Positions 1 to 64,000 of a stretch of DNA of 64,000 nucleotides are shown one piece after another (position 1 is the stretch's first letter; the number at the start of each line of letters is the position of its first letter). Position numbers and translations under genes: made by a program. The DNA is taken from contig JBBTWP010000004.1 of NCBI GenBank assembly GCA_038062675.1, positions 6,751 to 70,750 of the forward strand, read 5' to 3'. Origin of the DNA: Patescibacteria group bacterium (lineage in GTDB: Bacteria > Patescibacteriota > Minisyncoccia > Phycocordibacterales > UBA1550). The notes under the pieces were generated by a model. It saw only the letters and a list, made by a program, of their open reading frames with translations, made no database searches and was not told the origin of the DNA.

Positions 1-685
1 TCGCCTCGAAGATATCATGGGTGGTGGTTCTGGTGAGGAAGTGATGCGCGAGTACGAGGAGACGGTAGAGCGCGACGAATTCCTCGCGAAGGAGCTCGAA
101 GATTTGAAAGCGAGCGCAGATTCGCTCCGCGCCCTCATGCGCGAACTCGAAGAGACGCTCGATGGGCAGTTTAAGGAAGGTATACTCAAAATCAACACAC
201 AGTTTAGTGAATTTTTTGGTTTGATGTTTGGGGGCGGTTCAGCATCTCTCCAGATTGTGCGCGAGAAGAAAAAGAAACGCTCTGACACCGATATCGCAGA
301 GGGTCCTGAAGTGGACGACGAAGACGCCGAGGAGGGGATTGAGGTCAATATTTCGCTTCCCCACAAAAAAATTCGTGGACTCCAGATGCTTTCGGGTGGG
401 GAACGCGCACTCACCTCCATTGCACTTTTGTTTGCGGTGTCACAAGTGAACCCACCACCATTCCTCGTACTCGACGAGACCGACGCCGCCCTCGACGAAG
501 CAAACTCACGCAAGTATGGCGACATGATCGAAAATCTCGCAAAATACTCCCAGCTTATTGTCATCACCCACAATCGCGAAACCATGTCCCGCGCCGGCAT
601 CATTTACGGTGTCACTATGGGCTCTGATGCTATCTCCAAACTTCTCTCTATCAAGTTCGACGAAGCAGCACAAATGGCGAAATAG
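1..685 (+). CDS. smc: Chromosome segregation protein SMC, C-terminal fragment (5' end lies outside the window)
   Basis: Frame is open from nt 2 to the stop at 683-685. Contains ABC signature LSGGERALTSIALLFA, Walker B/D-loop FLVLDETDAALD and the ITHNRETM tail typical of the SMC C-terminal head. The preceding segment is Glu/Leu-rich and coiled-coil-like. Confidence 0.85.
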   Translation, partial: RLEDIMGGGSGEEVMREYEETVERDEFLAKELEDLKASADSLRALMRELEETLDGQFKEGILKINTQFSEFFGLMFGGGSASLQIVREKKKKRSDTDIAEGPEVDDEDAEEGIEVNISLPHKKIRGLQMLSGGERALTSIALLFAVSQVNPPPFLVLDETDAALDEANSRKYGDMIENLAKYSQLIVITHNRETMSRAGIIYGVTMGSDAISKLLSIKFDEAAQMAK

Positions 686-702
686 AGGGAATCCAGATAA
701 AT

Positions 703-731
703 TTGCGTTTTGTGTAAATTTGTGATATAAT
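703..731 (+). promoter_or_regulatory. Sigma70-type promoter for the two small ORFs (TTGCGT - 17 nt - TGaTATAAT)
   Basis: TTGCGT at 703-708, 17-nt spacer, extended -10 TGaTATAAT ending at 731. Lies about 30 nt upstream of a GAGGAGG Shine-Dalgarno. Confidence 0.5.
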
Positions 732-761
732 GTAAAAAGGTGTTACTTTGAGGAGGTGGCT

Positions 762-947
762 ATGAATCTTGAATGTCTTACAACAGACGAGGGCTTGTTG
801 TGGCAACTTGCCGATTCGGCAAGAAAACCGCTTTCGCGTGCTGAGGTTCGAGCACAAAGAATCTCGTTTGTCTTTTCAATCGTCGGGCATCGTGGTGTCA
901 TGCGTGCTGATATCCAAAAAGTTCTTGCACAACAGGAGGGTATATAA
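762..947 (+). CDS. Small hypothetical protein (61 aa)
   Basis: ATG at 762 is preceded by GAGGAGG (749-755). Its stop overlaps the next ORF start (TAATG at 944-949). No recognisable domain. Confidence 0.45.
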   Translation: MNLECLTTDEGLLWQLADSARKPLSRAEVRAQRISFVFSIVGHRGVMRADIQKVLAQQEGI

Positions 948-1174
948 TGTCTGACCAAACGCTTCCCGTTTCAAATGGAATCAATCCCGATTTTGTTTCA
1001 CCCGATGGGTATGATTTGTGCGTGAATGTGAGATGTAAGGCGAAAACTCCGTACAAAACAACTTTTCCCATCGAAGCTCGGTTTTGGTATGTCGAAGGGA
1101 TGGGACAGTATTGCCGGAATTGTTGCCCGTCTGAATTAAAGCCTCAGCAAGAAGTTGTTCCGCCGAGTTGGTAG
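947..1174 (+). CDS. Small Cys-rich hypothetical protein (75 aa), possible zinc ribbon (CvnvrC ... CrnCC)
   Basis: ATG at 947 is preceded by GGAGGG and is translationally coupled to the upstream ORF. Two cysteine pairs. Followed directly by an intrinsic terminator. Confidence 0.5.
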   Translation: MSDQTLPVSNGINPDFVSPDGYDLCVNVRCKAKTPYKTTFPIEARFWYVEGMGQYCRNCCPSELKPQQEVVPPSW

Positions 1175-1186
1175 TTAATAAGACCC

Positions 1187-1228
1187 AAACCCCGCACGAT
1201 GCAATGTCGTGCGGGGTTCTTTTTTTTG
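1187..1228 (+). terminator. Intrinsic terminator (10-bp GC-rich stem + T-run) between convergent genes
   Basis: CCCCGCACGA (1190-1199) / TCGTGCGGGG (1207-1216), 7-nt loop, then TTCTTTTTTTTG. Sits exactly between the small-ORF pair (+) and the RNase R stop (-). Confidence 0.75.
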
Positions 1229-3202
1229 TTATTTTTTTCCTTCAACGAGCTCGTAGTCGATACTCTTGCGTGCAAGATCGACTAATTTCACGCGAATTTT
1301 TACGGCGTCGCCCAAGGTGTAGCTTTTGCGGGTCTTTTTGCCCACGATGCGGTAGTTTTCTTTTTCAAAAACATAAAAATCGTCACCCAAATTTCCGATG
1401 CGCACAAGCCCTTCGCATTTTGTTTCATTTTCTTCTACAAAAATACCCCAATCGGTAACGCTTGAAATCTTTCCATCAAATGTTTGCCCCACGCGTTCGC
1501 TCATGTATTCGGCTTGCTTGAATTTGATGGATGCGCGCTCGGCATCAGAGGCAAGTTTTTCCATTTCTGATGAATGCAGAGAGAGTGCGCGGTACTCTTT
1601 CATTTCATCTTTTGAAACTTCTTCGCCAGCGAGATAGTGGGAAAGGAGGCGATGCACCATGACATCCGGATAGCGACGGATAGGGGAGGTGAAGTGTGTG
1701 TAGTGCTCGAATGCGAGCCCGTAGTGCCCGATATTTGCGGTGGAATAGGTTGCTTTTGCCATGGTGCGAATCGTCGCCGTGTGAAGCATGGATTCCTCCG
1801 GCTTGCCTTTGATGGCGGCGAGGAGCTTGTTGATATCCTGCCCAAGAACACGTCCTTCTTTGATGGGGAGCTTGTAGCCAAGACGACTCAAGAATATCGC
1901 CAAAGCACCCAAGCGTTCAGGTTTTGGCTCGTCGTGAATGCGGAACACAAAAATGTCATCATCTTTTTGCTTTTTGGAAACAAATTCGGCAACTTTTTTG
2001 TTGGCGAGAAGCATGAATTCTTCAATGAGTTTGTTGGTGTCTTGGGGTACTTTTTTGTAGACGCCGATAGGGCGTTTGTTTTCGTCCAAAATAAACTTTA
2101 CCTCATCGTGGGCAAAGGAAATCGTGCCGTGCGCCTTGTTTTCTTTCTCCAATTTTTTTCCGATAGTGTTGAGGGTGAGGAGTTCGGCGTGGAACATTCC
2201 TGCGCCATCGTCTAAAATTTTTTGCGCCTCTTCATAAGTGAAGCGTTTGTTTGAGTGAATGATGGTGCGCCCAAACCATTGGTCAGTAATCTTGGTGGGG
2301 GCTTTTGGGTCAGCAAGCGATTCTTTTGAAAAAGTAAATACGGCGGAAAAGGTGAGCTTGTCTTCTCCTTGATTCAACGAGCAGAGATCGTTAGAGAGGA
2401 CTTCAGGGAACATGGGAATGACACGGTCGACAAGATAGATGGAGGTGGCACGCCGACGTGCTTCCTCGTCGATTTCGGTGTGTGGCTTAACGTACGCATC
2501 TACGTCGGCAATATGAATACCTACCTCGATAGACCCATCGGGAAGTGTTTGGATAGAAAGCGCATCGTCGAAATCTTTTGCGTCGGCAGGGTCGATGGTA
2601 AATGTAGTTATTGTGCGGAAGTCGCGGCGTTTAGGTACTTCTTCTGCCAAGAGTTTTGGTGCGCGAGCTTTGATTTCGTGTGCCTCCTTTTCGATTTTCT
2701 CGGGAAGCTCCATGGGAAGCCCTTTGTCGAGTACGATGGCGCGAATTTCTGTTTCGTTTTCACCAACAGAGCCAATGATTTCGAGAATCTCCCCTTCAGG
2801 ATTTTTTTTCGGGTCGTCCCATTTAACAATACGCGCGAGCACCTTTTTCCCATCTGCCCCCTCGGGAACCTTGGTGGAGGGGATACGAATATCGACATAC
2901 ATGTGATGGTCTTGGGGCACAAGAAAATATGCATCGGTATCTTTTTCGAGCGTGCCGACAAAGCTCATTTTTGCGCGTTCAAGAATTTCAACTACTTCGC
3001 CCGTCTGTTGTGCTCCTTGTGTCTGAGGGTGAAGAAGAATCTTTACGCGGTCGTGTGAAAGGGCCGTGTTCAGGAACCCTGCCTCAATACGGATGTCATT
3101 TTCGCGAGGACTGTCAGCGCCGAGAGACACAAAACCGAGCCCTTTTCCAGTTGTAGTAATAACGCCTTCTTGGTGCCGACTAAGAGTCTTTTCTTTGTTC
3201 AT
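1229..3202 (-). CDS. rnr: Ribonuclease R (RNB-family 3'-5' exoribonuclease with C-terminal S1 domain)
   Basis: RNB catalytic region (FTIDPADAKDFDDALS, HYGLAFEHYTHFTSPIRRYPD) and a C-terminal S1 fold (GQTFDGKISSVTDWGIFVE). Start placed at MNKEKTL (3202). The track ORF extends to 3286, but that extension overlaps the rpsP upstream region. Confidence 0.9.
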   Translation of the reverse strand: MNKEKTLSRHQEGVITTTGKGLGFVSLGADSPRENDIRIEAGFLNTALSHDRVKILLHPQTQGAQQTGEVVEILERAKMSFVGTLEKDTDAYFLVPQDHHMYVDIRIPSTKVPEGADGKKVLARIVKWDDPKKNPEGEILEIIGSVGENETEIRAIVLDKGLPMELPEKIEKEAHEIKARAPKLLAEEVPKRRDFRTITTFTIDPADAKDFDDALSIQTLPDGSIEVGIHIADVDAYVKPHTEIDEEARRRATSIYLVDRVIPMFPEVLSNDLCSLNQGEDKLTFSAVFTFSKESLADPKAPTKITDQWFGRTIIHSNKRFTYEEAQKILDDGAGMFHAELLTLNTIGKKLEKENKAHGTISFAHDEVKFILDENKRPIGVYKKVPQDTNKLIEEFMLLANKKVAEFVSKKQKDDDIFVFRIHDEPKPERLGALAIFLSRLGYKLPIKEGRVLGQDINKLLAAIKGKPEESMLHTATIRTMAKATYSTANIGHYGLAFEHYTHFTSPIRRYPDVMVHRLLSHYLAGEEVSKDEMKEYRALSLHSSEMEKLASDAERASIKFKQAEYMSERVGQTFDGKISSVTDWGIFVEENETKCEGLVRIGNLGDDFYVFEKENYRIVGKKTRKSYTLGDAVKIRVKLVDLARKSIDYELVEGKK

Positions 3203-3316
3203 ATATTCAGCACACAATACCATAGAATTGTGTATTTTGCATGTTGTGGAGGGTTTTTTGCTTATTTGAGCCCTAAAAATTTGCATTTCTTTGCGACTTC
3301 TGGTAGGATGCTTCTC

Positions 3317-3670
3317 ATGTTAATGATTCGATTACAGCGCGTGGGAAGAAAGAACGATCCGTCGTTCCGCGTTATTGTTACTGATTCCAAATGGAAACCT
3401 AAAACGGGGAAATTCCTTGAAATTTTGGGTTCGTATGATGCGCGCAAGGGTGCGCCTGTTATCAACACTGAGCGCGCAAAACACTGGCTCTCTGTTGGTG
3501 CAAAAGCGTCAGGAACGGTACACAATCTCTTAATCAACCTCAAAGCGATTACTGGCAAGAAGGTGAATGTGTTGGGAAAGAAGACGCCTATTGCAAAAGA
3601 AGTAGTTGTGGAAGAGTCAAAAAAGGAGGAAGCACCAGTGGCAGAAGTTCCAGCTGAAGTAGTAGCGTAA
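3317..3670 (+). CDS. rpsP: 30S ribosomal protein S16
   Basis: MLMIRLQRVGRKNDPSFRVIVTDS matches the canonical S16 N-terminus (MxxIRLxRxGxKxxPxYRIV). GGTAGGA lies 9 nt upstream of the ATG at 3317. The track's upstream extension is not S16-like. Confidence 0.9.
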   Translation: MLMIRLQRVGRKNDPSFRVIVTDSKWKPKTGKFLEILGSYDARKGAPVINTERAKHWLSVGAKASGTVHNLLINLKAITGKKVNVLGKKTPIAKEVVVEESKKEEAPVAEVPAEVVA

Positions 3671-3695
3671 TCAGAATAATCTTTTTGAGATTTAA

Positions 3696-3729
3696 AAAAC
3701 AGCCGACACAAAATGTGCCGGCTGTTTTA
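3696..3729 (+). terminator. Intrinsic terminator after rpsP
   Basis: AAAACAGCCGaCAC ... GTGcCGGCTGTTTT hairpin followed by T-run. Confidence 0.6.
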
Positions 3730-3758
3730 ATGCAAGGCAGAAATTGCACTTTTCGATT

Positions 3759-3836
3759 CTGCGGAATCGTGTCGCGCAAGTCCGTTGGGCGCGACCGGCC
3801 TGCGGAATCGTGTCGCGCAAGTCCGTTGGGCGCGAC
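3759..3836 (-). repeat. Two tandem copies (41-nt period) of a 37-nt double-hairpin unit 'U', minus orientation
   Basis: CTGCGGAATCGTGTCGCGCAAGTCCGTTGGGCGCGAC occurs at 3759-3795 and again, identical, at 3800-3836. The reverse complement is GTCGCGCCCAACGGACTTGCGCGACACGATTCCGCAG. The flank at 3837-3853 reads (reverse complement) AAGGTACGGATTTTTT, the same 5' junction as in elements E1-E3. Confidence 0.85.
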
Positions 3837-3877
3837 TAAAAAATCCGTACCTTTGAAACGACACCTCAACCGAAGAA

Positions 3878-3907
3878 TTGCATAATTTAAAGTAACTATA
3901 GTATAAT
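3878..3907 (+). promoter_or_regulatory. Candidate promoter of the KH-protein gene (TTGCAT - 18 nt - TATAAT)
   Basis: TTGCAT at 3878-3883, TATAAT at 3902-3907, about 60 nt upstream of the ATG at 3970. Confidence 0.4.
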
Positions 3908-3969
3908 AAATATATTGTAAGAATAGTTGTCGAGAATATCACGGGCGATAAGATTTAGAATATACCAAT

Positions 3970-4281
3970 ATGACCCAAGAACCAGATGTAGTATTTCTTG
4001 AATACGTAGTAAAAGCACTTGTGGATCATCCCAGCGACGTGAGAGTTGGTCGTACTGTTGATGAAATGGGTGTACTTATTACACTCGATGTGAATCCGGG
4101 CGACATGGGTAAGATTATTGGTCGCACCGGCAACACCGCAAAGGCAATCCGCACGCTTCTTCGTGTGGTAGGAATGAAAAATAACGCTCGCGTGAATTTG
4201 AAAATCCATGAGCCCGAAGGTGGGAAGCCTGCATCGCCAACCAAGAGTGTTGACGAGGTGATCGATGGTTTGAAGGTATAG
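3970..4281 (+). CDS. KH-domain RNA-binding protein (YlqC/UPF0109-like)
   Basis: VVKALVDHPSDVRV ... GDMGKIIGRTGNTAKAIRTLLRVVG carries the KH GxxG loop. It occupies the conserved position between rpsP and trmD. Confidence 0.8.
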   Translation: MTQEPDVVFLEYVVKALVDHPSDVRVGRTVDEMGVLITLDVNPGDMGKIIGRTGNTAKAIRTLLRVVGMKNNARVNLKIHEPEGGKPASPTKSVDEVIDGLKV

Positions 4282-4288
4282 TTTTTAT

Positions 4289-4366
4289 TGCCCCCCCAAA
4301 GGACTTACGCGACGCGATTCCGCAGGTTCGTCGCGCCCAAAGGACTTACGCGACGCGATTCCGCAG
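4289..4366 (+). repeat. Two tandem copies (41-nt period) of unit U, plus orientation; the first copy is degenerate at its 5' end
   Basis: GTCGCGCCCAAAGGACTTACGCGACGCGATTCCGCAG at 4330-4366. The copy at 4289-4325 is identical except for its first 6 nt. Differs at 3 of 37 positions from the inverted copies at 3759-3836. Confidence 0.85.
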
Positions 4367-4375
4367 AATCGAAAG

Positions 4376-4405
4376 CCCCGACATCTTTGATGTCGAGGCT
4401 TTTTC
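4376..4405 (+). terminator. Hairpin + T-run after the KH gene / U array
   Basis: CCCCGACATC tttg GATGTCGAGG followed by CTTTTTCG. Confidence 0.5.
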
Positions 4406-4421
4406 GTGTAGAGTGGTGAGT

Positions 4422-5111
4422 ATGACACGTTTTCATATCGTGAGCTTGTTTCCCGAGGTGTGTCGCTCGTACTGCGAAGCGTCGATTTTGGGGCGTGCGC
4501 AACAAGAAAAGCTCATCGAGGTTCTGTATGTGAACCCTCGTGACTTTGCGCGTGACAAACATCAAAAAGCGGACAATCGTCCGTACGGTGGCGGCCCCGG
4601 CATGGTTATGATTGCAGAACCACTTCTTTTGGCGCTTGAAAAGATCTCGAAAGACATTGCACGCAAAACCGCGCGCATGAAAAAACCCGCAAAAATAAAA
4701 ATCATTCTTTTTTCTCCTTCAGGAAAACAGTTTACGAATGTGTATGCAAAAAATTTGGTGACGAAGTATTCGGATATTGTGCTGATTGCTGGGCGCTACG
4801 AAGGCATTGATGCGCGTGTGAAAAAGATTTTCAAAGCAGAAGAAGTCTCGGTGGGGCCGTTTGTACTCACGGGCGGGGAAGTGCCTGCCATGGTGGTGGT
4901 GGATGCGTGCGCGCGACAGATTGAAGGGGTTTTGGGTGCCCATGAGTCTGTGGAGGAGCTTCGTCCACAAATAGGGCAGATGGCATCACCTGAGGTGTAC
5001 ACACGCCCCGAGGTACTTTCTTGGAAGGGTAAAAAGTACCGTGTTCCCAAAGTCCTTCTTGGTGGTGATCCAAAAAAAATAGAGGAGTGGAAGCAAAAGC
5101 AACAGGGATAA
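4422..5111 (+). CDS. trmD: tRNA (guanine37-N1)-methyltransferase
   Basis: MTRFHIVSLFPE N-terminus, GGGPGMVM, GRYEGIDARV and YTRPE motifs. ATG at 4422 is preferred over the GTG at 4413. Confidence 0.9.
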   Translation: MTRFHIVSLFPEVCRSYCEASILGRAQQEKLIEVLYVNPRDFARDKHQKADNRPYGGGPGMVMIAEPLLLALEKISKDIARKTARMKKPAKIKIILFSPSGKQFTNVYAKNLVTKYSDIVLIAGRYEGIDARVKKIFKAEEVSVGPFVLTGGEVPAMVVVDACARQIEGVLGAHESVEELRPQIGQMASPEVYTRPEVLSWKGKKYRVPKVLLGGDPKKIEEWKQKQQG

Positions 5112-5147
5112 CTCAAATAGTATTGTAAAATAAGGCTTAATTTCTAT

Positions 5148-5175
5148 TTGACAGGATTTTTGGGTCTGATATACT
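5148..5175 (+). promoter_or_regulatory. Candidate promoter of the rpoB-rpoC-dnaG-rpoD block (TTGACA - 16 nt - TATACT)
   Basis: Consensus -35 TTGACA at 5148-5153, TATACT at 5170-5175. It would give a leader of about 215 nt before rpoB. Confidence 0.5.
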
Positions 5176-5394
5176 GGCAAGTAACGGTATTTGATTGAGT
5201 TATTGGCGCACCGTGGGGAAAAATCAATATTACAAGGTCTTAATTTATGCTTCGAGTATAAATTAAAGAGTTCTACATACCCTTAGTTATCAAGAAGGTG
5301 GATATTCCATGCCTTTTTGTTTTTTGTCGTTTATGCGGCGGCATGCTAAGTGGTTTGAGAAGCTTACATAATTAAATACGGCGTCCCACAACCT

Positions 5395-8300
5395 ATGAGA
5401 GAGAAGAAATATTTTGCGCGATACAAGAAACCCCTCGTACCTTTGCCGAACCTCGTAGAGACACACCTCAAGTCATACCAATGGCTTATTGAGGAAGGTC
5501 TCAAAGATGCATTTAAAGAATTTTCTCCTATTAGAGATTACTCGGAAAAGAAGTTTGAATTTGAATTTTTGGGGATCGAGCTCTCGAAACCAAAATATGA
5601 TGAGTACTATGCGAAAGAAAATAAACTTTCCTACGAAGCACCTCTCAAGGCGCGCGTAAAGCTCATCAACAAAACATTTAAGAGCGAAAAAGAGCAAGAG
5701 ATCTTCATGGCGGATTTTCCTATGATGACTTCTCACGGAACGTTCATTGTGAACGGTGTTGAACGCGTGGTGGTCCCTCAGATCTCGCGTTCTTCTGGTG
5801 TGTCTTTTACGGTTGATGAAATAAAAGGCAAGAGATATTTTGGCGCAAAAATCATCCCAAGTCGCGGTGCGTGGATTGAAGTTGAGTCTGATCCTGATGG
5901 AGCAGTGTATGTGCGCATTGATAAGAAACGCAAATTCCCTGCGTCCGTGCTTTTGCGTGCTCTTGGTTTTCGTGACAATGATGCGATTTTGAAAGAATTT
6001 GCATCTGATGAGGCTGGAAAAAAAGCTATCGAAGGCACAATCGCCAAAGACACTCTCTTGACGGCAAATGAATCATATGTAGAAATTCACAAAAAACTCC
6101 GCGATGGTGATCTTGCTACGCCGGAGAACGCAAAAGAGTTTGTTGACTCTATTTTTGCAAAAGAAAAATATGATCTTTCTGAGGTTGGGCGTTTTAAATT
6201 CAATAAGCGTTTTGGACAAAGTCTTGAAAAAGGTGAAATCGCTCGTCGTACGGTAAATGCTCACGATGTGGCGCTCATAGTTCAACATATTGCAAAGTTG
6301 AACGCTACCCCAAGTGCGCTTCCTGACGACATTGACCACCTCGGTTCGCGTCGTATTCGTTCAGTAGGAGAAATGCTTCAGCAAAAGATTCGCGTTGGTA
6401 TGACGCAAATCAAGCGCAATATTCAAGATCGCATGTCGACCATCGATACTGATGCAACAATGCCAATGCAATTCATTAGTCCTCGCCCACTCCAGGCGCG
6501 TCTCAAGGAATTCTTTGCGACGAACCAGCTTTCGCAGTTCATGACGCAGTACAATATTTTGAGCGAGATTGAAAACCTCCGCACCTTTTCTGCGTTGGGG
6601 CCGGGAGGTCTTACCCGCGAGCGTGCAGGTATTGAAGTTCGCGACGTGCACTCGTCTCACTATGGTCGTTTGTGTCCTATCCACACTCCAGAAGGTCCGA
6701 ACATCGGCCTTATTCTCCGTCTCTCATGTTATGCGCGCATCAATGATTTCGGCATGATCGAAACACCATACGCAAAAGTAAAGAACGGGAAGATTACGAA
6801 AGAAATCGTGTACATGGATGCGCTCGAAGAAGAGCAATACAATATTGCGCACGGAGCAGCTCGTGTTGAGAACGATGCATTTGCTGAAGAGAAAGTTGAA
6901 GTTCGCCAGAAGGGTTATCCAAAACTGGTTGCACGAGACGATGTTCACTATGTGGATGTCGCCGCAAATCAGCCATTTTCAATCGCGACTTCAATGGTTC
7001 CTTTCTTGGAACACGACAATGCAAACCGCGCACTCATGGGTTCAAACATGCAGAAGCAAGCCATTCCTTGTGTTCGTCTTGAAGCTCCGCTTGTGGCAAC
7101 CGGCATGGAGGAGTCTGCGGCGCGCGATACTGGTCGCTTGGTGATTGCAGATGCAAACGGTACTATTACACATGCAGATGCTAAGAAGATTGTACTCAAA
7201 GATGAGAAGAACAAGGAGTACACTTACAATTTGGTAAACTTCTCTCGTACGAATGGTTTTACCGCATTCCATCAACGCCCCTCAGTTGTTCCGGGCGATA
7301 AGGTTAAAAAGGGGGACATCCTCGCTGACACATCATCGTCAGATCAGGGACAAATGGCACTTGGACAAAATGCACTTGTCGCGTTCATGACATGGGGTGG
7401 ATCAAACTACGAAGATGCCATTATTCTTTCGGAACGTCTTGTGAAGAACAGTAAGTTTACTTCGATTCACATGGATGAATTTGTTGTGAACGTGCGTGAC
7501 ACAAAGCTTGGGCCTGAAATTACAACTCACGACATTCCAAACGTCGGCGAAGCAAAACTCAAAGACCTCGACGAAGACGGAATCATTCGTGTTGGTGCCG
7601 AAGTGCACCCCGGAGATATTCTTGTGGGTAAAATTACTCCCAAAGGTGAAGCAGAACTCACATCGGAAGAGCGACTCCTCCGTTCGATTTTTGGTGAAAA
7701 AGCACGCGACGTAAAAGACACTTCACTTCGCATGGAACACGGCAAACGTGGTCGTATTGTGGGAGTCAAAGTATTCTCCCGCGAGAAGGGTGACAATCTT
7801 GAAAGTGGTATCATTAAACGTATTCACATCGAAGTTGCACAGGTCCGCAACATTTCCGTTGGAGATAAGCTTGCAGGACGTCACGGAAACAAAGGAGTTA
7901 TCTCCGTTATTCTTCCAGAAGAAGACATGCCTTACATGGCAGACGGTACGCCTATCGATGTTATTTTGACTCCGCTTGGTGTTCCTTCTCGTATGAACCT
8001 CGGACAGATTCTTGAGCTTCACTTGGGTCTTGCGGCACACACGCTTAACTATCAGGCAATCGTGCCTCCATTTATGGGTGCAACGGCTGAGGAGATTAAG
8101 GGCGAGCTCGTGAAGGCAGGATTCCGTGAGGATGGAAAGATGAAACTCTTTGACGGTCGTTCTGGTGAATCATTTGATCAGGATATTGCCGTAGGGTACA
8201 TGTACATTTTGAAATTGAACCACATGGTTGAAGACAAAATTCACATGCGTTCAATCGGGCCATACTCGCTCATCACACAGCAGCCACTCGGTGGTAAGGC

Positions 8301-8553
8301 GCAGGGTGGTGGACAGCGTTTCGGCGAAATGGAAGTGTGGGCGCTTGAAGGATACGGTGCCGCACACGTGCTTCGTGAAATGCTTACGGTGAAGTCGGAC
8401 GACATCTCTGGACGTTCGGGTGCGTTTGATGCGATTGTGAAAGGAAATGATGTTACAGAAACTCATGTCCCTGAATCATTCAACGTGCTCTTGAATTACC
8501 TCCGCGGACTTTTACTCGATGTACAGCTCGTAAAAAAGGGTGAAATTAAATAA
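5395..8553 (+). CDS. rpoB: DNA-directed RNA polymerase subunit beta
   Basis: 1052 aa with the conserved beta blocks (GTFIVNGVERVVV, RALMGSNMQKQA, GDKLAGRHGNKGV, GGQRFGEMEVWALEGYGAA). Confidence 0.97.
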   Translation: MREKKYFARYKKPLVPLPNLVETHLKSYQWLIEEGLKDAFKEFSPIRDYSEKKFEFEFLGIELSKPKYDEYYAKENKLSYEAPLKARVKLINKTFKSEKEQEIFMADFPMMTSHGTFIVNGVERVVVPQISRSSGVSFTVDEIKGKRYFGAKIIPSRGAWIEVESDPDGAVYVRIDKKRKFPASVLLRALGFRDNDAILKEFASDEAGKKAIEGTIAKDTLLTANESYVEIHKKLRDGDLATPENAKEFVDSIFAKEKYDLSEVGRFKFNKRFGQSLEKGEIARRTVNAHDVALIVQHIAKLNATPSALPDDIDHLGSRRIRSVGEMLQQKIRVGMTQIKRNIQDRMSTIDTDATMPMQFISPRPLQARLKEFFATNQLSQFMTQYNILSEIENLRTFSALGPGGLTRERAGIEVRDVHSSHYGRLCPIHTPEGPNIGLILRLSCYARINDFGMIETPYAKVKNGKITKEIVYMDALEEEQYNIAHGAARVENDAFAEEKVEVRQKGYPKLVARDDVHYVDVAANQPFSIATSMVPFLEHDNANRALMGSNMQKQAIPCVRLEAPLVATGMEESAARDTGRLVIADANGTITHADAKKIVLKDEKNKEYTYNLVNFSRTNGFTAFHQRPSVVPGDKVKKGDILADTSSSDQGQMALGQNALVAFMTWGGSNYEDAIILSERLVKNSKFTSIHMDEFVVNVRDTKLGPEITTHDIPNVGEAKLKDLDEDGIIRVGAEVHPGDILVGKITPKGEAELTSEERLLRSIFGEKARDVKDTSLRMEHGKRGRIVGVKVFSREKGDNLESGIIKRIHIEVAQVRNISVGDKLAGRHGNKGVISVILPEEDMPYMADGTPIDVILTPLGVPSRMNLGQILELHLGLAAHTLNYQAIVPPFMGATAEEIKGELVKAGFREDGKMKLFDGRSGESFDQDIAVGYMYILKLNHMVEDKIHMRSIGPYSLITQQPLGGKAQGGGQRFGEMEVWALEGYGAAHVLREMLTVKSDDISGRSGAFDAIVKGNDVTETHVPESFNVLLNYLRGLLLDVQLVKKGEIK

Positions 8554-8573
8554 GCTTAACGATACTAATCATT

Positions 8574-11500
8574 ATGAAAACATTACGCGAACAAGAAAAT
8601 TTTGATGCGATCATCCTTAAGCTTGCATCACCTGACCGTATCAAGGAGTGGTCATACGGAGAAGTGGCAAAACCAGAGACGATCAACTATCGTACTCAAC
8701 GCAGCGAGCGTGGCGGTTTGTTTGACGAGCGCATCTTTGGACCTGAGAAGGATTACGAATGTTACTGTGGAAAGTATAAGCGCATTCGTTACAAAAATAT
8801 TATTTGTGAAAAATGCGGCGTTGAAGTCACCCGCAGTATTGTGCGTCGCGAACGCATGGGTCACATTGAGCTTGCAAGTCCTGTTGCACACATTTGGTTC
8901 CTCCGCAGTATTCCTTCACGTATGGGGCTCATCCTCAATCTTCCGATTGTTGATCTTGAAAAAGTTATTTACTTTGCAGGATACATCATCACGAGTGTAA
9001 ACCTTGGTGACAAGGAGCGCTTGATGAAGGAGTTGGACTCTGAGTACAAGTCAAAGTTCAAAAACTTGACTGACGAGAAAGGAAAAGAAAAACTTAAAGA
9101 GCTTCTCTTGACTGCAAAGCATGACGTGGAGTCGCTTGTGGAAGGACGTGTGCTTGATGAAATGACATATCACAAGTTTGCGCTTAAGTACGGAACAGCG
9201 TTCGAGGCAGGTATCGGGGCAGAAGCGATTTACAATATTTTCAAGAAGCTCGATTTGGCAAAATTGCGCGAGCGTCTTCAGGCTGAAATGGAAAAAGCAG
9301 GTTCTGTTGAACGACAAAAACTCAATAAGCGTATTGGTATTGTGAAGTCCATGATGGCTTCCGGAGTACGCCCCGAGTGGATGTTTATCAGTGTCATTCC
9401 TATCATTCCTCCTGCACTTCGCCCGATGGTTGCTCTCGAGGGAGGTCGCCATGCAACATCAGACTTGAATGATCTTTATCGTCGTGTTATCAATCGTAAT
9501 AATCGCTTAAAGAAACTCAAAGAGATTGGTGCGCCTGACGTGATTCTCCGTAACGAGAAACGTATTTTACAGGAAGCCGTTGACTCACTTATTGATAACT
9601 CGATCCGTCGCGTGCAGTCAGTGGCGATGAATCAAGCACAAAAGCGCACATTGAAGTCACTCTCAGATACGCTTAAAGGAAAACAAGGTCTTTTCCGTCA
9701 GAACCTTCTCGGCAAGCGCGTGGACTACTCGGGTCGTTCGGTGATTGTGGTGGGTCCAAAACTTTCTCTGGATCAGTGCGGGCTTCCAAAACACATGGCA
9801 CTCGAGCTCTTCCGTCCGTTTATTGTCTCAAAAATTCTTGAGCGTGAACTTGCATACAATATTCGCGGGGCAAACAAACTCATCGATGAGGGCGTACCAG
9901 AAGTATGGGCAATTCTTGAAGGTGTGATTAAAGGGAAGTACGTTCTTTTGAACCGCGCACCTACGCTTCACCGTCTCGGTATTCAGGCGTTCCACCCTGT
10001 GCTCATTGAGGGTAATGCTATTCAAGTACACCCACTCGTATGTACAGCGTTTAACGCTGACTTCGATGGTGACCAAATGGCGGTACACGTACCTCTTTCG
10101 ATTGCTGCTCAAGACGAGGCAAAAAACCTCATGGCGGCAAACAAAAACCTTTTGAGTCCGGGAAACGGCGATCCTATTGTTAACCCAAAACTCGACATTG
10201 TGCTTGGTTGTTATTCAATGACAAAAATCGTAGAAGGTGAAAAAGGTGAAGGAAAGATTTTCCCAACACCAAACAATGCTATTACCGCGTATGACTTCGA
10301 CGCCGTAGGATTCCGTGCAAAGATTAAAGTCATGGGAACCGATGCAATAAAGTATAGCCAATTTGAAGGCGCTATTTTCGAAACCTCAGTAGGACGCTTG
10401 CTCTTCAATAGTGTGCTTCCTTCGGACTTCCCTTATATCAACAAAGAGATCAACAAGAAAGAACTCGAGTCTCTTGTTGATGAGCTCATCAATGTTTACG
10501 GAATCGATGCAACGCCTGCGGTACTCGACAAGATTAAAGGATTCGGTTTCAAGTATGCAAGCAAGGCTGGTATGACATGGGGTATTGACGAAATTCAGGT
10601 TCCTAAAGAGAAAAAAGAAATCATTGGTCGTGCACGCGTACTCGCTGACACTGTTCGCGAAGAATATAGCGAAGGACTTCTCTCTGAAGAAGAGCGTTAC
10701 CGAAAGACGATTGAGATTTGGCAGGGTGCTCGCGGAGAAATTGAAAAACTCATGCCGGGAACACTCGCTAAGAACGGTTCTGTGGAAGACATGATTAAGT
10801 CAGGTGCCCGCGGTGCTATTTCGAACATCGTAAACATGGGAGGTATGACCGGTCTCATCACCAACACTCAGGGTCGCGCTATCGACTTCCCGATTATTCC
10901 TTCAAGTAAGGAAGGTTTGTCTCCTATTGAATATTTCGTCACGACGCACGGTTCACGCAAAGGTCTTGCCGACACCGCGCTCAACACCGCGAAGGCTGGA
11001 TACCTCACTCGTCGTATTGTGGATGTGGCTCAGGACGCTATTATTACGGAAGAGGATTGTGGCGATAAAGAAGGAAAACTCATTAAGAAGGAAAACCTTG
11101 TCGGGTTTGATATTCCTCTTGCTCGCAATCTCAAGGGACGTGTACTTATCGAGGAAATCAAAGATGCTTCAGGTGAAACTCTTTTCAAGAAGGGTCATTT
11201 GATGACAAAGCACGAGGCGAAAGAGGCTGAGAAATATGTTTCTGAAGTCTTGGTGCGTTCACCGCTCTCATGCAAAACTCGCCATGGAGTATGTCGCAAG
11301 TGTTATGGTTTGGACATTGGTAGAAACGAACTCGTGAAGCTTGGTGAGTCAGTGGGTATTATTGCCGCACAGGCAATTGGTGAGCCGGGAACCCAGCTCA
11401 CGATGCGTACGTTCCATGCCGGAGGAGTTGCATCAGCCGGAGGAGATATTACGATGGGTCTTCCGCGCGTTGAAGAAATCTTCGAGTGCCGTATTCCAAA

Positions 11501-12218
11501 AAGTATCGCAATTGTCAGCCGCACATCGGGGGTTGTGCTTGACGTCGTAAAAGACAACAAGGAACTCAAGATTACGGTTCTTCCGGGAGAAGGAGAAGGA
11601 AAGAAAAAGGGAGACAGTATTGAGTATGCAACAACAATTTCACGTACTTCATTTGTGAGGATTGGTGACAAGGTTGTGAAAGGACAGCATCTCACTGATG
11701 GTTCTGCTGATATTGGTGAAGTCTTTGAGTACGCAGGAAAAGATGCAGCAGAAAACTACATCATTGCCGAGGTCTTGAAAATTTACGAATTGCAAGGCGC
11801 GTCAATTTCACGAAAGCACATCGAGGTGATTATTCGCCAAATGTTCTCACGCCGCAAGGTGAAGGAATCAGGAGATACAAAGTTTAACCGCGGAGATATT
11901 ATTGAGCAGAATGATCTTGCGGAAGAAAACGAGCGCACCGAGAAAGCAGGTGGAGAGAAAGCAAAAGCTGATCCAATCGTACGCGGTATTTCCGAGGTTG
12001 CCCTCACGACGAAGAGTTGGCTCTCAGCGGCTTCGTTTGAAAACACGACACGTATCCTCATCAACACTGCAATCAAGGGAGGTGTGGACACGCTCCGCGG
12101 ACTCAAAGAGAATGTTATCATTGGTAATTTGATTCCTGCGGGAACAGGGTTTGGTCTTACAAAAAAAGATAGAAGCTTACCAGGGAGTGTAGAAGAGGAG
12201 GAAAAGAAAAACGCGTAG
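8574..12218 (+). CDS. rpoC: DNA-directed RNA polymerase subunit beta'
   Basis: 1214 aa. Zn-binding [23 protein letters not shown], catalytic [12 protein letters not shown], and bridge-helix/trigger-loop blocks. Confidence 0.97.
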
Positions 12219-12299
12219 GTTTTTTTCGGAGGGTTCTTTTGCGGATGGGGTTTGCTACGCTACTTGCTCGGTGCACAGTAATAATTCTTCAACGAAATT

Positions 12300-14030
12300 A
12301 TGTCTTCAGTCATCGAAGAAATTAAATCACGCCTAAATATCGTAGATGTTGCGAGTTCGTATCTCAAGCTCGAAGGAGCAGGAGGGAGTTTTAAAGCGCG
12401 GTGTCCCTTCCATAGTGAGAAGTCAGCATCGTTCTTTATTTCGCCGGCACGGCAGACATACCATTGTTTCGGATGCAATCGTGGAGGCGACCTTATTTCC
12501 TTTGTGGAGGAAATCGAGGGGCTCGATTTTTCCGGAGCATTAAAAGTTCTAGCGGAGCGTGCGGGGATAGAGCTCCAGCCTCAAAAAGCATTCAGTAAAG
12601 AAAGCAAAGATGAACGCGAGGCACTCTATCACGCACTCGACTGGGCGACAAAGTTCTATCAGGCAGTTTTGCCAAAATTTCCTGAGGCGCTCAAATATCT
12701 GCACACGCGCGGACTGACGGATGAAACCATAAAGAATTTCCGAGTTGGATTTGCTCCCGATGAATGGAATTCGCTTTCTGATTTTTTGAAAAAGAAAGGA
12801 GTTTCCGAGCAGACGATGGAACGTGCTGGGCTTGTGGTGCGTGGGACAAAAGGAGTCTACGATAGGTTTCGCGGGCGAGTGATGTTTCCGCTCACCGATA
12901 TGTCAGGGCGTGTCATTGCGTTCTCGGGGCGCATCTTGAAAGAAGAAGCAGGAAAGACGTTGGGTGCGTCAGCGCAGGCAAAGTATGTAAATAGTCCCGA
13001 GACGGAGGTCTTCCAAAAATCACGCGTTCTTTTTGGATTTTCTCAAGCGAAACAGGAAATGCGCCGGAGGGATATGGCGGTGTTGGTGGAAGGACAGATG
13101 GACCTCATTCTTTCGCATCAAGCGGGGGTTGCCTGCACAGTGGCATCTTCGGGAACGGCCTTGACGTCCGAGCAACTTGCGCTTATTAAACGTTTTACCA
13201 AAAATGTAGTGATTGCATTTGACGCTGATTCTGCGGGAAACACCGCGGCACTTCGCGGTGTAGGACTTGCACTTGCGCAAGGAATGACGGTGCGTATTGC
13301 TCATTTGCCCAAAGGAAGTGACCCTGCAGACATGGCGCTCAAAGATCCTCAAGTATGGCGTGCGACTGTCGAAGAAGCGAAACAAGTTATTGATTTCTAT
13401 CTCGAGACGTTACCTCTCGAGCACATAAATCGCGCGGTGCTTCGTGCAAAAGTTTCTGAGATTGTCATTCCGTTTATCGCTGAACTTCAAAGTTCTATCG
13501 ATCAAGGATATTATGTGGGGCAGGTGGCGAAACTCTTGGGCGTTAAAGATGAACCGGTGTGGGAGGAGGTGAAGAAACGGGGGGTGCAAGGTCATGCAAG
13601 TTCTGAAGTTCAAATTCCAACTGCTCCGATTCTTTCCAGAAAATCTCGTCTGGCACGAATCATTGAAGGAGTGCTTTTGTGGCAAGAGCAAGAAAAAACT
13701 CCCTTGCTTACTGATCTTAAAAAACATCGTGCACGATTTTCTGAGCTCGTCTCGCTTCTTGGTGGAGCAGAAAAAAATGAGCGACCTCCGGGGGAGGCAG
13801 AGAAACTCATTTTTGAAGCAGAGATACGGTTTCAGGGAATAGAAACGCCCGATAAAGAGCTTGAAGAGCTTTTACAAAACTTTGAAGATGAATTACTGAG
13901 GGAGCGGTTGGCTCGAAAAATGGAGGAACTCAAAATGGCAGAAACACGAGGGGATATACAGGGGGCACACACGATTCTCGCCGAATGTCAGGAGCTCTCA
14001 AAGAAATTACACGTAACAAAAAATTTTTAA
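12300..14030 (+). CDS. dnaG: DNA primase
   Basis: CHC2 zinc finger (CPFHSEKSASFFISPARQTYHCFGC) and TOPRIM motifs (LVEGQMDLI, AFDADSAG). Confidence 0.93.
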   Translation: MSSVIEEIKSRLNIVDVASSYLKLEGAGGSFKARCPFHSEKSASFFISPARQTYHCFGCNRGGDLISFVEEIEGLDFSGALKVLAERAGIELQPQKAFSKESKDEREALYHALDWATKFYQAVLPKFPEALKYLHTRGLTDETIKNFRVGFAPDEWNSLSDFLKKKGVSEQTMERAGLVVRGTKGVYDRFRGRVMFPLTDMSGRVIAFSGRILKEEAGKTLGASAQAKYVNSPETEVFQKSRVLFGFSQAKQEMRRRDMAVLVEGQMDLILSHQAGVACTVASSGTALTSEQLALIKRFTKNVVIAFDADSAGNTAALRGVGLALAQGMTVRIAHLPKGSDPADMALKDPQVWRATVEEAKQVIDFYLETLPLEHINRAVLRAKVSEIVIPFIAELQSSIDQGYYVGQVAKLLGVKDEPVWEEVKKRGVQGHASSEVQIPTAPILSRKSRLARIIEGVLLWQEQEKTPLLTDLKKHRARFSELVSLLGGAEKNERPPGEAEKLIFEAEIRFQGIETPDKELEELLQNFEDELLRERLARKMEELKMAETRGDIQGAHTILAECQELSKKLHVTKNF

Positions 14031-14031
14031 T

Positions 14032-15345
14032 ATGATCAAGAAAAACCCATCAACAAAAAAAATGGCATCATCAAAAAAGCCTGTGGCATCCGCTGGAAAA
14101 AAGAAAGTAATCGAAAAAGAAAAAAAACCTCTCGGTAAAGCGGTTAAAAAGGTTGTGCCAGTAAAAAAGGTTGTGGTAAAAAAGCCGGTGAAAAAAGTTG
14201 TTAAGGCTGCAACCTCAAAGAAACCTGCAGGTAAGGCGGTGAAGAAAGTTGCGTCAAAAACCGGCGGAAAGAAAAGCGGTAACTGGGAAGAAAAAGCGGC
14301 ACGCCTTATTTTAAAGGGTCGCGCGCGCGGATTTATCACCTTTAATGAAATTTTGAAAGAATTTCCACTTATTGAACAGGATATTTTGTTTCTTGATCAG
14401 CTGTATGAAAAACTCGGTGATGCAGGTGTGGATATCCTTGAAAGCGGCGGGCTTTTGGAGATTGAACCCGAGGAAGCGATTTCCCACAAAAAATATATTT
14501 ATAAAAGTGGCGACTCTTCGTACGACTCCATTCAAATGTACTTGAAAGAGATTGGACAGTACCCGCTCCTTTCACCGGTAGATGAGCGCACACTTGCACA
14601 GCGCATTCAGGCGGGAGATATGGAGGCAAAAAATTTACTCGCGCGTGCAAACTTGCGTCTCGTGGTTTCGATTGCAAAGAAATATGTGGGACGCAGTGCG
14701 GATCTTACGCTTCTTGACCTCATTCAAGAAGGGAACCTCGGTCTCTTTAAGGCAGTGGAGAAGTTTGAATGGGAGAAAGGATACAAGTTCTCAACCTACG
14801 CGACATGGTGGATCCGTCAGGCTATTACACGCGCGCTTGCTGATCAGTCACGTACGATTCGTATTCCGGTTCATATGGTGGAAACGATTTCGAAATATAA
14901 GCAGGTGGTGCGCCGTCTCTCGCAAGATCTTGGTCGCGAACCTCTTGCAGAAGAGGTCGCGACAGAAATGGGGCTTGAGGTTGAAAAAATCTATAACATT
15001 AAAAACATTGACCACGACACGGTGTCGCTTGAGAAATCTATTGGAGACGATGACGACAAATCAACGCTTGGTGAATTTATCGCCGATGACAAAATTCTTT
15101 CTCCGGACCAAGAGTCGGCGCGTCGCATTCTTTCTGATCAAGTAAAAGAAATTTTGGACGACCTTTCAGAAAAGGAGCGCAAGATTCTTGAAATGCGCCA
15201 CGGTTTGGTGGGCGGTATTGTACACACACTCGAAGAAGTGGGCAAGGAGTTCGGGGTGACACGTGAGCGCATTCGTCAGATTGAGGCAAAGGCGATTGAA
15301 AAGATTCGCCAACATGAGAAGGTGGGGAAGTTGAAGAATTATTAA
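14032..15345 (+). CDS. rpoD: Primary RNA polymerase sigma factor (sigma70 family) with a Lys-rich N-terminal extension
   Basis: Region 2 (YATWWIRQAITRA), region 3 and region 4.2 (LEEVGKEFGVTRERIRQIEAKA). The first roughly 85 aa are KKxV/AGK-type low complexity. The ATG lies 1 nt after the dnaG stop. Confidence 0.93.
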   Translation: MIKKNPSTKKMASSKKPVASAGKKKVIEKEKKPLGKAVKKVVPVKKVVVKKPVKKVVKAATSKKPAGKAVKKVASKTGGKKSGNWEEKAARLILKGRARGFITFNEILKEFPLIEQDILFLDQLYEKLGDAGVDILESGGLLEIEPEEAISHKKYIYKSGDSSYDSIQMYLKEIGQYPLLSPVDERTLAQRIQAGDMEAKNLLARANLRLVVSIAKKYVGRSADLTLLDLIQEGNLGLFKAVEKFEWEKGYKFSTYATWWIRQAITRALADQSRTIRIPVHMVETISKYKQVVRRLSQDLGREPLAEEVATEMGLEVEKIYNIKNIDHDTVSLEKSIGDDDDKSTLGEFIADDKILSPDQESARRILSDQVKEILDDLSEKERKILEMRHGLVGGIVHTLEEVGKEFGVTRERIRQIEAKAIEKIRQHEKVGKLKNY

Positions 15346-15355
15346 TTCGGCGCTA

Positions 15356-15493
15356 CGTGCGACAAGTCTTTTTCAGGGTACGGATATTCTGGTCGCGCCC
15401 AAAGGACTTGCGCGACACGATTCCGCAGAATCGAAAATCCTGAAGTTCTCGCGCCGTCGCGCTCCCTAGTCCCTGAAAAAGACTTGTCGCACG
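15356..15493 (+). repeat. Structured intergenic element E1 (conserved core, 23-bp perfect outer stem, apical domain = one U unit at 15392-15428)
   Basis: CGTGCGACAAGTCTTTTTCAGGG (15356-15378) pairs perfectly with CCCTGAAAAAGACTTGTCGCACG (15471-15493). The core GGGTACGGAT ... ATCCTGAAGTTCTCGCGCCGTCGCGCTC is shared with E2 and E3. Starts 11 nt after the rpoD stop. Confidence 0.8.
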
Positions 15494-15529
15494 CGCGGAG
15501 TTAATAATGTCTTCATGAAAAAGAAAAAA

Positions 15530-15549
15530 GGCGGACATTCCTGTCCGCC
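15530..15549 (-). terminator. Intrinsic terminator of the 85-aa membrane-protein gene
   Basis: GGCGGACA ttcc TGTCCGCC hairpin. On the minus strand it is followed by CTTTTTTCTTTTTC. Confidence 0.7.
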
Positions 15550-15567
15550 TTTCGAGTTTTAGGCGAT

Positions 15568-15825
15568 TCATTTTTTTGGATCTTCCTCTTCTTCCATATG
15601 GACTTCTGGTTGAAGTAAGCCGATTTTTGCTAAATAACAAAGAGTGCATCCAACCGAATACAGTACAAGGTAAATAAACACCCACAGCCCGACTGTTGAC
15701 ACCAGAATCCCTTGCCGTAGCACGGCACCATTGTTCATCCAGAGTTCATGCATCGTCAGTGTTCCTAGTGTTGCCAGTACAAAAGCAATGACTCCATTTG
15801 GGTATTTCTTAGGTTTCACGATCAT
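15568..15825 (-). CDS. Small membrane protein (85 aa, 2 predicted TM segments, acidic C-terminus)
   Basis: GAGGAGG Shine-Dalgarno 8 nt upstream of the ATG, its own consensus promoter and terminator, two hydrophobic stretches. No recognisable family. Confidence 0.55.
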   Translation of the reverse strand: MIVKPKKYPNGVIAFVLATLGTLTMHELWMNNGAVLRQGILVSTVGLWVFIYLVLYSVGCTLCYLAKIGLLQPEVHMEEEEDPKK

Positions 15826-15870
15826 CTATTTTTCCTCCTCTTTTGGGAATGTTCAAATGTAGCTTTTTCA

Positions 15871-15899
15871 ATTATACACCCAAACGTGGGACTTGTCAA
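15871..15899 (-). promoter_or_regulatory. Consensus sigma70 promoter (TTGACA - 17 nt - TATAAT) for the 85-aa gene
   Basis: Minus strand reads TTGACAagtcccacgtttgggtgTATAAT. The -35 hexamer overlaps a plus-strand TTGTCA (15893-15898). Confidence 0.65.
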
Positions 15900-15928
15900 T
15901 ACCACGCTTGCGTGCTAGAGTGGGGGAT

Positions 15929-17287
15929 ATGAATGAGGTTAAAAACACTCACAAAAGCAAGGAAAACCAACCTCTTTCGGAGGCGCTTGTTCGTCATATC
16001 TCGGCGACAAAGAATGAGCCGGCGTGGATGCTGGAAAAGCGCCTCGCGGCGTACGAGCTGTACCAGAAAGCACCCATGCCAAAGTGGGGGCCTTCGCTCG
16101 CGAATCTTGATCTTGATGGTATGAATTTTTACGCTGACCCCGGAGTTGCCGAGACTGATGCATGGGAGGACTTGCCAGCAGAAATTACAGAAACATTTGA
16201 AAAACTCGGTATTCCAAAAGCAGAGCGCGAGTACCTTGGTGGCGTGGGTGCGCAGTATGACTCAGGGATTGTGTACCATCGTCTGAAACAGTCGCTTGCC
16301 GACAAGGGGGTGATTTTTGAAAACATGGATGTTGCACTCCAAAAATATCCTGAGCTCGTGCAGAAATATTTCATGACAAAGTGCGTGCCGATTACCGACC
16401 ACAAGTTCGTCATGCTTCATGCGGCAGTGTGGAGTGGTGGGACGTTTATCTACGTCCCCAAGGGGGTAAAAGTTGGCATGCCACTCCAAGCGTATTTTCG
16501 TATGAACCGCGAACGCAGTGCACAGTTTGAGCACACGCTTATCATTGCAGACGAAGGTTCGGAGATCGAGTACATTGAAGGGTGTTCGGCGCCACGATAT
16601 AATTTTTCTTCACTTCATGCGGGGTGTGTCGAGATTTTTGTGCATGCAGGGGCGAAGGCAAAATATGTGAGCATTGAAAACTGGTCGCTCAATACGTACA
16701 ACTTGAACACCAAGCGCGCCATTGTGGAAAAGGATGCTGAAATAAAATGGGTGAACGGCAACATGGGTTCGGGGGTGACGATGCTCTATCCTTCGTCGGT
16801 GCTCGTGGGGGAGGGTGCTCGTGCCGACAACTTGGGGCTCGTAATTGCGGGAAAAGGACAAGTGCAGGATACGGGCGCGAAGTCGATTCACCTTGCGCCA
16901 CACACGACCTCAACTATCTATTCAAAGTCTATTTCAAAAGATGGTGGCATTGCAAACTATCGTGGGCTCATTAAAGTTTCTTCTCGTGCGCATGGGTCGC
17001 GTGCGTCGCTTGTGTGTGACTCGCTTCTTCTCGACAAGGGGTCGAAGGCAAATGCGTTTCCTGCGGTTGAGAATGCAAACGACGACGTGGAGATTTCGCA
17101 CGAAGCGCGTATTGGGCGCATTGGTGACGAAGAGATTTTCTATTTGAAGACACGCGGGTTTACGGAGTCTGCTGCGGTGCGCCTCGCGGTTAATGGTTTC
17201 GCACAGCCAATCATTAAAGAACTTCCTCTCGAGTACGCGGTCGAGCTCAATAAATTGATTGCGCTTGAAATGGGGGAGGATGCGTGA
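15929..17287 (+). CDS. sufB: Fe-S cluster assembly scaffold protein SufB
   Basis: Full-length SufB-like sequence (FEHTLIIADEGSEIEYIEGCSAP, NTKRAIVEKDAEIKWVNGNMGS, ISHEARIGRIGDEEIFYL). ATG at 15929 is preceded by GGGGGA. The track start at 15893 is a non-ATG codon inside the promoter. Confidence 0.93.
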   Translation: MNEVKNTHKSKENQPLSEALVRHISATKNEPAWMLEKRLAAYELYQKAPMPKWGPSLANLDLDGMNFYADPGVAETDAWEDLPAEITETFEKLGIPKAEREYLGGVGAQYDSGIVYHRLKQSLADKGVIFENMDVALQKYPELVQKYFMTKCVPITDHKFVMLHAAVWSGGTFIYVPKGVKVGMPLQAYFRMNRERSAQFEHTLIIADEGSEIEYIEGCSAPRYNFSSLHAGCVEIFVHAGAKAKYVSIENWSLNTYNLNTKRAIVEKDAEIKWVNGNMGSGVTMLYPSSVLVGEGARADNLGLVIAGKGQVQDTGAKSIHLAPHTTSTIYSKSISKDGGIANYRGLIKVSSRAHGSRASLVCDSLLLDKGSKANAFPAVENANDDVEISHEARIGRIGDEEIFYLKTRGFTESAAVRLAVNGFAQPIIKELPLEYAVELNKLIALEMGEDA

Positions 17288-17299
17288 TCTGTTTTTTGT

Positions 17300-18544
17300 A
17301 TGATTGATAAGAATATTAAAAAAGATTTTCCAATTTTTGGCCAAGGTCTCGGTGAGGGGCAGGGTTTTGCGTATTTAGACACGGCAGCGACGTCGCAGAC
17401 GCCGAAAGTGGTACTTGATGCAATGGAGGAATATTACACAAAGTTTCGTGCGAATATTCACCGTGGAACATATAAAGCGGGGCAAACTGCGAGTGAGGCG
17501 TACGAGGATGCGCGGGCGAGCGTAGCGCGTTTTATTGGTGCGGAGAAGCAGGAAGTCATTTTTACAAGCGGCGCGACGGCATCATCAAATATGCTGGTTT
17601 CCATGCTTGAGCATTCAAAATTCCAAGGGTTACCCTTGGAAGAGGGGGGTGAAATCGTTACGACCGCGATGGAGCATCACGCGAGCCTCATTCCGCTTCA
17701 AGAACTTGCGCGACGGCACGATTTGGATTTGAAGCACCTTCCACTGGTAGATAATGGAGTTGCACTTAATTATGATGTGGTGGAGAAATTTATAACTCCG
17801 AAAACAAAAATAGTGAGCGTGATGCTTGCGTCGAATGTGACGGGGGTGATCAACGATGTGGCGCGCATTGCGGAGGTTGCGCATAAGGTCGGCGCGCTTG
17901 TGGTGTGTGATGCTACGGCAGCAGCGGGGCACATGTCGGTTGATGTGAAAAAACTCGACGTCGATTTTCTGTATTTTTCGGGGCACAAGATGTGCGGTCC
18001 GACGGGGGTGGGAGTGCTCTGGGGGCGCGCTGAACTTTTAAAAAATCTTGAACCGGGTGTGTATGGTGGGGGGATTGTGGATGAAGTGACGCTTGCGCGT
18101 GCAACGTGGCGCGGGATTCCCGAACGGTTTGAAGCGGGGACACCGAACATAGGAGGGGTGATTGGGCTTGGTGCGGCGGTCAAATACCTGGAAAAAGTTG
18201 GGGTGGATAATGTTCACGCGCATAGTGCAAAACTCGCGGAGGAGGCAATTGCGCGTCTTGAGGAAATTTCTGGTGTGCGGGTGATTGCGGAGCGTGATGG
18301 TATAAAAAATGTCGGCATTGTTTCGTTTGTCGTCGAGGGGGTTCACCCCCATGATGTTGCAGAAATTTTGGGTCGGGAAGGTGTCGCAATCCGTGCGGGG
18401 CACCACTGCGCGATGCCCTTGGTGACCGATGCACTCGGAGTGACTGCGGTGTCTCGTGCCAGTTTTTATTTGTATAATACTGCGGAAGACATTGACGCGC
18501 TTATGAATGGAGTGAAGAAAGCACAAGCGGTTTTTGAAAAATAA
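17300..18544 (+). CDS. sufS: Cysteine desulfurase, SufS-type (class V aminotransferase)
   Basis: PLP-lysine motif FSGHKMCGPTGVGVL and catalytic cysteine loop RAGHHCAMPL. Adjacent to sufB. Confidence 0.9.
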   Translation: MIDKNIKKDFPIFGQGLGEGQGFAYLDTAATSQTPKVVLDAMEEYYTKFRANIHRGTYKAGQTASEAYEDARASVARFIGAEKQEVIFTSGATASSNMLVSMLEHSKFQGLPLEEGGEIVTTAMEHHASLIPLQELARRHDLDLKHLPLVDNGVALNYDVVEKFITPKTKIVSVMLASNVTGVINDVARIAEVAHKVGALVVCDATAAAGHMSVDVKKLDVDFLYFSGHKMCGPTGVGVLWGRAELLKNLEPGVYGGGIVDEVTLARATWRGIPERFEAGTPNIGGVIGLGAAVKYLEKVGVDNVHAHSAKLAEEAIARLEEISGVRVIAERDGIKNVGIVSFVVEGVHPHDVAEILGREGVAIRAGHHCAMPLVTDALGVTAVSRASFYLYNTAEDIDALMNGVKKAQAVFEK

Positions 18545-18577
18545 AAAAAAGAGGCCGCGATAAGACGGCCCCTTTGT
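18545..18577. terminator. Hairpin between convergent sufS and the membrane-protein gene
   Basis: A-run, GAGGCCG cgataaga CGGCCCC, then TTTGTGT. Positioned between two convergent stops. Confidence 0.5.
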
Positions 18578-18590
18578 GTAGGAAAAGAAG

Positions 18591-18956
18591 TTACCCTTCT
18601 TTTCCTACGACTTCATCCAACATTTTGCTCGCGTGGGGTACAATCGATTTTGCGATTAAGGTAACTATCGCAAAAACCCCAAGAGCAAACAAGAAGAATA
18701 CTGCTATCAACAAGACTCCAATGTTGGTCATTGCCTCGTTCATTATAGTGTTCGCGCTGACCGCTATTGTTGTACCTATTGCAGTTACCATCAGGAGTCT
18801 GAGGGCAAAGGCGATTCCGATGAGTCCACCAATGACGATGAGTCCCCGAATGAGATATTTTTTCATTGTTTCGGGTGACTTTTTCCCTTGAATTATCATA
18901 ACGATGAAAAGTACAAGGATTGCTACAAATGCAGGTAATACCAGAAATTTGTACAT
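18591..18956 (-). CDS. Small membrane protein (121 aa, 3-4 predicted TM segments)
   Basis: Start moved to MYKFLVLPAF (ATG at 18956, AAGGGGA upstream), because the track start at 19010 lies upstream of the consensus promoter's -10 box. Highly hydrophobic. Confidence 0.55.
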   Translation of the reverse strand: MYKFLVLPAFVAILVLFIVMIIQGKKSPETMKKYLIRGLIVIGGLIGIAFALRLLMVTAIGTTIAVSANTIMNEAMTNIGVLLIAVFFLFALGVFAIVTLIAKSIVPHASKMLDEVVGKEG

Positions 18957-19001
18957 GGAGTTTCCCCTTTGTTGGATGTGAATGTGACTTGTCTGGTTAT
19001 A

Positions 19002-19029
19002 ATTATACACGAATTCAAGAACTTGTCAA
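19002..19029 (-). promoter_or_regulatory. Consensus sigma70 promoter (TTGACA - 16 nt - TATAAT) for the 121-aa gene
   Basis: Minus strand reads TTGACAagttcttgaattcgtgTATAAT. The -35 overlaps the plus-strand TTGTCA of the sufU promoter. Confidence 0.65.
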
Positions 19030-19051
19030 GCCCCACAAAATGGGCTATACT
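19023..19051 (+). promoter_or_regulatory. Candidate promoter of sufU-sufC-DUF59 (TTGTCA - 17 nt - TATACT)
   Basis: TTGTCA at 19023-19028, TATACT at 19046-19051, 18 nt upstream of the sufU ATG. Confidence 0.45.
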
Positions 19052-19068
19052 AAAGGATATTTTGAGAT

Positions 19069-19449
19069 ATGAACGAAGAACTCTATAAAGAAAACTTACT
19101 CGACCACAGTGCACATCCGCACAACAAGCGGGTGATTGAAGGCATTTGTCTTGAAGCCGAGGCACGTAATGCGTCCTGTGGTGATCGTGGCGTGCTTCAA
19201 ATTGCGATGGGGGATGATGGGCGCGTATCTGATTCCGCATTTCAGGGTGAAGGGTGCGCCGTCTCTCAGGCGGCGCTCTCAATGCTTACCGACAAACTCA
19301 AAGGTCTGACAGTGTCGGATATGAAGCTCTTGTTGCCCGGCGATATTTATACTATGCTGGGGGTACACATAAGTCCGGCGCGGGTGAATTGTGCGCTTTT
19401 GGGATATGAGGCGCTCCAAAAAATTTTGTTGTCTGTGCCGCAAAAATAA
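19069..19449 (+). CDS. sufU: SUF-system Fe-S assembly protein, SufU/IscU (NifU N-terminal) family
   Basis: LYKENLLDHSAHPHNKR N-terminus and the three conserved Cys (NASCGD, GEGCAVS, a C-terminal C). Confidence 0.85.
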   Translation: MNEELYKENLLDHSAHPHNKRVIEGICLEAEARNASCGDRGVLQIAMGDDGRVSDSAFQGEGCAVSQAALSMLTDKLKGLTVSDMKLLLPGDIYTMLGVHISPARVNCALLGYEALQKILLSVPQK

Positions 19450-19450
19450 C

Positions 19451-20182
19451 ATGTCTCCCATTCTCTCTATTAAAAATTTTACCGTGCGACGTGAGGGTAA
19501 GGTTGTTGTCGACGATGTTTCTTTGGATGTGCGTGCAGGGGAACTTCACATTCTCATGGGGCCTAACGGGTCAGGGAAGTCGACGCTCTTGAATGCACTC
19601 ATGGGGCACCCTGCGTACGAGGTGGTGGGCGGAGAGATGCTTCTTGATGGTGAAGACCTTGCACAGCTTTCGACAGAAAAAAAGGCAGCACGGGGATTAT
19701 TTTTGTCTCCGCAACATGCGCCCAAGGTTGATGGCGTAACCATGCTTGCATTTCTCCACCGTGCGTATCGCATCATTAAAAAAAGCGAAATTTCAGTTCC
19801 TTATTTTTATAATAAACTTACGACAAAAGTGAAAGAGTTTGGGTTTGAGGAGGGGCTTCTAAAACGATTTGTGAATGTTGGATTTTCGGGTGGGGAGAAA
19901 AAACAGGGAGAAATGATTCAACTTCTTGCCCTTGAACCAAGGTTCGCGCTTCTCGACGAGATTGATTCGGGGGTTGATGTAGATTCCTTGAAAAATGTAT
20001 TTGGGACGATTGAAAAACTGCGTGTACAGGGAGTTGGGTTTCTATTGGTGACACATTTGGGTACTGTTCTTGAACATGTAACCCCCGACCGTGTGTCTGT
20101 CATGAGAGATGGAAAAATTGTTCGGACAGGGGACGCTGCCCTCGCGCGCGAGATTTTAACTAAGGGATTTGAAAACATTTAA
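19451..20182 (+). CDS. sufC: Fe-S cluster assembly ATPase SufC
   Basis: Walker A GPNGSGKST, signature FSGGEKKQGEM, Walker B ALLDEIDSGVD. The ATG lies 1 nt after the sufU stop; the track's upstream extension overlaps sufU. Confidence 0.92.
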   Translation: MSPILSIKNFTVRREGKVVVDDVSLDVRAGELHILMGPNGSGKSTLLNALMGHPAYEVVGGEMLLDGEDLAQLSTEKKAARGLFLSPQHAPKVDGVTMLAFLHRAYRIIKKSEISVPYFYNKLTTKVKEFGFEEGLLKRFVNVGFSGGEKKQGEMIQLLALEPRFALLDEIDSGVDVDSLKNVFGTIEKLRVQGVGFLLVTHLGTVLEHVTPDRVSVMRDGKIVRTGDAALAREILTKGFENI

Positions 20183-20184
20183 AT

Positions 20185-20481
20185 ATGAAAAACATTCAAG
20201 AAAAAGATATTATTGAAAAGCTGAAACTCGTGAAAGACCCCGAGATTGGGATTGATGTGTGGACATTGGGACTGATTTACAAAATCACTATCGAGAAAGA
20301 TAGCGTAGAAATCCTGATGACGCTCACGACCCCGTTTTGTCCTTTTGCAGATGAGCTTATGGCTGATATAGAAAAGCAGGTGAGTGCATTCGGGTACGCA
20401 AAAGGTGCGGTGCGGGTGGAGCTGACGTTTGAGCCGGCATGGGAACCGTCGGCGGAGCTTCGGCTCATGATGGGGGTTTAA
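20185..20481 (+). CDS. DUF59/MIP18-family Fe-S assembly protein (SufT-like)
   Basis: VKDPEIGIDVWTLGLIY ... LTTPFCPFADEL is the hallmark DUF59 motif. Last gene of the suf unit. Confidence 0.8.
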   Translation: MKNIQEKDIIEKLKLVKDPEIGIDVWTLGLIYKITIEKDSVEILMTLTTPFCPFADELMADIEKQVSAFGYAKGAVRVELTFEPAWEPSAELRLMMGV

Positions 20482-20523
20482 AAAAACTGCCCGCCTTTTT
20501 TTAAAAAGGCGGGCAGTTTTTTT
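20480..20523. terminator. Bidirectional intrinsic terminator
   Basis: AAAAAACTGCCCGCCTTTTT tt AAAAAGGCGGGCAGTTTTTTT. A perfect long hairpin flanked by an A-run and a T-run, between convergent genes. Confidence 0.85.
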
Positions 20524-20543
20524 AAACGTAATTTCCTAGGGTA

Positions 20544-21281
20544 TTACTTTGCAAGCAATGCGTCAATTTGTGCTTTCACTGCTCCGAATGGTTGTGCCCC
20601 GTCGATAGTGCCCACAACTTTTTTGTCTACGAGGATGAGCGAATGAGGAGTGCCACGTACACCTGCTTTGATTCCGCTCGCAAGTCCTGCTTCAATGATA
20701 GGCTTCATTTCATCACTTGCGAGGCATGCCGTGAATGCTGCTTCGTCGATGCCAATTTCTTGTGCAAGTTTTGGAAGCAGGGACATGTCGAGTCCGTTGT
20801 TGGCGGGAGTTATTTCAAAAATTTTGTTCGTGTACTCCCAGAATTTTGCATTTCCACCAAGTTTTGAAACACACTCAGTTGCTTGCGCTTCTTTGTCTGC
20901 TTTGGAGTGGAACGAAAGCGGGAAGTGGCGATACACCCAAGCTACTTTGCCACTCTCCCCATATTCGCTCATTACTTGGTTCATGCTTTTGTGGAATGTC
21001 TTACAAAAAGGACACTCGAGGTCGGAGTATTCAACGATAACAATTTTTGCATTTGGGTTGCCGAGAATATGGTCTTTGTTGGTGACGGGGTCGAGACTTG
21101 CAGCTTGGTTTCCTGTGGGCGCAGCAAGAACACCTCTGTTGTTGTCACCAAAATAAATTGCCGCCGCAATCGCTATTCCTGCAATGACGATTGCAAAGGG
21201 AATGGCAAGACTTTGCATGAGCGCGGGCTGTGGTTTCGTTGCGACAGTTTGTTCGGTTGGCGTGTTGTTCATTGGTTCCAT
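20544..21281 (-). CDS. Membrane-anchored thioredoxin-fold thiol:disulfide oxidoreductase (DsbA family)
   Basis: N-terminal TM helix, CxxC active site (ECPFCKTFH) and DsbA-like helical insert. Confidence 0.8.
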   Translation of the reverse strand: MEPMNNTPTEQTVATKPQPALMQSLAIPFAIVIAGIAIAAAIYFGDNNRGVLAAPTGNQAASLDPVTNKDHILGNPNAKIVIVEYSDLECPFCKTFHKSMNQVMSEYGESGKVAWVYRHFPLSFHSKADKEAQATECVSKLGGNAKFWEYTNKIFEITPANNGLDMSLLPKLAQEIGIDEAAFTACLASDEMKPIIEAGLASGIKAGVRGTPHSLILVDKKVVGTIDGAQPFGAVKAQIDALLAK

Positions 21282-21394
21282 GAATAATGTAAGTTAACTG
21301 ACGGTGTAATACTCTTTAGTGTACGCTACCTGCAGGAATCAAGCAAGCAGTCTATTCTTTGTGTTTTAGGGTAAATCATGGTTATATTAGGATT

Positions 21395-21967
21395 ATGGAA
21401 ATTAAAAGCGCCGTATTTGTAAAGGGGATTGTCGGGACCGACGATATCATGAAAAAAGAGACCCCGCAGGTGGCGTTTGTTGGGCGATCGAATGTGGGCA
21501 AATCGAGCGTTATCAACTCCCTTCTTCCCAAAAAGAATCTCGTAAAGTCGAGTTCGATGCCTGGCAAAACCAAAGAAATCAACTTTTTCCTTATTAATGA
21601 AAATCGCTTTTTTGTCGATTTGCCCGGTTATGGTTTTGCGCGCATGAGCTCAAAGGGCGCCGAAAAACTCCGGAAACTTATCCTATGGTATCTCGTAAAG
21701 GGGCGGTCGCGGCTGTCGCTTGTGGTGCTTATTGTAGATGCTTCTATTGAGCCCATGCCGTATGATGAAGAAATGGTGGGTATTTTGCGCAACGAACAAA
21801 TCCCTTTTGTGATTGTGGCAAACAAAGTTGACCGCCTCAACCAATCCACCCGCGCGAAAAGTCTAAGAGCTCTAGAGTCCGTTTTTGCTACACCTATTCT
21901 TCCCTATTCCGCAAAAACAAAAGAAGGCCGTGACGAACTTTTTGCCGAGGTGTTCGCAGAGGAATAA
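21395..21967 (+). CDS. engB: Ribosome-biogenesis GTPase EngB/YsxC
   Basis: G1 GRSNVGKSS, G3 DLPGYG, G4 NKVD. Start placed at MEIKSAVFVKG. Confidence 0.88.
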   Translation: MEIKSAVFVKGIVGTDDIMKKETPQVAFVGRSNVGKSSVINSLLPKKNLVKSSSMPGKTKEINFFLINENRFFVDLPGYGFARMSSKGAEKLRKLILWYLVKGRSRLSLVVLIVDASIEPMPYDEEMVGILRNEQIPFVIVANKVDRLNQSTRAKSLRALESVFATPILPYSAKTKEGRDELFAEVFAEE

Positions 21968-22016
21968 GGAGCTGTATTTTTTGTCGAAGTTGTGTCGGTG
22001 TGGTACACTGAAACAA

Positions 22017-22949
22017 ATGCATACATCTCGGGTTATTGTGGTGGGAGTGGTGTTGGTTGGAGCGACTTTGCTTGCGGTGTGGTATGGTGGGTGGTCAAGT
22101 AGTGAGAAACCAATTGCCGAAGAGGGGAAGTTGTCCGTGATGACGAGTTTTTATCCGTTGGCATATCTTGCGCAAGCGATTGGCGGAGGTATGGTTTCGG
22201 TTACCAATATGACGCCTCCTGGTTCTGAACCACACGATTTTGAACCGTCTCCTCGGCACATGATTTTGATGGGGAAAGCAAAACTTTTTATGTATAATGG
22301 TGCGGATTTTGAGCCATGGGTTATGAAGTGGCGCGCTGGGGCATTTGAACACCCAGAAAGAATTCTTGATATGGCGGCGACACTCAAGGGTCGTGGAGTA
22401 AGTTTGCTAGAAAAACAGGGCTCTGTAGATCCGCATGTCTGGCTTGATCCGCTGGTAATGATTAAAGAGGCGGAGATTGTGCGCGATTCTTTCTCCCTGC
22501 TCGATCCAGCACAGACTGATTATTATACAGAAAATGCAGTACGGGTGATTGATCTCCTTACCAACCTTGACCGTGCGTTTCGGGCCGGACTTGGTGTGTG
22601 CGAGCAAAATGACATCGTTGTGTCACACGAAGCATTCGAGTACCTTGCCCGTGCATACGGCATTCACGTAACTTCAATTGCAGGCATTTCTCCTGACGAG
22701 GAACCTTCACCAAAAGAACTTGCGCGTATTGTTGCTTTGGTTCGGGCAAAAGGAGTCAAATATGTCTTTTTTGAAACAACAGCAAGTCCAAAGCTTTCAG
22801 AAGTTCTTGCTCGAGAGATTGGGGGAGAGACGCTCGTTCTGAACCCACTTGAAAGTCTTACCCCTCATGAGTTACAATCAGGGGAAGATTATGTTTCATT
22901 AATGATGATGAATCTAAATAATTTACGCAAAGCTCTTGTATGTCAATAA
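22017..22949 (+). CDS. znuA: Metal ABC transporter substrate-binding protein (ZnuA/TroA family)
   Basis: N-terminal TM/signal anchor (MHTSRVIVVGVVLVG), EPHDFEPSP and DPHVWLDP metal-ligand motifs. Start at 22017; the track's extension overlaps engB. Confidence 0.85.
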   Translation: MHTSRVIVVGVVLVGATLLAVWYGGWSSSEKPIAEEGKLSVMTSFYPLAYLAQAIGGGMVSVTNMTPPGSEPHDFEPSPRHMILMGKAKLFMYNGADFEPWVMKWRAGAFEHPERILDMAATLKGRGVSLLEKQGSVDPHVWLDPLVMIKEAEIVRDSFSLLDPAQTDYYTENAVRVIDLLTNLDRAFRAGLGVCEQNDIVVSHEAFEYLARAYGIHVTSIAGISPDEEPSPKELARIVALVRAKGVKYVFFETTASPKLSEVLAREIGGETLVLNPLESLTPHELQSGEDYVSLMMMNLNNLRKALVCQ

Positions 22950-23704
22950 ATCAACCACAACCCTACATCGAACTCAATAATGTGGGTTTTACATACGGGG
23001 GCGTACCTGCTCTCGAGGGGGTAAGTTTTGTCGTAAATAAAGGTGATTACCTCGGAATTATTGGACCAAACGGCGGAGGAAAAACAACACTCATTCGCAT
23101 TATTTTGGGGCTCTTGCACCCAACTTCTGGGCGCGTCGCACTTTTTGGTAAGGACCACCATGATTTTAAAGAGAAGTATCGTATTGGTTATGTGCCCCAG
23201 CGTGTTACCCAGACGGATAAAAATTTTCCCGCGACTGTTTTTGAGGTGGTACAAAGTGGGCGCATTCCTCGACTCGGATTTTTCCGTGGGTTTACCAAGA
23301 AAGACCGCGAGGTGGTAGAACGTGTCATGGAACTCTCAGGGATTGCAAAATACAATAATACATTGGTTGGCAATCTTTCGGGAGGAGAGCGTCAACGGGT
23401 GTTTATTGCGCGCGCACTTGCGAGTGAGCCTGACGTACTTATTCTCGATGAGCCAACGGTAGGGGTTGATATTGGAGCACAAAAAAAGTTTTATGAATTT
23501 TTAGGCTCACTCAATCGTGACCAGCATCTAACGATTGTTTTTGTTTCTCATGACGTAGATGCTGTAGCAGGAGAGATTAAGACTGTGCTGTGTTTGAATC
23601 ATAGTATGGTTTGTCATGGTGTGCCACAAATACTGCTTACCGAAGACACCTTAAAACGTCTCTATGGTGATCATGTAACTAACATTACTCACGAACATGC
23701 TTGA
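22940..23704 (+). CDS. znuC: Metal (zinc-type) ABC transporter ATP-binding protein
   Basis: Walker A GPNGGGKTT, signature LSGGERQRVFIARAL, Walker B LILDEPT. 10-nt overlap with the upstream gene. Confidence 0.88.
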   Translation: MSINQPQPYIELNNVGFTYGGVPALEGVSFVVNKGDYLGIIGPNGGGKTTLIRIILGLLHPTSGRVALFGKDHHDFKEKYRIGYVPQRVTQTDKNFPATVFEVVQSGRIPRLGFFRGFTKKDREVVERVMELSGIAKYNNTLVGNLSGGERQRVFIARALASEPDVLILDEPTVGVDIGAQKKFYEFLGSLNRDQHLTIVFVSHDVDAVAGEIKTVLCLNHSMVCHGVPQILLTEDTLKRLYGDHVTNITHEHA

Positions 23705-24497
23705 AATTTTCCAATACGATTTTATGGTGCGCGCGCTCGGGGCAGGCCTTGCCGTGGGTGTTGTCGCCCCCCTTATCGGCATGTTTTTGGTGGTTCGACG
23801 CTATTCCCTTATGGCTGATACTCTTGCGCATGTTTCGCTTGCAGGAGTGGCGGTGGGGCTTTTGCTCGCCATTAACCCTATTTTTTCAGCAATCGTTTTT
23901 TCACTTGCTGCGGCGCTTGGCATCGAGAGCTTGCGTAATTCTCGACGGTTGTTTGGAGAGGCAATCCTCGCCTTGTTTCTTTCAGGCTCTCTTGCGGTTG
24001 CGGTTATTATTTTGTCGTTCGCGAAAGGGTTTAATGCAAACTTATTCAGCTATTTATTTGGAAGCATATCAACAGTTTCCTTGAGCGATTTGTTTATTAC
24101 TATAGGGCTTGCAGTGGTTGTGTTTTTTGCGACAGTACTTTTGTATAAGGAGATGTTTTTTGTAGCATTTGACGAAGAACTTGCTCAAGCTAACGGACTT
24201 CCGGTGAAGTGGATTAATATTGCGATGGTTATGCTTGCGGCTGTGGCGATTGCGCTCTCGATTCGTATTGTAGGAGTGCTTTTGATTGGAGCGCTTATGG
24301 TGATTCCGGTTATTTCAGCAATGCAATATAGTCGTGGATTTCGTACGACGCTTATCTTGTCGGTTATTTTTTCACTTACTTCAGTAATTGCGGGTTTATT
24401 TGCCTCTTTTTATCTTGACTTGGCATCAGGTGGGGCCATTGTGGTTGTCGCTCTTATGCTCTTTCTTGTGAGTTTGGTGATTACAAAAAAGTCATAG
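23697..24497 (+). CDS. znuB: Metal (zinc-type) ABC transporter permease
   Basis: ABC-3 family permease of about 8 TM segments (FMVRALGAGL ... LMADTLAHVSLAGVA). Overlaps znuC by 8 nt. Confidence 0.88.
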   Translation: MLEIFQYDFMVRALGAGLAVGVVAPLIGMFLVVRRYSLMADTLAHVSLAGVAVGLLLAINPIFSAIVFSLAAALGIESLRNSRRLFGEAILALFLSGSLAVAVIILSFAKGFNANLFSYLFGSISTVSLSDLFITIGLAVVVFFATVLLYKEMFFVAFDEELAQANGLPVKWINIAMVMLAAVAIALSIRIVGVLLIGALMVIPVISAMQYSRGFRTTLILSVIFSLTSVIAGLFASFYLDLASGGAIVVVALMLFLVSLVITKKS

Positions 24498-24561
24498 AAA
24501 CTACTCGCCACATGCGGGTTTCTAACATAGGGGGAGATTGTGGTAAGTACTTAATGATAAA

Positions 24562-24592
24562 GCGCCCGTTTCGACAAAGTCGAAACGGGCGC
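24562..24592. terminator. 14-bp perfect hairpin between convergent transcription units
   Basis: GCGCCCGTTTCGAC aaa GTCGAAACGGGCGC. On the minus strand it is followed by TTTATCATT. Lies 24 nt downstream of the 57-aa ORF stop. Confidence 0.6.
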
Positions 24593-24615
24593 TCGGTCCT
24601 GTCGTCAGCTCTTAT

Positions 24616-24789
24616 TTAGAGCCGTACGTCAGGCATGGGGACATAATGTTCGCCACCACGGGATGTTTCTAGGTGGTCGTCGGTAGGAGGGGGAGGGACT
24701 GATACGTTGCTTTCTTCTTGAAGATTTCGAGGCATTTCTTTTGCTTTACGCAATTTTTTTGTGCACTGGGGTATCGATTGTTTTGCCAT
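24616..24789 (-). CDS. Candidate small protein (57 aa; below the ORF-track cutoff)
   Basis: Hand-translated as MAKQSIPQCTKKLRKAKEMPRNLQEESNVSVPPPPTDDHLETSRGGEHYVPMPDVRL. AAGGAAGTG lies 6 nt upstream of the ATG at 24789. It has its own promoter (24884-24911) and the hairpin at 24562-24592 downstream. Confidence 0.35.
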   Translation of the reverse strand: MAKQSIPQCTKKLRKAKEMPRNLQEESNVSVPPPPTDDHLETSRGGEHYVPMPDVRL

Positions 24790-24883
24790 AGTTCACTTCC
24801 TTTTTTAAAGAACGCTGAATGAAGGAGTTTTCCTCCTTCCCCACCTTTTTGCGCCTTATTGTAGGAGCTGGAAAGGAAGTTAC

Positions 24884-24911
24884 ATTATAGCATGTTTGTA
24901 GGGAAAAGCAA
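24884..24911 (-). promoter_or_regulatory. Promoter (TTGCTT - 16 nt - TGcTATAAT) upstream of the 57-aa ORF
   Basis: Minus strand reads CTTGCTTttccctacaaacaTGcTATAATg. Confidence 0.5.
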
Positions 24912-24953
24912 GTTTCTGCACCCCTGAGTTCAATAGTCAATTGCAACAAATAT

Positions 24954-25538
24954 TTACTTCCCGCCAATAAATATTTCGATATCCGTTAGGGTTGTTTCTG
25001 TGCTTGTTGCGATGCGAGCACCAGGGTAGGTTTTTGAGACTATTTCAAGCACAAGTTTTGCTGCTGTCATTGCGCTTTCTTTTGCAAGGATGCTGGTGCT
25101 GGTGCGTTTATTTTTTGCGTTACTTGTGGTGACGGTGGTAAATCCAGCTGCCTGAAGTTTTTTTGCAAGGGTTCCGGCAATTCCAGTTTTGCTGGTGCCG
25201 TTCATTATAGAAATAGTCGCAGCGAAATTTATTTCCCCTACACTTGTTGGGGCGACTGCCTCGATTGGCTCTGGTTGTTTTGATGCGTCGGGCGGAATGC
25301 CTAGTTTTTTTGCAACGAGAGAATATTGCGTGATATTAAGCGCAGACGTGCCAGAATCATCCTCAATGGTAAATACTTTGTTTATGTTTGAAGAAATGAA
25401 TTGTATTGAAAAGAAAAAGAGGACGCCGACGGCAATCAAAAACATGATTGAAATTGACACATATATGAAATCCCGTAGTTTCATTGTTTTCAAAAATGAA
25501 ATAAATTTTTGAGATTGGTTATTTAGGTAATTATTCAT
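24954..25538 (-). CDS. Membrane-anchored LytR_C (LytR cell-envelope-related C-terminal) domain protein
   Basis: One N-terminal TM helix. C-terminal ISIMNGTSKTGIAGTLAKKLQAAGFTTV ... DIEIFIGG fits the LytR_C pattern (VlNGtg.~GlA...L...Gf.v ... divvvlG). Confidence 0.7.
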   Translation of the reverse strand: MNNYLNNQSQKFISFLKTMKLRDFIYVSISIMFLIAVGVLFFFSIQFISSNINKVFTIEDDSGTSALNITQYSLVAKKLGIPPDASKQPEPIEAVAPTSVGEINFAATISIMNGTSKTGIAGTLAKKLQAAGFTTVTTSNAKNKRTSTSILAKESAMTAAKLVLEIVSKTYPGARIATSTETTLTDIEIFIGGK

Positions 25539-25550
25539 GATTTTGTTATG

Positions 25551-26114
25551 TTAGAGTTCGTCCTGCTTTGTGTAAAAGACTGCATGAAAGGAAGTAGTTC
25601 CGGAATCTTTCCACCCTGAAGCACTTTGTGAAGAAAAAGAAATTCCAATGATCTTGGTGAAGTAGGGGAGGCGCTCAAACTCTTTTAGGTAGGTGATGAG
25701 ATTTGAAACGTTGGCTGGAAAACTGATGTCGTATCCAACGGCCGCAATGGTGAATGGGGCGCCTATGGTTGTGGGTTGGGGGGTGCCGAATCGAAACCCT
25801 TGGACAACACTTGTTTTCAAGGCCAAAGTTTCAAGCGCGTCGGTGAATTCGAGAATGTTTCCCGAAGAAAGAAAAGCTCTCTCCATAAGGGTGTTGTTTG
25901 TGCCAATAATTTCGGCGTCATGGCGGATAGTTGAGAAAAGTTCAGTGCGTTTTTGAAGAGTATGGGCAAGGTTTCTCGTTTCAAATACTTTTGCGGATGT
26001 TCGTTCGATGGCGCGGGAAAGGAAAAATATTACAATAATGGCGATGACGATTGATACAAATGCAAAGAGCATGTGGCGACCAATAAGGAATAAAAGATTT
26101 TTTGTAGTAAACAT
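25551..26114 (-). CDS. PilO-like type IV pilus alignment-complex protein (tentative)
   Basis: Bitopic: N-terminal TM helix, short coiled segment, C-terminal alpha/beta domain. Sits immediately downstream of the PilM-PilN fusion. Assigned mainly by architecture and position. Confidence 0.45.
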   Translation of the reverse strand: MFTTKNLLFLIGRHMLFAFVSIVIAIIVIFFLSRAIERTSAKVFETRNLAHTLQKRTELFSTIRHDAEIIGTNNTLMERAFLSSGNILEFTDALETLALKTSVVQGFRFGTPQPTTIGAPFTIAAVGYDISFPANVSNLITYLKEFERLPYFTKIIGISFSSQSASGWKDSGTTSFHAVFYTKQDEL

Positions 26115-26122
26115 AATCTTAT

Positions 26123-27568
26123 TTATTTATAGTATACCGCACTTGGGTCTTTGAGGCGAAATGCGACAGAGAATGGGATATTAGTTTTTTGTTCCAAGTT
26201 GGTGAGAGGGAGTTCAACGTCGGCAAACATGGGCGATGCCTGAAGTGACTTCTTGAAGCGATTAAGGCTGTCACGGTTGCCGGATACTCCAACGACGGAC
26301 ATTTTGTCACCGACCGTCCCTGTTGAAAAGGTTGAAATTATAATATTTTCGGTTACCCTTGAGAGAACTTCTTCAATGACACCGCTCCAGACTGGCGTTT
26401 CTTTTAAGATTGCTTCACCTGCTTGAGTCATTCCATTTGTGTGGGTGATCATGGCTTCTTTTTGAATAAGTTCCGGTGGAACAGAATAGGAAGACAATGT
26501 GCTTATGGTTTTTACTGCATTCTGAGAAAGAAAGAGTACAAACAAATATGCACCAAGGTATGCCACCATGAAAAAAATAGAGACGCCAATGGTGATGTTT
26601 CGAAATAGAACCATAAAAATTGACGCTTTCTGGTAAGCGTAAGCCTCTTCGGTTCCTACAGGGAGGAGGCTAATGAGGTTGTCGCGCCCTTCGGGGATTT
26701 GTCCGCGAATGAGGGCGCCAAGTGGGATAAGCCATTTTGCCTTTGGGGCTGTAAGGGCGGGATGTTCTGCGTAGTCGTCGCGAATATGAGCCTCCATAAT
26801 GGCTTGCTCAATAATAGGTGTTTTTGAGTCGGACTCAAGGAAGCTTTTTATGTTTCGTACTTCACGAGCAACACGCTCTTCTGGTACGGAAGCTAGGGGG
26901 AGTGTTCGGGCAAAACGAAGTGAACCATTTTTGACGCTAAAAACTGTTGTTCCATCGGGAAATTTTTCAGTAAGGAGCGTCGTTTGGTTTGGGGGGAGTT
27001 TGATTGAGCGGGCGATACTGGCAAGGTGAGACTCTAGTGCCACCATTTTCCATCCAGCCTTATCGAGAGCCTCTACATAACCTTGAGCAACGGTGCGATC
27101 GATGGTTGAAAGAAGAATCTCGTTTGTTCCGTGAGTATCAAAAACGCGCTCCCAGTCGAGGTAGGCACTCTCTGTTTTTATGGGGAGTTGCAAGCTTATG
27201 GCAAGACGCATTGCTTCTGGTATGCGTGTGTCACCAACGCTTTTTGGAAACGAAAAGATACGAGAATAGATTTTGTTGTCGGGAATAGAGACAATTGCAT
27301 AATTGGTGTCAATTTTTATCTTTGTTCGGAGTAGCTGGAGTGTTTTTGCGAGAAGGTCTTTGTCTATGACTACTCCGTCCGCAATAATATTTGAAGGGAT
27401 GGGTTCCTCTACGAGTATGAGCTCGTCGTGCGGCGCGAGGTTCTTTTCTTTGTTTTTTTTATGGGAGAGCTTTTTAGGGGCGCGAAAGAAAGCAATGCGG
27501 ATGAGGGAGTCGCTAATTTCGATTCCAACAACATTTTTTTTCTGCGTAAGTAAATTTAATATGTTCAT
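26123..27568 (-). CDS. pilM: Type IV pilus assembly protein, PilM (actin-like ATPase fold) fused to a PilN-like TM + periplasmic domain
   Basis: N-terminal VVGIEISDSLIRIAFF ... and overall length fit PilM. A TM helix (ITIGVSIFFMVAYLGAYLFVLFL) follows, then a PilN-like C-terminal domain. Start placed at MNILNLL. Confidence 0.7.
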   Translation of the reverse strand: MNILNLLTQKKNVVGIEISDSLIRIAFFRAPKKLSHKKNKEKNLAPHDELILVEEPIPSNIIADGVVIDKDLLAKTLQLLRTKIKIDTNYAIVSIPDNKIYSRIFSFPKSVGDTRIPEAMRLAISLQLPIKTESAYLDWERVFDTHGTNEILLSTIDRTVAQGYVEALDKAGWKMVALESHLASIARSIKLPPNQTTLLTEKFPDGTTVFSVKNGSLRFARTLPLASVPEERVAREVRNIKSFLESDSKTPIIEQAIMEAHIRDDYAEHPALTAPKAKWLIPLGALIRGQIPEGRDNLISLLPVGTEEAYAYQKASIFMVLFRNITIGVSIFFMVAYLGAYLFVLFLSQNAVKTISTLSSYSVPPELIQKEAMITHTNGMTQAGEAILKETPVWSGVIEEVLSRVTENIIISTFSTGTVGDKMSVVGVSGNRDSLNRFKKSLQASPMFADVELPLTNLEQKTNIPFSVAFRLKDPSAVYYK

Positions 27569-27721
27569 GTGCAATTTGTTACCAATTCATTATACCAAGT
27601 TTTTAAAGAGCATGCTATACTTTTTGAGAAGAAAGCGTTATTGATAATTTTAAAATAAAATTTTTATGATAAGTTCACGATTGTTTTCTGAAACCTTAGT
27701 CTTATTATACTAATCGACACT

Positions 27722-30205
27722 ATGTCACTTCGAACAAAAATAATTAGCTTGCTCGGGATAATTACGGTTCTTTTATTGGGTCTTGTTGTTTATTATTTTC
27801 AGTATCCGTTGAAAGAAAGTTTTAGGCGAGAAGTCGAGAGCAATCTAAATGATTTAGCGGAAGTCAATTTACGTACTTACCGTGCGTTTTCCGAAGGACT
27901 CAAGATCCGCACAGTGGACTGGAGCGCAGGCGACCAAGTGGTACGATTTGCAGAAAAAATTTTAGATAAAAATACTCCACTTGCAAAGAGAAATCTTGCA
28001 GCAAGTGAATTTGCTGCGTACATTCGTGAATACAAAATGCCCTATGACCCCGATGCTATTATTGTCGAGATACTTGACTCAGAGGGGGTGGTCGTTGCCT
28101 CAACACGCGAAGATAGAATAGGTACAGACGAACGCCAAGAAGAAATCGAAAACAACGTGCACCATTTTGCAAAAACGCTGCACGCGGGCATTGGAGAGGC
28201 GTTCATGCGAGGCTCTGTACTCGAAGCGGACGAGACGGATCGGCCTATGTCGCACATAACAACTCGCTTGTTTTCAAAAAGAAAAGACGCGCAAGGGAAT
28301 TTTATCCCCCTCCCGGGAGTTTTTCTTGTTCATTTTGTTTCCGCTGCTTCCTTGTTGGAATTTCAGCAAAAAAAATCTGACAAAAATCTCGCTACGGACT
28401 CTCTAAATAAATCTGTGACAGGACTTCAAGGTCTTGATGTGTATTTAGTGAATGGTGATCGTTTGATTGCAAGCGCACCAAACTCGGGAAGTGCGGAGAT
28501 GGTCGGAAAACCAATTGCCACAAAACCAGTGAGCGAGTGTTTTGATCGCGGAACCGATACGTTTGGGGAATATGTAAATTATAGAGGGGTAACAGTCTTG
28601 GGTGCTTCACGTTGCCTTGTAGAGGAAGGAGTCTTGATTTTAAATGAGATGGAAGTCAAAAAAGCTTATACTTTTTTGACTGACTTGGTTCGAAAAACAA
28701 TTTTTGCCGGAGTAGCATTAGCAGCAGGATTCGTTTTTTTTGTGATTCTCGTCACTCGACGACCATTGAAAAACCTTAAACTCATGGTTGATGTTGCCGA
28801 AGCTGTGTCTAAAGGAGACCTTACTAAACGAGCTCTCGCTATTGGACGTGATGAAATCGGCTACCTTGCCCGTGTTTTTAATGCAATGCTCGAAACAATA
28901 TCAGCGTCTCAAGGCAAGTTAATGGAATCAGAGAAAAAACTTGAGCAGGAAGCAGAAAAACTCTTGAAAGATTTGAGTGAACATAAAGAGCAGTCAAAAT
29001 TTGTCGAACAATCAAAGCGTGCCACACAAAATCTTCTGGAAGACGCGTGGGAAATTAAAGAAAAGCTTGAAGTTGAACGTAATCGATTACAGACGATTCT
29101 CGCTTCTATTGGTGACGCCTTGGTGCTTATTGATATTCAGTACAGTATTGTATTGGTCAATCCAAAAGCAGTTGAAATTTTTGCAACACCTGCCACGGAT
29201 CTCCTTGGAAAAGACTTGCGTGTAGTAATGAAACTGATAAAGAAGAAGAAAGGAGAATTGTCGCCCGCAGAGTGGCCTATTGAAGAAATGTTTCTTGCAA
29301 AACACGTGATAGTTGCTGACCTTGAAGATGAACTCTCTTTGATGACCGAAAAGCGCACAGGACCTCTCCCGATAGCGCTCTCTGCGGCGCCTCTTGTGGG
29401 AGAAGGCGGGGAAACTACGGGTGGGGTGATTGTTATTCGTGACGTAACGGAGGATCGAGAGCTCGATGAGGCGAAGTCAGGCTTTATTTCTGTTGCTTCG
29501 CACCAACTCCGTACGCCTCTTACAACGATTCGTTGGTATTCGGAAATGCTTTTGGGGGACGATGTGGGAAACATGACTAAAGAGCAACGAGAATTTCTCG
29601 AAGAGATTCATGGCGGGGCGGAGCGGTTGTATCAAACTATTGACTTGCTTTTGGGTATTTCCCGTGTCGAGAGCGGGAAGCTAAAAGCTGAAAAAAAGCC
29701 TATTGATCTTACTTTATTTACAGCTGATTTAGGAAAAGAACTTGCTCCACAGATGATCGAAAAGAAGTTGGTATTTTCAATGGTGCCTCCCCTTGGTGAA
29801 CCAGTGATTGTTTCGCTTGACCCTCTAACGCTTCGCCAAGTGGTGCTGAACTTGGTTTCTAATGCAATTCGTTACACCAATGAAAATGGTACGATTGAAG
29901 CGAAGTGGGCAGTTGATGATAAGCATACCGAAGTAACGTATTTAGTAAAAGACAATGGTATCGGCATTCCTTTGGCTCAGCGTGGACGCATTTTCTCGAA
30001 ATTTTTCCGAGCAGAGAATGCGCTTTCCAAGGTTCCTGATGGGTCAGGGCTTGGACTTGCCTTGGTTAAGGAACTTGTTCTCGCATGGGGTGGAAAAGTT
30101 TGGTTTGAGGTTGAGGAAGGAAAGGGAACTACATTTTTCTTTACGATTCCCCTCGTGTCCTCCGTGGAGCCACTTGCAGAAGATGCTCAACGTGCTAAGA
30201 TATAA
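27722..30205 (+). CDS. Sensor histidine kinase (2 TM, large extracytoplasmic domain, HAMP, coiled coil, PAS, HisKA, HATPase_c)
   Basis: H-box SVASHQLRTPLT, N-box NLVSNAIRYT, G1 DNGIGIP, G2 GSGLGLALV. HAMP lies after the second TM helix, and a PAS-like region is around LQTILASIGDALVLID. Confidence 0.9.
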   Translation: MSLRTKIISLLGIITVLLLGLVVYYFQYPLKESFRREVESNLNDLAEVNLRTYRAFSEGLKIRTVDWSAGDQVVRFAEKILDKNTPLAKRNLAASEFAAYIREYKMPYDPDAIIVEILDSEGVVVASTREDRIGTDERQEEIENNVHHFAKTLHAGIGEAFMRGSVLEADETDRPMSHITTRLFSKRKDAQGNFIPLPGVFLVHFVSAASLLEFQQKKSDKNLATDSLNKSVTGLQGLDVYLVNGDRLIASAPNSGSAEMVGKPIATKPVSECFDRGTDTFGEYVNYRGVTVLGASRCLVEEGVLILNEMEVKKAYTFLTDLVRKTIFAGVALAAGFVFFVILVTRRPLKNLKLMVDVAEAVSKGDLTKRALAIGRDEIGYLARVFNAMLETISASQGKLMESEKKLEQEAEKLLKDLSEHKEQSKFVEQSKRATQNLLEDAWEIKEKLEVERNRLQTILASIGDALVLIDIQYSIVLVNPKAVEIFATPATDLLGKDLRVVMKLIKKKKGELSPAEWPIEEMFLAKHVIVADLEDELSLMTEKRTGPLPIALSAAPLVGEGGETTGGVIVIRDVTEDRELDEAKSGFISVASHQLRTPLTTIRWYSEMLLGDDVGNMTKEQREFLEEIHGGAERLYQTIDLLLGISRVESGKLKAEKKPIDLTLFTADLGKELAPQMIEKKLVFSMVPPLGEPVIVSLDPLTLRQVVLNLVSNAIRYTNENGTIEAKWAVDDKHTEVTYLVKDNGIGIPLAQRGRIFSKFFRAENALSKVPDGSGLGLALVKELVLAWGGKVWFEVEEGKGTTFFFTIPLVSSVEPLAEDAQRAKI

Positions 30206-30222
30206 GAATAATATTTGTAAAA

Positions 30223-30606
30223 ATGGAAGCACAAAAACAAAAAACTATTCTTTTGGTGGAAGACGACAAAGCGCTTAATCGTGCGGTGATGTTTAAGCTT
30301 GAGCAAAAGGGACACAAAGTCATCTCAACCATGCGTGCCGAGGATGCGCTGGATATTCTCAAAAAAGAATCCGAACATATTGATATTATTTGGCTGGATA
30401 TTCTTTTGCCCGGCATGAACGGCATTGAATTTTTGGAAGAAATTCGCAAGCGCGAAGAAGGGAAAGATAAAAAAGTAGTTGTTTGCTCGGTTTCTGGGCG
30501 TGCGGACTCAAAAGGGGTTGCGTATGAGCTCGGCGTGGTTGATTATTTAGTGAAAAGCGATTATGATTTGAATACTCTTGTCGAGAAGGTTGTGAGTTAT
30601 GCGTAG
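30223..30606 (+). CDS. Single-domain response regulator (CheY-like receiver)
   Basis: LLVEDD acidic pocket, phospho-acceptor D in IWLDILLPGMNG, conserved S/T and K. No output domain. Confidence 0.88.
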   Translation: MEAQKQKTILLVEDDKALNRAVMFKLEQKGHKVISTMRAEDALDILKKESEHIDIIWLDILLPGMNGIEFLEEIRKREEGKDKKVVVCSVSGRADSKGVAYELGVVDYLVKSDYDLNTLVEKVVSYA

Positions 30607-30625
30607 GTTTTTAGACTCTTAAATT

Positions 30626-31006
30626 ATGGATACTAACAAGAAAAAAATAGTAATTGTGGAGGACGATGATCATATTTCAAAAGTATATGAGATAAAGTTC
30701 GCCAAAGAAAATGTAACCACTGTTGTTGCGCGTGACGGTGAGGAGGGTGTGGCGAAAATCAAATCAGAAAAACCGGACATGATTTTACTTGACCTCATGG
30801 TTCCCAAGAAAGATGGATTCGCGGTGCTTGAAGAAATAAAGAAAATTCCAGAGCTCGCCAAGATTCCTGTTATGGTTCTCTCAAACCTTGGTCAAAAGGC
30901 TGACCAAGAACGTGCCATGGCACTTGGTGCAAATGAATATTTGGTCAAGGTTGATTACCCCATTCAGGAAGTAATCAACAAGGTCAAGGGGTACTTGGGG
31001 TTGTAG
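30626..31006 (+). CDS. Single-domain response regulator (CheY-like receiver)
   Basis: VIVEDDD, phospho-acceptor D in ILLDLMVPKKDG, then LSNLG ... K. No output domain. Confidence 0.88.
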   Translation: MDTNKKKIVIVEDDDHISKVYEIKFAKENVTTVVARDGEEGVAKIKSEKPDMILLDLMVPKKDGFAVLEEIKKIPELAKIPVMVLSNLGQKADQERAMALGANEYLVKVDYPIQEVINKVKGYLGL

Positions 31007-31015
31007 GGGTAAGTT

Positions 31016-31140
31016 ACGGAACCGCTTACGCAGTGTGCTGTTGTAAGGGTACGGATTTTTTGAAGCTTAAAAAATCCTGAAATTCTTACGCCGTCGCGTT
31101 CGAAACCCCCTTAAAACAGCACACTGCGACGGGTTTCGTA
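31016..31140 (+). repeat. Structured intergenic element E2 (core 31029-31128)
   Basis: Outer stem CGCAGTGTGCTGTTGTAAGGG / CCCTTAAAACAGCACACTGCG (1 mismatch). Core GGGTACGGATTTTTTgaagcttAAAAAATCCTGAAATTCTTACGCCGTCGCGTTC. Begins 10-23 nt after the response-regulator stop. Confidence 0.8.
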
Positions 31141-31211
31141 ATCTGGCATTTCAAAATGGAAGGACCGAGTGATAGTTATCCACAGGGAACTTTTCTTTTT
31201 CAAGTCCCCTT

Positions 31212-31220
31212 TGCTATAAT
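31212..31220 (+). promoter_or_regulatory. Extended -10 element (TGcTATAAT) upstream of the first pilin gene
   Basis: TGCTATAAT at 31212-31220, 30 nt upstream of the ATG at 31250. No clear -35. Confidence 0.4.
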
Positions 31221-31249
31221 AAAAGAGCATTATTAAAAATTTATAAATT

Positions 31250-31942
31250 ATGATTTCATCAATAAACATGGCAGAGAAGCGCAAAGACGGTTTTACTCTT
31301 CTCGAACTTTTAATCGTTATTTCGATTATCGCGATTTTGTCAGTAGCACTTGTGCTGGTCTTGGATCCCGCAGAAACTTTAAAGAAGTCACGTGACTCAC
31401 AGCGTCTTTCGGATTTAAGTACCATGAAAACAGCAATCGCGCTCTATCTCACGAGTACGACAACTCCGTATTTGGGAGCTGCAACAGCAGGGGCTTTGAA
31501 TAATACTAATTGCAAAGCAACGCCATCTGCCGCAACCGCTAAGGTTATGTACTCGCTCGTTTCAACCAGTGCTATTACCGATACAACACTTGACGCAGCT
31601 TCGGCCTCGGCAGCCGTTCAAGTTGCAACACCATCGTTAACAAATGGTGCAGGATGGATTCCTGTTATGTTTGACAATTTAACTGGTGGATCTCCAATCT
31701 CCAACATGCCTCTCGATCCCGTTAACACCGTGACCGCACTTGGGGCTGTCGCAAGCACTGATCTTGTATACCGATATGCATGTTCAGTAACTCCGTTGGC
31801 ATTTGAGCTTGGAGCACAACTTGAAAGTATTGCGTATACGTCAACTGATAATAAGAAGTCAACTGATGGTGGCAATAATGACAACTACTACGAAGTTGGT
31901 ACAAATCTGAGAATTCTTGATGGCGCAACGAACCAATACTAA
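31250..31942 (+). CDS. Type IV pilin (prepilin with class III signal; major-pilin candidate 1)
   Basis: MISSINMAEKRKDG|FTLLELLIVISIIAIL: G-1, F+1, E+5 and a hydrophobic alpha1-N helix. Ala/Thr/Ser-rich globular part with two Cys. Confidence 0.85.
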   Translation: MISSINMAEKRKDGFTLLELLIVISIIAILSVALVLVLDPAETLKKSRDSQRLSDLSTMKTAIALYLTSTTTPYLGAATAGALNNTNCKATPSAATAKVMYSLVSTSAITDTTLDAASASAAVQVATPSLTNGAGWIPVMFDNLTGGSPISNMPLDPVNTVTALGAVASTDLVYRYACSVTPLAFELGAQLESIAYTSTDNKKSTDGGNNDNYYEVGTNLRILDGATNQY

Positions 31943-31967
31943 ATCCTTATTAATTAATTCACTATTT

Positions 31968-32717
31968 ATGATTTCACTTATCACCGCAAATGAAGAAAAG
32001 CGCAAGAATGGATTTACCCTCCTTGAGCTCTTGATTGTTATTTCAATCATCGCCATTTTATCCATCGCCCTTGTGTTCTTGCTCAACCCTGCGGAAACAC
32101 TTAAGAAAGCTCGTGATGCACAGCGCATCTCAGACTTGAAGACTATTAAGACTGCCCTCGGCGTTATGCTTACAGCAAGCTCAACGCCAAGTTTGGATAG
32201 TTTCACCGCACAAGCAACAGCAGTATGTCTCACTGCAACAACAGCAGCAGGAGCGACTACATTGTCTACGGCTCCGAAAATTAGATATAGTGCCAATACT
32301 GCGCCTACTCTGACTTCTGCCACCCCTGGAGCTGATGCTGCAAGTACTGCAACAGCTTTTATTTCCGCTGCTTCTGGCTCAACGGCAGGAAAAGTTGATG
32401 CTACGGGCTGGATCCCAGTAAATTTGAAAGCGTTGACAGGAGGTACACCAATTTCAGCTTTTCCTATCGACCCTGTTAATACTGTCAGTTCTACTGCTAC
32501 TGTCACAGATCTTGTTTATCGCTACGCATGTCAAAACGGAACGACAGCGTCAGTTGGTTCAGGGAAGCCAGCATATATTTTTGAGATTGATGCTGTACTT
32601 GAAAGTAACGCGTATACTCAGGATGATAACAAGATGTCAAAAGATGGCGGAGACAATGACTCTTACTATGAGTCAGGGAATAGTTTGAATCTCTTGCCTG
32701 CTGCAGGTGCATTCTAG
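31968..32717 (+). CDS. Type IV pilin (major-pilin candidate 2, tandem paralog)
   Basis: MISLITANEEKRKNG|FTLLELLIVISIIAIL. Start at 31968 mirrors the first pilin (both begin ATGATTTCA). Shares the C-terminal DPVNT ... DLVYRYAC motif with its neighbour. Confidence 0.85.
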   Translation: MISLITANEEKRKNGFTLLELLIVISIIAILSIALVFLLNPAETLKKARDAQRISDLKTIKTALGVMLTASSTPSLDSFTAQATAVCLTATTAAGATTLSTAPKIRYSANTAPTLTSATPGADAASTATAFISAASGSTAGKVDATGWIPVNLKALTGGTPISAFPIDPVNTVSSTATVTDLVYRYACQNGTTASVGSGKPAYIFEIDAVLESNAYTQDDNKMSKDGGDNDSYYESGNSLNLLPAAGAF

Positions 32718-32747
32718 TTTGATTCATTAAATTTTGATTTTACAAAA

Positions 32748-32780
32748 ACACCCCCGCGGAAACGCGAGGGTGTTTTTGTG
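32748..32780 (+). terminator. Intrinsic terminator after the pilin pair
   Basis: ACACCCcCGCG gaaa CGCGaGGGTGT followed by TTTTTGTGTTTT. Confidence 0.7.
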
Positions 32781-32817
32781 TTTTGGTGCTAAAAATTTTA
32801 TGTGATAGAATATTTCC

Positions 32818-33513
32818 ATGATGGATATAATAGAGAATATGTATTTACGGGTTTTGTTTCAGTTTACACATCCAGAGCCGCAGGTGATTGTGGGCATAAT
32901 TTGGCTTTTGATTGTAGTTGTCGCACTTTTTCGTTACATAGAATTTTCGTTTTTTACACGGGTTTCGTGGAAATGGCTTGTGGTTGTGGCTGTTGTTCTC
33001 CGTATTGGTTACGGTGCAACTCTAACATGGCTGCAATATGCACAATGGGAGAGTAGTTCATTTACTCAAACTTTTTTGACTCAACCGCTTTCAAAAGAAG
33101 CGCCACTTCCACTTCTTCTTGAATGGGTGCGTCCCTCTCTGGAGCAACCATTGGGATATTTTATTTTTTATGTATTCGGACGCTTTTGGATTAACATCAT
33201 AATCATTTTAGGGCTAGCAGGATTTTTTGCAGCACTCCTCAAGCTTCGTGCGTATTATCGTCCTTGGAACTTTAAAGAAGGAGAGATCTTGGCAATTACA
33301 CTTTCTCTCCTTGTGTCGGGGTGGCCGGGGGTTATCGTCCTCCTGCCCCTTGCGTTTATTTTTGCAATTATTTTCTCAGTCATCTCTTCTACTTTTTACG
33401 GAGTTTCGCGAATTTATCTAACCCCTGCGTTTTTGGTTGCCGCTCCTGTTGCGCTCCTGTACGGGGCAGCGATCCTTAAGTTCGTTGGTTTGTACGCTCT
33501 ACTCAAAATCTAA
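32818..33513 (+). CDS. Polytopic integral membrane protein (about 6-7 TM segments), function unknown
   Basis: Continuous hydrophobic segments. Located between the pilin genes and pilB, where a prepilin peptidase might be expected, but no GxGD-type motif is visible. Confidence 0.5.
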   Translation: MMDIIENMYLRVLFQFTHPEPQVIVGIIWLLIVVVALFRYIEFSFFTRVSWKWLVVVAVVLRIGYGATLTWLQYAQWESSSFTQTFLTQPLSKEAPLPLLLEWVRPSLEQPLGYFIFYVFGRFWINIIIILGLAGFFAALLKLRAYYRPWNFKEGEILAITLSLLVSGWPGVIVLLPLAFIFAIIFSVISSTFYGVSRIYLTPAFLVAAPVALLYGAAILKFVGLYALLKI

Positions 33514-33623
33514 TTCCCTAGGACCGTCCTCGGGAAATGTTCTCGGAAAGTTAAAAGAGTGGAATAGAGTTATACACATTTTTAAAGTCGTTATCGGATT
33601 TTGGTATGATATACTTATAACTA

Positions 33624-35333
33624 ATGCATATTGGACAAGAAAAGCTAAAAGAAATATTGCTTGAATCCGGACTCGTGAGCGATGAGGATTTTGAATATGC
33701 TACTGCAGAGGCTCGGCGCAGCGGACAGTCGCTTTCTAATGTCTTGGTTGGAGAAGGCAAAATTTCTGAAGATTATTTTACCGAACTCCTTGCTCCCTAT
33801 TATGGTGTTCAGGTTGTGAATCTCAAAAAAGAAACTATAGACCATGAGATTTTGGAGCTTATTCCTGAAATATACGCGAAGTCAAAGAATATTGTATTGT
33901 TTTTTTATGATAAAGAGAAAGGTATTGCAAAACTTGCCATGCTCGACCCCTTTGACTACGATACTATTGAGTATGTGCGGGCGAAGCTTGATGCGTGGGT
34001 CGAACCTTATCTCTCGACAGTCGCAAGTGTTCGTTATGGGCTCAAGCAATACAGCACAAAAATCGGTGTTGGCTTTGAACAAATCATTTCTGAAAATGTT
34101 GAACAGTCGCTTTCTGTTGCTGAAGAAAAAGATCTTTCAAAAACAGCTGCGTCGGTGCCTATTGTTACCATCCTTGATAATGTTATCGAGCATGCAGTTA
34201 CTTTAAATGCATCCGATATTCATTTTGAGCCCCTTGAGCATGAACTTTTGGTGCGTTTTCGTGTCGATGGCATCATGCAGGAGGTGGTGAGTCTCCCGAA
34301 AGCAATTGCTCCTGTTTTGGTCGCGCGCGTAAAAATCCTCGGAAGTCTTCAGATTGACGAACACCGCACCCCTCAGGATGGACGTTTTCGTTTTGATATG
34401 GACGATGGATCAAATATTGATTTACGCGTAAATATCATGCCGATTTTCCACGGGGAGAAAGTGGAAATGCGTCTCTTGAAGAGCTCTGCGCGACCACTGA
34501 CGCTCAAAGACCTTGGTTTTTCGGATGCAAATACCGCAGTCCTTGTAAATGAAGTCAAAAAACCCCACGGTATGATTTTAGTGACGGGGCCAACAGGACA
34601 TGGAAAAACTACAACACTGTATGCGGTGTTGCATATTCTCAATAAACCATCCGTGAACATTACAACCATTGAGGATCCTATTGAGTATGAGTTTCCGCGC
34701 GTAAATCAAACACAAGTAAACCAGAAAGCGGGGATTACGTTTGCAAATGGACTTCGCGCGCTTTTGCGTCAAAATCCCGACATCATTATGGTGGGTGAAA
34801 TCCGTGATAATGAGACGGTTGAAATTGCAATTCATGCCGCGCTTACGGGGCACCTTGTGCTGTCATCACTTCACACCAATGATGCCCCCTCTGCTATCCC
34901 ACGCCTTTTGGATATGGGTGCGCCGGCGTTCCTGTTGTCTTCAACTATCAACATGGTTATCGCTCAGCGTCTTGTGCGACGTATTTGTGCGTCGTGTACC
35001 GAGTCATATCCTGTAAGCCCAGAAATGGCGCGCCTTCTCAAGGCGCAAATCGAGCTGGCGGGGACCACAAATAGTAATGTTCCGGCGAGCTTGTTTCGTG
35101 GTAAGGGGTGCAAGGTATGCGGGAATTCCGGATATCAGGGGCAGATTGGTATTTTCGAGCTTTTGCGGGTTACTGAATCAATTCGTGCATTGATTTTGGA
35201 CGAAGCATCCATTCCGGAAGTGCGAAAGAAAGCAATTGAAGAGGGGATGATCACGATGTTTGAAGACGGGCTCGACAAGGTTGAGCGGGGAGTTACGACT
35301 GTGGAGGAGGTGCTCAGGGTAGTAAAAGAATAG
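33624..35333 (+). CDS. pilB: Type IV pilus assembly (extension) ATPase, PilB/GspE family
   Basis: N-terminal MshEN-like domain, Walker A GPTGHGKTTT, Asp box, Walker B DIIMVGEIRD, His box, tetracysteine motif (CASC ... CKVCGNSG). Confidence 0.92.
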   Translation: MHIGQEKLKEILLESGLVSDEDFEYATAEARRSGQSLSNVLVGEGKISEDYFTELLAPYYGVQVVNLKKETIDHEILELIPEIYAKSKNIVLFFYDKEKGIAKLAMLDPFDYDTIEYVRAKLDAWVEPYLSTVASVRYGLKQYSTKIGVGFEQIISENVEQSLSVAEEKDLSKTAASVPIVTILDNVIEHAVTLNASDIHFEPLEHELLVRFRVDGIMQEVVSLPKAIAPVLVARVKILGSLQIDEHRTPQDGRFRFDMDDGSNIDLRVNIMPIFHGEKVEMRLLKSSARPLTLKDLGFSDANTAVLVNEVKKPHGMILVTGPTGHGKTTTLYAVLHILNKPSVNITTIEDPIEYEFPRVNQTQVNQKAGITFANGLRALLRQNPDIIMVGEIRDNETVEIAIHAALTGHLVLSSLHTNDAPSAIPRLLDMGAPAFLLSSTINMVIAQRLVRRICASCTESYPVSPEMARLLKAQIELAGTTNSNVPASLFRGKGCKVCGNSGYQGQIGIFELLRVTESIRALILDEASIPEVRKKAIEEGMITMFEDGLDKVERGVTTVEEVLRVVKE

Positions 35334-35340
35334 GACGCTC

Positions 35341-35435
35341 GCTAAGTTCTTTTTAGGGTACGACTTTTTTGAAGCTTAAAAAAGTCTGAAGTTCTCGCGC
35401 CGTCGCGCTCAAAACCCCCTAAAAAGCAACTTAGC
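35341..35435 (+). repeat. Structured intergenic element E3
   Basis: Outer stem GCTAAGTTCTTTTTAGGG / CCCTAAAAAGCAACTTAGC (1 bulge). Core GGGTACGACTTTTTTgaagcttAAAAAAGTCTGAAGTTCTCGCGCCGTCGCGCTC. Begins 8 nt after the pilB stop. Confidence 0.8.
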
Positions 35436-35546
35436 TCGCTTTAAGGTTAAATGCCGTGTAGGGCACCAAGAAAAAGAAGAGCTCGCTTTACAGTGTCAAT
35501 CTGATGTATAATAAATGTAGTATTCAAATATTGAATTCGCAAATTT

Positions 35547-36770
35547 ATGGCAATATTTACTTATGAAGCATATGATGGTTCCGGCGCTGTTCTTCGGGGG
35601 GAGTACGAGGGCTCTTCTCAAGACGAGGTGTCGCAGTATCTTTTCAAGAGAAGTCTTACGCCCATTTCTATCACCATGCTTTCTGGTAAGCACGGTGGCA
35701 TGCAGAAGTTTCTATCTTCTTCCCCGTTTGAGAAACTTGATGCTGTTGATGTAATGTTCTTGGTACGAAACCTCGCCACGACCGTTAAGGCTGGGCTTTC
35801 ATTGATGGAGGCACTCGATATTCTTATTGCCGATGCAGAGAAAAACATTTTAAAGAAAGTGCTCAGGGAGGTGCAGGCCATGGTCAAAAATGGGCAGCAG
35901 CTTTCTGCAGGGTTTGAAGCGTATGCTAGTTCATTCCCTCCTGTTTTTATAGGAATGCTGAAAGCCGGAGAAGGCTCTGGTCAACTCGACAAAACACTTG
36001 CGGAGCTCGGTCGTTATTTGGGTAAAGAATATGCTCTACGGAGCAAAATAAAATCTGCACTGATGTATCCGGTTATTCTACTTGTTGCATCTACGGGAGT
36101 GGTGACGCTTCTTCTTATGTTTGTGTTGCCGCGGCTTACCAAGGCGTTTTTAGCGAGTGGCGTTGAGCTCCCCCTTCTTACTAAATTCTTTCTTGCTTTA
36201 TCCAATGCACTTACGTGGAGTTATGCGCTCGATGGTGTAGTGTTTGTGGTGGCGTTGTGGTTCTTTTTGTATTTTCGTACAACACAACTTGGGAAAAGAT
36301 TTTTCTTTTTTACTATGTCGCATGCACCCGTGGCAAGGGATTTGGTAAAAAAGGTCGCGCTCGTACGTTTCTCTCGCACGCTCTCAAATCTTATTGGTAG
36401 TGGACTTTCGGTTGTGGAAGCACTCGACCTATCGTCGCAATCGATTGGGAATCGGACATATACACTTGCGCTCAATCAGGTAATTATGGAAGTCAAGACC
36501 GGTAGCCCTATTTCCGGCGCACTTGAAAAATTTCCAAAACTTTTCCCGCGCATGCTCGTGAGTTTGGTGGTGGTGGGGGAACGTACGGGAACACTTGGAC
36601 AGATTCTTTCCACTTTTGCCGACTTTTATGAAGAGGAAGTTGACGGCAAGCTTAAAGACCTGACCGCTGCTCTGGAGCCGATACTCTTGCTCCTTATGGG
36701 AGTTTTGGTGGGGTCGATTGCCGTTTCTATTATTCTCCCTATCTATCAACTCGTGGGTAATTTTGTCTAA
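35547..36770 (+). CDS. pilC: Type IV pilus platform protein, PilC/GspF family
   Basis: Two GspF-type repeats and three TM segments. Typical length (407 aa) and position after pilB. Confidence 0.9.
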   Translation: MAIFTYEAYDGSGAVLRGEYEGSSQDEVSQYLFKRSLTPISITMLSGKHGGMQKFLSSSPFEKLDAVDVMFLVRNLATTVKAGLSLMEALDILIADAEKNILKKVLREVQAMVKNGQQLSAGFEAYASSFPPVFIGMLKAGEGSGQLDKTLAELGRYLGKEYALRSKIKSALMYPVILLVASTGVVTLLLMFVLPRLTKAFLASGVELPLLTKFFLALSNALTWSYALDGVVFVVALWFFLYFRTTQLGKRFFFFTMSHAPVARDLVKKVALVRFSRTLSNLIGSGLSVVEALDLSSQSIGNRTYTLALNQVIMEVKTGSPISGALEKFPKLFPRMLVSLVVVGERTGTLGQILSTFADFYEEEVDGKLKDLTAALEPILLLLMGVLVGSIAVSIILPIYQLVGNFV

Positions 36771-36777
36771 ACTTAAT

Positions 36778-37245
36778 ATGCACATACATACAACATCATC
36801 AGGATTTTCAATGTTTGAACTTTTGATTGTCTTGAGTATTGTTGCTGTTTTGGGAGGCGGCGGAGTTGGATTTTATCAAAATTTTTCAAAAGATGTTGAG
36901 CTCAAGACTACGATGCGAGTGATAAATGCCGACTTGCGCACTGCACGAGCAAAGTCTATGGCGCGACAAGACGACCTAAAGTGGGGGGTGCATTTTGTGA
37001 ATGATGGCGCAAATCCACATTATTACGAACTTTTCTCAACTCCTACCGATTATGCGAATGCAAGTATGTCCGTGAGCGCAACCACCACTCTTTCTAAAGG
37101 TCTTACATTTTCTGATCCGAGCTCGGGAACAAAAGACATTATTTTTTACAAAGTCGCCGGCACTACGACAGCGTCCACCGTGGGTGTGACCTCAAGCGCC
37201 GGCACACAGACGCTCACTATTTCGGCGTTGGGGACAATTTATTGA
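36778..37245 (+). CDS. Minor pilin / pseudopilin (prepilin-type N-terminus)
   Basis: MHIHTTSSG|FSMFELLIVLSIVAVLGG with G-1, F+1, E+5. Start at 36778; the track's extension overlaps pilC. Confidence 0.75.
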   Translation: MHIHTTSSGFSMFELLIVLSIVAVLGGGGVGFYQNFSKDVELKTTMRVINADLRTARAKSMARQDDLKWGVHFVNDGANPHYYELFSTPTDYANASMSVSATTTLSKGLTFSDPSSGTKDIIFYKVAGTTTASTVGVTSSAGTQTLTISALGTIY

Positions 37246-37246
37246 T

Positions 37247-37768
37247 ATGTATAAAAAAGTTTCCAATTACGCCTTTATTGATAGCCAAAATCTCAATCTT
37301 GCAATTCAGGATCAGGGATGGAAGCTTGACTTTACCCGTTTTCGAGTATACCTCAAAGAAAAATATGGTGTGACAAAAGCCTTTCTGTTTATAGGGCACA
37401 TCGAAGGCAATAATCATTTGTATATTTCTCTACAGTCAGCTGGGTTTCTTTGTGTTTTTAAACCGACACTCGAGTACAAGGATGGTACAACCAAAGGCAA
37501 CTGCGATGCGGAATTGGTTCTTCATGCGATGATAGAGTATCCTAACTACGACAAAGCGATAATCGTTACCGGAGATGGGGATTTTTATTGTTTAGCCCAG
37601 CACTTGCTTGAAAAAGATAAATTGCAGGCAATTCTTATTCCCAATAAGTTGAAGTTCTCAGGACTTTTAAAGTTTAAGATATTTCGCCCTTATTTGCGAT
37701 TAATGAACGATTTAAAAGAGCTATTAAGGTATAAAAAGAAAAGGCCCTATGAGGACAAAACCTCATAG
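37247..37768 (+). CDS. NYN-domain (LabA/YacP-like, PIN-fold) predicted ribonuclease, paralog 1
   Basis: YAFIDSQNLNL ... KGNCDAELVL ... YDKAIIVTGDGDFYCL: the N-terminal Asp, central Asp and GDGDF acidic constellation of NYN domains. No signal peptide or TM segment. The ATG lies 2 nt after the pseudopilin stop. Confidence 0.8.
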   Translation: MYKKVSNYAFIDSQNLNLAIQDQGWKLDFTRFRVYLKEKYGVTKAFLFIGHIEGNNHLYISLQSAGFLCVFKPTLEYKDGTTKGNCDAELVLHAMIEYPNYDKAIIVTGDGDFYCLAQHLLEKDKLQAILIPNKLKFSGLLKFKIFRPYLRLMNDLKELLRYKKKRPYEDKTS

Positions 37769-37863
37769 GGGGGACTCTTCCGTTGGTGATAGACATAGTA
37801 TACACCTAACAAAAAATGTGTCAACGGGGTATAATGAAAAGAGGATATTTTGAAAAAACCATA

Positions 37864-38550
37864 ATGTTTAATATGCAACATCAAAAATTTAACACGAAAC
37901 ATCTTCTCCGCTCACGTGGCTCACTCCTGCTCGAACTCCTTCTTTCGATTTCTGTGCTCGCAATCATTCTTTCTTTGAGTGCTCAGACGATGCTTGTGAG
38001 TTTGCAGAGTGAAAAAGTTTCGGGCGAGCGGGATGTGGCTGTTGCGCTTGCCAATGAGACACTGGAGGCAGTGCGTGCGGTTGCGGACGAAAAGTGGGTG
38101 AATATTTATTCGCTTACCGGCAAGGGGTCAACTCATTATAAAACTGTGCAGTCTGGGAATGCATGGACATTGGCAACAGGGGACGAAACAATTGCGCTTA
38201 ACAACGCCTCATATACTCGCTATGTGGTAATTGAGAATGTGAATCGGTGTCTCGATGTCGAAGCGGGTGGGGGGCGTAACCTTGCCAGCACTACCGTCGG
38301 TTGCACTCCCTCTACCAACTACCTCGATGACCCTTCCACCCAAAAAGCGACCGTGACGGTGTCGTGGACAGGAGGCAACCCTATCGTCATTAGTGAGTAT
38401 TTTTTCAGGTGGCGAAACAAAGTGTGCAATCAGACTGGATGGACGGGAAATGGAGGTTCGGGGAACAGTGTGGTTTCCTGCACTGATACAACCTATGATA
38501 TTGCCGACTCTGCAATCTCTACTTCAACGGGGACACTTAGGCTTGAATAG
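37864..38550 (+). CDS. Pseudopilin-like protein (prepilin-type N-terminus)
   Basis: ...HLLRSRG|SLLLELLLSISVLAIIL with G-1 and E+5. Start uncertain (37864 or 37873; the track gives 37816). Confidence 0.65.
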   Translation: MFNMQHQKFNTKHLLRSRGSLLLELLLSISVLAIILSLSAQTMLVSLQSEKVSGERDVAVALANETLEAVRAVADEKWVNIYSLTGKGSTHYKTVQSGNAWTLATGDETIALNNASYTRYVVIENVNRCLDVEAGGGRNLASTTVGCTPSTNYLDDPSTQKATVTVSWTGGNPIVISEYFFRWRNKVCNQTGWTGNGGSGNSVVSCTDTTYDIADSAISTSTGTLRLE

Positions 38551-38632
38551 GCTTTGTTTTAGCGAAAGACAACTCGTGGCATTAAAGAGGGGAGATTTAT
38601 TATAGCGAACTACGGAGCGATATAGTATAATT

Positions 38633-41600
38633 ATGTTAATGAATATAAAAAGGCAAATGATTTTGAAAAAAATTTTTGGATACGTCAAAAAATTTTCTAA
38701 ATTTAGTGTCGTTTTTTTGTTAATTGTAACTTTTGGGTTTGCGGATGTTGCAACAGTGGTTTTTGATGGGCTTGGTGCGCCAAAGTTGGCGCAGTGGACA
38801 GCAATCAAGAAAGCAGAAGCAGTGGCGCAGGGAGATGGAGAGATTATATACGGCGATAGTAATGCTAGTCTTGTAAGGAGAAGAGATTGGACAGGAACTT
38901 TCAGCGTGGAGTATGACACCCTTGCTGCTGGAACAGTAATTCGCCATGTTGTCATTAAAGCTTCACCGGTTAGGAATGAAATGATTGCCGGTATACAAAC
39001 CACTGCAGGCACGCTTTACATACAACGCTTTAATGGCACAAGTTGGTCCAATGAGTGGAATGTGACGGTTGGTGATGGAAATCTCCCTCGTTTTGACATC
39101 AGCTTCGAGGGCACTTCTGGAGATATGATGGTGGTGTATACAGGCAACACAGCCACTGACGGACAGGAACTGGTGTATAGAATTTGGAATGGCTCTACTT
39201 GGACTGTTGCGGCCAATTTGGGCTCAACGAGAACGACTGGCATTGTTGACGGTATAGCTATGGAGCGTCGCGGAGGCACTGATGAAATTGCGCTTGTGTA
39301 CGGAGACAGAAACTTCGACCTTTCGGCAAATTTTTGGGATGGTGCAACAAATGCATGGAAGGGGGAGCCGTCGGCAGCATTGGAAACAAGCTTGGCAAAA
39401 GTGGGAACCGCGACGACTCTAACTAACTTTTCTTTTGACCTTGAATTTGAATCCACATCCGGCGAGCTTTTGATTGTGTGGGGTGCTGATGCAGTGTTGG
39501 ACGGCAAGTATGTCACTCGTGGTGCTGGGCCGGCAGGCGCGTGGGGTTCTGTTACCACCAATACGGCTTTTCTTGAAGAGCCGACTGATGTGGAGCTTTC
39601 TGCCGACCCAAACTCAAATTACATTGCGTATGCGAATAGCTCGGATAACGGCGCAGACTCCGATGCCATAGTCTGGACGGGCACTGCGTGGGGGACGGCG
39701 TTTCAAGTTGACGCTTCAAACGACACGGTGGGTGCCGGAACAAGTAACAATGCGGTAAACTGGGTGACGAGTGGTGCCCAGACGCGTGCTGTGCTCACCT
39801 ACGACGATGCCAATGCAGCGGGTGTTGACTGGGCAGTATATAACAAAAATACCAATGCATGGGCTCTCCAAACCGACTGTACTACCGCTTGCTCGTCGCA
39901 ACCACTGAGTGGTGACGATAAGGTTCATCGTTTGCGACGCAATCCGTTTAATCAAGCTGAACTTCTTTTTTTGGGAGTAGATAACACTTCCGATTTATGG
40001 GTGAAAAAATTGGTCTTCGACGGAACTAATTTCACATGGTCAAATGCCGATGGCGGAGTAGCTCTTGAAACTGTGATATCGAGCGTTACCGGTTTTGCGG
40101 CAGATTTTGCATACAATAGGTACATTCCTCCTACGGTTACCACCACCCTTGCGACCGGCTCCGACCCTGCCGCCGCTACTATTGCCCCCGAAGCTGTAAC
40201 GACCGATGTAAATCAGTTTACTCTGCAGACAAGCAGTGGAACGGAAACAGTAACGTCGGTTACAGTGAATCTTTCAACCGGCAGCGGGGTGGATTCGCTT
40301 TATATTACTGATAATACCAATACGGTTTTGGGTTCAATAATCGCGCCGCTGTCGGGGGGCTCTAATGTGGTTGCCGTTTCGGGGATGTCAGCAGGTACAT
40401 CCGCCACAACATTCAAGGTTCGTGTTACTCCCCTGCCTCACAGTTTAATGCCAGCAGTGACGGGTGCAGCATACGCCATCACCGCACCCGTCACTGCATG
40501 GGCGGGGAATGCCACGACACACGCGGGGAGTGATACGAATACCAATGCACTTACAATTGACAATGCATCCCCTTCGGGAGCTACAAGCGCAAGTGGTACA
40601 GCAGGTGACGCAAAGGTAACACTCAACTGGACGACATCGGCGTCCACCGATTTTAGTCGCTCGGTGATGCTCCGGTGGACAGCATCAACGCCGAGTGCAG
40701 CGGTGCCCGAAGAGGGGACGGATTATGCGAATGGGAATACTGTTGGTAGTGGTTCAAAAATTGACTACAATACAGGAGCCAGTCCCATAGGTGTCGCCTT
40801 CGACTCCTCCACCAACTCTGTTTGGGTGGTGAATAGTGGTGGCAATACTGTCACCAAGCTCACCGCTGCCACTGGCGCTTTGGTGGGAACATATACAGTG
40901 GGAAATGCTCCTCGAGATGTCGCCTTCGACTCCTCCACCAACTCTGTTTGGGTGACGAATACTGGTGGTGGTTCCGGCAATACTGTCACCAAGCTCACCG
41001 CCGCCACCGGCGCCTTGGTGGGAACATATACAGTGGGAACTGGTCCTTTTGGTGTCGCGTTCGACTCCTCCACCAACTCTGTTTGGGTGGCGAATAATGG
41101 TAGTGGTTCCGGCAATACTGTCACCAAGCTCACCGCCGCCACCGGCGCCTTGGTGGGAACATATACAGTGGGAACTGGTCCTTTTGGTGTCGCGTTCGAC
41201 TCCTCCACCAACTCTGTTTGGGTGGCGAATAATGGTAGTGGTTCCGGCAATACTGTCACCAAGCTCACCGCCGCCACCGGCGCCTTGGTGGGAACATATA
41301 CAGTGGGAACTGGTCCTTTTGGTGTCGCGTTCGACTCCTCCACCAACTCTGTTTGGGTGGCGAATAATGGTAGTGGTTCCGGCAATACTGTCACCAAGCT
41401 CACCGCCGCCACCGGCGCCTTGGTGGGAACATATACGGTGGGAACTGGTCCTCGAGATATCGCCTTCGACTCCTCCACCAACTCTGTTTGGGTGGTAAAT
41501 AATGGTGGAAATACTGTCACTAAGCTCACCGCCGCCACCGGCGCTTTGGTGGGAACATATACGGTGGGAACCGGTCCCATAGATGTCGCCTTCGACTCCA

Positions 41601-43132
41601 CCACCAACTCTGTTTGGGTGGTGAATAATGGTGACGATACCGTCACCAAGCTCACCGCCGCCACCGGCGCTTTGGTGGGAACATATGCAGTGGGGGTCAG
41701 TCCCATTAGTGTTGCTTTCGACTCCTCCACCAACTCTGTTTGGGTGGTGAATAATGTTGGCGAAACCGTCAGCAAAGTGGATGCAGTGGGCGCCACGGTT
41801 GTCTGTGTCCGCACTGATGCTGCATCGACCGCCATTACCGACATCAACGGTGCCGGTGGCACCAGCTGTCTCACTACCGCCCTTACGAACGGCACCGCCT
41901 ACAGTTACAAAGTTTTCCAAAAAGACGCAAATGGCAACTATGACGCCGGTGTCGTGCCGACGGGTTCGCCGTTTACACCAGCTGCCATCACAACCACGCT
42001 TGCCACTGGTTCCGACCCTGCCGCGGCAACAATCGCCCCCGGAGCCGTCGCAACTGATGTTGATTTATTTACTTTGCAAACAAGCAGTGGAACGGAAACA
42101 GTAACTTCGGTGACGGTGAACCTTTCGACAAATAGTGGTATCGGTTTGCTCGCCATTACCGACAATGCAAACACTGTTTTGGGGTCGACTGCATCGCCGG
42201 TTACGGGTTCTAACGTTATTACGGTCTCAGGTATGTCAGCAGGTACCACGCTCACCACGTTTAAAGTCCGCGCCACACCTCTCAGTCATGCGCTGATGCC
42301 CGCACCTGCAGGCGGTGCGTACGCCATCACTGCGCCAGTGACAAGCTGGGCGGGAGCAAATACGCACGCAGGGAGTGATACAAACTCCAATGCGCTAACG
42401 ATTGACAACGGGTCGCCTGCTGGCACAACAGGCGCTGGCGCGGTAGCTGGGAACGCACAGGTCACGGTGAGCTGGACGAATCCTGCTGATGCTGATTTTC
42501 AAAAGGTAATTATTTATTGTAAGACCGCAAGCATCACTGAAACGCCAACAGAAGGATCTGATCCAACGGTGGACGTCGCCGCCTGCGACGCAACAGCACG
42601 TGTCAAGTATAATGGTTCAATAAGCCCGCAGATTATCACCGGCCTCACTAACGGTACGTTGTATTATTTTAGAATTTATGCGCGTGACACCAACGGTAAC
42701 TTTACCGCTATTGCATCTACACAGCAGGTTTCTGCTACGCCCGCGGCTGGAGGCGGACTCCCCGTTTCAGGGACACTCACCTCTGGGGTTTTTGACACAG
42801 GAACTGCTGATGGGGCGACGTTTAATTCTATTTTATGGAATGGAACCACTATCGGGACAGGAGCAGTACGCTTCCAGTTTTCGGCATCGAATAGTAGTAC
42901 AGGTCCATGGGACTATAACGGAGCAGGTTCAGGGACATGCGGGGCATTGGACTGGTTTAACCCCGGAGCTCTTGATACCGCTGTGGAGCTAAAGGGTTCT
43001 GGATGCGCAGCGCTTTGGAACAACAAACGATACTATCGTTACAAGGTACAGATTTGTTCCGCCGCAAATTGTACTGATGTTGGTGCTACTAGTCCTATTA
43101 TAAATAAAATTGTTGTCAGTTGGTCACCGTAA
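38633..43132 (+). CDS. Giant (1499 aa) membrane-anchored/secreted surface protein: N-terminal Trp-repeat propeller-like region, module A1, 8 YVTN-type beta-propeller repeats, module A2, C-terminal Ig/Fn3-like region. Candidate pilus-associated adhesin.
   Basis: N-terminal hydrophobic anchor (FSVVFLLIVTFGF). Seven W-containing repeats spaced 50-65 aa apart. Eight repeats of NTVTKLTAATGALVGTYTVGtGPxgVAFDSSTNSVWVaNnG match the 40-residue YVTN propeller repeat pattern. Encoded inside the minor-pilin operon. The exact start (38633 vs 38657) is uncertain. Confidence 0.85.
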   Translation: MLMNIKRQMILKKIFGYVKKFSKFSVVFLLIVTFGFADVATVVFDGLGAPKLAQWTAIKKAEAVAQGDGEIIYGDSNASLVRRRDWTGTFSVEYDTLAAGTVIRHVVIKASPVRNEMIAGIQTTAGTLYIQRFNGTSWSNEWNVTVGDGNLPRFDISFEGTSGDMMVVYTGNTATDGQELVYRIWNGSTWTVAANLGSTRTTGIVDGIAMERRGGTDEIALVYGDRNFDLSANFWDGATNAWKGEPSAALETSLAKVGTATTLTNFSFDLEFESTSGELLIVWGADAVLDGKYVTRGAGPAGAWGSVTTNTAFLEEPTDVELSADPNSNYIAYANSSDNGADSDAIVWTGTAWGTAFQVDASNDTVGAGTSNNAVNWVTSGAQTRAVLTYDDANAAGVDWAVYNKNTNAWALQTDCTTACSSQPLSGDDKVHRLRRNPFNQAELLFLGVDNTSDLWVKKLVFDGTNFTWSNADGGVALETVISSVTGFAADFAYNRYIPPTVTTTLATGSDPAAATIAPEAVTTDVNQFTLQTSSGTETVTSVTVNLSTGSGVDSLYITDNTNTVLGSIIAPLSGGSNVVAVSGMSAGTSATTFKVRVTPLPHSLMPAVTGAAYAITAPVTAWAGNATTHAGSDTNTNALTIDNASPSGATSASGTAGDAKVTLNWTTSASTDFSRSVMLRWTASTPSAAVPEEGTDYANGNTVGSGSKIDYNTGASPIGVAFDSSTNSVWVVNSGGNTVTKLTAATGALVGTYTVGNAPRDVAFDSSTNSVWVTNTGGGSGNTVTKLTAATGALVGTYTVGTGPFGVAFDSSTNSVWVANNGSGSGNTVTKLTAATGALVGTYTVGTGPFGVAFDSSTNSVWVANNGSGSGNTVTKLTAATGALVGTYTVGTGPFGVAFDSSTNSVWVANNGSGSGNTVTKLTAATGALVGTYTVGTGPRDIAFDSSTNSVWVVNNGGNTVTKLTAATGALVGTYTVGTGPIDVAFDSTTNSVWVVNNGDDTVTKLTAATGALVGTYAVGVSPISVAFDSSTNSVWVVNNVGETVSKVDAVGATVVCVRTDAASTAITDINGAGGTSCLTTALTNGTAYSYKVFQKDANGNYDAGVVPTGSPFTPAAITTTLATGSDPAAATIAPGAVATDVDLFTLQTSSGTETVTSVTVNLSTNSGIGLLAITDNANTVLGSTASPVTGSNVITVSGMSAGTTLTTFKVRATPLSHALMPAPAGGAYAITAPVTSWAGANTHAGSDTNSNALTIDNGSPAGTTGAGAVAGNAQVTVSWTNPADADFQKVIIYCKTASITETPTEGSDPTVDVAACDATARVKYNGSISPQIITGLTNGTLYYFRIYARDTNGNFTAIASTQQVSATPAAGGGLPVSGTLTSGVFDTGTADGATFNSILWNGTTIGTGAVRFQFSASNSSTGPWDYNGAGSGTCGALDWFNPGALDTAVELKGSGCAALWNNKRYYRYKVQICSAANCTDVGATSPIINKIVVSWSP
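40775..41785 (+). repeat. Tandem coding repeats (126-135 bp) encoding the YVTN blades; 40970-41420 is a perfect 135-bp x 3.3 array
   Basis: GGTTCCGGCAATACTGTCACC... recurs at 40970, 41105, 41240 and 41375 (exact 135-bp spacing). I saw no substitutions until about 41421. Confidence 0.9.
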
Positions 43133-43167
43133 CAGTTTTAGATATGATAAGCTATAAAAACTAGGCG

Positions 43168-43671
43168 ATGAAAAAAATACTCAATAATTATGCATATATA
43201 GATAGTCAAAACCTGAATCTTGGTATTCAGAAACTTGAATGGAAATTAGATTATCGGAAATTTAGGATATATCTTGCTGAAAAATACAGCGTTAAGAAGG
43301 CATATATGTTTATCGGTTTTGTTGCATTAAATCAATCGCTGTATGACAATCTCCAAGAAGCGGGATTTATTTTGAGATTCAAACCGACAGTTCCGGATGC
43401 TGACGGTAAAATTAAAGGCAACATAGATGCAGACATGGTTTTGCTTGCAACGCTTGAATTAAATGCTTATGACAAAGCGGTTATTGTTTCCAGTGATGGC
43501 GATTTTTATTCGCTCGTGCAGTATTTGCACGAGAATGGTAAATTAAGAGTTGTATTGAGCCCAGACATTAAAAATTGTTCAACGTTGCTTAAGCAGACAG
43601 CAAGAGAAAAGATATGGTTTATGAATGAATTGAGAAATAAACTTGAGTATAAAAAGAAAAGCACCGCTTAA
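43168..43671 (+). CDS. NYN-domain (LabA/YacP-like, PIN-fold) predicted ribonuclease, paralog 2
   Basis: YAYIDSQNLNL ... KGNIDADMVL ... YDKAVIVSSDGDFYSL. Colinear with paralog 1, with roughly half of the residues identical by eye. Visibly AT-rich. Confidence 0.8.
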   Translation: MKKILNNYAYIDSQNLNLGIQKLEWKLDYRKFRIYLAEKYSVKKAYMFIGFVALNQSLYDNLQEAGFILRFKPTVPDADGKIKGNIDADMVLLATLELNAYDKAVIVSSDGDFYSLVQYLHENGKLRVVLSPDIKNCSTLLKQTAREKIWFMNELRNKLEYKKKSTA

Positions 43672-43762
43672 GGATGAAACCTTAAACAGTACTTTCCCTA
43701 GAAATACATTTTAATTATATCAAATGGCTAAATTATGTCAAGCATCAAACAAGCACCGTAAT

Positions 43763-44287
43763 ATGAACATATTTTCTTACAAAAAAATACATACCGCACG
43801 TGGAGTCACGCTCCTTGAGCTTCTTATTTATGTGGCGGTGTTCTCGGGGATTGCGGTTGTGGTTGCTGATACCTTTCTCTCGATAGCAAAAGCACGCGGG
43901 CAGTCGGAGGCGCGCGCAGAGGTGAATTCCGCGATACGGTTTGCGACGGAGCTTGTTCGACAAGACTTAAAGGCGGCGACAGCGCTCGCCACACCCGCGT
44001 TGGGGACACCATCCGCGACTTTGGTTGCGACTGTAGCTGGGGCGACCGTCACCTATGACGTAGTTTCGGGACAGCTTCGTAGAAATGCTGTGGCGGTAAC
44101 CGGAAGTTTGATTTTTGTTGATACTCCTTCGTTTACACGGCTCGAGAACTATAACTCGGTGGTGGGGGTGACAGGGTTTGGTGCGACCACTACGGCAGTT
44201 TCGGTCTTGATGACCTTTCGATATAATGCTTCAAGCACCGACTGGACATACGCGGATACACTTCGCACGACCGTGACTTTGCGGTAG
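43763..44287 (+). CDS. Minor pilin / pseudopilin (prepilin-type N-terminus)
   Basis: MNIFSYKKIHTARG|VTLLELLIYVAVFSGIAVVV with G-1 and E+5. Start placed at 43763. Confidence 0.7.
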   Translation: MNIFSYKKIHTARGVTLLELLIYVAVFSGIAVVVADTFLSIAKARGQSEARAEVNSAIRFATELVRQDLKAATALATPALGTPSATLVATVAGATVTYDVVSGQLRRNAVAVTGSLIFVDTPSFTRLENYNSVVGVTGFGATTTAVSVLMTFRYNASSTDWTYADTLRTTVTLR

Positions 44288-44290
44288 ACT

Positions 44291-44773
44291 ATGGTTATGA
44301 TGAGATTTAATATAAAAAAAAGAAAATCGCAGGGCGGGGCAACACTTCCCACTGTTTTGGTCTTGACGATTTTAACGCTCACGGTTGCAGTGGGAATCAC
44401 CACTATTTCATTCACCGAATCTTTTATTTCAGAAAGTGGGGTGCAGTCATCCACCGCGCTCTTTTATGCCGAGGCAGGGACGCGGGATGCATTGACGAAA
44501 ATTGCACGCAACAAGGGGTATACCTGCGCTTCTGCCGATTATTGTTACAGTATTGAACTTGTTTCCGGTGGGTGTACAGGGTCTGTATTAGGATGCGCAC
44601 GGGTTTCGGTAAGTGCCGGAGCGGGGACTACTGCTGCGCCCAAAGTCGTTACCTCAAAGGGGATTGTAAAAACAAGCACACGAACACTTAGTGTAGATGT
44701 AATTCTCGATAGTGGGGCAGGGACAAATATTGGTCAGATTACTTCCGCCACAACGACGGAGTTGACCAACTAG
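44291..44773 (+). CDS. PilX-like minor pilus protein (hydrophobic N-terminus without E+5)
   Basis: KRKSQGGATLPTVLVLTILTLTVAVGITT resembles PilX_N-type N-termini. Last gene of the minor-pilin operon. Four Cys in the globular part. Confidence 0.5.
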   Translation: MVMMRFNIKKRKSQGGATLPTVLVLTILTLTVAVGITTISFTESFISESGVQSSTALFYAEAGTRDALTKIARNKGYTCASADYCYSIELVSGGCTGSVLGCARVSVSAGAGTTAAPKVVTSKGIVKTSTRTLSVDVILDSGAGTNIGQITSATTTELTN

Positions 44774-44781
44774 CCCGATGT

Positions 44782-44840
44782 GTAATCGAATGGCAAGGAC
44801 GGTCCTCGCCATTCGATTACCGAGGACGGTCCTCGGTAAT
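44782..44840. repeat. Nested palindromes between convergent operons (19-bp-arm hairpin + CGAGGACGGTCCTCG)
   Basis: GTAATCGAATGGCaAGGAC g GTCCTcGCCATTCGATTAC (44782-44820) is followed by the perfect palindrome CGAGGACGGTCCTCG (44821-44835) and GTAAT. Probably acts as a bidirectional terminator. Confidence 0.6.
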
Positions 44841-44865
44841 AGGCGAGAGATGCCTTATGGTACGG

Positions 44866-47412
44866 CTAGTTTTTTTGGGGTGAGTTGGCTGCTTCGATGC
44901 GATAATAGAGCAATTTTGCTATTTCTGTGGTGACAAAATAGGTGGCGACAATGCCCAGCACTAACGCAAGAGACTGCGGGGAAGGGGCAACAAAACCAAA
45001 TACAGATTGACCGAATGAGGTAAAAGGAATGATGATGGTTGCAGCAAACGCGACGACTGAGAGGGTGATGAGGGGTTTTGACGGTGCGCGCGCCTTGAGG
45101 AAAAATACACGAGAGCGTATTGAGTAGAGGAAAAGAATTTCAGTGAGGATGCTGACCATGAACCAATGAGTTTGAAGCATTTGTGCACTGATGTGATAGA
45201 ACGATGCGAATGTGATGAAGTCAAAGACCGTTGATACAATGCCGAGAACGGTTCCAAACGCAAGAATTTTCTTGATGTTGTATTCTTGCGGTTTTTGAAT
45301 GTCACTGTCTTCAACGGTATCGGTGGCGATTGCAATAGCGGGGAAGTCGGATAGGAGATTTACCAGCAGAATTTGAAGGGGAAGCATGGGGAGAAATGGA
45401 ATAAAGAGCGAAGAGATTGCCACCGCGTAAAAATTGCCGAAATTCGATGAAAGGGAACTGCGAATATATTTGATAGTGTTGGCGAATGTTACGCGGCCTT
45501 CGCGGATGCCTTCTATGATCACGAGGAGATTTTTTTTGAGAAGGACGATATCAGCAGCTTCTCGTGCAATGTCGGATGCAGACTGCACTGCAATGGCAAC
45601 GTTGGCGATTTTGAGCGCTGGAGCATCGTTAATTCCTTCACCCAAAAATCCGACATGGTATTTTTTCTGTAATAGTTCAATAATTTTATATTTGTCCTCC
45701 GGTGAAACGCGCGCAAAAGTACTCAATCGTTCGAGGGCTTCACTGCGCGCTTCATCATGAAGAGCAAAGAAATCGCGTGCAGTCAAAACATCTTGCGGAG
45801 TCTGTGCAAGACCAACGGCGTATGCGACCTGCCCTGCAACTTCAGGACTGTCTCCGGTAAGAATTTTGATCTTCACTCCCAATTTCACGGCTTCCTTGAT
45901 GGCTTCGCGTGCGCTTTCTTTTATGGGGTCAATGAAAGAAATAGAACCAATGAAGGTTAGAGATGTTTCGTCACTTACCGCGTCGTATTCATTGGAAGCG
46001 AGGGCTTTTGAAGCGACAGCAAGGGTTCGTCTGCCTGCAGCGCCTTCTTGTGCAGTCCATGCGAGAACGCTTGCGCGCTCTTCTGGTGTCATGTTTGACG
46101 CGTTTACGATTGCCTCTGGTGCTCCGCGTACCATGAGGGTGGTTTCGCCACTCTGTTTCAAGAGAACGCTGTTTTGCTTGCGTACGGGGTCAAAGGGGAT
46201 GTCACGCAATCGTTCGTATGATTTAATTTGATTTTGGTCGTCGGAAGAAAGTGCCTGCCAGAGCGCTTCATCGAATGGGTCAATGCCTTGGTTGCGATCC
46301 TTCATCAAGAGATATGAGCTCGCGAGATTGCCTGCGGTGAGTATTTGTCGGGAGCTTTGTTTTGACTCCGGACTATGGGTGAGATGTACGGTGAGCTTGT
46401 TTTCGGTCAGCGTGCCCGTCTTGTCGGTACAGAGAACATCAATTCCTCCAATATCTTCAATAGAAGAAAGACGCTTTACGATAACATGTTTTTTTGCTAA
46501 ACGTCGCGCACCGCGAGAGAGCGAAAACGTCATAACGACAGGGAGAGCTTCAGGAACCACTGATACTGCGAGTGCGATTGAAAAAATGGCAAGAGAGGCA
46601 ATGTTTGCGTCCCATCCTTTGAGTGCGATGTTGGTCGCGAAAATGAAAATGAGCGTTCCGACGACAATATAAAGAATAAATTTACTAAACCGTGCGAGCT
46701 CACTTTCGAATTTGCTTGCGTGGCTTGTTGTGCCGGTTAGGCGTGCGATGTTGCCAATGATGGTCTGGGATCCTGTGGCAAATACAATACCCACTGCACT
46801 TCCAGAAAGGACTGTTGTTCCCGAGAAAGCAATATTATTTGCAGTGTGAAGCTCCGAGGAGGGTTTTTCCATGGGCTTACTGCTCTTCATTACTGAGACG
46901 GATTCTCCTGTGAGCGGCTCCTCGTTGATGAGGAGGTTTATGTCCTCAATGATGCGCATGTCGGCGGCAATACTGTCGCCAGCTTCGGCGATGACAATAT
47001 CTCCGGGAACGAGCTCTTTCGTCGTGATGGTATACACAGAACCATCACGACGAACTTTGGTGCGCGCCGTGATGTAATGCCTGAGGAGTTCTACTGTTTT
47101 TTCGGAACGATATTCTTGGTAAAAGCCCAGAGTAGCGTTGATGAAGAGGAATAATACGATTGCCCATCCCTCAATCATTTGACCCAACATGAATGAAAGT
47201 CCTGCCGCTGCAAAAAGCAGGTAGATGAAAGAAGATTTGAATTGTCGGAGGAAAATTTTCCATGGGCGAACCGCGCTTTTTTCAATACGGTTCAATCCGT
47301 GTATTTTCCTAAGCTCTTCGACTTGTGTAATCGAGAGCCCTTGTGCTGGATCCACGGAAAATATTTTTGCTGTGGCGTCAGTGTCACGTGTTGTGTACTC
47401 GGTAAATCCCAT
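44866..47412 (-). CDS. Cation-transporting P-type ATPase (P2/P3-like, Mg2+/Ca2+-type architecture)
   Basis: Cation_ATPase_N-like start (GLSITQVEELRKIHGLNRIE), TGES, VPEALP in TM4, DKTGTLT, GDGINDAPAL, 10-TM layout. Confidence 0.9.
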   Translation of the reverse strand: MGFTEYTTRDTDATAKIFSVDPAQGLSITQVEELRKIHGLNRIEKSAVRPWKIFLRQFKSSFIYLLFAAAGLSFMLGQMIEGWAIVLFLFINATLGFYQEYRSEKTVELLRHYITARTKVRRDGSVYTITTKELVPGDIVIAEAGDSIAADMRIIEDINLLINEEPLTGESVSVMKSSKPMEKPSSELHTANNIAFSGTTVLSGSAVGIVFATGSQTIIGNIARLTGTTSHASKFESELARFSKFILYIVVGTLIFIFATNIALKGWDANIASLAIFSIALAVSVVPEALPVVMTFSLSRGARRLAKKHVIVKRLSSIEDIGGIDVLCTDKTGTLTENKLTVHLTHSPESKQSSRQILTAGNLASSYLLMKDRNQGIDPFDEALWQALSSDDQNQIKSYERLRDIPFDPVRKQNSVLLKQSGETTLMVRGAPEAIVNASNMTPEERASVLAWTAQEGAAGRRTLAVASKALASNEYDAVSDETSLTFIGSISFIDPIKESAREAIKEAVKLGVKIKILTGDSPEVAGQVAYAVGLAQTPQDVLTARDFFALHDEARSEALERLSTFARVSPEDKYKIIELLQKKYHVGFLGEGINDAPALKIANVAIAVQSASDIAREAADIVLLKKNLLVIIEGIREGRVTFANTIKYIRSSLSSNFGNFYAVAISSLFIPFLPMLPLQILLVNLLSDFPAIAIATDTVEDSDIQKPQEYNIKKILAFGTVLGIVSTVFDFITFASFYHISAQMLQTHWFMVSILTEILFLYSIRSRVFFLKARAPSKPLITLSVVAFAATIIIPFTSFGQSVFGFVAPSPQSLALVLGIVATYFVTTEIAKLLYYRIEAANSPQKN

Positions 47413-47426
47413 AATGTGTTTTGTGA

Positions 47427-49346
47427 TTAAACTGAAGCAAGTTTTTGGTTATCTGGTCTTCCTGTGTTGTTATTATAACGTTTTGCTTTGTATTGGTACA
47501 GACGTAATGCGTTTGCGACGGGAATGAAATCCGTGAGAAAGTTGTATGCTGCTGCATCTTTTGGATCAAATACTCCTGCGAACACAAAATAGAGTCCAAG
47601 AATATTGATGACAGCCCATATTGCAAAATTTTGATAAGCGACATTGGTCACGCGCTGTGCAATGTCGCGAAGTTCAAGTAGTTTAGCAAAATCATCGTTC
47701 ATAAGAATGATATCGGCTGAGTTGATGGCAGCGTCGGAGCCTATGCCACCCATTGCTATTCCAACGTCTGCGCGCGTAATGCAGGCAGCGTCGTTGACAC
47801 CGTCGCCGAGCATCGCCACCACTTCTTTTTTGTTGAGGTATGTTTCGAGTATGGAGACTTTGTGCTCTGGAAGAAGATTTGCGTGGTACGCATTGAGCTT
47901 TCCGTGTTCTGCGATAGTCTTCGCGACATGTTCGTTGTCCCCCGTAAGCATGACGATTTTTTTGACACCGCTTTTTCTAAGTGCGGCGATGGTGCGGTCA
48001 ACATCAGGGCGAAGTTTGTCTGAGAGTTCAAATAGTCCGACAATATTTTTTTCAACTGCTATCAATGTCACACTCCTGCTTTTAGAAAGTGCTTCTGTTA
48101 TCGCACTCGCAATTTCAGGGGTTATGGGAATTCCTTGCTCTTCTAAAAATTTCGGCTTTCCCAGTGTTATTTTTTGGTTTTGTTGATTAACTCCAGCAAT
48201 TCCTTGTCCTTCGGTTTCTTGAAATACTCCAGAAGCCTTGCATGACAACCCCTGTTCTGTTGCGTGTCGCGCGATTGCTTTTGATGCGGGATGGGTCGAT
48301 CTGCTACAGATAACGCCAGACAACTCAAGCACTTGAGAAAGGGGGATATTTCCAAAGGATCGAGCATCCTGCACGCTGAGCTGTCCCATTGTTAGTGTTC
48401 CTGTTTTATCGACAATAAGTGTAGAAATTTTTGAGGCACGCTCAAGGAAGTCAGCTCCTTTAATGAGAATGCCACGCTTTGCGGCGGTTCCCATAGCAAC
48501 AATATAAGCAAGGGGAATCGCGATCGCAATGTCATCCGCACACACAACGAGAACAACTGCAAGAACAAGCTTAACATCTCCGGTAACAAGGTAGAGAACC
48601 AGCGACACGACGAGCATAATGCCAATGTACCAGCTTGCAAAACGCTCAGCGAGAGTCTTCATCCTTGTCTTTGCTCCTTGAGAACTTTCAACCAAACTTA
48701 TCATGCGTTCAAATATTGTCTGTGTGCCAATTTTTTCTGTAGAAATAATAATATTTCCCGACACGACAAGAGTGGAGGCAAGAACCATATCATTTTTGGC
48801 GAGGAGGACAGGAACAGATTCTCCGGTGAGTGACGATTGGTCTACTGTAGCGTTCCCTTCTGTTACTCTCCCGTCCACCGGTATTTGTTCCCCGAGGTTT
48901 ACGAGTACTAAATCCCCAAGAGAAAGATCTGCAATCGGAACGGTAATGGTTTGGTTGTTGCGGAGAACATGCGCTACGGAAGGCTTGAGTTTTCTGAGAC
49001 TTTCGAGAGAATTTTGTACGCGACGCTCTGTAATGATTCCAAAAATGCGTGCCAATGAAAGCATGGCGTTGATGAAAAGCACCGACTCCCATTCTTGTGC
49101 GAGAAGTGAGAATACAAGAGCGATGGAAGCAAGGAGGTCGACATTGATTTTCTTATTACGAAGACTTCGAGCGGTGCTCTTAAGTACAGGATAAAGCCCA
49201 ACAAGGGAGATGCCACCAAGAATGAATATGCGGAGCTGTTCAGGGATAGCTCCAAGTAAATATGCAAGAAGTGCTGCAGTAAACAGACAAAGAAGCCCGA
49301 CTTCAAGAGAGAGGAGTTTTTTTGATTCACTCGGTGTGTAGTTCAT
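47427..49346 (-). CDS. P1B-like (heavy-metal-type) P-type ATPase lacking an N-terminal metal-binding domain, with C-A-D in place of the CPx motif
   Basis: TGES, DKTGTLT, GDGVNDAA and 8-TM P1B topology. The TM segment before the phosphorylation site reads VLVVCADDIAIAIP where CPC/CPH/SPC is expected. Confidence 0.85.
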   Translation of the reverse strand: MNYTPSESKKLLSLEVGLLCLFTAALLAYLLGAIPEQLRIFILGGISLVGLYPVLKSTARSLRNKKINVDLLASIALVFSLLAQEWESVLFINAMLSLARIFGIITERRVQNSLESLRKLKPSVAHVLRNNQTITVPIADLSLGDLVLVNLGEQIPVDGRVTEGNATVDQSSLTGESVPVLLAKNDMVLASTLVVSGNIIISTEKIGTQTIFERMISLVESSQGAKTRMKTLAERFASWYIGIMLVVSLVLYLVTGDVKLVLAVVLVVCADDIAIAIPLAYIVAMGTAAKRGILIKGADFLERASKISTLIVDKTGTLTMGQLSVQDARSFGNIPLSQVLELSGVICSRSTHPASKAIARHATEQGLSCKASGVFQETEGQGIAGVNQQNQKITLGKPKFLEEQGIPITPEIASAITEALSKSRSVTLIAVEKNIVGLFELSDKLRPDVDRTIAALRKSGVKKIVMLTGDNEHVAKTIAEHGKLNAYHANLLPEHKVSILETYLNKKEVVAMLGDGVNDAACITRADVGIAMGGIGSDAAINSADIILMNDDFAKLLELRDIAQRVTNVAYQNFAIWAVINILGLYFVFAGVFDPKDAAAYNFLTDFIPVANALRLYQYKAKRYNNNTGRPDNQKLASV

Positions 49347-49370
49347 GTGTGGGAGTGTGGTAGTAGAAAA

Positions 49371-50885
49371 TTATTGAGTGAGAGAATTAAGGAAAGAGCG
49401 AGTCTTGGGACCAATGGCGCCGTAGCCGGGTTGTCCAGAACGAACAATATTGTTTTTTGCCTGAAACCGTCCGACTGCACGCTCGGTTGCGGGCCCAAAT
49501 ACTCCACTAATGATTCCTTCGGGATAAATGGTTGAGTCGTTTTTTAGGAACTCTTGAAGAGAGCGAACATCTGTGTGTTTCATTCCTCGTCGAAGATTTA
49601 CGAGAAATTTTTTGCCATAAATTTTTGTTTTTGTTGTGCTATTAGCAATTGGACAAGGTTGCCCGGTGGTAGAGTTGTAACGATTTGCTCCAGCACAACC
49701 GAGAGGAATGGCTACGCTTGTTGTGGTAGTAGTGGTTGTTGGAGTAGTAGTTGTTGTCGTCGACAGAGAAGCCGGTGTCTGAAGTGAAGAAACAGGAGTG
49801 TCTTTTGATGCGATGGACAAGTTGATGGTCTTTGCGCGCGTGCCGTCAAACCCCCCGGCAATCCTTCCTGGAAGAAGAGTGATGCTTTGTTGCTGGTCTG
49901 TATTGCTTTTGTTTGCAAAATAAAGTGTTATGGTTCCGTTTTCGCCAAGGGGGGTGTTGAGGGCGGTAGAGCCACATCTTAGAGTTGTCGTTGCGTTGTT
50001 GATGAGGGTTGTTGTTGTAATGGCATCATTGCATGGTAGCTGCATGTTTGCGTTCAGTGCATTTTCTGTTGCCCAAGTGAATACGATGGGCATGTCTGAT
50101 CCTGCTGTATTCGTCGTTGCAGAGGTCAAGAATGAGGTGAGGGTTGGTTCGGGTACCACATTGCTCCTCACAAGAACTTCGAGTGTTTTTGTGTGAATGC
50201 CATCGTATGCCCCTGCAGACATTGCGGGATAGAGGGTCAGGGTTACTGTTTCGGCTGATGGTGAGCTGTTTGAGAAATAGAGCGTGAGTGCGCCCGAGCC
50301 TGCAAGGTCGGTGGTAAAGATGGGTTTCCCACAAGGGAGATATACTTGTGCGTATGAGGTTGAGCTTGCCTGAATGTTGCTAGAACATGGAAAAGAAAGA
50401 TTTGTGCCATCAATGAGGCTTGAGCTCCAAGCGATGGGGTAAGCAACAAAGGAGGCAGTGCTGGTTGCTCCAGTGAATGTGGCGATTGGTTCTGGTGCTG
50501 TTGCTACTGAAATAGAGAGGTCTTGACGCCCAAGGTCGTAGTCGGTCCCTGTTGCATCTTTGGGGATAGCACGCATGGTAACGGTTTTTGTAATGCCGGA
50601 AATATTGTAGATGAGCAAATCAATCCCACCGAGAGCAGTTGCTGTCGAAGAAATCTTCGTGTTGCATTCAAAGGCGGTGCCGTCAGTCCGTTTTAGCTTA
50701 ATTCCCTGTACACAAGGAATTAAGAATGAATATCCTCCCGCGTCTGCCATGCGCCACGAGAATGACGCGATTCCTCCTGAAGTCATTCCGGTTGTGGATT
50801 GGATAAATGATTCAACAGATGGGTTTGCTGCGGATACGGCGAATGGAAGCGCTAATAGTGCTCCGACGATAATTTTTAATATCAT
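49371..50885 (-). CDS. Secreted protein with repeated beta-rich modules, poly-Thr linker and C-terminal peptidoglycan-binding (PG_binding_1-like) domain
   Basis: Signal peptide MILKIIVGALLALPFAVSA, TTTTTPTTTTTTT linker, C-terminal DVRSLQEFLK ... GVFGPATERAVGRFQ. Confidence 0.7.
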   Translation of the reverse strand: MILKIIVGALLALPFAVSAANPSVESFIQSTTGMTSGGIASFSWRMADAGGYSFLIPCVQGIKLKRTDGTAFECNTKISSTATALGGIDLLIYNISGITKTVTMRAIPKDATGTDYDLGRQDLSISVATAPEPIATFTGATSTASFVAYPIAWSSSLIDGTNLSFPCSSNIQASSTSYAQVYLPCGKPIFTTDLAGSGALTLYFSNSSPSAETVTLTLYPAMSAGAYDGIHTKTLEVLVRSNVVPEPTLTSFLTSATTNTAGSDMPIVFTWATENALNANMQLPCNDAITTTTLINNATTTLRCGSTALNTPLGENGTITLYFANKSNTDQQQSITLLPGRIAGGFDGTRAKTINLSIASKDTPVSSLQTPASLSTTTTTTPTTTTTTTSVAIPLGCAGANRYNSTTGQPCPIANSTTKTKIYGKKFLVNLRRGMKHTDVRSLQEFLKNDSTIYPEGIISGVFGPATERAVGRFQAKNNIVRSGQPGYGAIGPKTRSFLNSLTQ

Positions 50886-50949
50886 GATGTAATTTGTTAT
50901 ACTGAAAGATTCCTTATTAGTATAACAAATTCACTGGATTCAGGTAATA

Positions 50950-52530
50950 TCACTTCTCTACTGTAAATCCAAACATCATGCCCGCTTCGAGGTGCTCGGC
51001 AATGTGGCAGTGAGCCATCCATTCGCCGGGGTTGGAAATATCGAGGAGAATGTCGGCGTATTCACCAGCAGGTACAAGCACGGTGTCTTTCCAAACAAGA
51101 TTTTTTTGTGCCGTTCCATTTTTGTCGAGTACCAAAAACCGTTGTCCGTGGAAGTGAATAGGGTGTTGCATTGGGTGCATGGATTTTGGGTCATTGAAGA
51201 TGCGAATTTTTACTTTGTCGCCAACCTTGAATTTCCAGTCGATGTCCATGTTGGCCTTGCCCGTTCCTTGATCAAGAATAGCCCATGAGATTTGATCACT
51301 ATTTTGATCGCTCATCATTTCCCCGTCATCTTCCCATTCAATGCCGCCTTTTGGTGCGGACATCATCATGTTTCCACCCATCATTGAGCCGTCAGGCATC
51401 ATATGTCCACCACTCATGTTTCCCGCTGCACCACCCATCATGCTGACCGAAAGTGAAATTTGTTTGTCGAGAGCTTTTGTGAAGAATGCACGGAATGGGT
51501 CGATGCTTTTAATAGTCTCGAGATTTGAATGCAGGGTATTAAAATTGAAGACGGGTTTGCGCAGGCGTTTTGATTCCGTAACCATTATTTTCCCGAGCGT
51601 TGTTGTCTGGTCAGGCGTTTTGTTTTGAAGAAGGATGTCGCCTTTTTTGTTGAACAATACTTCAACAATAGCACGCTCAGAAGGACCAAGGGTGACGGTA
51701 TCAACCCACTCTTCTTTTTCGTATGCACCATTATCACCTCCAACAAGCTTCATTTTCGTGCCCTCAAACGCCAGACGAAACGGACGTACATTTGCAGAGT
51801 TGGTAAATGAAAAACGTACCACGTCGCCCTGCTCAACGCTCTGTGTATAATTTGTTTCTCCGTTGACAAGCATGGTGTTACCGAAACGTCCCATGAGTGC
51901 GTAGTCGGCATTTTTTGTGTAAAAAGGTGTGATTTTTCCGTCTTCGACTAGAATGTCATCAACAAACAAAGGAACTTCGCGGTCGACAGTATTCCAGTAC
52001 GTGGGGTTTTTTGGTGTTACTAAAAAGTTGCCGTAGAGTCCGAGTTCTTGTGCGTAATCCTCGCGGACATGAGGGTGATACCAGTAGGTGCCGGCATCGG
52101 GGAACGTAAGTTTGTAGGTAAATGAATCCCCGACAAGGATTGGGTCTTGTGTTACGTGTGGAACTCCATCAAATGCATTTTCGAGGCGAAGTCCGTGTGA
52201 GTGGACGGTGGTCTCCACATCGGTTTCATTTTTGAAATTTACGGTGATGGTTGCGCCTTGGGGAACCTTGAGGGTTGGTCCGGGGATAGAGCCGTTATAT
52301 GCGAGCATTTTTACATCATTGCCATTGATATTTTTTTTAACCCGGCTTGCGGTGAGCTCAAATGTGTCACCGTCTTTTAGCTCGACAACGGAAGAGGGTT
52401 GTAGAGCGGCAAGTCCACGCGTACTTCCAGAAAATTGTCCTGAAGGAGACCCGCTTTGTTTTGTTGCTACGATTGCAAAAATAAAAGCAAGAAGGAACCC
52501 TGCAATGATGATATTTTTTTTGTATTTCAT
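50950..52530 (-). CDS. Multicopper oxidase (CueO/CopA-PcoA-like) with a Met/Gly-rich insert
   Basis: Copper-ligand motifs HSHG, WYHPH, HPIHFHG, HCHIAEHLEAGMM. Met-rich MMGGAAGNMSGGHMMPDGSMMGGNMMM. Start at MKYKKNIII (52530); the track's 73-aa extension overlaps the upstream ATPase gene. Confidence 0.88.
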   Translation of the reverse strand: MKYKKNIIIAGFLLAFIFAIVATKQSGSPSGQFSGSTRGLAALQPSSVVELKDGDTFELTASRVKKNINGNDVKMLAYNGSIPGPTLKVPQGATITVNFKNETDVETTVHSHGLRLENAFDGVPHVTQDPILVGDSFTYKLTFPDAGTYWYHPHVREDYAQELGLYGNFLVTPKNPTYWNTVDREVPLFVDDILVEDGKITPFYTKNADYALMGRFGNTMLVNGETNYTQSVEQGDVVRFSFTNSANVRPFRLAFEGTKMKLVGGDNGAYEKEEWVDTVTLGPSERAIVEVLFNKKGDILLQNKTPDQTTTLGKIMVTESKRLRKPVFNFNTLHSNLETIKSIDPFRAFFTKALDKQISLSVSMMGGAAGNMSGGHMMPDGSMMGGNMMMSAPKGGIEWEDDGEMMSDQNSDQISWAILDQGTGKANMDIDWKFKVGDKVKIRIFNDPKSMHPMQHPIHFHGQRFLVLDKNGTAQKNLVWKDTVLVPAGEYADILLDISNPGEWMAHCHIAEHLEAGMMFGFTVEK

Positions 52531-52589
52531 ATTTTCTGATGTTATTGGCGCATTATACCATGGGATACGATTTCTGGGGTTCAAACTGG

Positions 52590-54728
52590 CTATAGCTTTT
52601 TTCTGCGGAGAAGCAGGGCATTGGCGGCGACAATAACTGTACTTGCCGACATGAGCACCGCTCCAACTGCCGGTTCTAAAATAATGCCCCATGCGTAGAG
52701 TGCCCCTGCAGCGAGCGGTAATGCGACAATATTGTACCCTGTCGCCCAAAAAAGATTTTGAATCATTTTTGTGTAGGTCATTTGAGACAGTTTGATTATT
52801 TTTACAATATCTCGAGGGTCGTTTCGAACGAGAATTATGCCAGCTGATTCAATGGCAATATTTGTACCGGCGCCAATAGCGATACCAAGATCAGCTTGCG
52901 ATAGAGCTGGTGCGTCGTTGACTCCATCTCCAACCATTGCGACTTTTTGTCCACGACTTTGCAGTTCTTTTACTTTTGCTGATTTCTGTTCAGGGAGTAC
53001 GCGTGCAAAGTATTCATCGATGCCAAGTTCAGTGCTTACCCACTGCGCGACATCCTCAGAGTCGCCCGTGATCATTGCGGAGCGGATACCGATTTTTTTT
53101 AGTGCCAAGATTGCTTCCTGCGACTCTTTTCGGATGATGTCGGCAAGAGCAATTGCGCCGAGTAGTTCGCGAGCTTTTATTGTAAAAATAACTGTCTGCC
53201 CCTTTTTTCCTGCATCGGTTATCTGTTGGATGAGCTCATTGGGAATGCTGATACCCATGTCTTCAAGAAGTGTTGCTCCGCCAACCTGAATTTCTTCTTC
53301 CTTAATAAAAGCTTTTACCCCCTTACCCTTCATTGCTTCAAATTTTCTTGGTTCCGTTAGTGTAAGTCCTTGCTCTTTTGCTTTGGCGACGATTGCCTTT
53401 GCAATCGGATGCTCCGAGAGTGCGTCGAGGGATGCTGCAAGTCGCAAAACTTCTTCCTCTGTGTTGTTTTTTGTGCTCCATACATTTACCACACCAAATG
53501 CTCCGGTGGTTAATGTTCCCGTTTTATCAAAGAGCACCACATCGATGCTTCGCGCCACTTCGAGTGCAATTCGTTTTTTTATAAGGAAACCGTTTTGGGC
53601 CGCTTTGGTTGTGGAAATAGAAGCAACAAGAGGCACAGCAAGACCTAACGCGTGAGGACATGCGATGACGAGCACCGCCACAAGTCGAGCGACAGCAAAG
53701 CTAGCCTCTGCCCCTACAAAAAGCCACAAGGTGAGGGTTGCGATTCCTCCCGTCACGGCAACGATAGTCAAGTAAAGTGCAGCTCTGTCTGAGAGTATTT
53801 GAAGTCTTGATTTGGACGACTGTGCTTCTTCGACGAGTCGCATAATGCCGGCAAGAAAAGTTTTTTCTCCAATATGAGAGACGTTGACCTTGAGCGCACC
53901 ATCACCGTTGATTGTCCCCGCAATGACCATGCTCCCCACTATTTTTGAAATAGGTTTTGATTCCCCTGTAACCATTGATTCGTTGATGTCAGATTCCCCG
54001 TCAATGATTATGCCATCTGCAGGTATTCTTGTTCCCGGTCGTACAAAGACGGTGTCGTTTTCTTGGAGTAGTGTAAGTGCTATAGTTTCCGTTTTGCCTT
54101 CTCGAATAACTTCGGCAGTATCAGGGAGCAATTTTGAAAGTTCTTTGAGTGCTCCCTGTGCTCCCGTGACCGCACGCATTTCAATCCAGTGCCCGAGCAA
54201 CATGATGGTGATGAGTGTTGTCAATTCCCAAAAAAGTGTTTCTTCGTCTGCGAACACGGCATACACGCTCCAGAGGTACGCCGCTATTGTTGCCATTGCA
54301 ATTAGCGTCATCATGCCCGGAAGACGCGCTTGTAGTTCTTTTTGCGCTCCAGCGAGGAATACAAAACCACCGTAGAAAAATACAATCGTCCCTAATATTA
54401 GTGGTAGGTATTCGGAACCAGAGAAGCTTGGAGGCGACCACTGAAAAATCATTTTAATAACATCAGCATACAAGACGACCGGAATCGTGAGAATTAAACT
54501 TATCCAAAATTTTCTTAAAAACGTTGTAGTATTGTGTCCGGCATGCTTACCGTGTTCACGGTGGATAGGTTCTTGTGTTCTTGTTGTTGGTACAAGTTGC
54601 ATTCCGCATTCAGGGCACATGCCGGGGCTCGTGCGCAACACTCCAGAATGCATGGGGCATGTATAAGAGGGGCTAGGGGAGTTTGGTGATACTGCTCCGT
54701 GTTCAGTGAAGTGTTTCATATGATTCAA
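52590..54728 (-). CDS. copB: Copper-translocating P1B-type ATPase with CPH motif (CopB-like) and an N-terminal CPMH...CPxCGM metal-binding motif
   Basis: ACPHALGLAVP in TM6, TGES, DKTGTLT, GDGVNDAPAL. N-terminus YTCPMHSGVLRTSPGMCPECGMQLVP. Confidence 0.88.
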   Translation of the reverse strand: MNHMKHFTEHGAVSPNSPSPSYTCPMHSGVLRTSPGMCPECGMQLVPTTRTQEPIHREHGKHAGHNTTTFLRKFWISLILTIPVVLYADVIKMIFQWSPPSFSGSEYLPLILGTIVFFYGGFVFLAGAQKELQARLPGMMTLIAMATIAAYLWSVYAVFADEETLFWELTTLITIMLLGHWIEMRAVTGAQGALKELSKLLPDTAEVIREGKTETIALTLLQENDTVFVRPGTRIPADGIIIDGESDINESMVTGESKPISKIVGSMVIAGTINGDGALKVNVSHIGEKTFLAGIMRLVEEAQSSKSRLQILSDRAALYLTIVAVTGGIATLTLWLFVGAEASFAVARLVAVLVIACPHALGLAVPLVASISTTKAAQNGFLIKKRIALEVARSIDVVLFDKTGTLTTGAFGVVNVWSTKNNTEEEVLRLAASLDALSEHPIAKAIVAKAKEQGLTLTEPRKFEAMKGKGVKAFIKEEEIQVGGATLLEDMGISIPNELIQQITDAGKKGQTVIFTIKARELLGAIALADIIRKESQEAILALKKIGIRSAMITGDSEDVAQWVSTELGIDEYFARVLPEQKSAKVKELQSRGQKVAMVGDGVNDAPALSQADLGIAIGAGTNIAIESAGIILVRNDPRDIVKIIKLSQMTYTKMIQNLFWATGYNIVALPLAAGALYAWGIILEPAVGAVLMSASTVIVAANALLLRRKKL

Positions 54729-54735
54729 TTATACA

Positions 54736-56016
54736 TCACTTTTGCTCATTTTTTGCGGCGGCATTACCTGCAACAAATCCAGTGGTCCAACAAATCTGGA
54801 GACTAAAACCTCCTGACGGGCGGTCAAAATCGAGGACATCCCCTGCAAGGTAAAGATTTTCAACGATATGTGAACGCATGGTTTTAAAATCAATTTCTGT
54901 AAGCGCTACGCCTCCGCTTGAAACAATAGCTTTTTCGGGACCAAGAAGTCCGGTGGGAGTAATGGTGAGAGATTTTAGAATCTCTACGAATGCAAGTCGG
55001 GCCGTGCGGGGAATTTCGTTTACGAAAAGCTCTGGATTGATTTTCGACATTTCTGCCAGAATCGGCGCGAATCGTGCGGGAACAAAACCGGAAAGCGCGT
55101 TCTTCCATTTTTTATTTTGTACGATAGCAAAGTGCTCAAGGAGTTTTGAGTCGAGATTTGCACGGTCGAGTGCGGGGAAGAGGTCAAATTCGAGCGTGAC
55201 AGAGCTTTCTTTCATTGCTTCGCCAATCAAGCGGCTCATGTTGAGAACAAGTGGTCCCGAGATGCCAAAATGCGTAAAAAGCATTTTTCCTGTTTGTGTT
55301 TCGGTACGGATGCCGTTTTCAAGAATGGTAATTTTTACATTGGGTAAAGCGACACCTTTGAGAGTGTGCACCCAAGATTCAGATATTTTTACGGGAACAA
55401 GAGCGGGGTCGGGGGTGACGATAGTGTGCCCTAGTTTTTTGAGCCATGAAAATCCGTCTCCGGTCGAGCCGGTTTCAGGGCGCGAGGTTCCTCCAGTGGT
55501 TATAATAAAAGATCGTGCCTGGATAATCCCTCTTGGCGTTTCTGCTCCGGTGATAGCCTCGTTCTTGAGAATTAATTTTGTGACGGGTGCATTCAAAAAA
55601 GTTTGAATATTATGTTTCTTTAGGTCATGTACGAGTACATCCCAAACGCTTTGTGCTGATCCGCTTTTGGGGAACATGCGCCCTTCTGCCTCAAGCATGG
55701 TTGGCATACCGCGAGACTCAAAAAAATCGACTGTATTTTGTGTATCGAATTGCGCAAGAGGGGAGAGAAGAAACTTCCCTTTTTCCCCGTATTTTTTTGC
55801 AAGTACGCGATGGTTGAATGTAGCATTGGTTACATTGCAACGGCCCCCGCCAGTGATGAGGAGTTTTTTGCCAAGCTTGTCGTTTTTCTCGATAAGTACG
55901 ACGTGCCGACCGAGCTCGGCCGCACGGATAGCCGCCATCATTCCTGCGGGGCCGCCACCAATGATGGCAATGTCATACATAATGTCTTTTGTTGTCGGGG
56001 ATGATTTCATATCCAT
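54736..56016 (-). CDS. NAD(P)/FAD-dependent oxidoreductase, HI0933/BaiN-like flavoprotein
   Basis: YDIAIIGGGPAGMMAAIRAAE dinucleotide fold, then KKLLITGGGRCNVTN, typical of the HI0933 family. First gene of the long minus-strand operon. Confidence 0.85.
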   Translation of the reverse strand: MDMKSSPTTKDIMYDIAIIGGGPAGMMAAIRAAELGRHVVLIEKNDKLGKKLLITGGGRCNVTNATFNHRVLAKKYGEKGKFLLSPLAQFDTQNTVDFFESRGMPTMLEAEGRMFPKSGSAQSVWDVLVHDLKKHNIQTFLNAPVTKLILKNEAITGAETPRGIIQARSFIITTGGTSRPETGSTGDGFSWLKKLGHTIVTPDPALVPVKISESWVHTLKGVALPNVKITILENGIRTETQTGKMLFTHFGISGPLVLNMSRLIGEAMKESSVTLEFDLFPALDRANLDSKLLEHFAIVQNKKWKNALSGFVPARFAPILAEMSKINPELFVNEIPRTARLAFVEILKSLTITPTGLLGPEKAIVSSGGVALTEIDFKTMRSHIVENLYLAGDVLDFDRPSGGFSLQICWTTGFVAGNAAAKNEQK

Positions 56017-56045
56017 ATTTTACTTCATGTTCGAGATTTACTATA

Positions 56046-56486
56046 ATGCTCCAGTCGACGAAACTTCAGTCTATGCCCATTCCTATTTTATACAATGCTT
56101 CTTTGGTAGTTAAACGTTCAAGTGCGGGCTTGGGGCTTTTTGCGGGTGCCAAAATAAAACGTGGCGCATATCCTATTGAATATATTGGTACAGTTGTCCG
56201 AGGAAAGGCAGTAAATGATATTGCGAATAAATACCTCTTTGAAACAAGTCGATATCGCATGATTGATGGAAGCTCCCGAAAGAACATTGCACGGTACATC
56301 AACCATTCTTGTAAGCCGAATTGCGAGATTGATATTATTGGCGGACGCGTGTTTGTGCATACGCTTCGCAGTATCAAGGAAGGGGAAGAGCTCACGTATG
56401 ATTATGGGGATGAATATATTGATGAATATATTAAGCCCTATGGCTGTCGTTGTGCACCGTGTGGCATGAAAGGGAAGAATCGCTAA
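56046..56486 (+). CDS. SET-domain protein (putative protein-lysine methyltransferase)
   Basis: GLGLFAGAKIKRGAYPIEYIG ... ARYINHSCKPNCE ... GEELTYDYG followed by a post-SET-like CRCAPCG. The start (56046 vs 56073) is uncertain because TATAAT overlaps the first ATG. Confidence 0.8.
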   Translation: MLQSTKLQSMPIPILYNASLVVKRSSAGLGLFAGAKIKRGAYPIEYIGTVVRGKAVNDIANKYLFETSRYRMIDGSSRKNIARYINHSCKPNCEIDIIGGRVFVHTLRSIKEGEELTYDYGDEYIDEYIKPYGCRCAPCGMKGKNR

Positions 56487-56513
56487 CACCCTTTATTCGA
56501 GGTTTTAAAAAAA

Positions 56514-56542
56514 TTGTCCCGCACGCGAAGCGTGCGGGACAA
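56514..56542 (-). terminator. Intrinsic terminator of the zinc-ribbon gene (also follows the SET gene)
   Basis: TTGTCCCGCACGC gaa GCGTGCGGGACAA. On the minus strand it is followed by TTTTTTTAAAA. Confidence 0.75.
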
Positions 56543-56574
56543 TGGTACAAAAAAAGATTTGCTTGGGCTTTAAG

Positions 56575-56841
56575 CTATCCCGTTAAATCGTATGCATGAA
56601 GCAAATCGGTACGCGGACAAACGCAATTTCGGCCATCATGACGCACGTTGATGCCTTTTCGCGTATGCCGTGAAAATTTTTTCAAACGCACAAGGTGCAT
56701 TTGTGTGCCAATGGTATAAATGTTCACTGTCGGAAGCCTCGGCTCTGCACAATTTTCGCACGTTTTAAAATCTGCATCTTGAACGTGTCCACAATGGGGA
56801 CACTCAGCCATCTTGCTTTTTTGTTTGCGAACTTCACTCAT
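56575..56841 (-). CDS. Small zinc-ribbon protein (88 aa), function unknown
   Basis: CPHCGH ... CENC zinc-ribbon pairs near the N-terminus. AAGGAGGGA Shine-Dalgarno 6-7 nt upstream of the ATG at 56841. Confidence 0.5.
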   Translation of the reverse strand: MSEVRKQKSKMAECPHCGHVQDADFKTCENCAEPRLPTVNIYTIGTQMHLVRLKKFSRHTRKGINVRHDGRNCVCPRTDLLHAYDLTG

Positions 56842-56924
56842 CTGCACTCCCTCCTTGCTAGTTGCTCACGGTTGTACAAAATTGTCTTTTCTCAGTATGC
56901 ATAATCATAAAAGTAAAGTCAAGG

Positions 56925-56955
56925 AAACAAAAAGCCCGTCAGAAAAAATGACGGG
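56925..56955 (-). terminator. Intrinsic terminator of the 203-aa gene
   Basis: GCCCGTCA gaaaaaa TGACGGGC. On the minus strand it is followed by TTTTTGTTTCC. Confidence 0.75.
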
Positions 56956-56964
56956 CGAGGGGTG

Positions 56965-57573
56965 TTAATGGGATGAAAAAACTCTGGTTTGAGGATCCGC
57001 GGTAATCGCTTCTTCGGTTGTGGGAATTTCTCGAAGTCCTTCATAATGAAGCCACTGAGCCCAAGAAGGGGCAATTTTTTCGGCAATGCGCAATATGAAG
57101 GCAAGGTCTCGCTCGTCGTGAGGGATACCAGCTCGTTCAAGAGCAAACGACATTCGTTCCGCGGGATGTTTAAATGCGGCACTTTTCATCGCCGAATCAA
57201 TAACCCTCACAAGACCTCGTTCCCCTTCAAAAATCTCAACAAAATCTTCCTTACTAAGAGTGAGAGGCGTCCTTCTTCCCCAGCCCTCCTCGTTTTTTTC
57301 TTGAAGAGATTTCATATCGCGTTGGCCAATGAACGTAATTTGATCCAAACACCATTCAGGGATATCCCCATCACAGTTGACCAAACTTTGTCTTTTAGAA
57401 TCCCAGCGATGTGGATTGCCAGAGACTGGAGTGTTGCCTAACTGAGGGTCAGTCCTTGTTAAGAAAAGATCATCTCCTTTTCGACTTTCGATAATCATTC
57501 TGCCTTGGATTGCGAGAGAGTCTCCCGGGATGGCATTTGCAATAAACTCATCAACGCTGCTCTGGGTGCTCAT
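56965..57573 (-). CDS. Hypothetical protein (203 aa), no recognisable domain
   Basis: ATG at 57573 is preceded by TAGGAGG, with a dedicated terminator. The track's 26-aa upstream extension precedes the SD. Confidence 0.6.
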   Translation of the reverse strand: MSTQSSVDEFIANAIPGDSLAIQGRMIIESRKGDDLFLTRTDPQLGNTPVSGNPHRWDSKRQSLVNCDGDIPEWCLDQITFIGQRDMKSLQEKNEEGWGRRTPLTLSKEDFVEIFEGERGLVRVIDSAMKSAAFKHPAERMSFALERAGIPHDERDLAFILRIAEKIAPSWAQWLHYEGLREIPTTEEAITADPQTRVFSSH

Positions 57574-57695
57574 GGAGAAACCTCCTATGCTAATATAATA
57601 AAAAGGACTGCCACTACTACCTCTATTTCCTTTATACCTTATTCTCGGCAAATTTCCTAGTGTTCAAAAAATACGCTGCTGGGGATAATACAAAA

Positions 57696-57733
57696 AGCGC
57701 GTGAAGGGGATAGAATCTCCTCTTCACGCGCTT
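57696..57733 (-). terminator. Intrinsic terminator of the 187-aa gene
   Basis: GCGCGTGAAGgGGA tagaat CTCCTCTTCACGCGC. On the minus strand it is followed by TTTTTGTATT. Confidence 0.7.
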
Positions 57734-57749
57734 GTTACTTCGCTACTTT

Positions 57750-58313
57750 CTAAATCATTCCTTTGAGTGCCATCTTGACTCCCGCAAATCGTGTAAACCA
57801 AAATGCTCCGCGAGGGAATGCCCATTTTGACTGCGTCCATGCTTGAGAAGAGTGTCGATTGTAGGGAATAGAACGTACACTAACGGGTACTAGAAGCGCA
57901 AAACCAAATTCTTTTGCAATGAGTGCGCACAACCACAAATAGTCAGCGTGTGCAATACATACGATAGTTTTCCATTTAGGGTGTTCCTTGCGAAGTCTTG
58001 CAAAGAATCCGTACACTGAAAGAGAATCGCATCCCGGAAGCACGAAATCACAATGAATGTTACGAATCAAATTTTGCAGTTCCTTCTGGACTACAAGCGG
58101 AAGACTTCGATTGCTAAGGTGCAGATCTTCTATAATGTGCGCAATGGAAAGATTGCTTTCTCCGGGAAGCTGAGGCTTCTCGATTATAAAAGCTACCCCA
58201 ACAATAGCGTCAACTACCCCATCAAAAGTATTTTTGTTTGACCACGTTATTCCTTTTCTGCAATAAGGGCACAAGATTGCTTTGCACAAACGTCGTATGA
58301 ACGGTTTGGACAT
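57750..58313 (-). CDS. Hypothetical protein (187 aa) with N-terminal Cys cluster; weak DUF218/YdcF-like resemblance
   Basis: ATG at 58313 is preceded by GAGGGAG. CKAILCPYC at the N-terminus. VDAIVGVAF ... TIVCIAHADYLWLCALIAKEFGF loosely recalls DUF218 motifs (low confidence). Confidence 0.5.
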   Translation of the reverse strand: MSKPFIRRLCKAILCPYCRKGITWSNKNTFDGVVDAIVGVAFIIEKPQLPGESNLSIAHIIEDLHLSNRSLPLVVQKELQNLIRNIHCDFVLPGCDSLSVYGFFARLRKEHPKWKTIVCIAHADYLWLCALIAKEFGFALLVPVSVRSIPYNRHSSQAWTQSKWAFPRGAFWFTRFAGVKMALKGMI

Positions 58314-58472
58314 AAAATCTCCCTCTTGTTTCTTTGAAATGTACAGCCTGCCTTCAAGCATACTCCTTTTGTTTTGAAAAACAAGTGGGGTTGTCAACAG
58401 GTCTCAAATCCAAGCTGTCTTATGCGTTTGTTTGTTGTGAAATGTATGGGGAGTTGGTAATATGAAGCTATT

Positions 58473-58709
58473 ATGAAAAATAGTATGCGCGGGTTTGGTT
58501 ATATCGGGCTCTTGGTCACACTCGCTCTTGTGGCTGTAATGATGAGCGTTGGCTACTCGTCGCTTCTTTCAAGTAAGAACACTACGGCAGGAGATGCGAC
58601 GACGCAGGAGAGAGGAATAGGCGCAATCCATGAAGCGAATGAAGCCAAGCGATTGCTCGAAGAACAAAGTTCGGCGCAACTCAAAATACAACAACAATTA
58701 CTTAAATAG
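58473..58709 (+). CDS. Small membrane-anchored protein (78 aa) with coiled-coil-like tail
   Basis: MKNSMRGFGYIGLLVTLALVAVMM hydrophobic N-terminus followed by a polar Glu/Gln-rich tail. Confidence 0.4.
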   Translation: MKNSMRGFGYIGLLVTLALVAVMMSVGYSSLLSSKNTTAGDATTQERGIGAIHEANEAKRLLEEQSSAQLKIQQQLLK

Positions 58710-58768
58710 TTTGAATTACGAATCAACGAGTCTCATAATTCTGGCAATAATTTTGATAAGATTTATTT

Positions 58769-60439
58769 TTAATAAACACGGTCTATGTGTTCTTTGATGT
58801 ACGTCATGTCATTGCCAAATACTTTTTTGCCGGGGTTGAAAATGTTTTGTGCATCAAAAATATTCTTAGTTTCCTCGAAAAGCCGATAGATGGTGTCGCC
58901 ATACATTTGACGGAGGAACGGGGTTCGAATGAGGCCGTCGTTGTGTTCTGCTGACATAGAACCTTTGAATTCAAACGTGAGGTCAAAAACTTTTTCGCCA
59001 AGCTCAAGGATGATGTCGCGCTCGCGTGCATTGCGGAGATCCATGAGAGGAATGATGTGCATGTTGCCGTCACCAATGTGCCCTGCGATTGTGTAAGTGA
59101 GATTGTATTCGTTCATGAGTTTAGTGAGGCGCGGTAAAAATTCTGGCAGATACTCAGGTGATACGATGATGTCATCGATAAACGGCGCAGTGCGTTTTTT
59201 TCCACCGTGGTGGCGGAGGAGGTTGAAACTTTCGTGGCGAATGGTCCAGAATTTTTCAGCATCTTCTTTCGAGGTGGTGATTTTTGATTTTACGGCAAAT
59301 TCCTCAATATCCTTTTGTGCGCGGATTGCTTGCTCGGTAGCCTCAACCTCGGTGGTGCCGACAAATTCTGCGAGGAGTACCAATTTTGGAACCCCACCGC
59401 GAAGAATCATCATAACTTCAGGAAGGAAGCGGAAGGCGAGGGTGGCAAGTCCGCGTGCTTTGAGAGATTTTGCAATATCGGGAAAAAACCGAACAGCGAA
59501 TTTGAAGGTGTTGTCGTCGTAGGATTCAAATGTCTCGGGTTTGTGAATGAGGATTTTTTTGACGAGGTTGGGGAGGATTGCTAAGTCCTTAATAAAAACG
59601 ACAAGGAGTTTTGACGCCGGTCGTGGCTCCACAAGCCCGAAGGTGATTTCCGTAGTGATCCCCAAGGTACCCTCAGATCCGGTAAAAAGTTTTGTGAGGT
59701 CAAAGGTGGTGCGATCCCAGACATTCCAAAGGGCGTATCCAGTAGAATTTTTTGAGACACGAGGTTTCGCCTGCGCAATCACGTCATAGTTTGCCTCAAT
59801 GAGATTGTAAACTCTGCGATACACTTCACCTTCAAAGGTTTGCATGGTCATTTTTTGGTCGAGTTCGGTTTTTGAGAGGGGACCAAAAGAATATTCGTTG
59901 CCATCAGCAAGAACAACTTTTAAATTTTGCACATAGCGCTCGGTACTCCCGTAGTTAAGAGTTTTTTCCCCGCCTGCGTTGGTTCCGACCATTCCACCCA
60001 CCGAACAAATACTTTTTGATGCTGGGTATGCGGGCATAATGCGATTCTTTGCAAGAGTTGCTTGTTCGAGGTCGCGGAAAAAAACTCCCGGTTCAACAAT
60101 TGCATGCTCAGCTGTTACTTCTTTGATGGCGTTGAGGTTGCCCATTTCGAGCACAATAGACTCCGTAAGGGCACCACCTGCCATGCCTGTGCCTGCTGCG
60201 CGTGCTGTCAGTGAAATACTTGGGTCATCTTTCTTGTGCTCACTTACAAATCGCACAATCGCTTTAATATCGTCAGTATTTTGCGGGCGAGCAACAAGGC
60301 GCGGCATGAGCTCAAAAATACTTGCGTCATTTGCGCGTGCAACTAGGTCCGCTTGTGTATCTAGGAGTTCTCCTTTGAATGTTGATTCGAGTGATTGTTT
60401 GAGATTCATAATTGTTTTTAAGTTAAAAGATTGGTTCAT
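58769..60439 (-). CDS. FAD-linked oxidase (GlcD / D-lactate dehydrogenase-like, FAD_binding_4 + C-terminal oxidase domain)
   Basis: ARAAGTGMAGGAL, SICSVGGMVGTNAGGEK, GSEGTLGITTEITF and C-terminal GSMSAEHNDGLIR motifs. AAAGGGG SD upstream of 60439. Confidence 0.88.
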   Translation of the reverse strand: MNQSFNLKTIMNLKQSLESTFKGELLDTQADLVARANDASIFELMPRLVARPQNTDDIKAIVRFVSEHKKDDPSISLTARAAGTGMAGGALTESIVLEMGNLNAIKEVTAEHAIVEPGVFFRDLEQATLAKNRIMPAYPASKSICSVGGMVGTNAGGEKTLNYGSTERYVQNLKVVLADGNEYSFGPLSKTELDQKMTMQTFEGEVYRRVYNLIEANYDVIAQAKPRVSKNSTGYALWNVWDRTTFDLTKLFTGSEGTLGITTEITFGLVEPRPASKLLVVFIKDLAILPNLVKKILIHKPETFESYDDNTFKFAVRFFPDIAKSLKARGLATLAFRFLPEVMMILRGGVPKLVLLAEFVGTTEVEATEQAIRAQKDIEEFAVKSKITTSKEDAEKFWTIRHESFNLLRHHGGKKRTAPFIDDIIVSPEYLPEFLPRLTKLMNEYNLTYTIAGHIGDGNMHIIPLMDLRNARERDIILELGEKVFDLTFEFKGSMSAEHNDGLIRTPFLRQMYGDTIYRLFEETKNIFDAQNIFNPGKKVFGNDMTYIKEHIDRVY

Positions 60440-61478
60440 GTTTGCCCCTTTTGAATAGCCTGCCCTCGAGTGTCATATTGTCATAACCATGCGCGAAAGT
60501 GGCAAGGGCACCGCCCACCAAGATGAGATGTGGCCACGCAGCCTCAGGGAAATAAAGGTACGAGAGGAAAAGAAAGATAGCAAAAAAGATTGCTGAAAAA
60601 CGAAGATGTATACCAAGTACAAAGAATAACCCAAAAAGCATCTCAAGAATACCAGCACCCAAGACTATAAATTCTGGACTGAAAGGGAAATAGTCAGTGA
60701 GCCTATAGTCAAGTACAACCTGAAGAGCTACGTTGCTATGAAGGAATTTCCCGTAAAACGCCGCGTACATGATGCTAAAGCCAAGACCAAGACGGATAAT
60801 GAGAAGGGCGTAGTCGGAAAAAATGAGTGAAAGTGATCGACGGAATTTTTGTAATTTTGAATCGCTGTTTTTGTCGTGCAGGACGATGTTTTGAAACGCA
60901 GGTTTTCCTGCCCCCACAAGCAAGAGCGCGAGTAATATGCCTAAATAATCGACGTAAGTTAAAAGATAAATCCCGTACTTCCCAACCGCCACCGCAAAAA
61001 TACCGAGACCGATAACGGCAGCTGTGCGTACAAAAATACCAAGTGTGATGGTGATACCGATAATGATGAGGAGCCAAGAGGTGAGCGTAGTGTAGGTTCC
61101 AAAGATTGTGACAAGACTCATCTCGGGCCCAAAAAGGGTCTGATAGAGACCTGAAAATATTAAACAAACTCCAACGGCTCCGCGCGCAATAACAAACGCA
61201 TACGGTTTAAGCTTGAACAGGAACGGATTGAATTTGTCCTGCATTCGATGCGAAAGTGAAAAGAAAAGCAATAAGATAAGAAGTAGGAATACTGCAGTTG
61301 CCCAAAAGATGAATTGTCCGATATTTGCGCTAATGATATCGAGTGGGTTTGTTGGTGGATGGGTAAGAAGTTCGGAAACTATACTGCTTTCAAGTACGTA
61401 CATTTCATGTGCTGTGGCAATTGTAGGGAAGAGCATCGCAAAGACTGCAAGGGTTGCGCTAGAAATCTTCTTTATCAT
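60423..61478 (-). CDS. Polytopic membrane protein (signal peptide + about 8-9 TM segments), function unknown
   Basis: MIKKISSATLAVFAMLFPTIATA signal-like start, then regularly spaced hydrophobic helices. Its 3' end overlaps the FAD-oxidase start by 17 nt. Confidence 0.6.
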   Translation of the reverse strand: MIKKISSATLAVFAMLFPTIATAHEMYVLESSIVSELLTHPPTNPLDIISANIGQFIFWATAVFLLLILLLFFSLSHRMQDKFNPFLFKLKPYAFVIARGAVGVCLIFSGLYQTLFGPEMSLVTIFGTYTTLTSWLLIIIGITITLGIFVRTAAVIGLGIFAVAVGKYGIYLLTYVDYLGILLALLLVGAGKPAFQNIVLHDKNSDSKLQKFRRSLSLIFSDYALLIIRLGLGFSIMYAAFYGKFLHSNVALQVVLDYRLTDYFPFSPEFIVLGAGILEMLFGLFFVLGIHLRFSAIFFAIFLFLSYLYFPEAAWPHLILVGGALATFAHGYDNMTLEGRLFKRGKHEPIF

Positions 61479-61563
61479 AGTGCTCTTATTATACTAAGTT
61501 CCTAAACAAAAGTGAAACACAATAAAAAGGGGTGCCTCGCTGAGTTTCTTCTTTGTTTTTTGT

Positions 61564-61989
61564 CTAGTATTCTTCTTGTATTGTACTTCCGTCCTTATTG
61601 GTGCGATAAGTGAATGTTTCTCCACGAACCTGCGCGGTAATAAGGTATCCCGGAGTGAGCACTTGTGCACAGAGGACTTCTTTTGAAAGAAATCCGAGAC
61701 ATGAATCGGGCCAAGTCTTTTCATCCACTTGTAGGGCTATAACTTCACCTTCGGGCACGCCAAGTCTGCGAGCGAGCGTCTTTTTTACTGCTGTAACGGC
61801 GGCTGGGACAGGAAGGTTGTGGATGCTTCCTGGTGGTGCATTGTCTGCTGAAGTGGGTGCGTTGGTTGTAGGGGTCTCTTTTATGATTACGGTGTCGCTC
61901 GTAGTTTTATCGTTCATTACGAAATACCAAAAGCCAGCGCCAGCGAGAAGGAGGACGACAAGAATGCTGAATATTATTGATTTGTTCAT
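61564..61989 (-). CDS. Membrane-anchored hypothetical protein (141 aa)
   Basis: N-terminal TM helix (IIFSILVVLLLAGAGFWYFV), a Thr/Pro/Ala linker and a small C-terminal domain with two Cys. Confidence 0.5.
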   Translation of the reverse strand: MNKSIIFSILVVLLLAGAGFWYFVMNDKTTSDTVIIKETPTTNAPTSADNAPPGSIHNLPVPAAVTAVKKTLARRLGVPEGEVIALQVDEKTWPDSCLGFLSKEVLCAQVLTPGYLITAQVRGETFTYRTNKDGSTIQEEY

Positions 61990-62060
61990 ATGTAGTATAT
62001 TGTTTACTCTAGTAATAACTACTTACATTTTACCATATTTTAAAATATTTGCCGAGAAAG

Positions 62061-62094
62061 AAAAAACCGCCCGAATCTTTCGGGCGGTTTTTTT
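62061..62094 (-). terminator. Intrinsic terminator after the M14 peptidase pair
   Basis: AAAAAACCGCCCGAA tctt TCGGGCGGTTTTTTT. Perfect hairpin with A/T runs on both sides. Confidence 0.85.
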
Positions 62095-62140
62095 GTGGAT
62101 GCTTGCTCAATTTCCAAGCACTACATTTCCATAATTTTGG

Positions 62141-63055
62141 TTAGTTATTAAGCCCACTATTTGAGTTTGCGACCTCAAGCCGGCTGTAGTAGTTGAAGAT
62201 CGCTTTGATGCCTGCCAGATTACGTTCCCACTCGACGGTTTCGTGAGTGCTAAGTTCTACGGTAATCGCTGGTATGTTGATTGAGGCGAGCCACCCCTCG
62301 GCATCTCCGGAAGTTTCGTATGCAGTGAATGATTTTATTGCGTTGTATTTTGACGCTTTTGCGTATGCATTCATGAGGTCAAGTGTTTTTGGAAGAATGC
62401 CAGCCTGACACTCTGATGCATAAACAGCATTTGCTTTGCTGTGCCAAAAGATAGCACTGTCGGGATTGTGTGCGATGACGAAGTCGCGAATGGCAACTGC
62501 CTCCGGCTCTGAAAATGCTTTTGTCCCGGCGCTTACAACCTTACTCTTCCACATGCTTTTTGGTTTCCATTTGCAGTCAAAATTGCGATTGAGGTCCACA
62601 CTGTGCGCATTGAATCGTCCTGACTCGACAAGTTTAGTGCTGTCGGAAACATCTCCAGCTGTAAAGCGACCTTCTTTCCTTACTACTCGAAAAAGTCCGT
62701 CGGGGTTGGCTGAAGGAATAATCGAAATCGTGAGGTTTTTTGGAATAAAGTCAGGATTTGCTTTTACGTAGTCTATGAATTGATACGCCAGAAGAACACT
62801 GTTCCATTCATAACCACCGTGGACACCACCCACAAAGAGGAGACGAGTCTCACCTGTTCCGTAAGTGTATGCTTCTATTGCACGACCCTCTACTGAGGTG
62901 CCGACGATTTCTTTTTCGGCCTGAATGGGCTTTGCGACTATTGGAATCGGCGCGTGTGTCGCTTTGTATTTCTGCATGAGGATAAAGATTCCAAAAGAAA
63001 AGAGTGCAATTACGCTGAGAGCAACGAAGACATTTTTTTTAAAGAAGGCCGGCAT
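62141..63055 (-). CDS. M14-family zinc carboxypeptidase (membrane-anchored), paralog A
   Basis: GGVHGGYEWNS zinc-ligand region, NPDG, DLNRNFDCKWKP, and a downstream H (IFWHS). N-terminal TM anchor. Confidence 0.85.
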   Translation of the reverse strand: MPAFFKKNVFVALSVIALFSFGIFILMQKYKATHAPIPIVAKPIQAEKEIVGTSVEGRAIEAYTYGTGETRLLFVGGVHGGYEWNSVLLAYQFIDYVKANPDFIPKNLTISIIPSANPDGLFRVVRKEGRFTAGDVSDSTKLVESGRFNAHSVDLNRNFDCKWKPKSMWKSKVVSAGTKAFSEPEAVAIRDFVIAHNPDSAIFWHSKANAVYASECQAGILPKTLDLMNAYAKASKYNAIKSFTAYETSGDAEGWLASINIPAITVELSTHETVEWERNLAGIKAIFNYYSRLEVANSNSGLNN

Positions 63056-63939
63056 TATTGGCGGAGCATGTTCAAAACTGCATCAATACCCGCTTTGTTT
63101 TTTGTCCACTCAGTGTCTGTGTGTGTAGTGAGAAGTACGCTAATCGCAGGAATTTCTTTCTTTGCAAGCCAGTTTGTCATATCTCCCGCTGTCTCGTAGA
63201 AGTCGAAACTGTCGTATGCTTTGTATCCCGAGGCGGTTGCATAAGTGCTGGTCAAGAGTTTTGTTTCAGAAGAGATGCTCTTGTCGCAACTTGAAGAAAA
63301 CACACCCCCCGCGGAGCTGTACCACACAACAACCGCAGCAGGATTGTTTGCCTCGATATAGTTTTTAAACGCTTGGCTCTCTGGTTCAGAGAAAGCGCTT
63401 GTTCCACCACTAACGGTTTTTTCCATCCAGACTCCTTTTGGTTTCCAGTCACAATCAAAGTTGCGATTGAGGTCTACATTGTTTGCATTGAAACGACCTA
63501 GAACCACAGTGTCTTTTGAGGAAGATACATCTGCTGGAGTAAAACGTCCCGCTGTCCCTACTGTTTTGTTGAGACCGTCAGGATTCAAAACAGGGATGAC
63601 GGTTACTTTTGCGTCTTTAGGGATGATGGTTGGGTTTGCGGTGAGGTAGTCCATGAGCTCATATGCTACGAGAACCGTGTTCCATTCATAGCCACCATGA
63701 ATACCGCCCACAAACAATAATTCCTTGGTTCCGGTACCAAAATGGTATGCAGTAATGTCACGTTTTTCAACAGAGGTACCGAGGACTGTTTTTGTTTTGT
63801 CCTTAGTTTCTGTTTGGGTGCTTGTTGGTGCACCTTTGTTTTCTGTTTCCGGAGCAACGCTCGGAGAAGGTTTGGTTAAAAAATAAATACCGACAGCGAT
63901 AATAATCACACCTACGATAATAATAATTGTTTTTTTCAT
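63055..63939 (-). CDS. M14-family zinc carboxypeptidase (membrane-anchored), paralog B
   Basis: GGIHGGYEWNT, NPDG, DLNRNFDCDWKP. Its stop overlaps the start of paralog A (TAATG). Confidence 0.85.
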   Translation of the reverse strand: MKKTIIIIVGVIIIAVGIYFLTKPSPSVAPETENKGAPTSTQTETKDKTKTVLGTSVEKRDITAYHFGTGTKELLFVGGIHGGYEWNTVLVAYELMDYLTANPTIIPKDAKVTVIPVLNPDGLNKTVGTAGRFTPADVSSSKDTVVLGRFNANNVDLNRNFDCDWKPKGVWMEKTVSGGTSAFSEPESQAFKNYIEANNPAAVVVWYSSAGGVFSSSCDKSISSETKLLTSTYATASGYKAYDSFDFYETAGDMTNWLAKKEIPAISVLLTTHTDTEWTKNKAGIDAVLNMLRQ

Positions 63940-64000
63940 ATCTATAGTTTACCACAAATTGTTGCAAATGTGGGGGCGAGGCTGTGGACGGCTGGGGGGT

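Follow-up and report, generated by a model that had tools for sequence, protein, structure and literature searches.

A putative pilus accessory protein and candidate adhesin from the minor-pilin operon of a Patescibacteria bacterium

The window analysed here is a stretch of 64,000 nt from a Patescibacteria metagenome-assembled genome (GCA_038062675.1, contig JBBTWP010000004.1, forward-strand positions 6,751-70,750). It contains a type IV pilus cluster, and in the midst of this cluster lies a gene for a protein of 1499 amino acids that is annotated at NCBI as hypothetical protein. Re-derivation of the open reading frame gave the same location and length as the original prediction, and its placement between pseudopilin genes was upheld as well: the gene is located downstream of pilB-pilC, between the second (pp244) and the third (pp187) of four minor-pilin genes (Table 1). 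The product of pp187 carries the name 'type II secretion system protein' at NCBI. Two NYN-domain genes are interleaved with the pilus genes, an interruption of the operon that was found in the window only; they sit on either side of the pair formed by pp244 and the 1499-aa gene.

Table 1. Coordinates in the window of the 1499-aa protein gene, its predicted domains and the surrounding pilus genes.
Feature	Position	Strand	Remarks
Whole gene, 1499 aa	38633..43132	+	NCBI MEK7538815.1
N-terminal leader, aa 1-65	38633..38827	+	Sequence inspection; AF2 helix aa 2-35
prop8, predicted 8-bladed Trp-rich beta-propeller, aa 66-497	38828..40123	+	
Module A1, aa 498-652	40124..40588	+	Uncharacterised domain of ~155 aa
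FN3a, N-terminal half, aa 653-704	40589..40744	+	Adjoins C-terminal half in homologues
Predicted YVTN-type beta-propeller insertion, aa 705-1052	40745..41788	+	8 repeats of 42-45 aa
FN3a, C-terminal half, aa 1053-1115	41789..41977	+	
Module A2, aa 1116-1268	41978..42436	+	Paralogue of A1
FN3b, aa 1269-1372	42437..42748	+	Sub-threshold Pfam fn3; homologues with PF00041
Cterm, aa 1373-1499 (~127 aa)	42749..43129	+	Jelly-roll-like; NNKRYYRYK motif
PilM/PilN fusion	26123..27574	-	
Two paralogous (major) pilin genes	31250..32717	+	N_methyl motif
PilB ATPase (33624-35333) and PilC platform protein (35547-36770)	33624..36770	+	
GspH/FimU-like minor pilin	36718..37245	+	G↓FSMFE; N_methyl, GspH weak; position conserved
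pp244, minor pilin, 244 aa	37816..38550	+	Class III signal G↓SLLLE; CPR-specific family
pp187, minor pilin	43724..44287	+	G↓VTLLE
pp160, PilX/GspK-like minor pilin, without Glu5	44291..44773	+	PilX_N, faint

The order of domains in the protein is leader, prop8, A1, FN3a with the YVTN propeller inserted, A2, FN3b and Cterm. The N-terminal hydrophobic anchor of the original prediction corresponds to a leader in which a hydrophobic helix (aa ~21-37) accompanies a stretch of basic residues. AxA-like sites occur twice in it (GFA↓D after aa 37 and AVA↓Q after aa 65), and the leader aligns with that of P0001-type CPR surface proteins (...PPKIQEARA↓DVATGDG). Inspection of the sequence revealed no G-x4-E prepilin motif in it, and the protein has neither a class III signal peptide nor an N-terminal pilin alpha-helix. 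The leader is therefore classified as putatively Sec-type and not as a class III (prepilin) signal. It would direct export and probably be cleaved; it may also stay uncleaved and tether the protein to the membrane.

The region that follows (aa 66-497) was modelled confidently as a propeller. The spacing of seven Trp motifs had been described as compatible with a 7-bladed propeller; these motifs are present at that spacing, but the model has eight blades, each with a W/F-x-G-x-x-W motif. Prop8 has no Pfam family. Its modelled fold is similar to that of PLL-type propeller lectins, among others, PilY1 was not among its 60 best fold matches, and profile searches gave no RCC1 match in the 1499-aa protein. 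The closest relative of prop8 (P0001, 79% identity) is encoded in a pilin-free surface-protein cluster, as are the Saccharibacteria forms of this propeller, and the propeller family occurs mostly outside pilus loci. By itself, the N-terminal propeller is thus not pilus-specific.

Modules A1 and A2 have 62% identity over 223 aa, the start of FN3 included. This confirms that the module is present in two copies, but what had been described as a single module of roughly 180 aa is a domain of ~155 aa followed by FN3. The A-type domain, for which A1 gave no Pfam or PDB family match, is widespread in Sec-exported surface proteins of CPR bacteria and FN3 always comes next. PF00041 scored 18.9 bits on aa 1274-1356, below the cut-off of 25, and is present in the homologous modules of P0074, P0076 and P0096. 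The first FN3 is split by the second propeller (aa ~705-1052), which is nested within it; in P0071, a relative with 58% identity, both halves of FN3a are contiguous.

The nested region is predicted to be a YVTN-type propeller. It matched PDB 1l0q (E 2e-18) and the profiles TIGR03866 (E 2e-24) and YncE (E 3.5e-9), of which the two profile scores are far under the whole-family cut-offs and so indicate similarity at repeat level only; TIGR02276 (YVTN repeat) was not among the NCBIfam matches of the protein. In the DNA the region is a 135-bp tandem repeat of 6.9 copies (score 1363), with repeats 3-5 being 99-100% identical. The eight YVTN-type repeats originally counted are there, but the number is not fixed: another assembly of the same protein (P0278, 1446 aa) has two mismatches and exactly one blade fewer (7 repeats), so that 'eight' is polymorphic or assembly-dependent.

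The protein ends in a beta-rich, Cys-containing domain, in agreement with the C-terminal region foreseen from the sequence. This domain, Cterm, has no Pfam family. In the 1499-aa protein it ends in ...SPIINKIVVSWSP-COOH, and it forms the extreme C-terminus in all 67 unique genes, with conservation of the last 12 residues (consensus ...PxVDDVIVNWSP, near-invariant, with variants PxV(D/N)x(V/I)(I/V)VNWSP). Its structure model, built from 5 sequences, is of moderate confidence (pLDDT 70.6; three of five models were poor) and suggests a fold like that of carbohydrate-binding modules, discoidin and the ephrin-receptor LBD. A fold of this class would be compatible with a lectin no less than with a docking module, and Cterm is possibly a ligand binder instead of an anchor. 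Cterm characterises the proteins whose genes occupy this slot of the minor-pilin operon, and the 1499-aa protein fits a family, defined in the present analysis as the CPR 'pp244-cargo-Cterm' family, with NNKRY[YF]RYK, a terminal ...VNWSP and a gene between pp244-type and pp187/pp160-type genes.

Scanning metagenomes with the Cterm motif alone gave 179 confirmed relatives, the best 80 of which correspond to 65 unique genes; these loci were picked by a motif of the same domain and confirmed against the window sequence, and sample one CPR clade rather than all. Among the unique genes from these best 80 that had at least 700 bp downstream, 46 of 51 were followed within 1.5 kb by pp187-/pp160-type genes, and in most related loci the pp187 homologue lies immediately 3' of the Cterm gene. 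The usual order is pilB-pilC-gspH-like-pp244, zero to four accessory genes, the Cterm gene, pp187-pp160-pilMN, and in several loci the slot holds one or more giant proteins with a Sec signal. In six genes of the Cterm scan the pp244 module is fused to the protein, among them L094, which consists of pilin, YVTN propeller and Cterm. The original prediction had named two outcomes that would refute it, no propeller in either region or orthologs never linked to pilin genes, and neither was obtained. In other lineages the propeller and/or Cterm are fused to the homologue of the upstream pilin.

For the interpretation, Cterm is the decisive part of the protein. An exhaustive search with pp244 gave 1035 cluster representatives, and among the best 150 of these, 41 were longer than 300 aa, ~25 of the 41 ending in Cterm. 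Pilin and Cterm are joined with almost no linker in P0131, P0197, P0205, P0246 and P0251 and with variable inserts in others; inserts are always located between pilin and Cterm. A class III signal with pilin moiety is present in P0007/L008, P0155, P0131, L077, L094, L095 and L103. The protein of Ca. Wolfebacteria (L008/P0007, 802 aa) combines a class III signal (G↓QILAE), a pp244 homologue, prop8 (54% identity to the window propeller) and Cterm in one polypeptide, with homologues of pp187, pp160, PilMN, PilB, pilin and PilC encoded downstream, and P0155 is a similar fusion. Split arrangements were found in Taylorbacteria (L024), with a prop8 protein, and in Brennerbacteria (L025), with another, Gly-rich head on the same A-FN3-Cterm. 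Heads are shuffled between loci and Cterm is kept across very divergent lineages. Given the fusions of Cterm to pilin in relatives, the window holds a split form, a pilin gene plus a putatively Sec-exported cargo protein.

Among the closest known counterparts is PilC/PilY1 of the type IVa pili of Neisseria, Pseudomonas and Myxococcus, which is likewise a large non-pilin protein with a Sec-type signal and a gene among the core minor pilins, and which likewise varies in its N-terminal part but is conserved in its C-terminal part. PilC/PilY1 docks to PilK by its last 12 residues, a 'plug' that acts by beta-strand augmentation, and a PilK-plug fusion is functional and bypasses PilC (bioRxiv 10.64898/2026.09.18.752573). 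Cterm resembles this plug in its terminal position and near-invariant last 12 residues, and its natural fusions to minor pilins parallel the PilK-plug fusion. However, the PilC/PilY1 C-terminal beta-propeller signature (PF05567/IPR008707) was not found in the 1499-aa protein, so the analogy is rightly called non-homologous. The conserved C-terminal module of this protein is a predicted jelly-roll of ~125 aa, and it is the variable part that contains the propellers. Cterm has as its fusion partner a pp244-type pilin with Glu5 and not a PilK/PilX-like one, and the organism is a monoderm-type CPR bacterium.

Another such system is that of Nanosynbacter lyticus TM7x (Saccharibacteria), in which efficient binding to the host requires the minor pilin PilX2 with its beta-propeller, and in which PilX1 contains a jelly-roll (PMC11623550). 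Those are pilins with a grafted domain, whereas the 1499-aa protein is separate from its pilin; the PilX2 propeller is 7-bladed with RCC1 repeats, in contrast to the 8-bladed, family-less and YVTN propellers here. Streptococcus sanguinis, a monoderm, has modular pilins, in which an adhesive module, vWA (PilB) or lectin (PilC), is grafted on a pilin moiety and which are at the tip with partner minor pilins (PMC8179133, PMC9934059). The fused relatives (P0007, P0131, L094 and others) fit this definition of a modular pilin; the 1499-aa protein lacks a class III signal and pilin moiety and its modules are unrelated in sequence. The YVTN repeats, at 42-45 aa, are similar to those of YVTN/NHL-type propellers (the Methanosarcina mazei S-layer protein 1l0q, YncE and the designed Pizza proteins), but differ in being nested in an FN3 of a pilus-operon protein, with three near-identical repeats and a copy number of 7-8.

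Taken together, we propose that the 1499-aa protein is a non-pilin, Sec-exported accessory protein of the CPR type IV pilus in the role of PilC/PilY1 and a candidate adhesin, with a probability of about 0.65. Since Cterm is fused to the neighbouring minor pilin in relatives, we infer that the pilus bears the protein and that it serves in attachment, possibly to a host, as PilY1 does in other bacteria. The pilus-presented PilY1 analogue of the original prediction gains support from the operon position, the pilin fusions and the missing PilY1 signature. After export, Cterm (aa 1373-1499) would dock on the minor-pilin priming complex, most likely on the head of pp244, the minor pilin encoded upstream. 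PilB, PilC and PilMN would then polymerise the major pilin below this complex and raise the protein to the pilus tip, where the A-FN3 modules could form a stalk bearing the two propellers as a variable ligand-binding head, the ligands probably being glycans or proteins that a host cell or a surface presents.

It seems unlikely, though not negligibly so, that the protein is a surface adhesin co-regulated with the pilus without being mounted on it, held by an uncleaved signal-anchor or bound to the wall, with Cterm as a lectin that forms the adhesive cargo in pilin-fused relatives. The modelled likeness of Cterm to carbohydrate-binding modules, discoidin and the ephrin-receptor LBD would fit this, as would the lectin-like interpretation of the TM7x PilX1 jelly-roll, the hydrophobic leader without a clear cleavage site and the minimal family members, in which Cterm is the sole domain besides the pilin. 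Yet Cterm is conserved while the heads vary, which is better explained by an anchor or structural module than by a host-specific binder; the near-invariant terminal motif always comes last, with inserts only between pilin and Cterm, and a free-standing lectin need not adjoin pp187 and pp160, as the Cterm genes do at 46 of the 51 loci.

A cargo that is covalently joined to a pilin could not be released, and this makes it quite improbable that the cluster encodes a T2SS-like pseudopilus that pushes the large operon proteins through the wall or S-layer as substrates and sets them free instead of displaying them, even though the minor pilins resemble pseudopilins (the GspH match and the NCBI name of pp187) and several loci have giant Sec-signal proteins in the slot. 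Like pilus systems, the loci also encode PilM/N and major pilins, and the pili of CPR bacteria, which have been imaged by cryo-ET, function in binding to the host (PMC11623550). Least probable of all is that the protein belongs to the ordinary S-layer or cell wall and that its gene came to lie in the pilus operon accidentally or through a recent insertion, of which the NYN genes would be one example. In its favour, YVTN repeats are characteristic of the S-layer proteins of archaea (1l0q), P0001 as the nearest homologue of the propeller is encoded in a pilin-free cluster and the NYN genes flank pp244 and the 1499-aa gene; this explanation is already disfavoured, as dozens of unrelated metagenomic loci share the gene position and pilin fusions exist.

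For the family as a whole we suggest more tentatively, at odds somewhat short of even, that Cterm is a CPR-wide pilus-tip docking adaptor, an independently arisen counterpart of the PilC/PilY1 plug, by which these ultrasmall bacteria would mount interchangeable, fast-evolving giant heads on one conserved minor-pilin complex. Heads of several kinds were seen: propellers with eight blades, YVTN propellers whose blade number varies, Gly-rich domains and A-FN3 stalks. Minor pilins that bear a propeller or a jelly-roll had already been published for Saccharibacteria (TM7x), and what is new is the variant found here. If the suggestion is true, cargo would be either covalently fused to the pilin or supplied as a separate Sec-exported subunit, and Cterm would provide a sequence tag to find the host-recognition proteins of uncultivated episymbionts.

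ORF 38633..43132 (+) encodes a 1499-aa protein, recorded at NCBI with identical sequence as MEK7538815.1 ('hypothetical protein', Patescibacteria MAG), and lies in a type IV pilus cluster (see the table below). The protein belongs to a family that combines a pp244-type minor pilin (pp244, pp187 and pp160 are flanking minor-pilin genes named by length in aa), a variable cargo and a conserved C-terminal domain (Cterm; aa 1373-1499 of the window protein), either in one polypeptide or in separate genes. The window contains the split version, with an unusually elaborate cargo of two propellers and a duplicated stalk that has its own leader. Within the cluster, the sensor kinase and response regulators may be involved in pilus regulation. 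The 231-aa multi-TM protein has no Pfam match and is not recognisable as an A24 prepilin peptidase; homologues are found in the same position in the related loci L024, L039, L047, L079 and L097.

Features of the type IV pilus cluster and of the 1499-aa protein
Feature	Position	Remarks
PilM/N fusion	26123-27574	minus strand
PAS/HAMP-type sensor histidine kinase and two single-domain response regulators	27722-31006	between pilM/N and pilin genes
Two pilins	31250-32717	N-methylation motif
Conserved multi-TM protein, 231 aa	32818-33513	between pilin genes and pilB
PilB and PilC		between multi-TM protein gene and GspH-like minor pilin gene
GspH-like minor pilin	36718-37245	
NYN gene 1	37247-37768	Pfam NYN
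pp244, pilin-like, 244 aa	37816-38550	G|SLLLE
NYN gene 2	43168-43671	Pfam NYN
pp187 minor pilin	43724-44287	G|VTLLE
pp160 minor pilin	44291-44773	PilX/GspK-like, no Glu5
Module A1	aa 498-652	~155-aa module, then FN3
YVTN propeller	aa 705-1052; 40745-41788	eight YVTN-type repeats
Module A2	aa 1116-1268	~155-aa module, then FN3

The two NYN genes, which bracket pp244 and the 1499-aa gene, are paralogous (53% aa identity; Pfam NYN E 4e-12 and 1e-15), and in both a conserved ...YKKK tail at the end precedes a GC-rich hairpin (37745-37770; 43654-43699). About 100 related loci have no NYN gene at this place in the operon, which suggests that the two are insertions specific to the window. A role as the ends of a mobile cassette was rejected, as a search for inverted or direct DNA repeats showed nothing besides their own coding similarity.

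The fused form of the architecture is seen in a Ca. Wolfebacteria contig (L008), where one 802-aa ORF (P0007) unites a class III signal (G|QILAE), a homologue of the pp244 pilin module, a propeller with 54% identity to the N-terminal propeller of the window protein (prop8), and Cterm. This ORF is followed by homologues of pp187, pp160, PilMN, PilB, pilin and PilC. Profile searches of PDB sequences and Pfam with pp244 gave no family and matched only the pilin N-terminus, and an exhaustive HMMER search yielded 1035 cluster representatives at E<=1e-3. When the best 150 of these 1035 were sorted by length, 106 were plain pilins of at most 260 aa and 41 exceeded 300 aa; about 25 of the 41 end in Cterm. 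The pilin module is joined almost directly to Cterm in P0131 (356 aa), P0197, P0205, P0246 and P0251, variable inserts separate the two in P0127, P0130, P0155, P0187 and P0272, and P0155 consists of pilin, propeller and Cterm. The split form recurs in Taylorbacteria (L024), with the order PilMN, pilin, TM protein, PilB (69% identity), PilC, GspH-like, pp244-like, a beta-lactamase-fold gene and then a propeller-A-FN3 protein. In Brennerbacteria (L025) the head of the protein in the same slot is Gly-rich, but its A-FN3-FN3-Cterm part is the same, and pp187-, pp160- and PilMN-like genes follow.

Metagenomes were scanned by the Cterm motif only ([WHF][NQ]N[KR]RY[YFI]RY), so that the related loci are a motif-selected sample; 179 relatives were confirmed, the best 80 of which were kept, and their ORFs were labelled with per-domain HMMs built for this analysis. 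Among these best 80 of 179 we found 65 unique Cterm genes. Where at least 700 bp of downstream sequence was available, a pp187- or pp160-type gene was located within 1.5 kb downstream on the same strand in 46 of 51 cases (90%). Six Cterm genes were fused to the pp244 module (L094 encodes pilin, YVTN propeller and Cterm), and a separate pp244 gene was present within 8 kb for 18 of the 30 unfused Cterm genes with at least 1.5 kb upstream. The genes are typically arranged in the order pilB-pilC-gspH-like-pp244-[0-4 accessory genes]-Cterm gene-pp187-pp160-pilMN. Several loci encode the giant head in a gene of its own that adjoins the Cterm gene: in L059 and L063 a propeller protein of 1220-1353 aa and a TM protein of ~227 aa precede a Cterm protein of 451-579 aa, and L033, L043, L069, L071 and L075 encode giants of 1194-1835 aa.

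Other contents of the slot were also observed. L090:1-8051 has tandem giant genes (1220+ aa, 1338 aa), each with a terminal Cterm, followed by a pp160-type pilin gene. In many related operons pp244 is directly followed by a membrane-anchored Beta-lactamase2-family gene of ~316-324 aa (L024:8892-9866; L033:3445-4392, PF13354, E 1.4e-39; L043, L069, L071), and then by a giant Sec-signal protein, a TM protein of ~226 aa and the Cterm protein. This conserved serine-hydrolase fold has no obvious role in a pilus operon and is absent from the window. In L004:2659-4986 (also L007), a 775-aa protein with a CLIPPER (PF01345) match fills the slot between minor pilins; L004 is from the Hainich groundwater MAG that contains P0004, and there an 8-blade-propeller protein is encoded 3 kb further on, after ligA.

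The first 65 residues of the window protein form a hydrophobic, putative Sec-type leader with no prepilin signal. This leader (...AIKKAEAVA|QGDGEIIYG) is homologous to those of CPR (Patescibacteria) surface proteins such as P0001 (...PKIQEARA|DVATGDGKIIYG). We rejected a frameshift artefact as the origin of the split from pp244, because a stop, 82 nt and the homologous leader of ~65 aa separate the two genes and the same order of pp244-type gene and cargo gene recurs in L024 and many metagenomic loci. An unusually long conserved leader, with a hydrophobic helix and, immediately ahead of the mature domain, ...SWIFSGWPQIW(Q)NPP.PPKIQEAxA, is common to many CPR surface proteins (P0001, P0004-P0006, P0080, P0083, P0091, P0103, P0104, P0107, P0109, P0114 and P0116), and a second type (..KFFKFSVIFFFIAVFAFSN..) is common to the giant proteins of the pilus slot. 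The window leader (38633-38827) resembles both. The conserved long leader may be a lineage-specific sorting signal.

All seven Trp motifs that the original prediction had quoted for the N-terminal region are present, but an eighth, degenerate one (aa 82-91) had been overlooked. The AlphaFold2 model of prop8 (aa 66-497; 41-sequence alignment; pLDDT 86.7, pTM 0.81) has 32 strands in eight four-stranded sets, and its predicted fold resembles PLL-type lectins; no Pfam family covers this region. We detected 69 prop8 homologues, nearly all from Patescibacteria and typically about 650 aa long. By itself prop8 is no pilus marker: the neighbours of the closest homologue, P0001 (79% identity), are Sec-signal proteins and not pilins, and in Saccharibacteria the homologues belong to a surface cluster of four genes, one of them for a WxLIP_PGBD+LysM protein, with no pilins within 10 kb. 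The conserved four-gene cluster at L001:8104-12573 and L002:8098-12483 encodes a prop8 homologue of ~650 aa, the WxLIP_PGBD(DUF916)+LysM protein (E 6.8e-7) and a secreted protein of ~235 aa that shares its C-terminal ~150-aa domain with the propeller protein, an arrangement that recalls the WxL cell-surface clusters of Firmicutes.

Modules A1 and A2 share 62% identity over 223 aa. Profile searches of Pfam and PDB sequences gave no family for module A, and the A-FN3 unit is common among Sec-exported Patescibacteria surface proteins. The predicted YVTN propeller, also part of the original prediction, is supported at the sequence level by matches to PDB 1l0q (E 2e-18) and TIGR03866 (E 2e-24) and by a 135-bp tandem repeat (score 1363). 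It is inserted in the first FN3: in P0071 (58% identical; propeller-A-FN3-Cterm) residue 324 is contiguous with residue 326 where the window protein has ~345 extra residues, and the FN3 halves abut in all other homologues too. Repeats 3-5 are 99-100% identical at the DNA level. The blade number is polymorphic or assembly-dependent (copy-number variation or assembly collapse), because P0278, the same protein from a second assembly with 2 mismatches elsewhere, has exactly one 45-aa repeat fewer (aa 780-824 missing). A third record (P0277) begins inside repeat 6.

Cterm is predicted to be all-beta (AF2 model of moderate confidence, pLDDT 70.6). It found no family in profile searches of PDB sequences and Pfam, and no match in a word-indexed protein search with the domain alone. 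In 67 of 67 unique complete genes it forms the very C-terminus. The consensus of the final 12 residues is P-x-V-D-D-V-I-V-N-W-S-P; P(-12) is present in 66/67 genes, W(-3) in 61/67 and P(-1) in 63/67. By Rosetta-stone reasoning from the natural fusions, the cargo protein is most likely in physical contact with pp244 or the minor-pilin complex. Cterm would be the contact, as it is conserved while the heads vary and is always terminal. It is rather unlikely that Cterm itself is the lectin and that the protein is an adhesin tethered to membrane or wall and simply expressed together with the pili. Export of the giant proteins by a T2SS-like system is improbable, as covalent pilin fusions argue against release, and location of the ORF in the pilus operon by chance, which is disfavoured by synteny, is more improbable still.

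If the cargo protein associates with the minor-pilin complex, display at the pilus tip would follow from the behaviour of T4aP and T2SS, where the four core minor pilins initiate assembly and are afterwards located at the tip. The propellers are probably adhesive, by analogy to TM7x, where the propeller minor pilin PilX2 is needed for efficient host binding and rhamnose-sensitive binding was reported in the same work as the jelly-roll minor pilin PilX1 (PMC11623550), and given the predicted likeness of prop8 to PLL-type lectins.

PilC/PilY1 carries a type I signal, and it is variable at the N-terminus and conserved at the C-terminus. As established recently, its final 12 residues insert into PilK as a plug, by beta-strand augmentation, and PilC can be replaced by a PilK-plug fusion engineered in Neisseria (bioRxiv 10.64898/2026.09.18.752573). 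The mounting logic of the window protein appears to be the same, with a conserved C-terminus and a variable rest. Still, it is outside the PilC/PilY1 family, because the signature domain was not found and the propeller gave no specific PilC/PilY1 fold match; the original prediction of a non-homologous PilY1 analogue thus holds in this respect. Since it has no pilin moiety, it is no modular pilin in the strict sense. By analogy, the window protein would work like PilC/PilY1; evolutionarily, it is a split form of a modular pilin. CPR minor pilins with a propeller or a jelly-roll have been published for one Saccharibacterium (PMC11623550); for other CPR lineages we found no mention in the searchable literature of the operon slot, the Cterm signature or the fused/split series.

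For host recognition and attachment by uncultivated CPR lineages, the sole experimental foothold is the propeller minor pilin of the Saccharibacteria strain TM7x, which contributes to host binding. The window locus and roughly 100 relatives indicate that Parcubacteria-type lineages keep a conserved minor-pilin operon slot, with highly variable heads and a closing protein that carries the same small C-terminal domain. Cterm can therefore serve as a simple tag in metagenome searches for candidate determinants of host specificity. The natural range of fused and split forms, a counterpart of the engineered PilK-plug fusion, offers a test of non-pilin mounting on pili, and the window protein is an example of rapid diversification, by change in blade copy number and by insertion of a domain inside a domain.

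Follow-up and report, generated by a model that had tools for sequence, protein, structure and literature searches.

A perfect 135-bp tandem tract within a β-propeller gene of a Patescibacteria bacterium: probable recent blade duplication with an assembly-dependent blade count

A perfect tandem tract of 135-bp units within the gene for a giant protein is probably the latest step in the growth of a young β-propeller by tandem blade duplication. This array forms the youngest layer of an eight-repeat propeller. Recent blade duplication of such a kind has already been described, and the new evidence presented here concerns the copy number, which differs between assemblies of the same population.

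The window, i.e. the whole stretch of 64 kb that was analysed, contains a single large tandem array as detected by TRF (Table 1). Inside this array self-identity at a shift of 135 bp is unbroken from 40968 to 41301, which defines a perfectly periodic tract of 469 bp or 3.47 units. Even if a per-site identity of 91% between blades is assumed, 334 consecutive shift-matches have a probability of about 2e-14. The unit starts are marked by the 30-mer GGTTCCGGCAATACTGTCACCAAGCTCACC at 40970, 41105, 41240 and 41375, so that the 135-bp spacing claimed in the original prediction was confirmed at all four positions. That prediction also held that no substitution occurs until about 41421. The perfect identity was reproduced, but the edge was placed too early, since the period is first broken 16 bp further at 41437 by a G, where the preceding units carry an A. 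Being divisible by 3 and in frame, the period preserves the reading frame, in accordance with the earlier view. The perfect identity is a property of the assembly of the window, and a part of it may have arisen as a consensus when a collapsed repeat was unrolled. An Rfam scan of the window yielded no match, and neither did exact DNA scans with the unit sequences against GTDB representative genomes and JGI metagenomes.

Table 1 Features of the window (positions of the 64-kb stretch)
Feature	Position	Strand	Details
Type IV pilus/type II secretion ATPase (T2SSE)	33624-35333	+	Pfam E=7.9e-129
T2SSF platform protein	35547-36770	+	Pfam E=2.2e-57
Pilin-like gene, N-terminal methylation motif	36718..37245	+	PF07963 weak match
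Host gene, 1499-aa predicted secreted/anchored giant protein	38633..43132	+	ORF list, translation
Conserved N-terminal domain of about 460 aa, defines the family	38813..40192	+	Homolog alignments
FN3-like domain split by the propeller	40547..41989	+	N part ends ~40750, C part resumes ~41795
YVTN/lactonase-like β-propeller, eight repeats	40754..41803	+	PF10282, TIGR03866, blade table, AF2, Foldseek
Full TRF array	40841..41756	+	Period 135 (126 for blades without insert), 6.9 copies, 91% matches
Perfect tract	40968..41436	+	Encodes C-terminal two-thirds of blade 2, blades 3 and 4, most of blade 5
Identical 45-aa blades 3, 4, 5	41039-41173, 41174-41308, 41309-41443	+	Blade table; TGPFGVAFD...TYTVG
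Polymorphic unit position	41102 (also 41237, 41372)	+	A (Ser, NNGSGSG) in the window; G (Gly, NNGGGSG) in units of L001
100-N scaffold gap in L002 and L003	41158..41427	+	Replaces exactly two units
Second pilin-like gene	43724-44287	+	PF07963 weak match

The eight blades extend from aa 716 to aa 1057 with a median identity of 82.2%, and the strand SKIDYNTG preceding them could close the ring. The three identical 45-aa blades that had been predicted were recovered as blades 3-5 (aa 803-937), each with the sequence TGPFGVAFDSSTNSVWVANNGSGSGNTVTKLTAATGALVGTYTVG and 100% identical to the others. The flanking blades had been thought to comprise 41-42 aa and to lack the insert. This applies to blades 1, 6 and 7, which alone have 42 aa and no insert, but not to the upstream flank: blade 2 (aa 758-802) is 45 aa long and already contains the three-residue loop insert (GGGSG). 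Thus, the insert is older than the triplication. No synonymous difference was found among blades 3-5 (pS 0), while pS values of 0.13 (scaffold) and 0.26 (loops) were obtained for the non-identical blades, which supports the proposed very recent blade amplification. Amino-acid variation among blades 1-7 falls almost entirely into two loops, at columns 1-6 and 18-26 of the alignment, the exceptions being two single substitutions outside them in blade 7. The pN/pS ratio was 0.92 in the loops versus 0.09 in the scaffold. As the loop value does not exceed 1, positive selection on the loops is unsupported and our claim is limited to the variation being concentrated there.

The host protein is identical to NCBI entry MEK7538815.1, annotated as ‘MAG: hypothetical protein AAB552_03155 [Patescibacteria group bacterium]’, and 100% identical to the database entries P0001 and P0042; exact-protein look-ups for these two entries and for the window product gave no result. 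An alternative start at 38657 would result in 1491 aa. The source of the gene is a Patescibacteria MAG from Hainich groundwater. For the N-terminal domain, homologs P0002-P0023 show 34-69% and the GTDB loci L009-L014 50-85% identity, and neither a Pfam match nor a PDB sequence match was obtained for it. The N-terminus itself (MLMNIKRQMILKKIFGYVKKFSKFSVVFLLIVTFGF...) is a hydrophobic signal or anchor, at which no N_methyl (prepilin-type) match was found in the profile search. Alignment with the homologs P0003, P0006, P0010 and P0026 revealed that the propeller is a clean insertion of about 347 aa between ‘...NTVG’ and ‘ATVVCV...’, which is absent from all four of them. L009, which at 85% identity in its N-terminal domain comes closest of all relatives in the GTDB representative set, lacks it as well. 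Among 5.8 billion protein clusters the propeller was not found outside its own 90% cluster, and the search for ortholog blade numbers revealed no ortholog carrying the propeller, L009 included. These comparisons support a recent and lineage-specific amplification. Other family members possess different propellers with near-identical blades, which implies that this class of module turns over quickly.

Related contigs were reached via the cluster members P0043 and P0044. Over 23.7 kb, one of them (L001) departs from the window only in the array and in a few mismatched bases within the final ~50 bp of the contig. Its array carries a 135-bp deletion, leaving two units and seven blades instead of the eight blades of the window, and both remaining units show an A>G exchange (41237 and 41372). 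The real units may therefore not all be identical. Blade 2 has a G at the equivalent site (40967). In two further assemblies, L002 (GCA_964358075.1) and L003 (ERZ1292628), the flanks are 100% and 99.97% identical, respectively, and the array is gapped. Position 41437 is G in the window, L001 and L002 but A in L003, hence the homogeneous tract does not end at the same 3′ position in all assemblies. A truncated gene of 564 aa is present on at least four contigs, and in the two of these that were read, L002 and L003, the cause is the 100-N gap in the array.

According to the published description of the site, Hainich metagenomes were sequenced as 2x150 bp NextSeq libraries and each replicate was assembled and scaffolded with metaSPAdes 3.13 (PMC8672522); these libraries may not be the basis of the window's contig. 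Inserts of sister libraries from the site measure about 214-234 bp. With a tract of 469 bp and 2x150-bp reads no read spans the array. The expectation of an assembly-sensitive site is thus directly supported by the missing unit in L001, the 100-N gaps in L002 and L003, the truncated genes and the 2x150-bp/metaSPAdes data. The count of three is not trustworthy, since two units or a gap are obtained in further assemblies of this population; three copies would be credible if the window's contig came from long reads. True copy-number variation in the population is possible, and both this and assembler behaviour are compatible with assemblies of two and three units.

If the copy number is fixed, the array most plausibly comprises two GPFG blades in a canonical 7-bladed propeller, and the window shows a third unit through excessive unrolling of a de Bruijn loop. 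Two slightly different units of one array, collapsed into a bubble and resolved differently in each assembly, would then account for the A/G difference. We give this explanation slightly less than an even chance. It is favoured by the length of the tract, which exceeds the 150-bp reads and probably also the fragments, by failure of the array in four of six contigs, and by the disagreement between replicates R1 and R2 from one well and filter, where coverage was 8 and 5. Furthermore, the nearest other base specific for unit 0 is 141 bp away from the A/G site, so that k-mers cannot phase the two and few reads can.

The predicted structures also bear on the blade number. In the AF2 models each repeat has four strands, the pLDDT is about 70-90 in the propeller, and the ring is closed in both the 7-repeat and the 8-repeat form. 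Support for ring closure and insertion geometry is only moderate, since AF2 was run in single-sequence mode and gave a low pLDDT (< 50) for the FN3 parts on either side. The 8-repeat model fits best to 8-bladed propellers (5nnz, TMt 0.86), and the 7-repeat model, corresponding to L001, fits 7-bladed YncE with a TMt of 0.82 and an rmsd of 2.5 Å. Foldseek gave a probability of 1.0 for YncE and 1L0Q. In line with a fixed number of seven blades, 74 residues reach a pLDDT ≥ 90 in the 7-blade model versus 1 in the 8-blade model (pTM 0.66 versus 0.60), and among the curated models and structures of this class the explicitly 7-bladed ones (YncE, PF10282, NF052280, 3vgz) give the best matches. Nevertheless, the 8-bladed ring is closed with acceptable confidence too, and propellers with identical blades are reported to tolerate varying blade numbers (PMC6805158).

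Assignment to the propeller class is based on the fold and on profile matches. PF10282 scored 31.7 bits for the propeller segment (cut-off 21.7) and 23.9 bits for the whole protein. For all curated NCBIfam models the protein remained under the cut-off, including TIGR03866 (125 bits, cut-off 287), NF052280 for YncE (48.8 bits, cut-off 400) and the 42-residue YVTN repeat model TIGR02276 (12.1 bits, cut-off 27.85). Its fold and its PF10282 and TIGR03866 matches thus mark the repeat as YVTN-like, though it is not a scoring member of TIGR02276, and the likeness to TIGR03866/YncE is one at superfamily level only.

The assemblies may instead reflect a genuine polymorphism, in which a 7-blade (G-type) and an 8-blade (A-type) allele coexist in the aquifer through unequal recombination and gene conversion, and blade number or loop sequence would modulate binding by the surface protein. 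We regard this as possible but rather doubtful. L001 and the window differ in the array only, namely in the unit number and in the same substitution throughout, with no difference in the remaining 23.5 kb apart from mismatches at the contig end, and in L003 the 3′ boundary of the tract is shifted at 41437. A pattern of one base per array corresponds to independent amplification or homogenisation in Pereira and Lupas (2022; PMC9218822). Two loops as the focus of variation between blades and the fast turnover of different near-identical-blade propellers in the family point in the same direction. However, all differences fall where short-read assembly is weakest, and bubble popping together with loop unrolling would yield just such all-A versus all-G arrays. 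Both binding and selection are putative, and the pN/pS of the loops, at about 0.9, does not exceed 1.

It is very improbable that there is only one GPFG blade (six repeats) and that the multi-unit tract is entirely an artefact, although the contig ends of L002 and L003 abut in register and removal of the Ns leaves 1.47 units. In such an array only a 64-bp segment would be duplicated, which 150-bp reads span easily, and an assembly break would not be expected; we therefore rejected this explanation as unlikely. Moreover, the gene is broken on at least four contigs (both that were read being gapped), two independent assemblies place at least two units, and a ring of six repeats is atypical for this propeller class.

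The reading we prefer, i.e. growth by tandem blade duplication, would proceed as follows. One YVTN/lactonase-type blade would have been amplified into a ring domain inside an FN3-like loop of the giant secreted protein. In-register unequal recombination or replication slippage between the 135-bp units would have re-duplicated an internal blade, leaving two or more blades with identical or almost identical DNA. By the same process whole blades could be added or removed in frame (7 ↔ 8), and single-base variants could spread across units by gene conversion. The repeat, its coding role, the domain insertion, the class of the propeller and the disagreement between assemblies are established directly, while the recombination mechanism is inferred from the pattern of repeats, as is, on other grounds, the real copy number.

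Genes related to pilus formation surround the host gene. T2SSE, T2SSF and two pilin-like genes have the same orientation as the host gene, with T2SSE and T2SSF located upstream, and the same pilin-like genes are annotated as N_methyl in L001 and L002. Pilin or prepilin-peptidase genes also lie within 8 kb of the homologs P0009 and P0019, whereas no pilus linkage was seen at the P0002 locus. As the linkage holds at three of the four loci examined, it is suggestive only for the family as a whole. The signal- or anchor-like N-terminus, the FN3-like modules and this pilus-locus context are the sole basis for a putative surface or adhesin role. Structural or antigenic variation of the putative adhesin, as suggested originally, is speculative. 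We know of no host immune system that selects for variation in an aquifer episymbiont. It is unlikely, in our view, that 7- and 8-blade alleles with Ser/Gly loop variants constitute an in-frame recombination switch that retunes the putative binding face of an episymbiont attachment protein.

The locus adds a further clean case, from the little-studied Patescibacteria, of a β-propeller growing by blade duplication. It is unusual in that the ring is inserted in an FN3-like module and that relatives have each gained a different young propeller. The copy number of the deposited gene, and hence its blade count (7 or 8), is not safe at face value, and modelling or comparison of the host protein, or the use of blade counts from metagenomes in general, needs confirmation by long reads or amplicons. 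If both alleles really coexist, the locus would permit a test of ring-size variation in functional diversification.

The propeller belongs to the highly repetitive, recently amplified β-propellers as understood by Pereira and Lupas (2022; PMC9218822), who described locally 100%-identical internal blades within globally repetitive propellers, lactonase-like families included, as well as 6- and 9-blade paralogs that are otherwise identical, and who flagged the assembly of identical blades as unreliable. In common with their cases, the median blade identity lies above 60% (82% here), an internal blade was re-amplified to 100%, the blade number varies between otherwise identical sequences, arrays are set apart by unit-wide single-base differences, and the family is lactonase-like (PF10282). 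Their assembly caveat applies here as well. Unlike in these cases, the host genome is a MAG of an uncultured Patescibacteria bacterium, and the differing blade counts were obtained by assembling replicate metagenomes of one population instead of comparing paralogs within a finished genome. The WRAP propellers (Afanasieva et al. 2019; PMC6805158) fall into the same class. While most published amplified propellers are found at protein termini, this one is located in the middle of the protein, within an FN3-like loop.

With the 7-bladed YVTN/YncE/lactonase propellers (1L0Q, surface-layer protein of M. mazei; 3VGZ, YncE of E. coli; 3BWS, leptospiral Lp49) it shares the four-strand repeat of about 42-45 aa, and an extracellular or surface location, predicted for the host protein, is known for 1L0Q and Lp49. 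Sequence identity to the solved structures is 13-22% only, eight repeats in the window stand against seven, and the blades are near-identical here but diverged in propellers of the YncE class.

Size-variable surface proteins with identical intragenic tandem repeats are exemplified by alpha C/Rib of group B Streptococcus, SasG/Aap of staphylococci and Vlp/Vsa of mycoplasmas. Their in-frame, DNA-identical units are gained or lost by recombination or slippage and are hard to assemble, and as repeats of this type form open linear stalks any copy number folds. The array analysed here resembles them in having long in-frame DNA-identical units in the gene for a secreted protein. A closed propeller, unlike a linear repeat stalk, constrains the blade number, and since the 135-bp units are blades of such a ring, a narrow range of functional copy numbers is expected. 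If true, a switch between seven and eight blades would be the closed-ring counterpart of the changes in repeat number seen in linear adhesins.

Comparison of the window with itself at a 135-bp shift gave unbroken identity over 40968–41301, and the perfectly periodic tract extends from 40968 to 41436 (469 bp, 3.47 units, with unit starts at 40970, 41105, 41240 and 41375). The period is first broken at 41437, where a G is found in place of the A of the earlier units. Even at a per-site blade similarity of 91%, 334 consecutive shift-matches are expected by chance with p ~2e-14, and a chance origin of the identity is therefore excluded. The perfect 135-bp array of the original prediction is thus borne out as a 469-bp stretch of uninterrupted identity. 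Tandem Repeats Finder placed this tract within a wider array (40841–41756; period 135, 6.9 copies, 91% matches), and no other large tandem repeat occurs in the 64-kb window. The flanking blades had been described as 41–42 aa long and lacking the insert, but the upstream neighbour, blade 2, comprises 45 aa and carries a three-residue loop insert (TNTGGGSGNTV), and only blades 1, 6 and 7 are insert-less with 42 aa. The stop-free repeat also produces spurious long ORFs in other frames.

Features in the window and at related loci (window positions unless a locus is named)
Feature	Position	Strand	Remarks
T2SSE ATPase	33624–35333		pilus cluster
T2SSF platform protein	35547–36770		pilus cluster
NYN-domain (predicted nuclease) paralogs	37247–37768, 43168–43671		53% identical; bracket the giant gene
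Host ORF	38633–43132	+	1499 aa; tract in frame
~260-aa module copies	40139–40356, 41990–42207		aa ~503–770 and ~1120–1380
Spurious ORF	40754–41920	-	other frame
Spurious ORF	40765–41895	-	other frame
Spurious ORF	40965–41498	+	other frame
ORFs in gapped contig L002	7257–8291 (L002)	-	cover the N-terminal half of the true gene
Unrelated tandem propeller arrays in homologs sharing the N-terminal domain	9681–10627 (L007), 4655–5483 (L008)		one a 52-aa repeat, the other Kelch

A database entry from a Patescibacteria MAG, the hypothetical protein MEK7538815.1, matches the host protein without any difference. The eight repeats of the host protein (aa 716–1057) are blades of a YVTN/lactonase-like beta-propeller, and PF10282 exceeds its cut-off (31.7 versus 21.7 bits). 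TIGR03866, at 125 bits, and YncE, at 49 bits, each stayed under their own curated cut-off, so that the likeness to these families is at superfamily level only.

In a codon alignment of the blades no difference was found among blades 3–5, while for blades 1, 2, 3, 6 and 7 synonymous differences amounted to a pS of 0.13 (strand scaffold) and 0.26 (loops). Median blade identity is 82%. Amino-acid variation among blades 1–7 falls nearly entirely within two loop segments (columns 1–6 and 18–26 of the alignment), outside of which only two single substitutions occur, both in blade 7; pN/pS is 0.92 in these segments versus 0.09 in the scaffold. Since the loop value is not above 1, we do not claim positive selection on the loops. 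The whole propeller is young and the identical triplet a still younger layer, in support of the recent blade amplification proposed originally.

The 90% cluster of the protein holds two further forms, of 1446 aa (exactly 45 aa shorter) and 564 aa (beginning just past the array). The 1446-aa form is encoded by L001, a contig of another assembly of the same groundwater population (Hain_H41_02um_R1, coverage 8). In the 23.7-kb alignment to the window, L001 shows one 135-bp deletion. It also has A>G at 41237 and 41372, which are equivalent sites of the unit, so that each of its two remaining units encodes NNGGGSG where the window has NNGSGSG. The only other differences are a few mismatches within ~50 bp of the contig end (52359–52405), which lie outside the array and may be end artefacts. 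The 564-aa form is found on four contigs. The two that were read, L002 (GCA_964358075.1) and L003 (Hain_H41_02um_R2, coverage 5), have flanks that match the window at 100% and 99.97% identity, respectively, and each carries a 100-N gap replacing exactly 41158–41427, i.e. two units. At 41437, L003 carries A where the window has G; two further single-base differences of L003 outside the array (51151, 51157) indicate slight strain microdiversity. For the gapped assemblies, gene callers gave only the 564-aa C-terminal fragment together with two minus-strand ORFs (162 and 180 aa), all of which appear to be annotation artefacts. This is a concrete warning about blade count and fragmentation at the array in deposited gene models. 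The expectation of an assembly-sensitive site thus held, with one unit fewer in L001 and gaps in L002 and L003.

The Hainich metagenomes consist of 2x150 bp reads, and replicates were separately assembled and scaffolded with metaSPAdes 3.13 (PMC8672522); sister libraries from the site have inserts of ~214–234 bp. The 469-bp tract is spanned by no read and probably by no read pair, so the array copy number in these assemblies is a product of repeat resolution and not an observation. A related H41 genome is named in the MAG style of that study, and we infer that short-read assembly of this kind also produced the window contig. Apart from the polymorphic A/G position itself, the nearest blade-2-specific base lies 141 bp from it, and an array mixing A-type with G-type units would for this reason collapse in assembly and be unrolled into "perfect" copies. 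The assembly breaks argue for at least two of the identical GPFG blades, because a single one would leave only a 64-bp duplicate, which 150-bp reads can bridge.

Ordinary tandem-repeat dynamics are the best-supported account of the array. Whole blades would be gained or lost in frame when the 135-bp units undergo unequal homologous recombination in register or slip during replication, and gene conversion would homogenise the units. The unit-wide A versus G between assemblies and the shifted 3′ boundary at 41437 fit such recombination and conversion, but they fit bubble-popping by the assembler equally well. As a consequence we only infer that the array varies in vivo, beyond its existence as a repeat, and antigenic variation of a putative adhesin through it is speculation.

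Both forms of the FN3+propeller segment were modelled with AlphaFold2 from single sequences, and each time the prediction of the flanking FN3 parts was poor. With the eight repeats of the window, pTM was 0.60 and propeller pLDDT ~70–83 (1 residue ≥90). This model has four strands per repeat and fits best geometrically to 8-bladed propellers (human ODA16, 5nnz, TMt 0.86; TBLR1, 5naf, 0.82), while its top E-value matches are still YncE and 1L0Q. With the seven repeats of L001, pTM was 0.66 and propeller pLDDT ~80–90 (74 residues ≥90), with the best geometric fits to 7-bladed propellers (YncE, TMt 0.82, rmsd 2.5 A; 1L0Q at the top E-value). Ring closure is predicted for both forms. The seven-blade form looks more canonical in the models, which leans towards two units as the native state without being decisive.

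The host protein is modular. An N-terminal hydrophobic signal or anchor is followed by a ~460-aa domain common to many giant proteins of Patescibacteria and Saccharimonadales (no Pfam match, no PDB sequence match), a ~260-aa module in two copies, FN3-like domains and a C-terminal domain. The two module copies (TTTLATGSDPAAATIAP...TFKVR.TPL.H.LMPA...ALTIDN.SP), 73% identical in DNA over the best 218 nt, flank FN3+propeller on both sides; the module also occurs with 59% identity in the much larger homolog P0026 of otherwise different architecture. Alignment with four homologs revealed the whole propeller as a clean ~347-aa insertion in an FN3-like domain loop, bounded by "...NGNTVG" and "ATVVCVRT...". 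The database protein-cluster search found this propeller in no protein outside the 90%-identity cluster, and an exact DNA scan of GTDB representatives and JGI metagenomes found no copies of the unit. Different propellers, again built of tandem blades that resemble one another, are present in the homologs P0007 (Kelch repeats; period 141, 5.8 copies, 82% matches) and P0019 (52-aa repeat; period 156, 5.7 copies, 75% matches), which suggests that propeller modules were acquired and amplified repeatedly and independently in this family. The closest relative found among GTDB representative genomes (L009, 5881–8313) has 810 aa, 85% identity in the N-terminal domain, and neither the duplicated module nor FN3 domain nor propeller; the C-terminal architecture of this family thus turns over very fast.

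The gene is located in a type IV pilus cluster, which also holds two pilin-like genes and two NYN paralogs, and pilus linkage was likewise seen near two of three homologs checked. Next to each NYN paralog lies one of these pilin-like genes, both of which have an N-terminal methylation motif, and L001 and L002 show the same arrangement. Elsewhere in the window, a perfect intergenic 41-nt x 1.9 tandem repeat (3759–3836) contains a GC-rich hairpin per unit (GTCGCGC...GCGCGAC). Compared with shuffled sequences, the pair folds more stably (z = −3.9); it has no Rfam match and may represent two tandem terminator-like hairpins.

In their survey of "highly repetitive" propellers, a class with a median blade identity >60%, Pereira and Lupas (2022, PMC9218822) counted lactonase-like families among the cases. 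They described internal blades locally re-amplified to 100% identity inside globally repetitive propellers, otherwise identical 6- and 9-blade paralogs, and positions where every blade of one propeller differs from every blade of another, and warned that blade counts are uncertain since identical overlaps are hard to assemble. Folding of propellers with varying numbers of identical blades is treated by Afanasieva et al. (2019, PMC6805158). By its median identity the window propeller falls within the highly repetitive class and belongs to an already described kind, the recently amplified propellers. Specific to the present case are the Patescibacteria host, the insertion in an FN3-like loop, the pilus-locus context and the disagreement in blade number between replicate assemblies of one natural population. 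Size-variable linear adhesins resemble the array in DNA mechanics only; in a closed ring, as predicted for the propeller, copy number is constrained.
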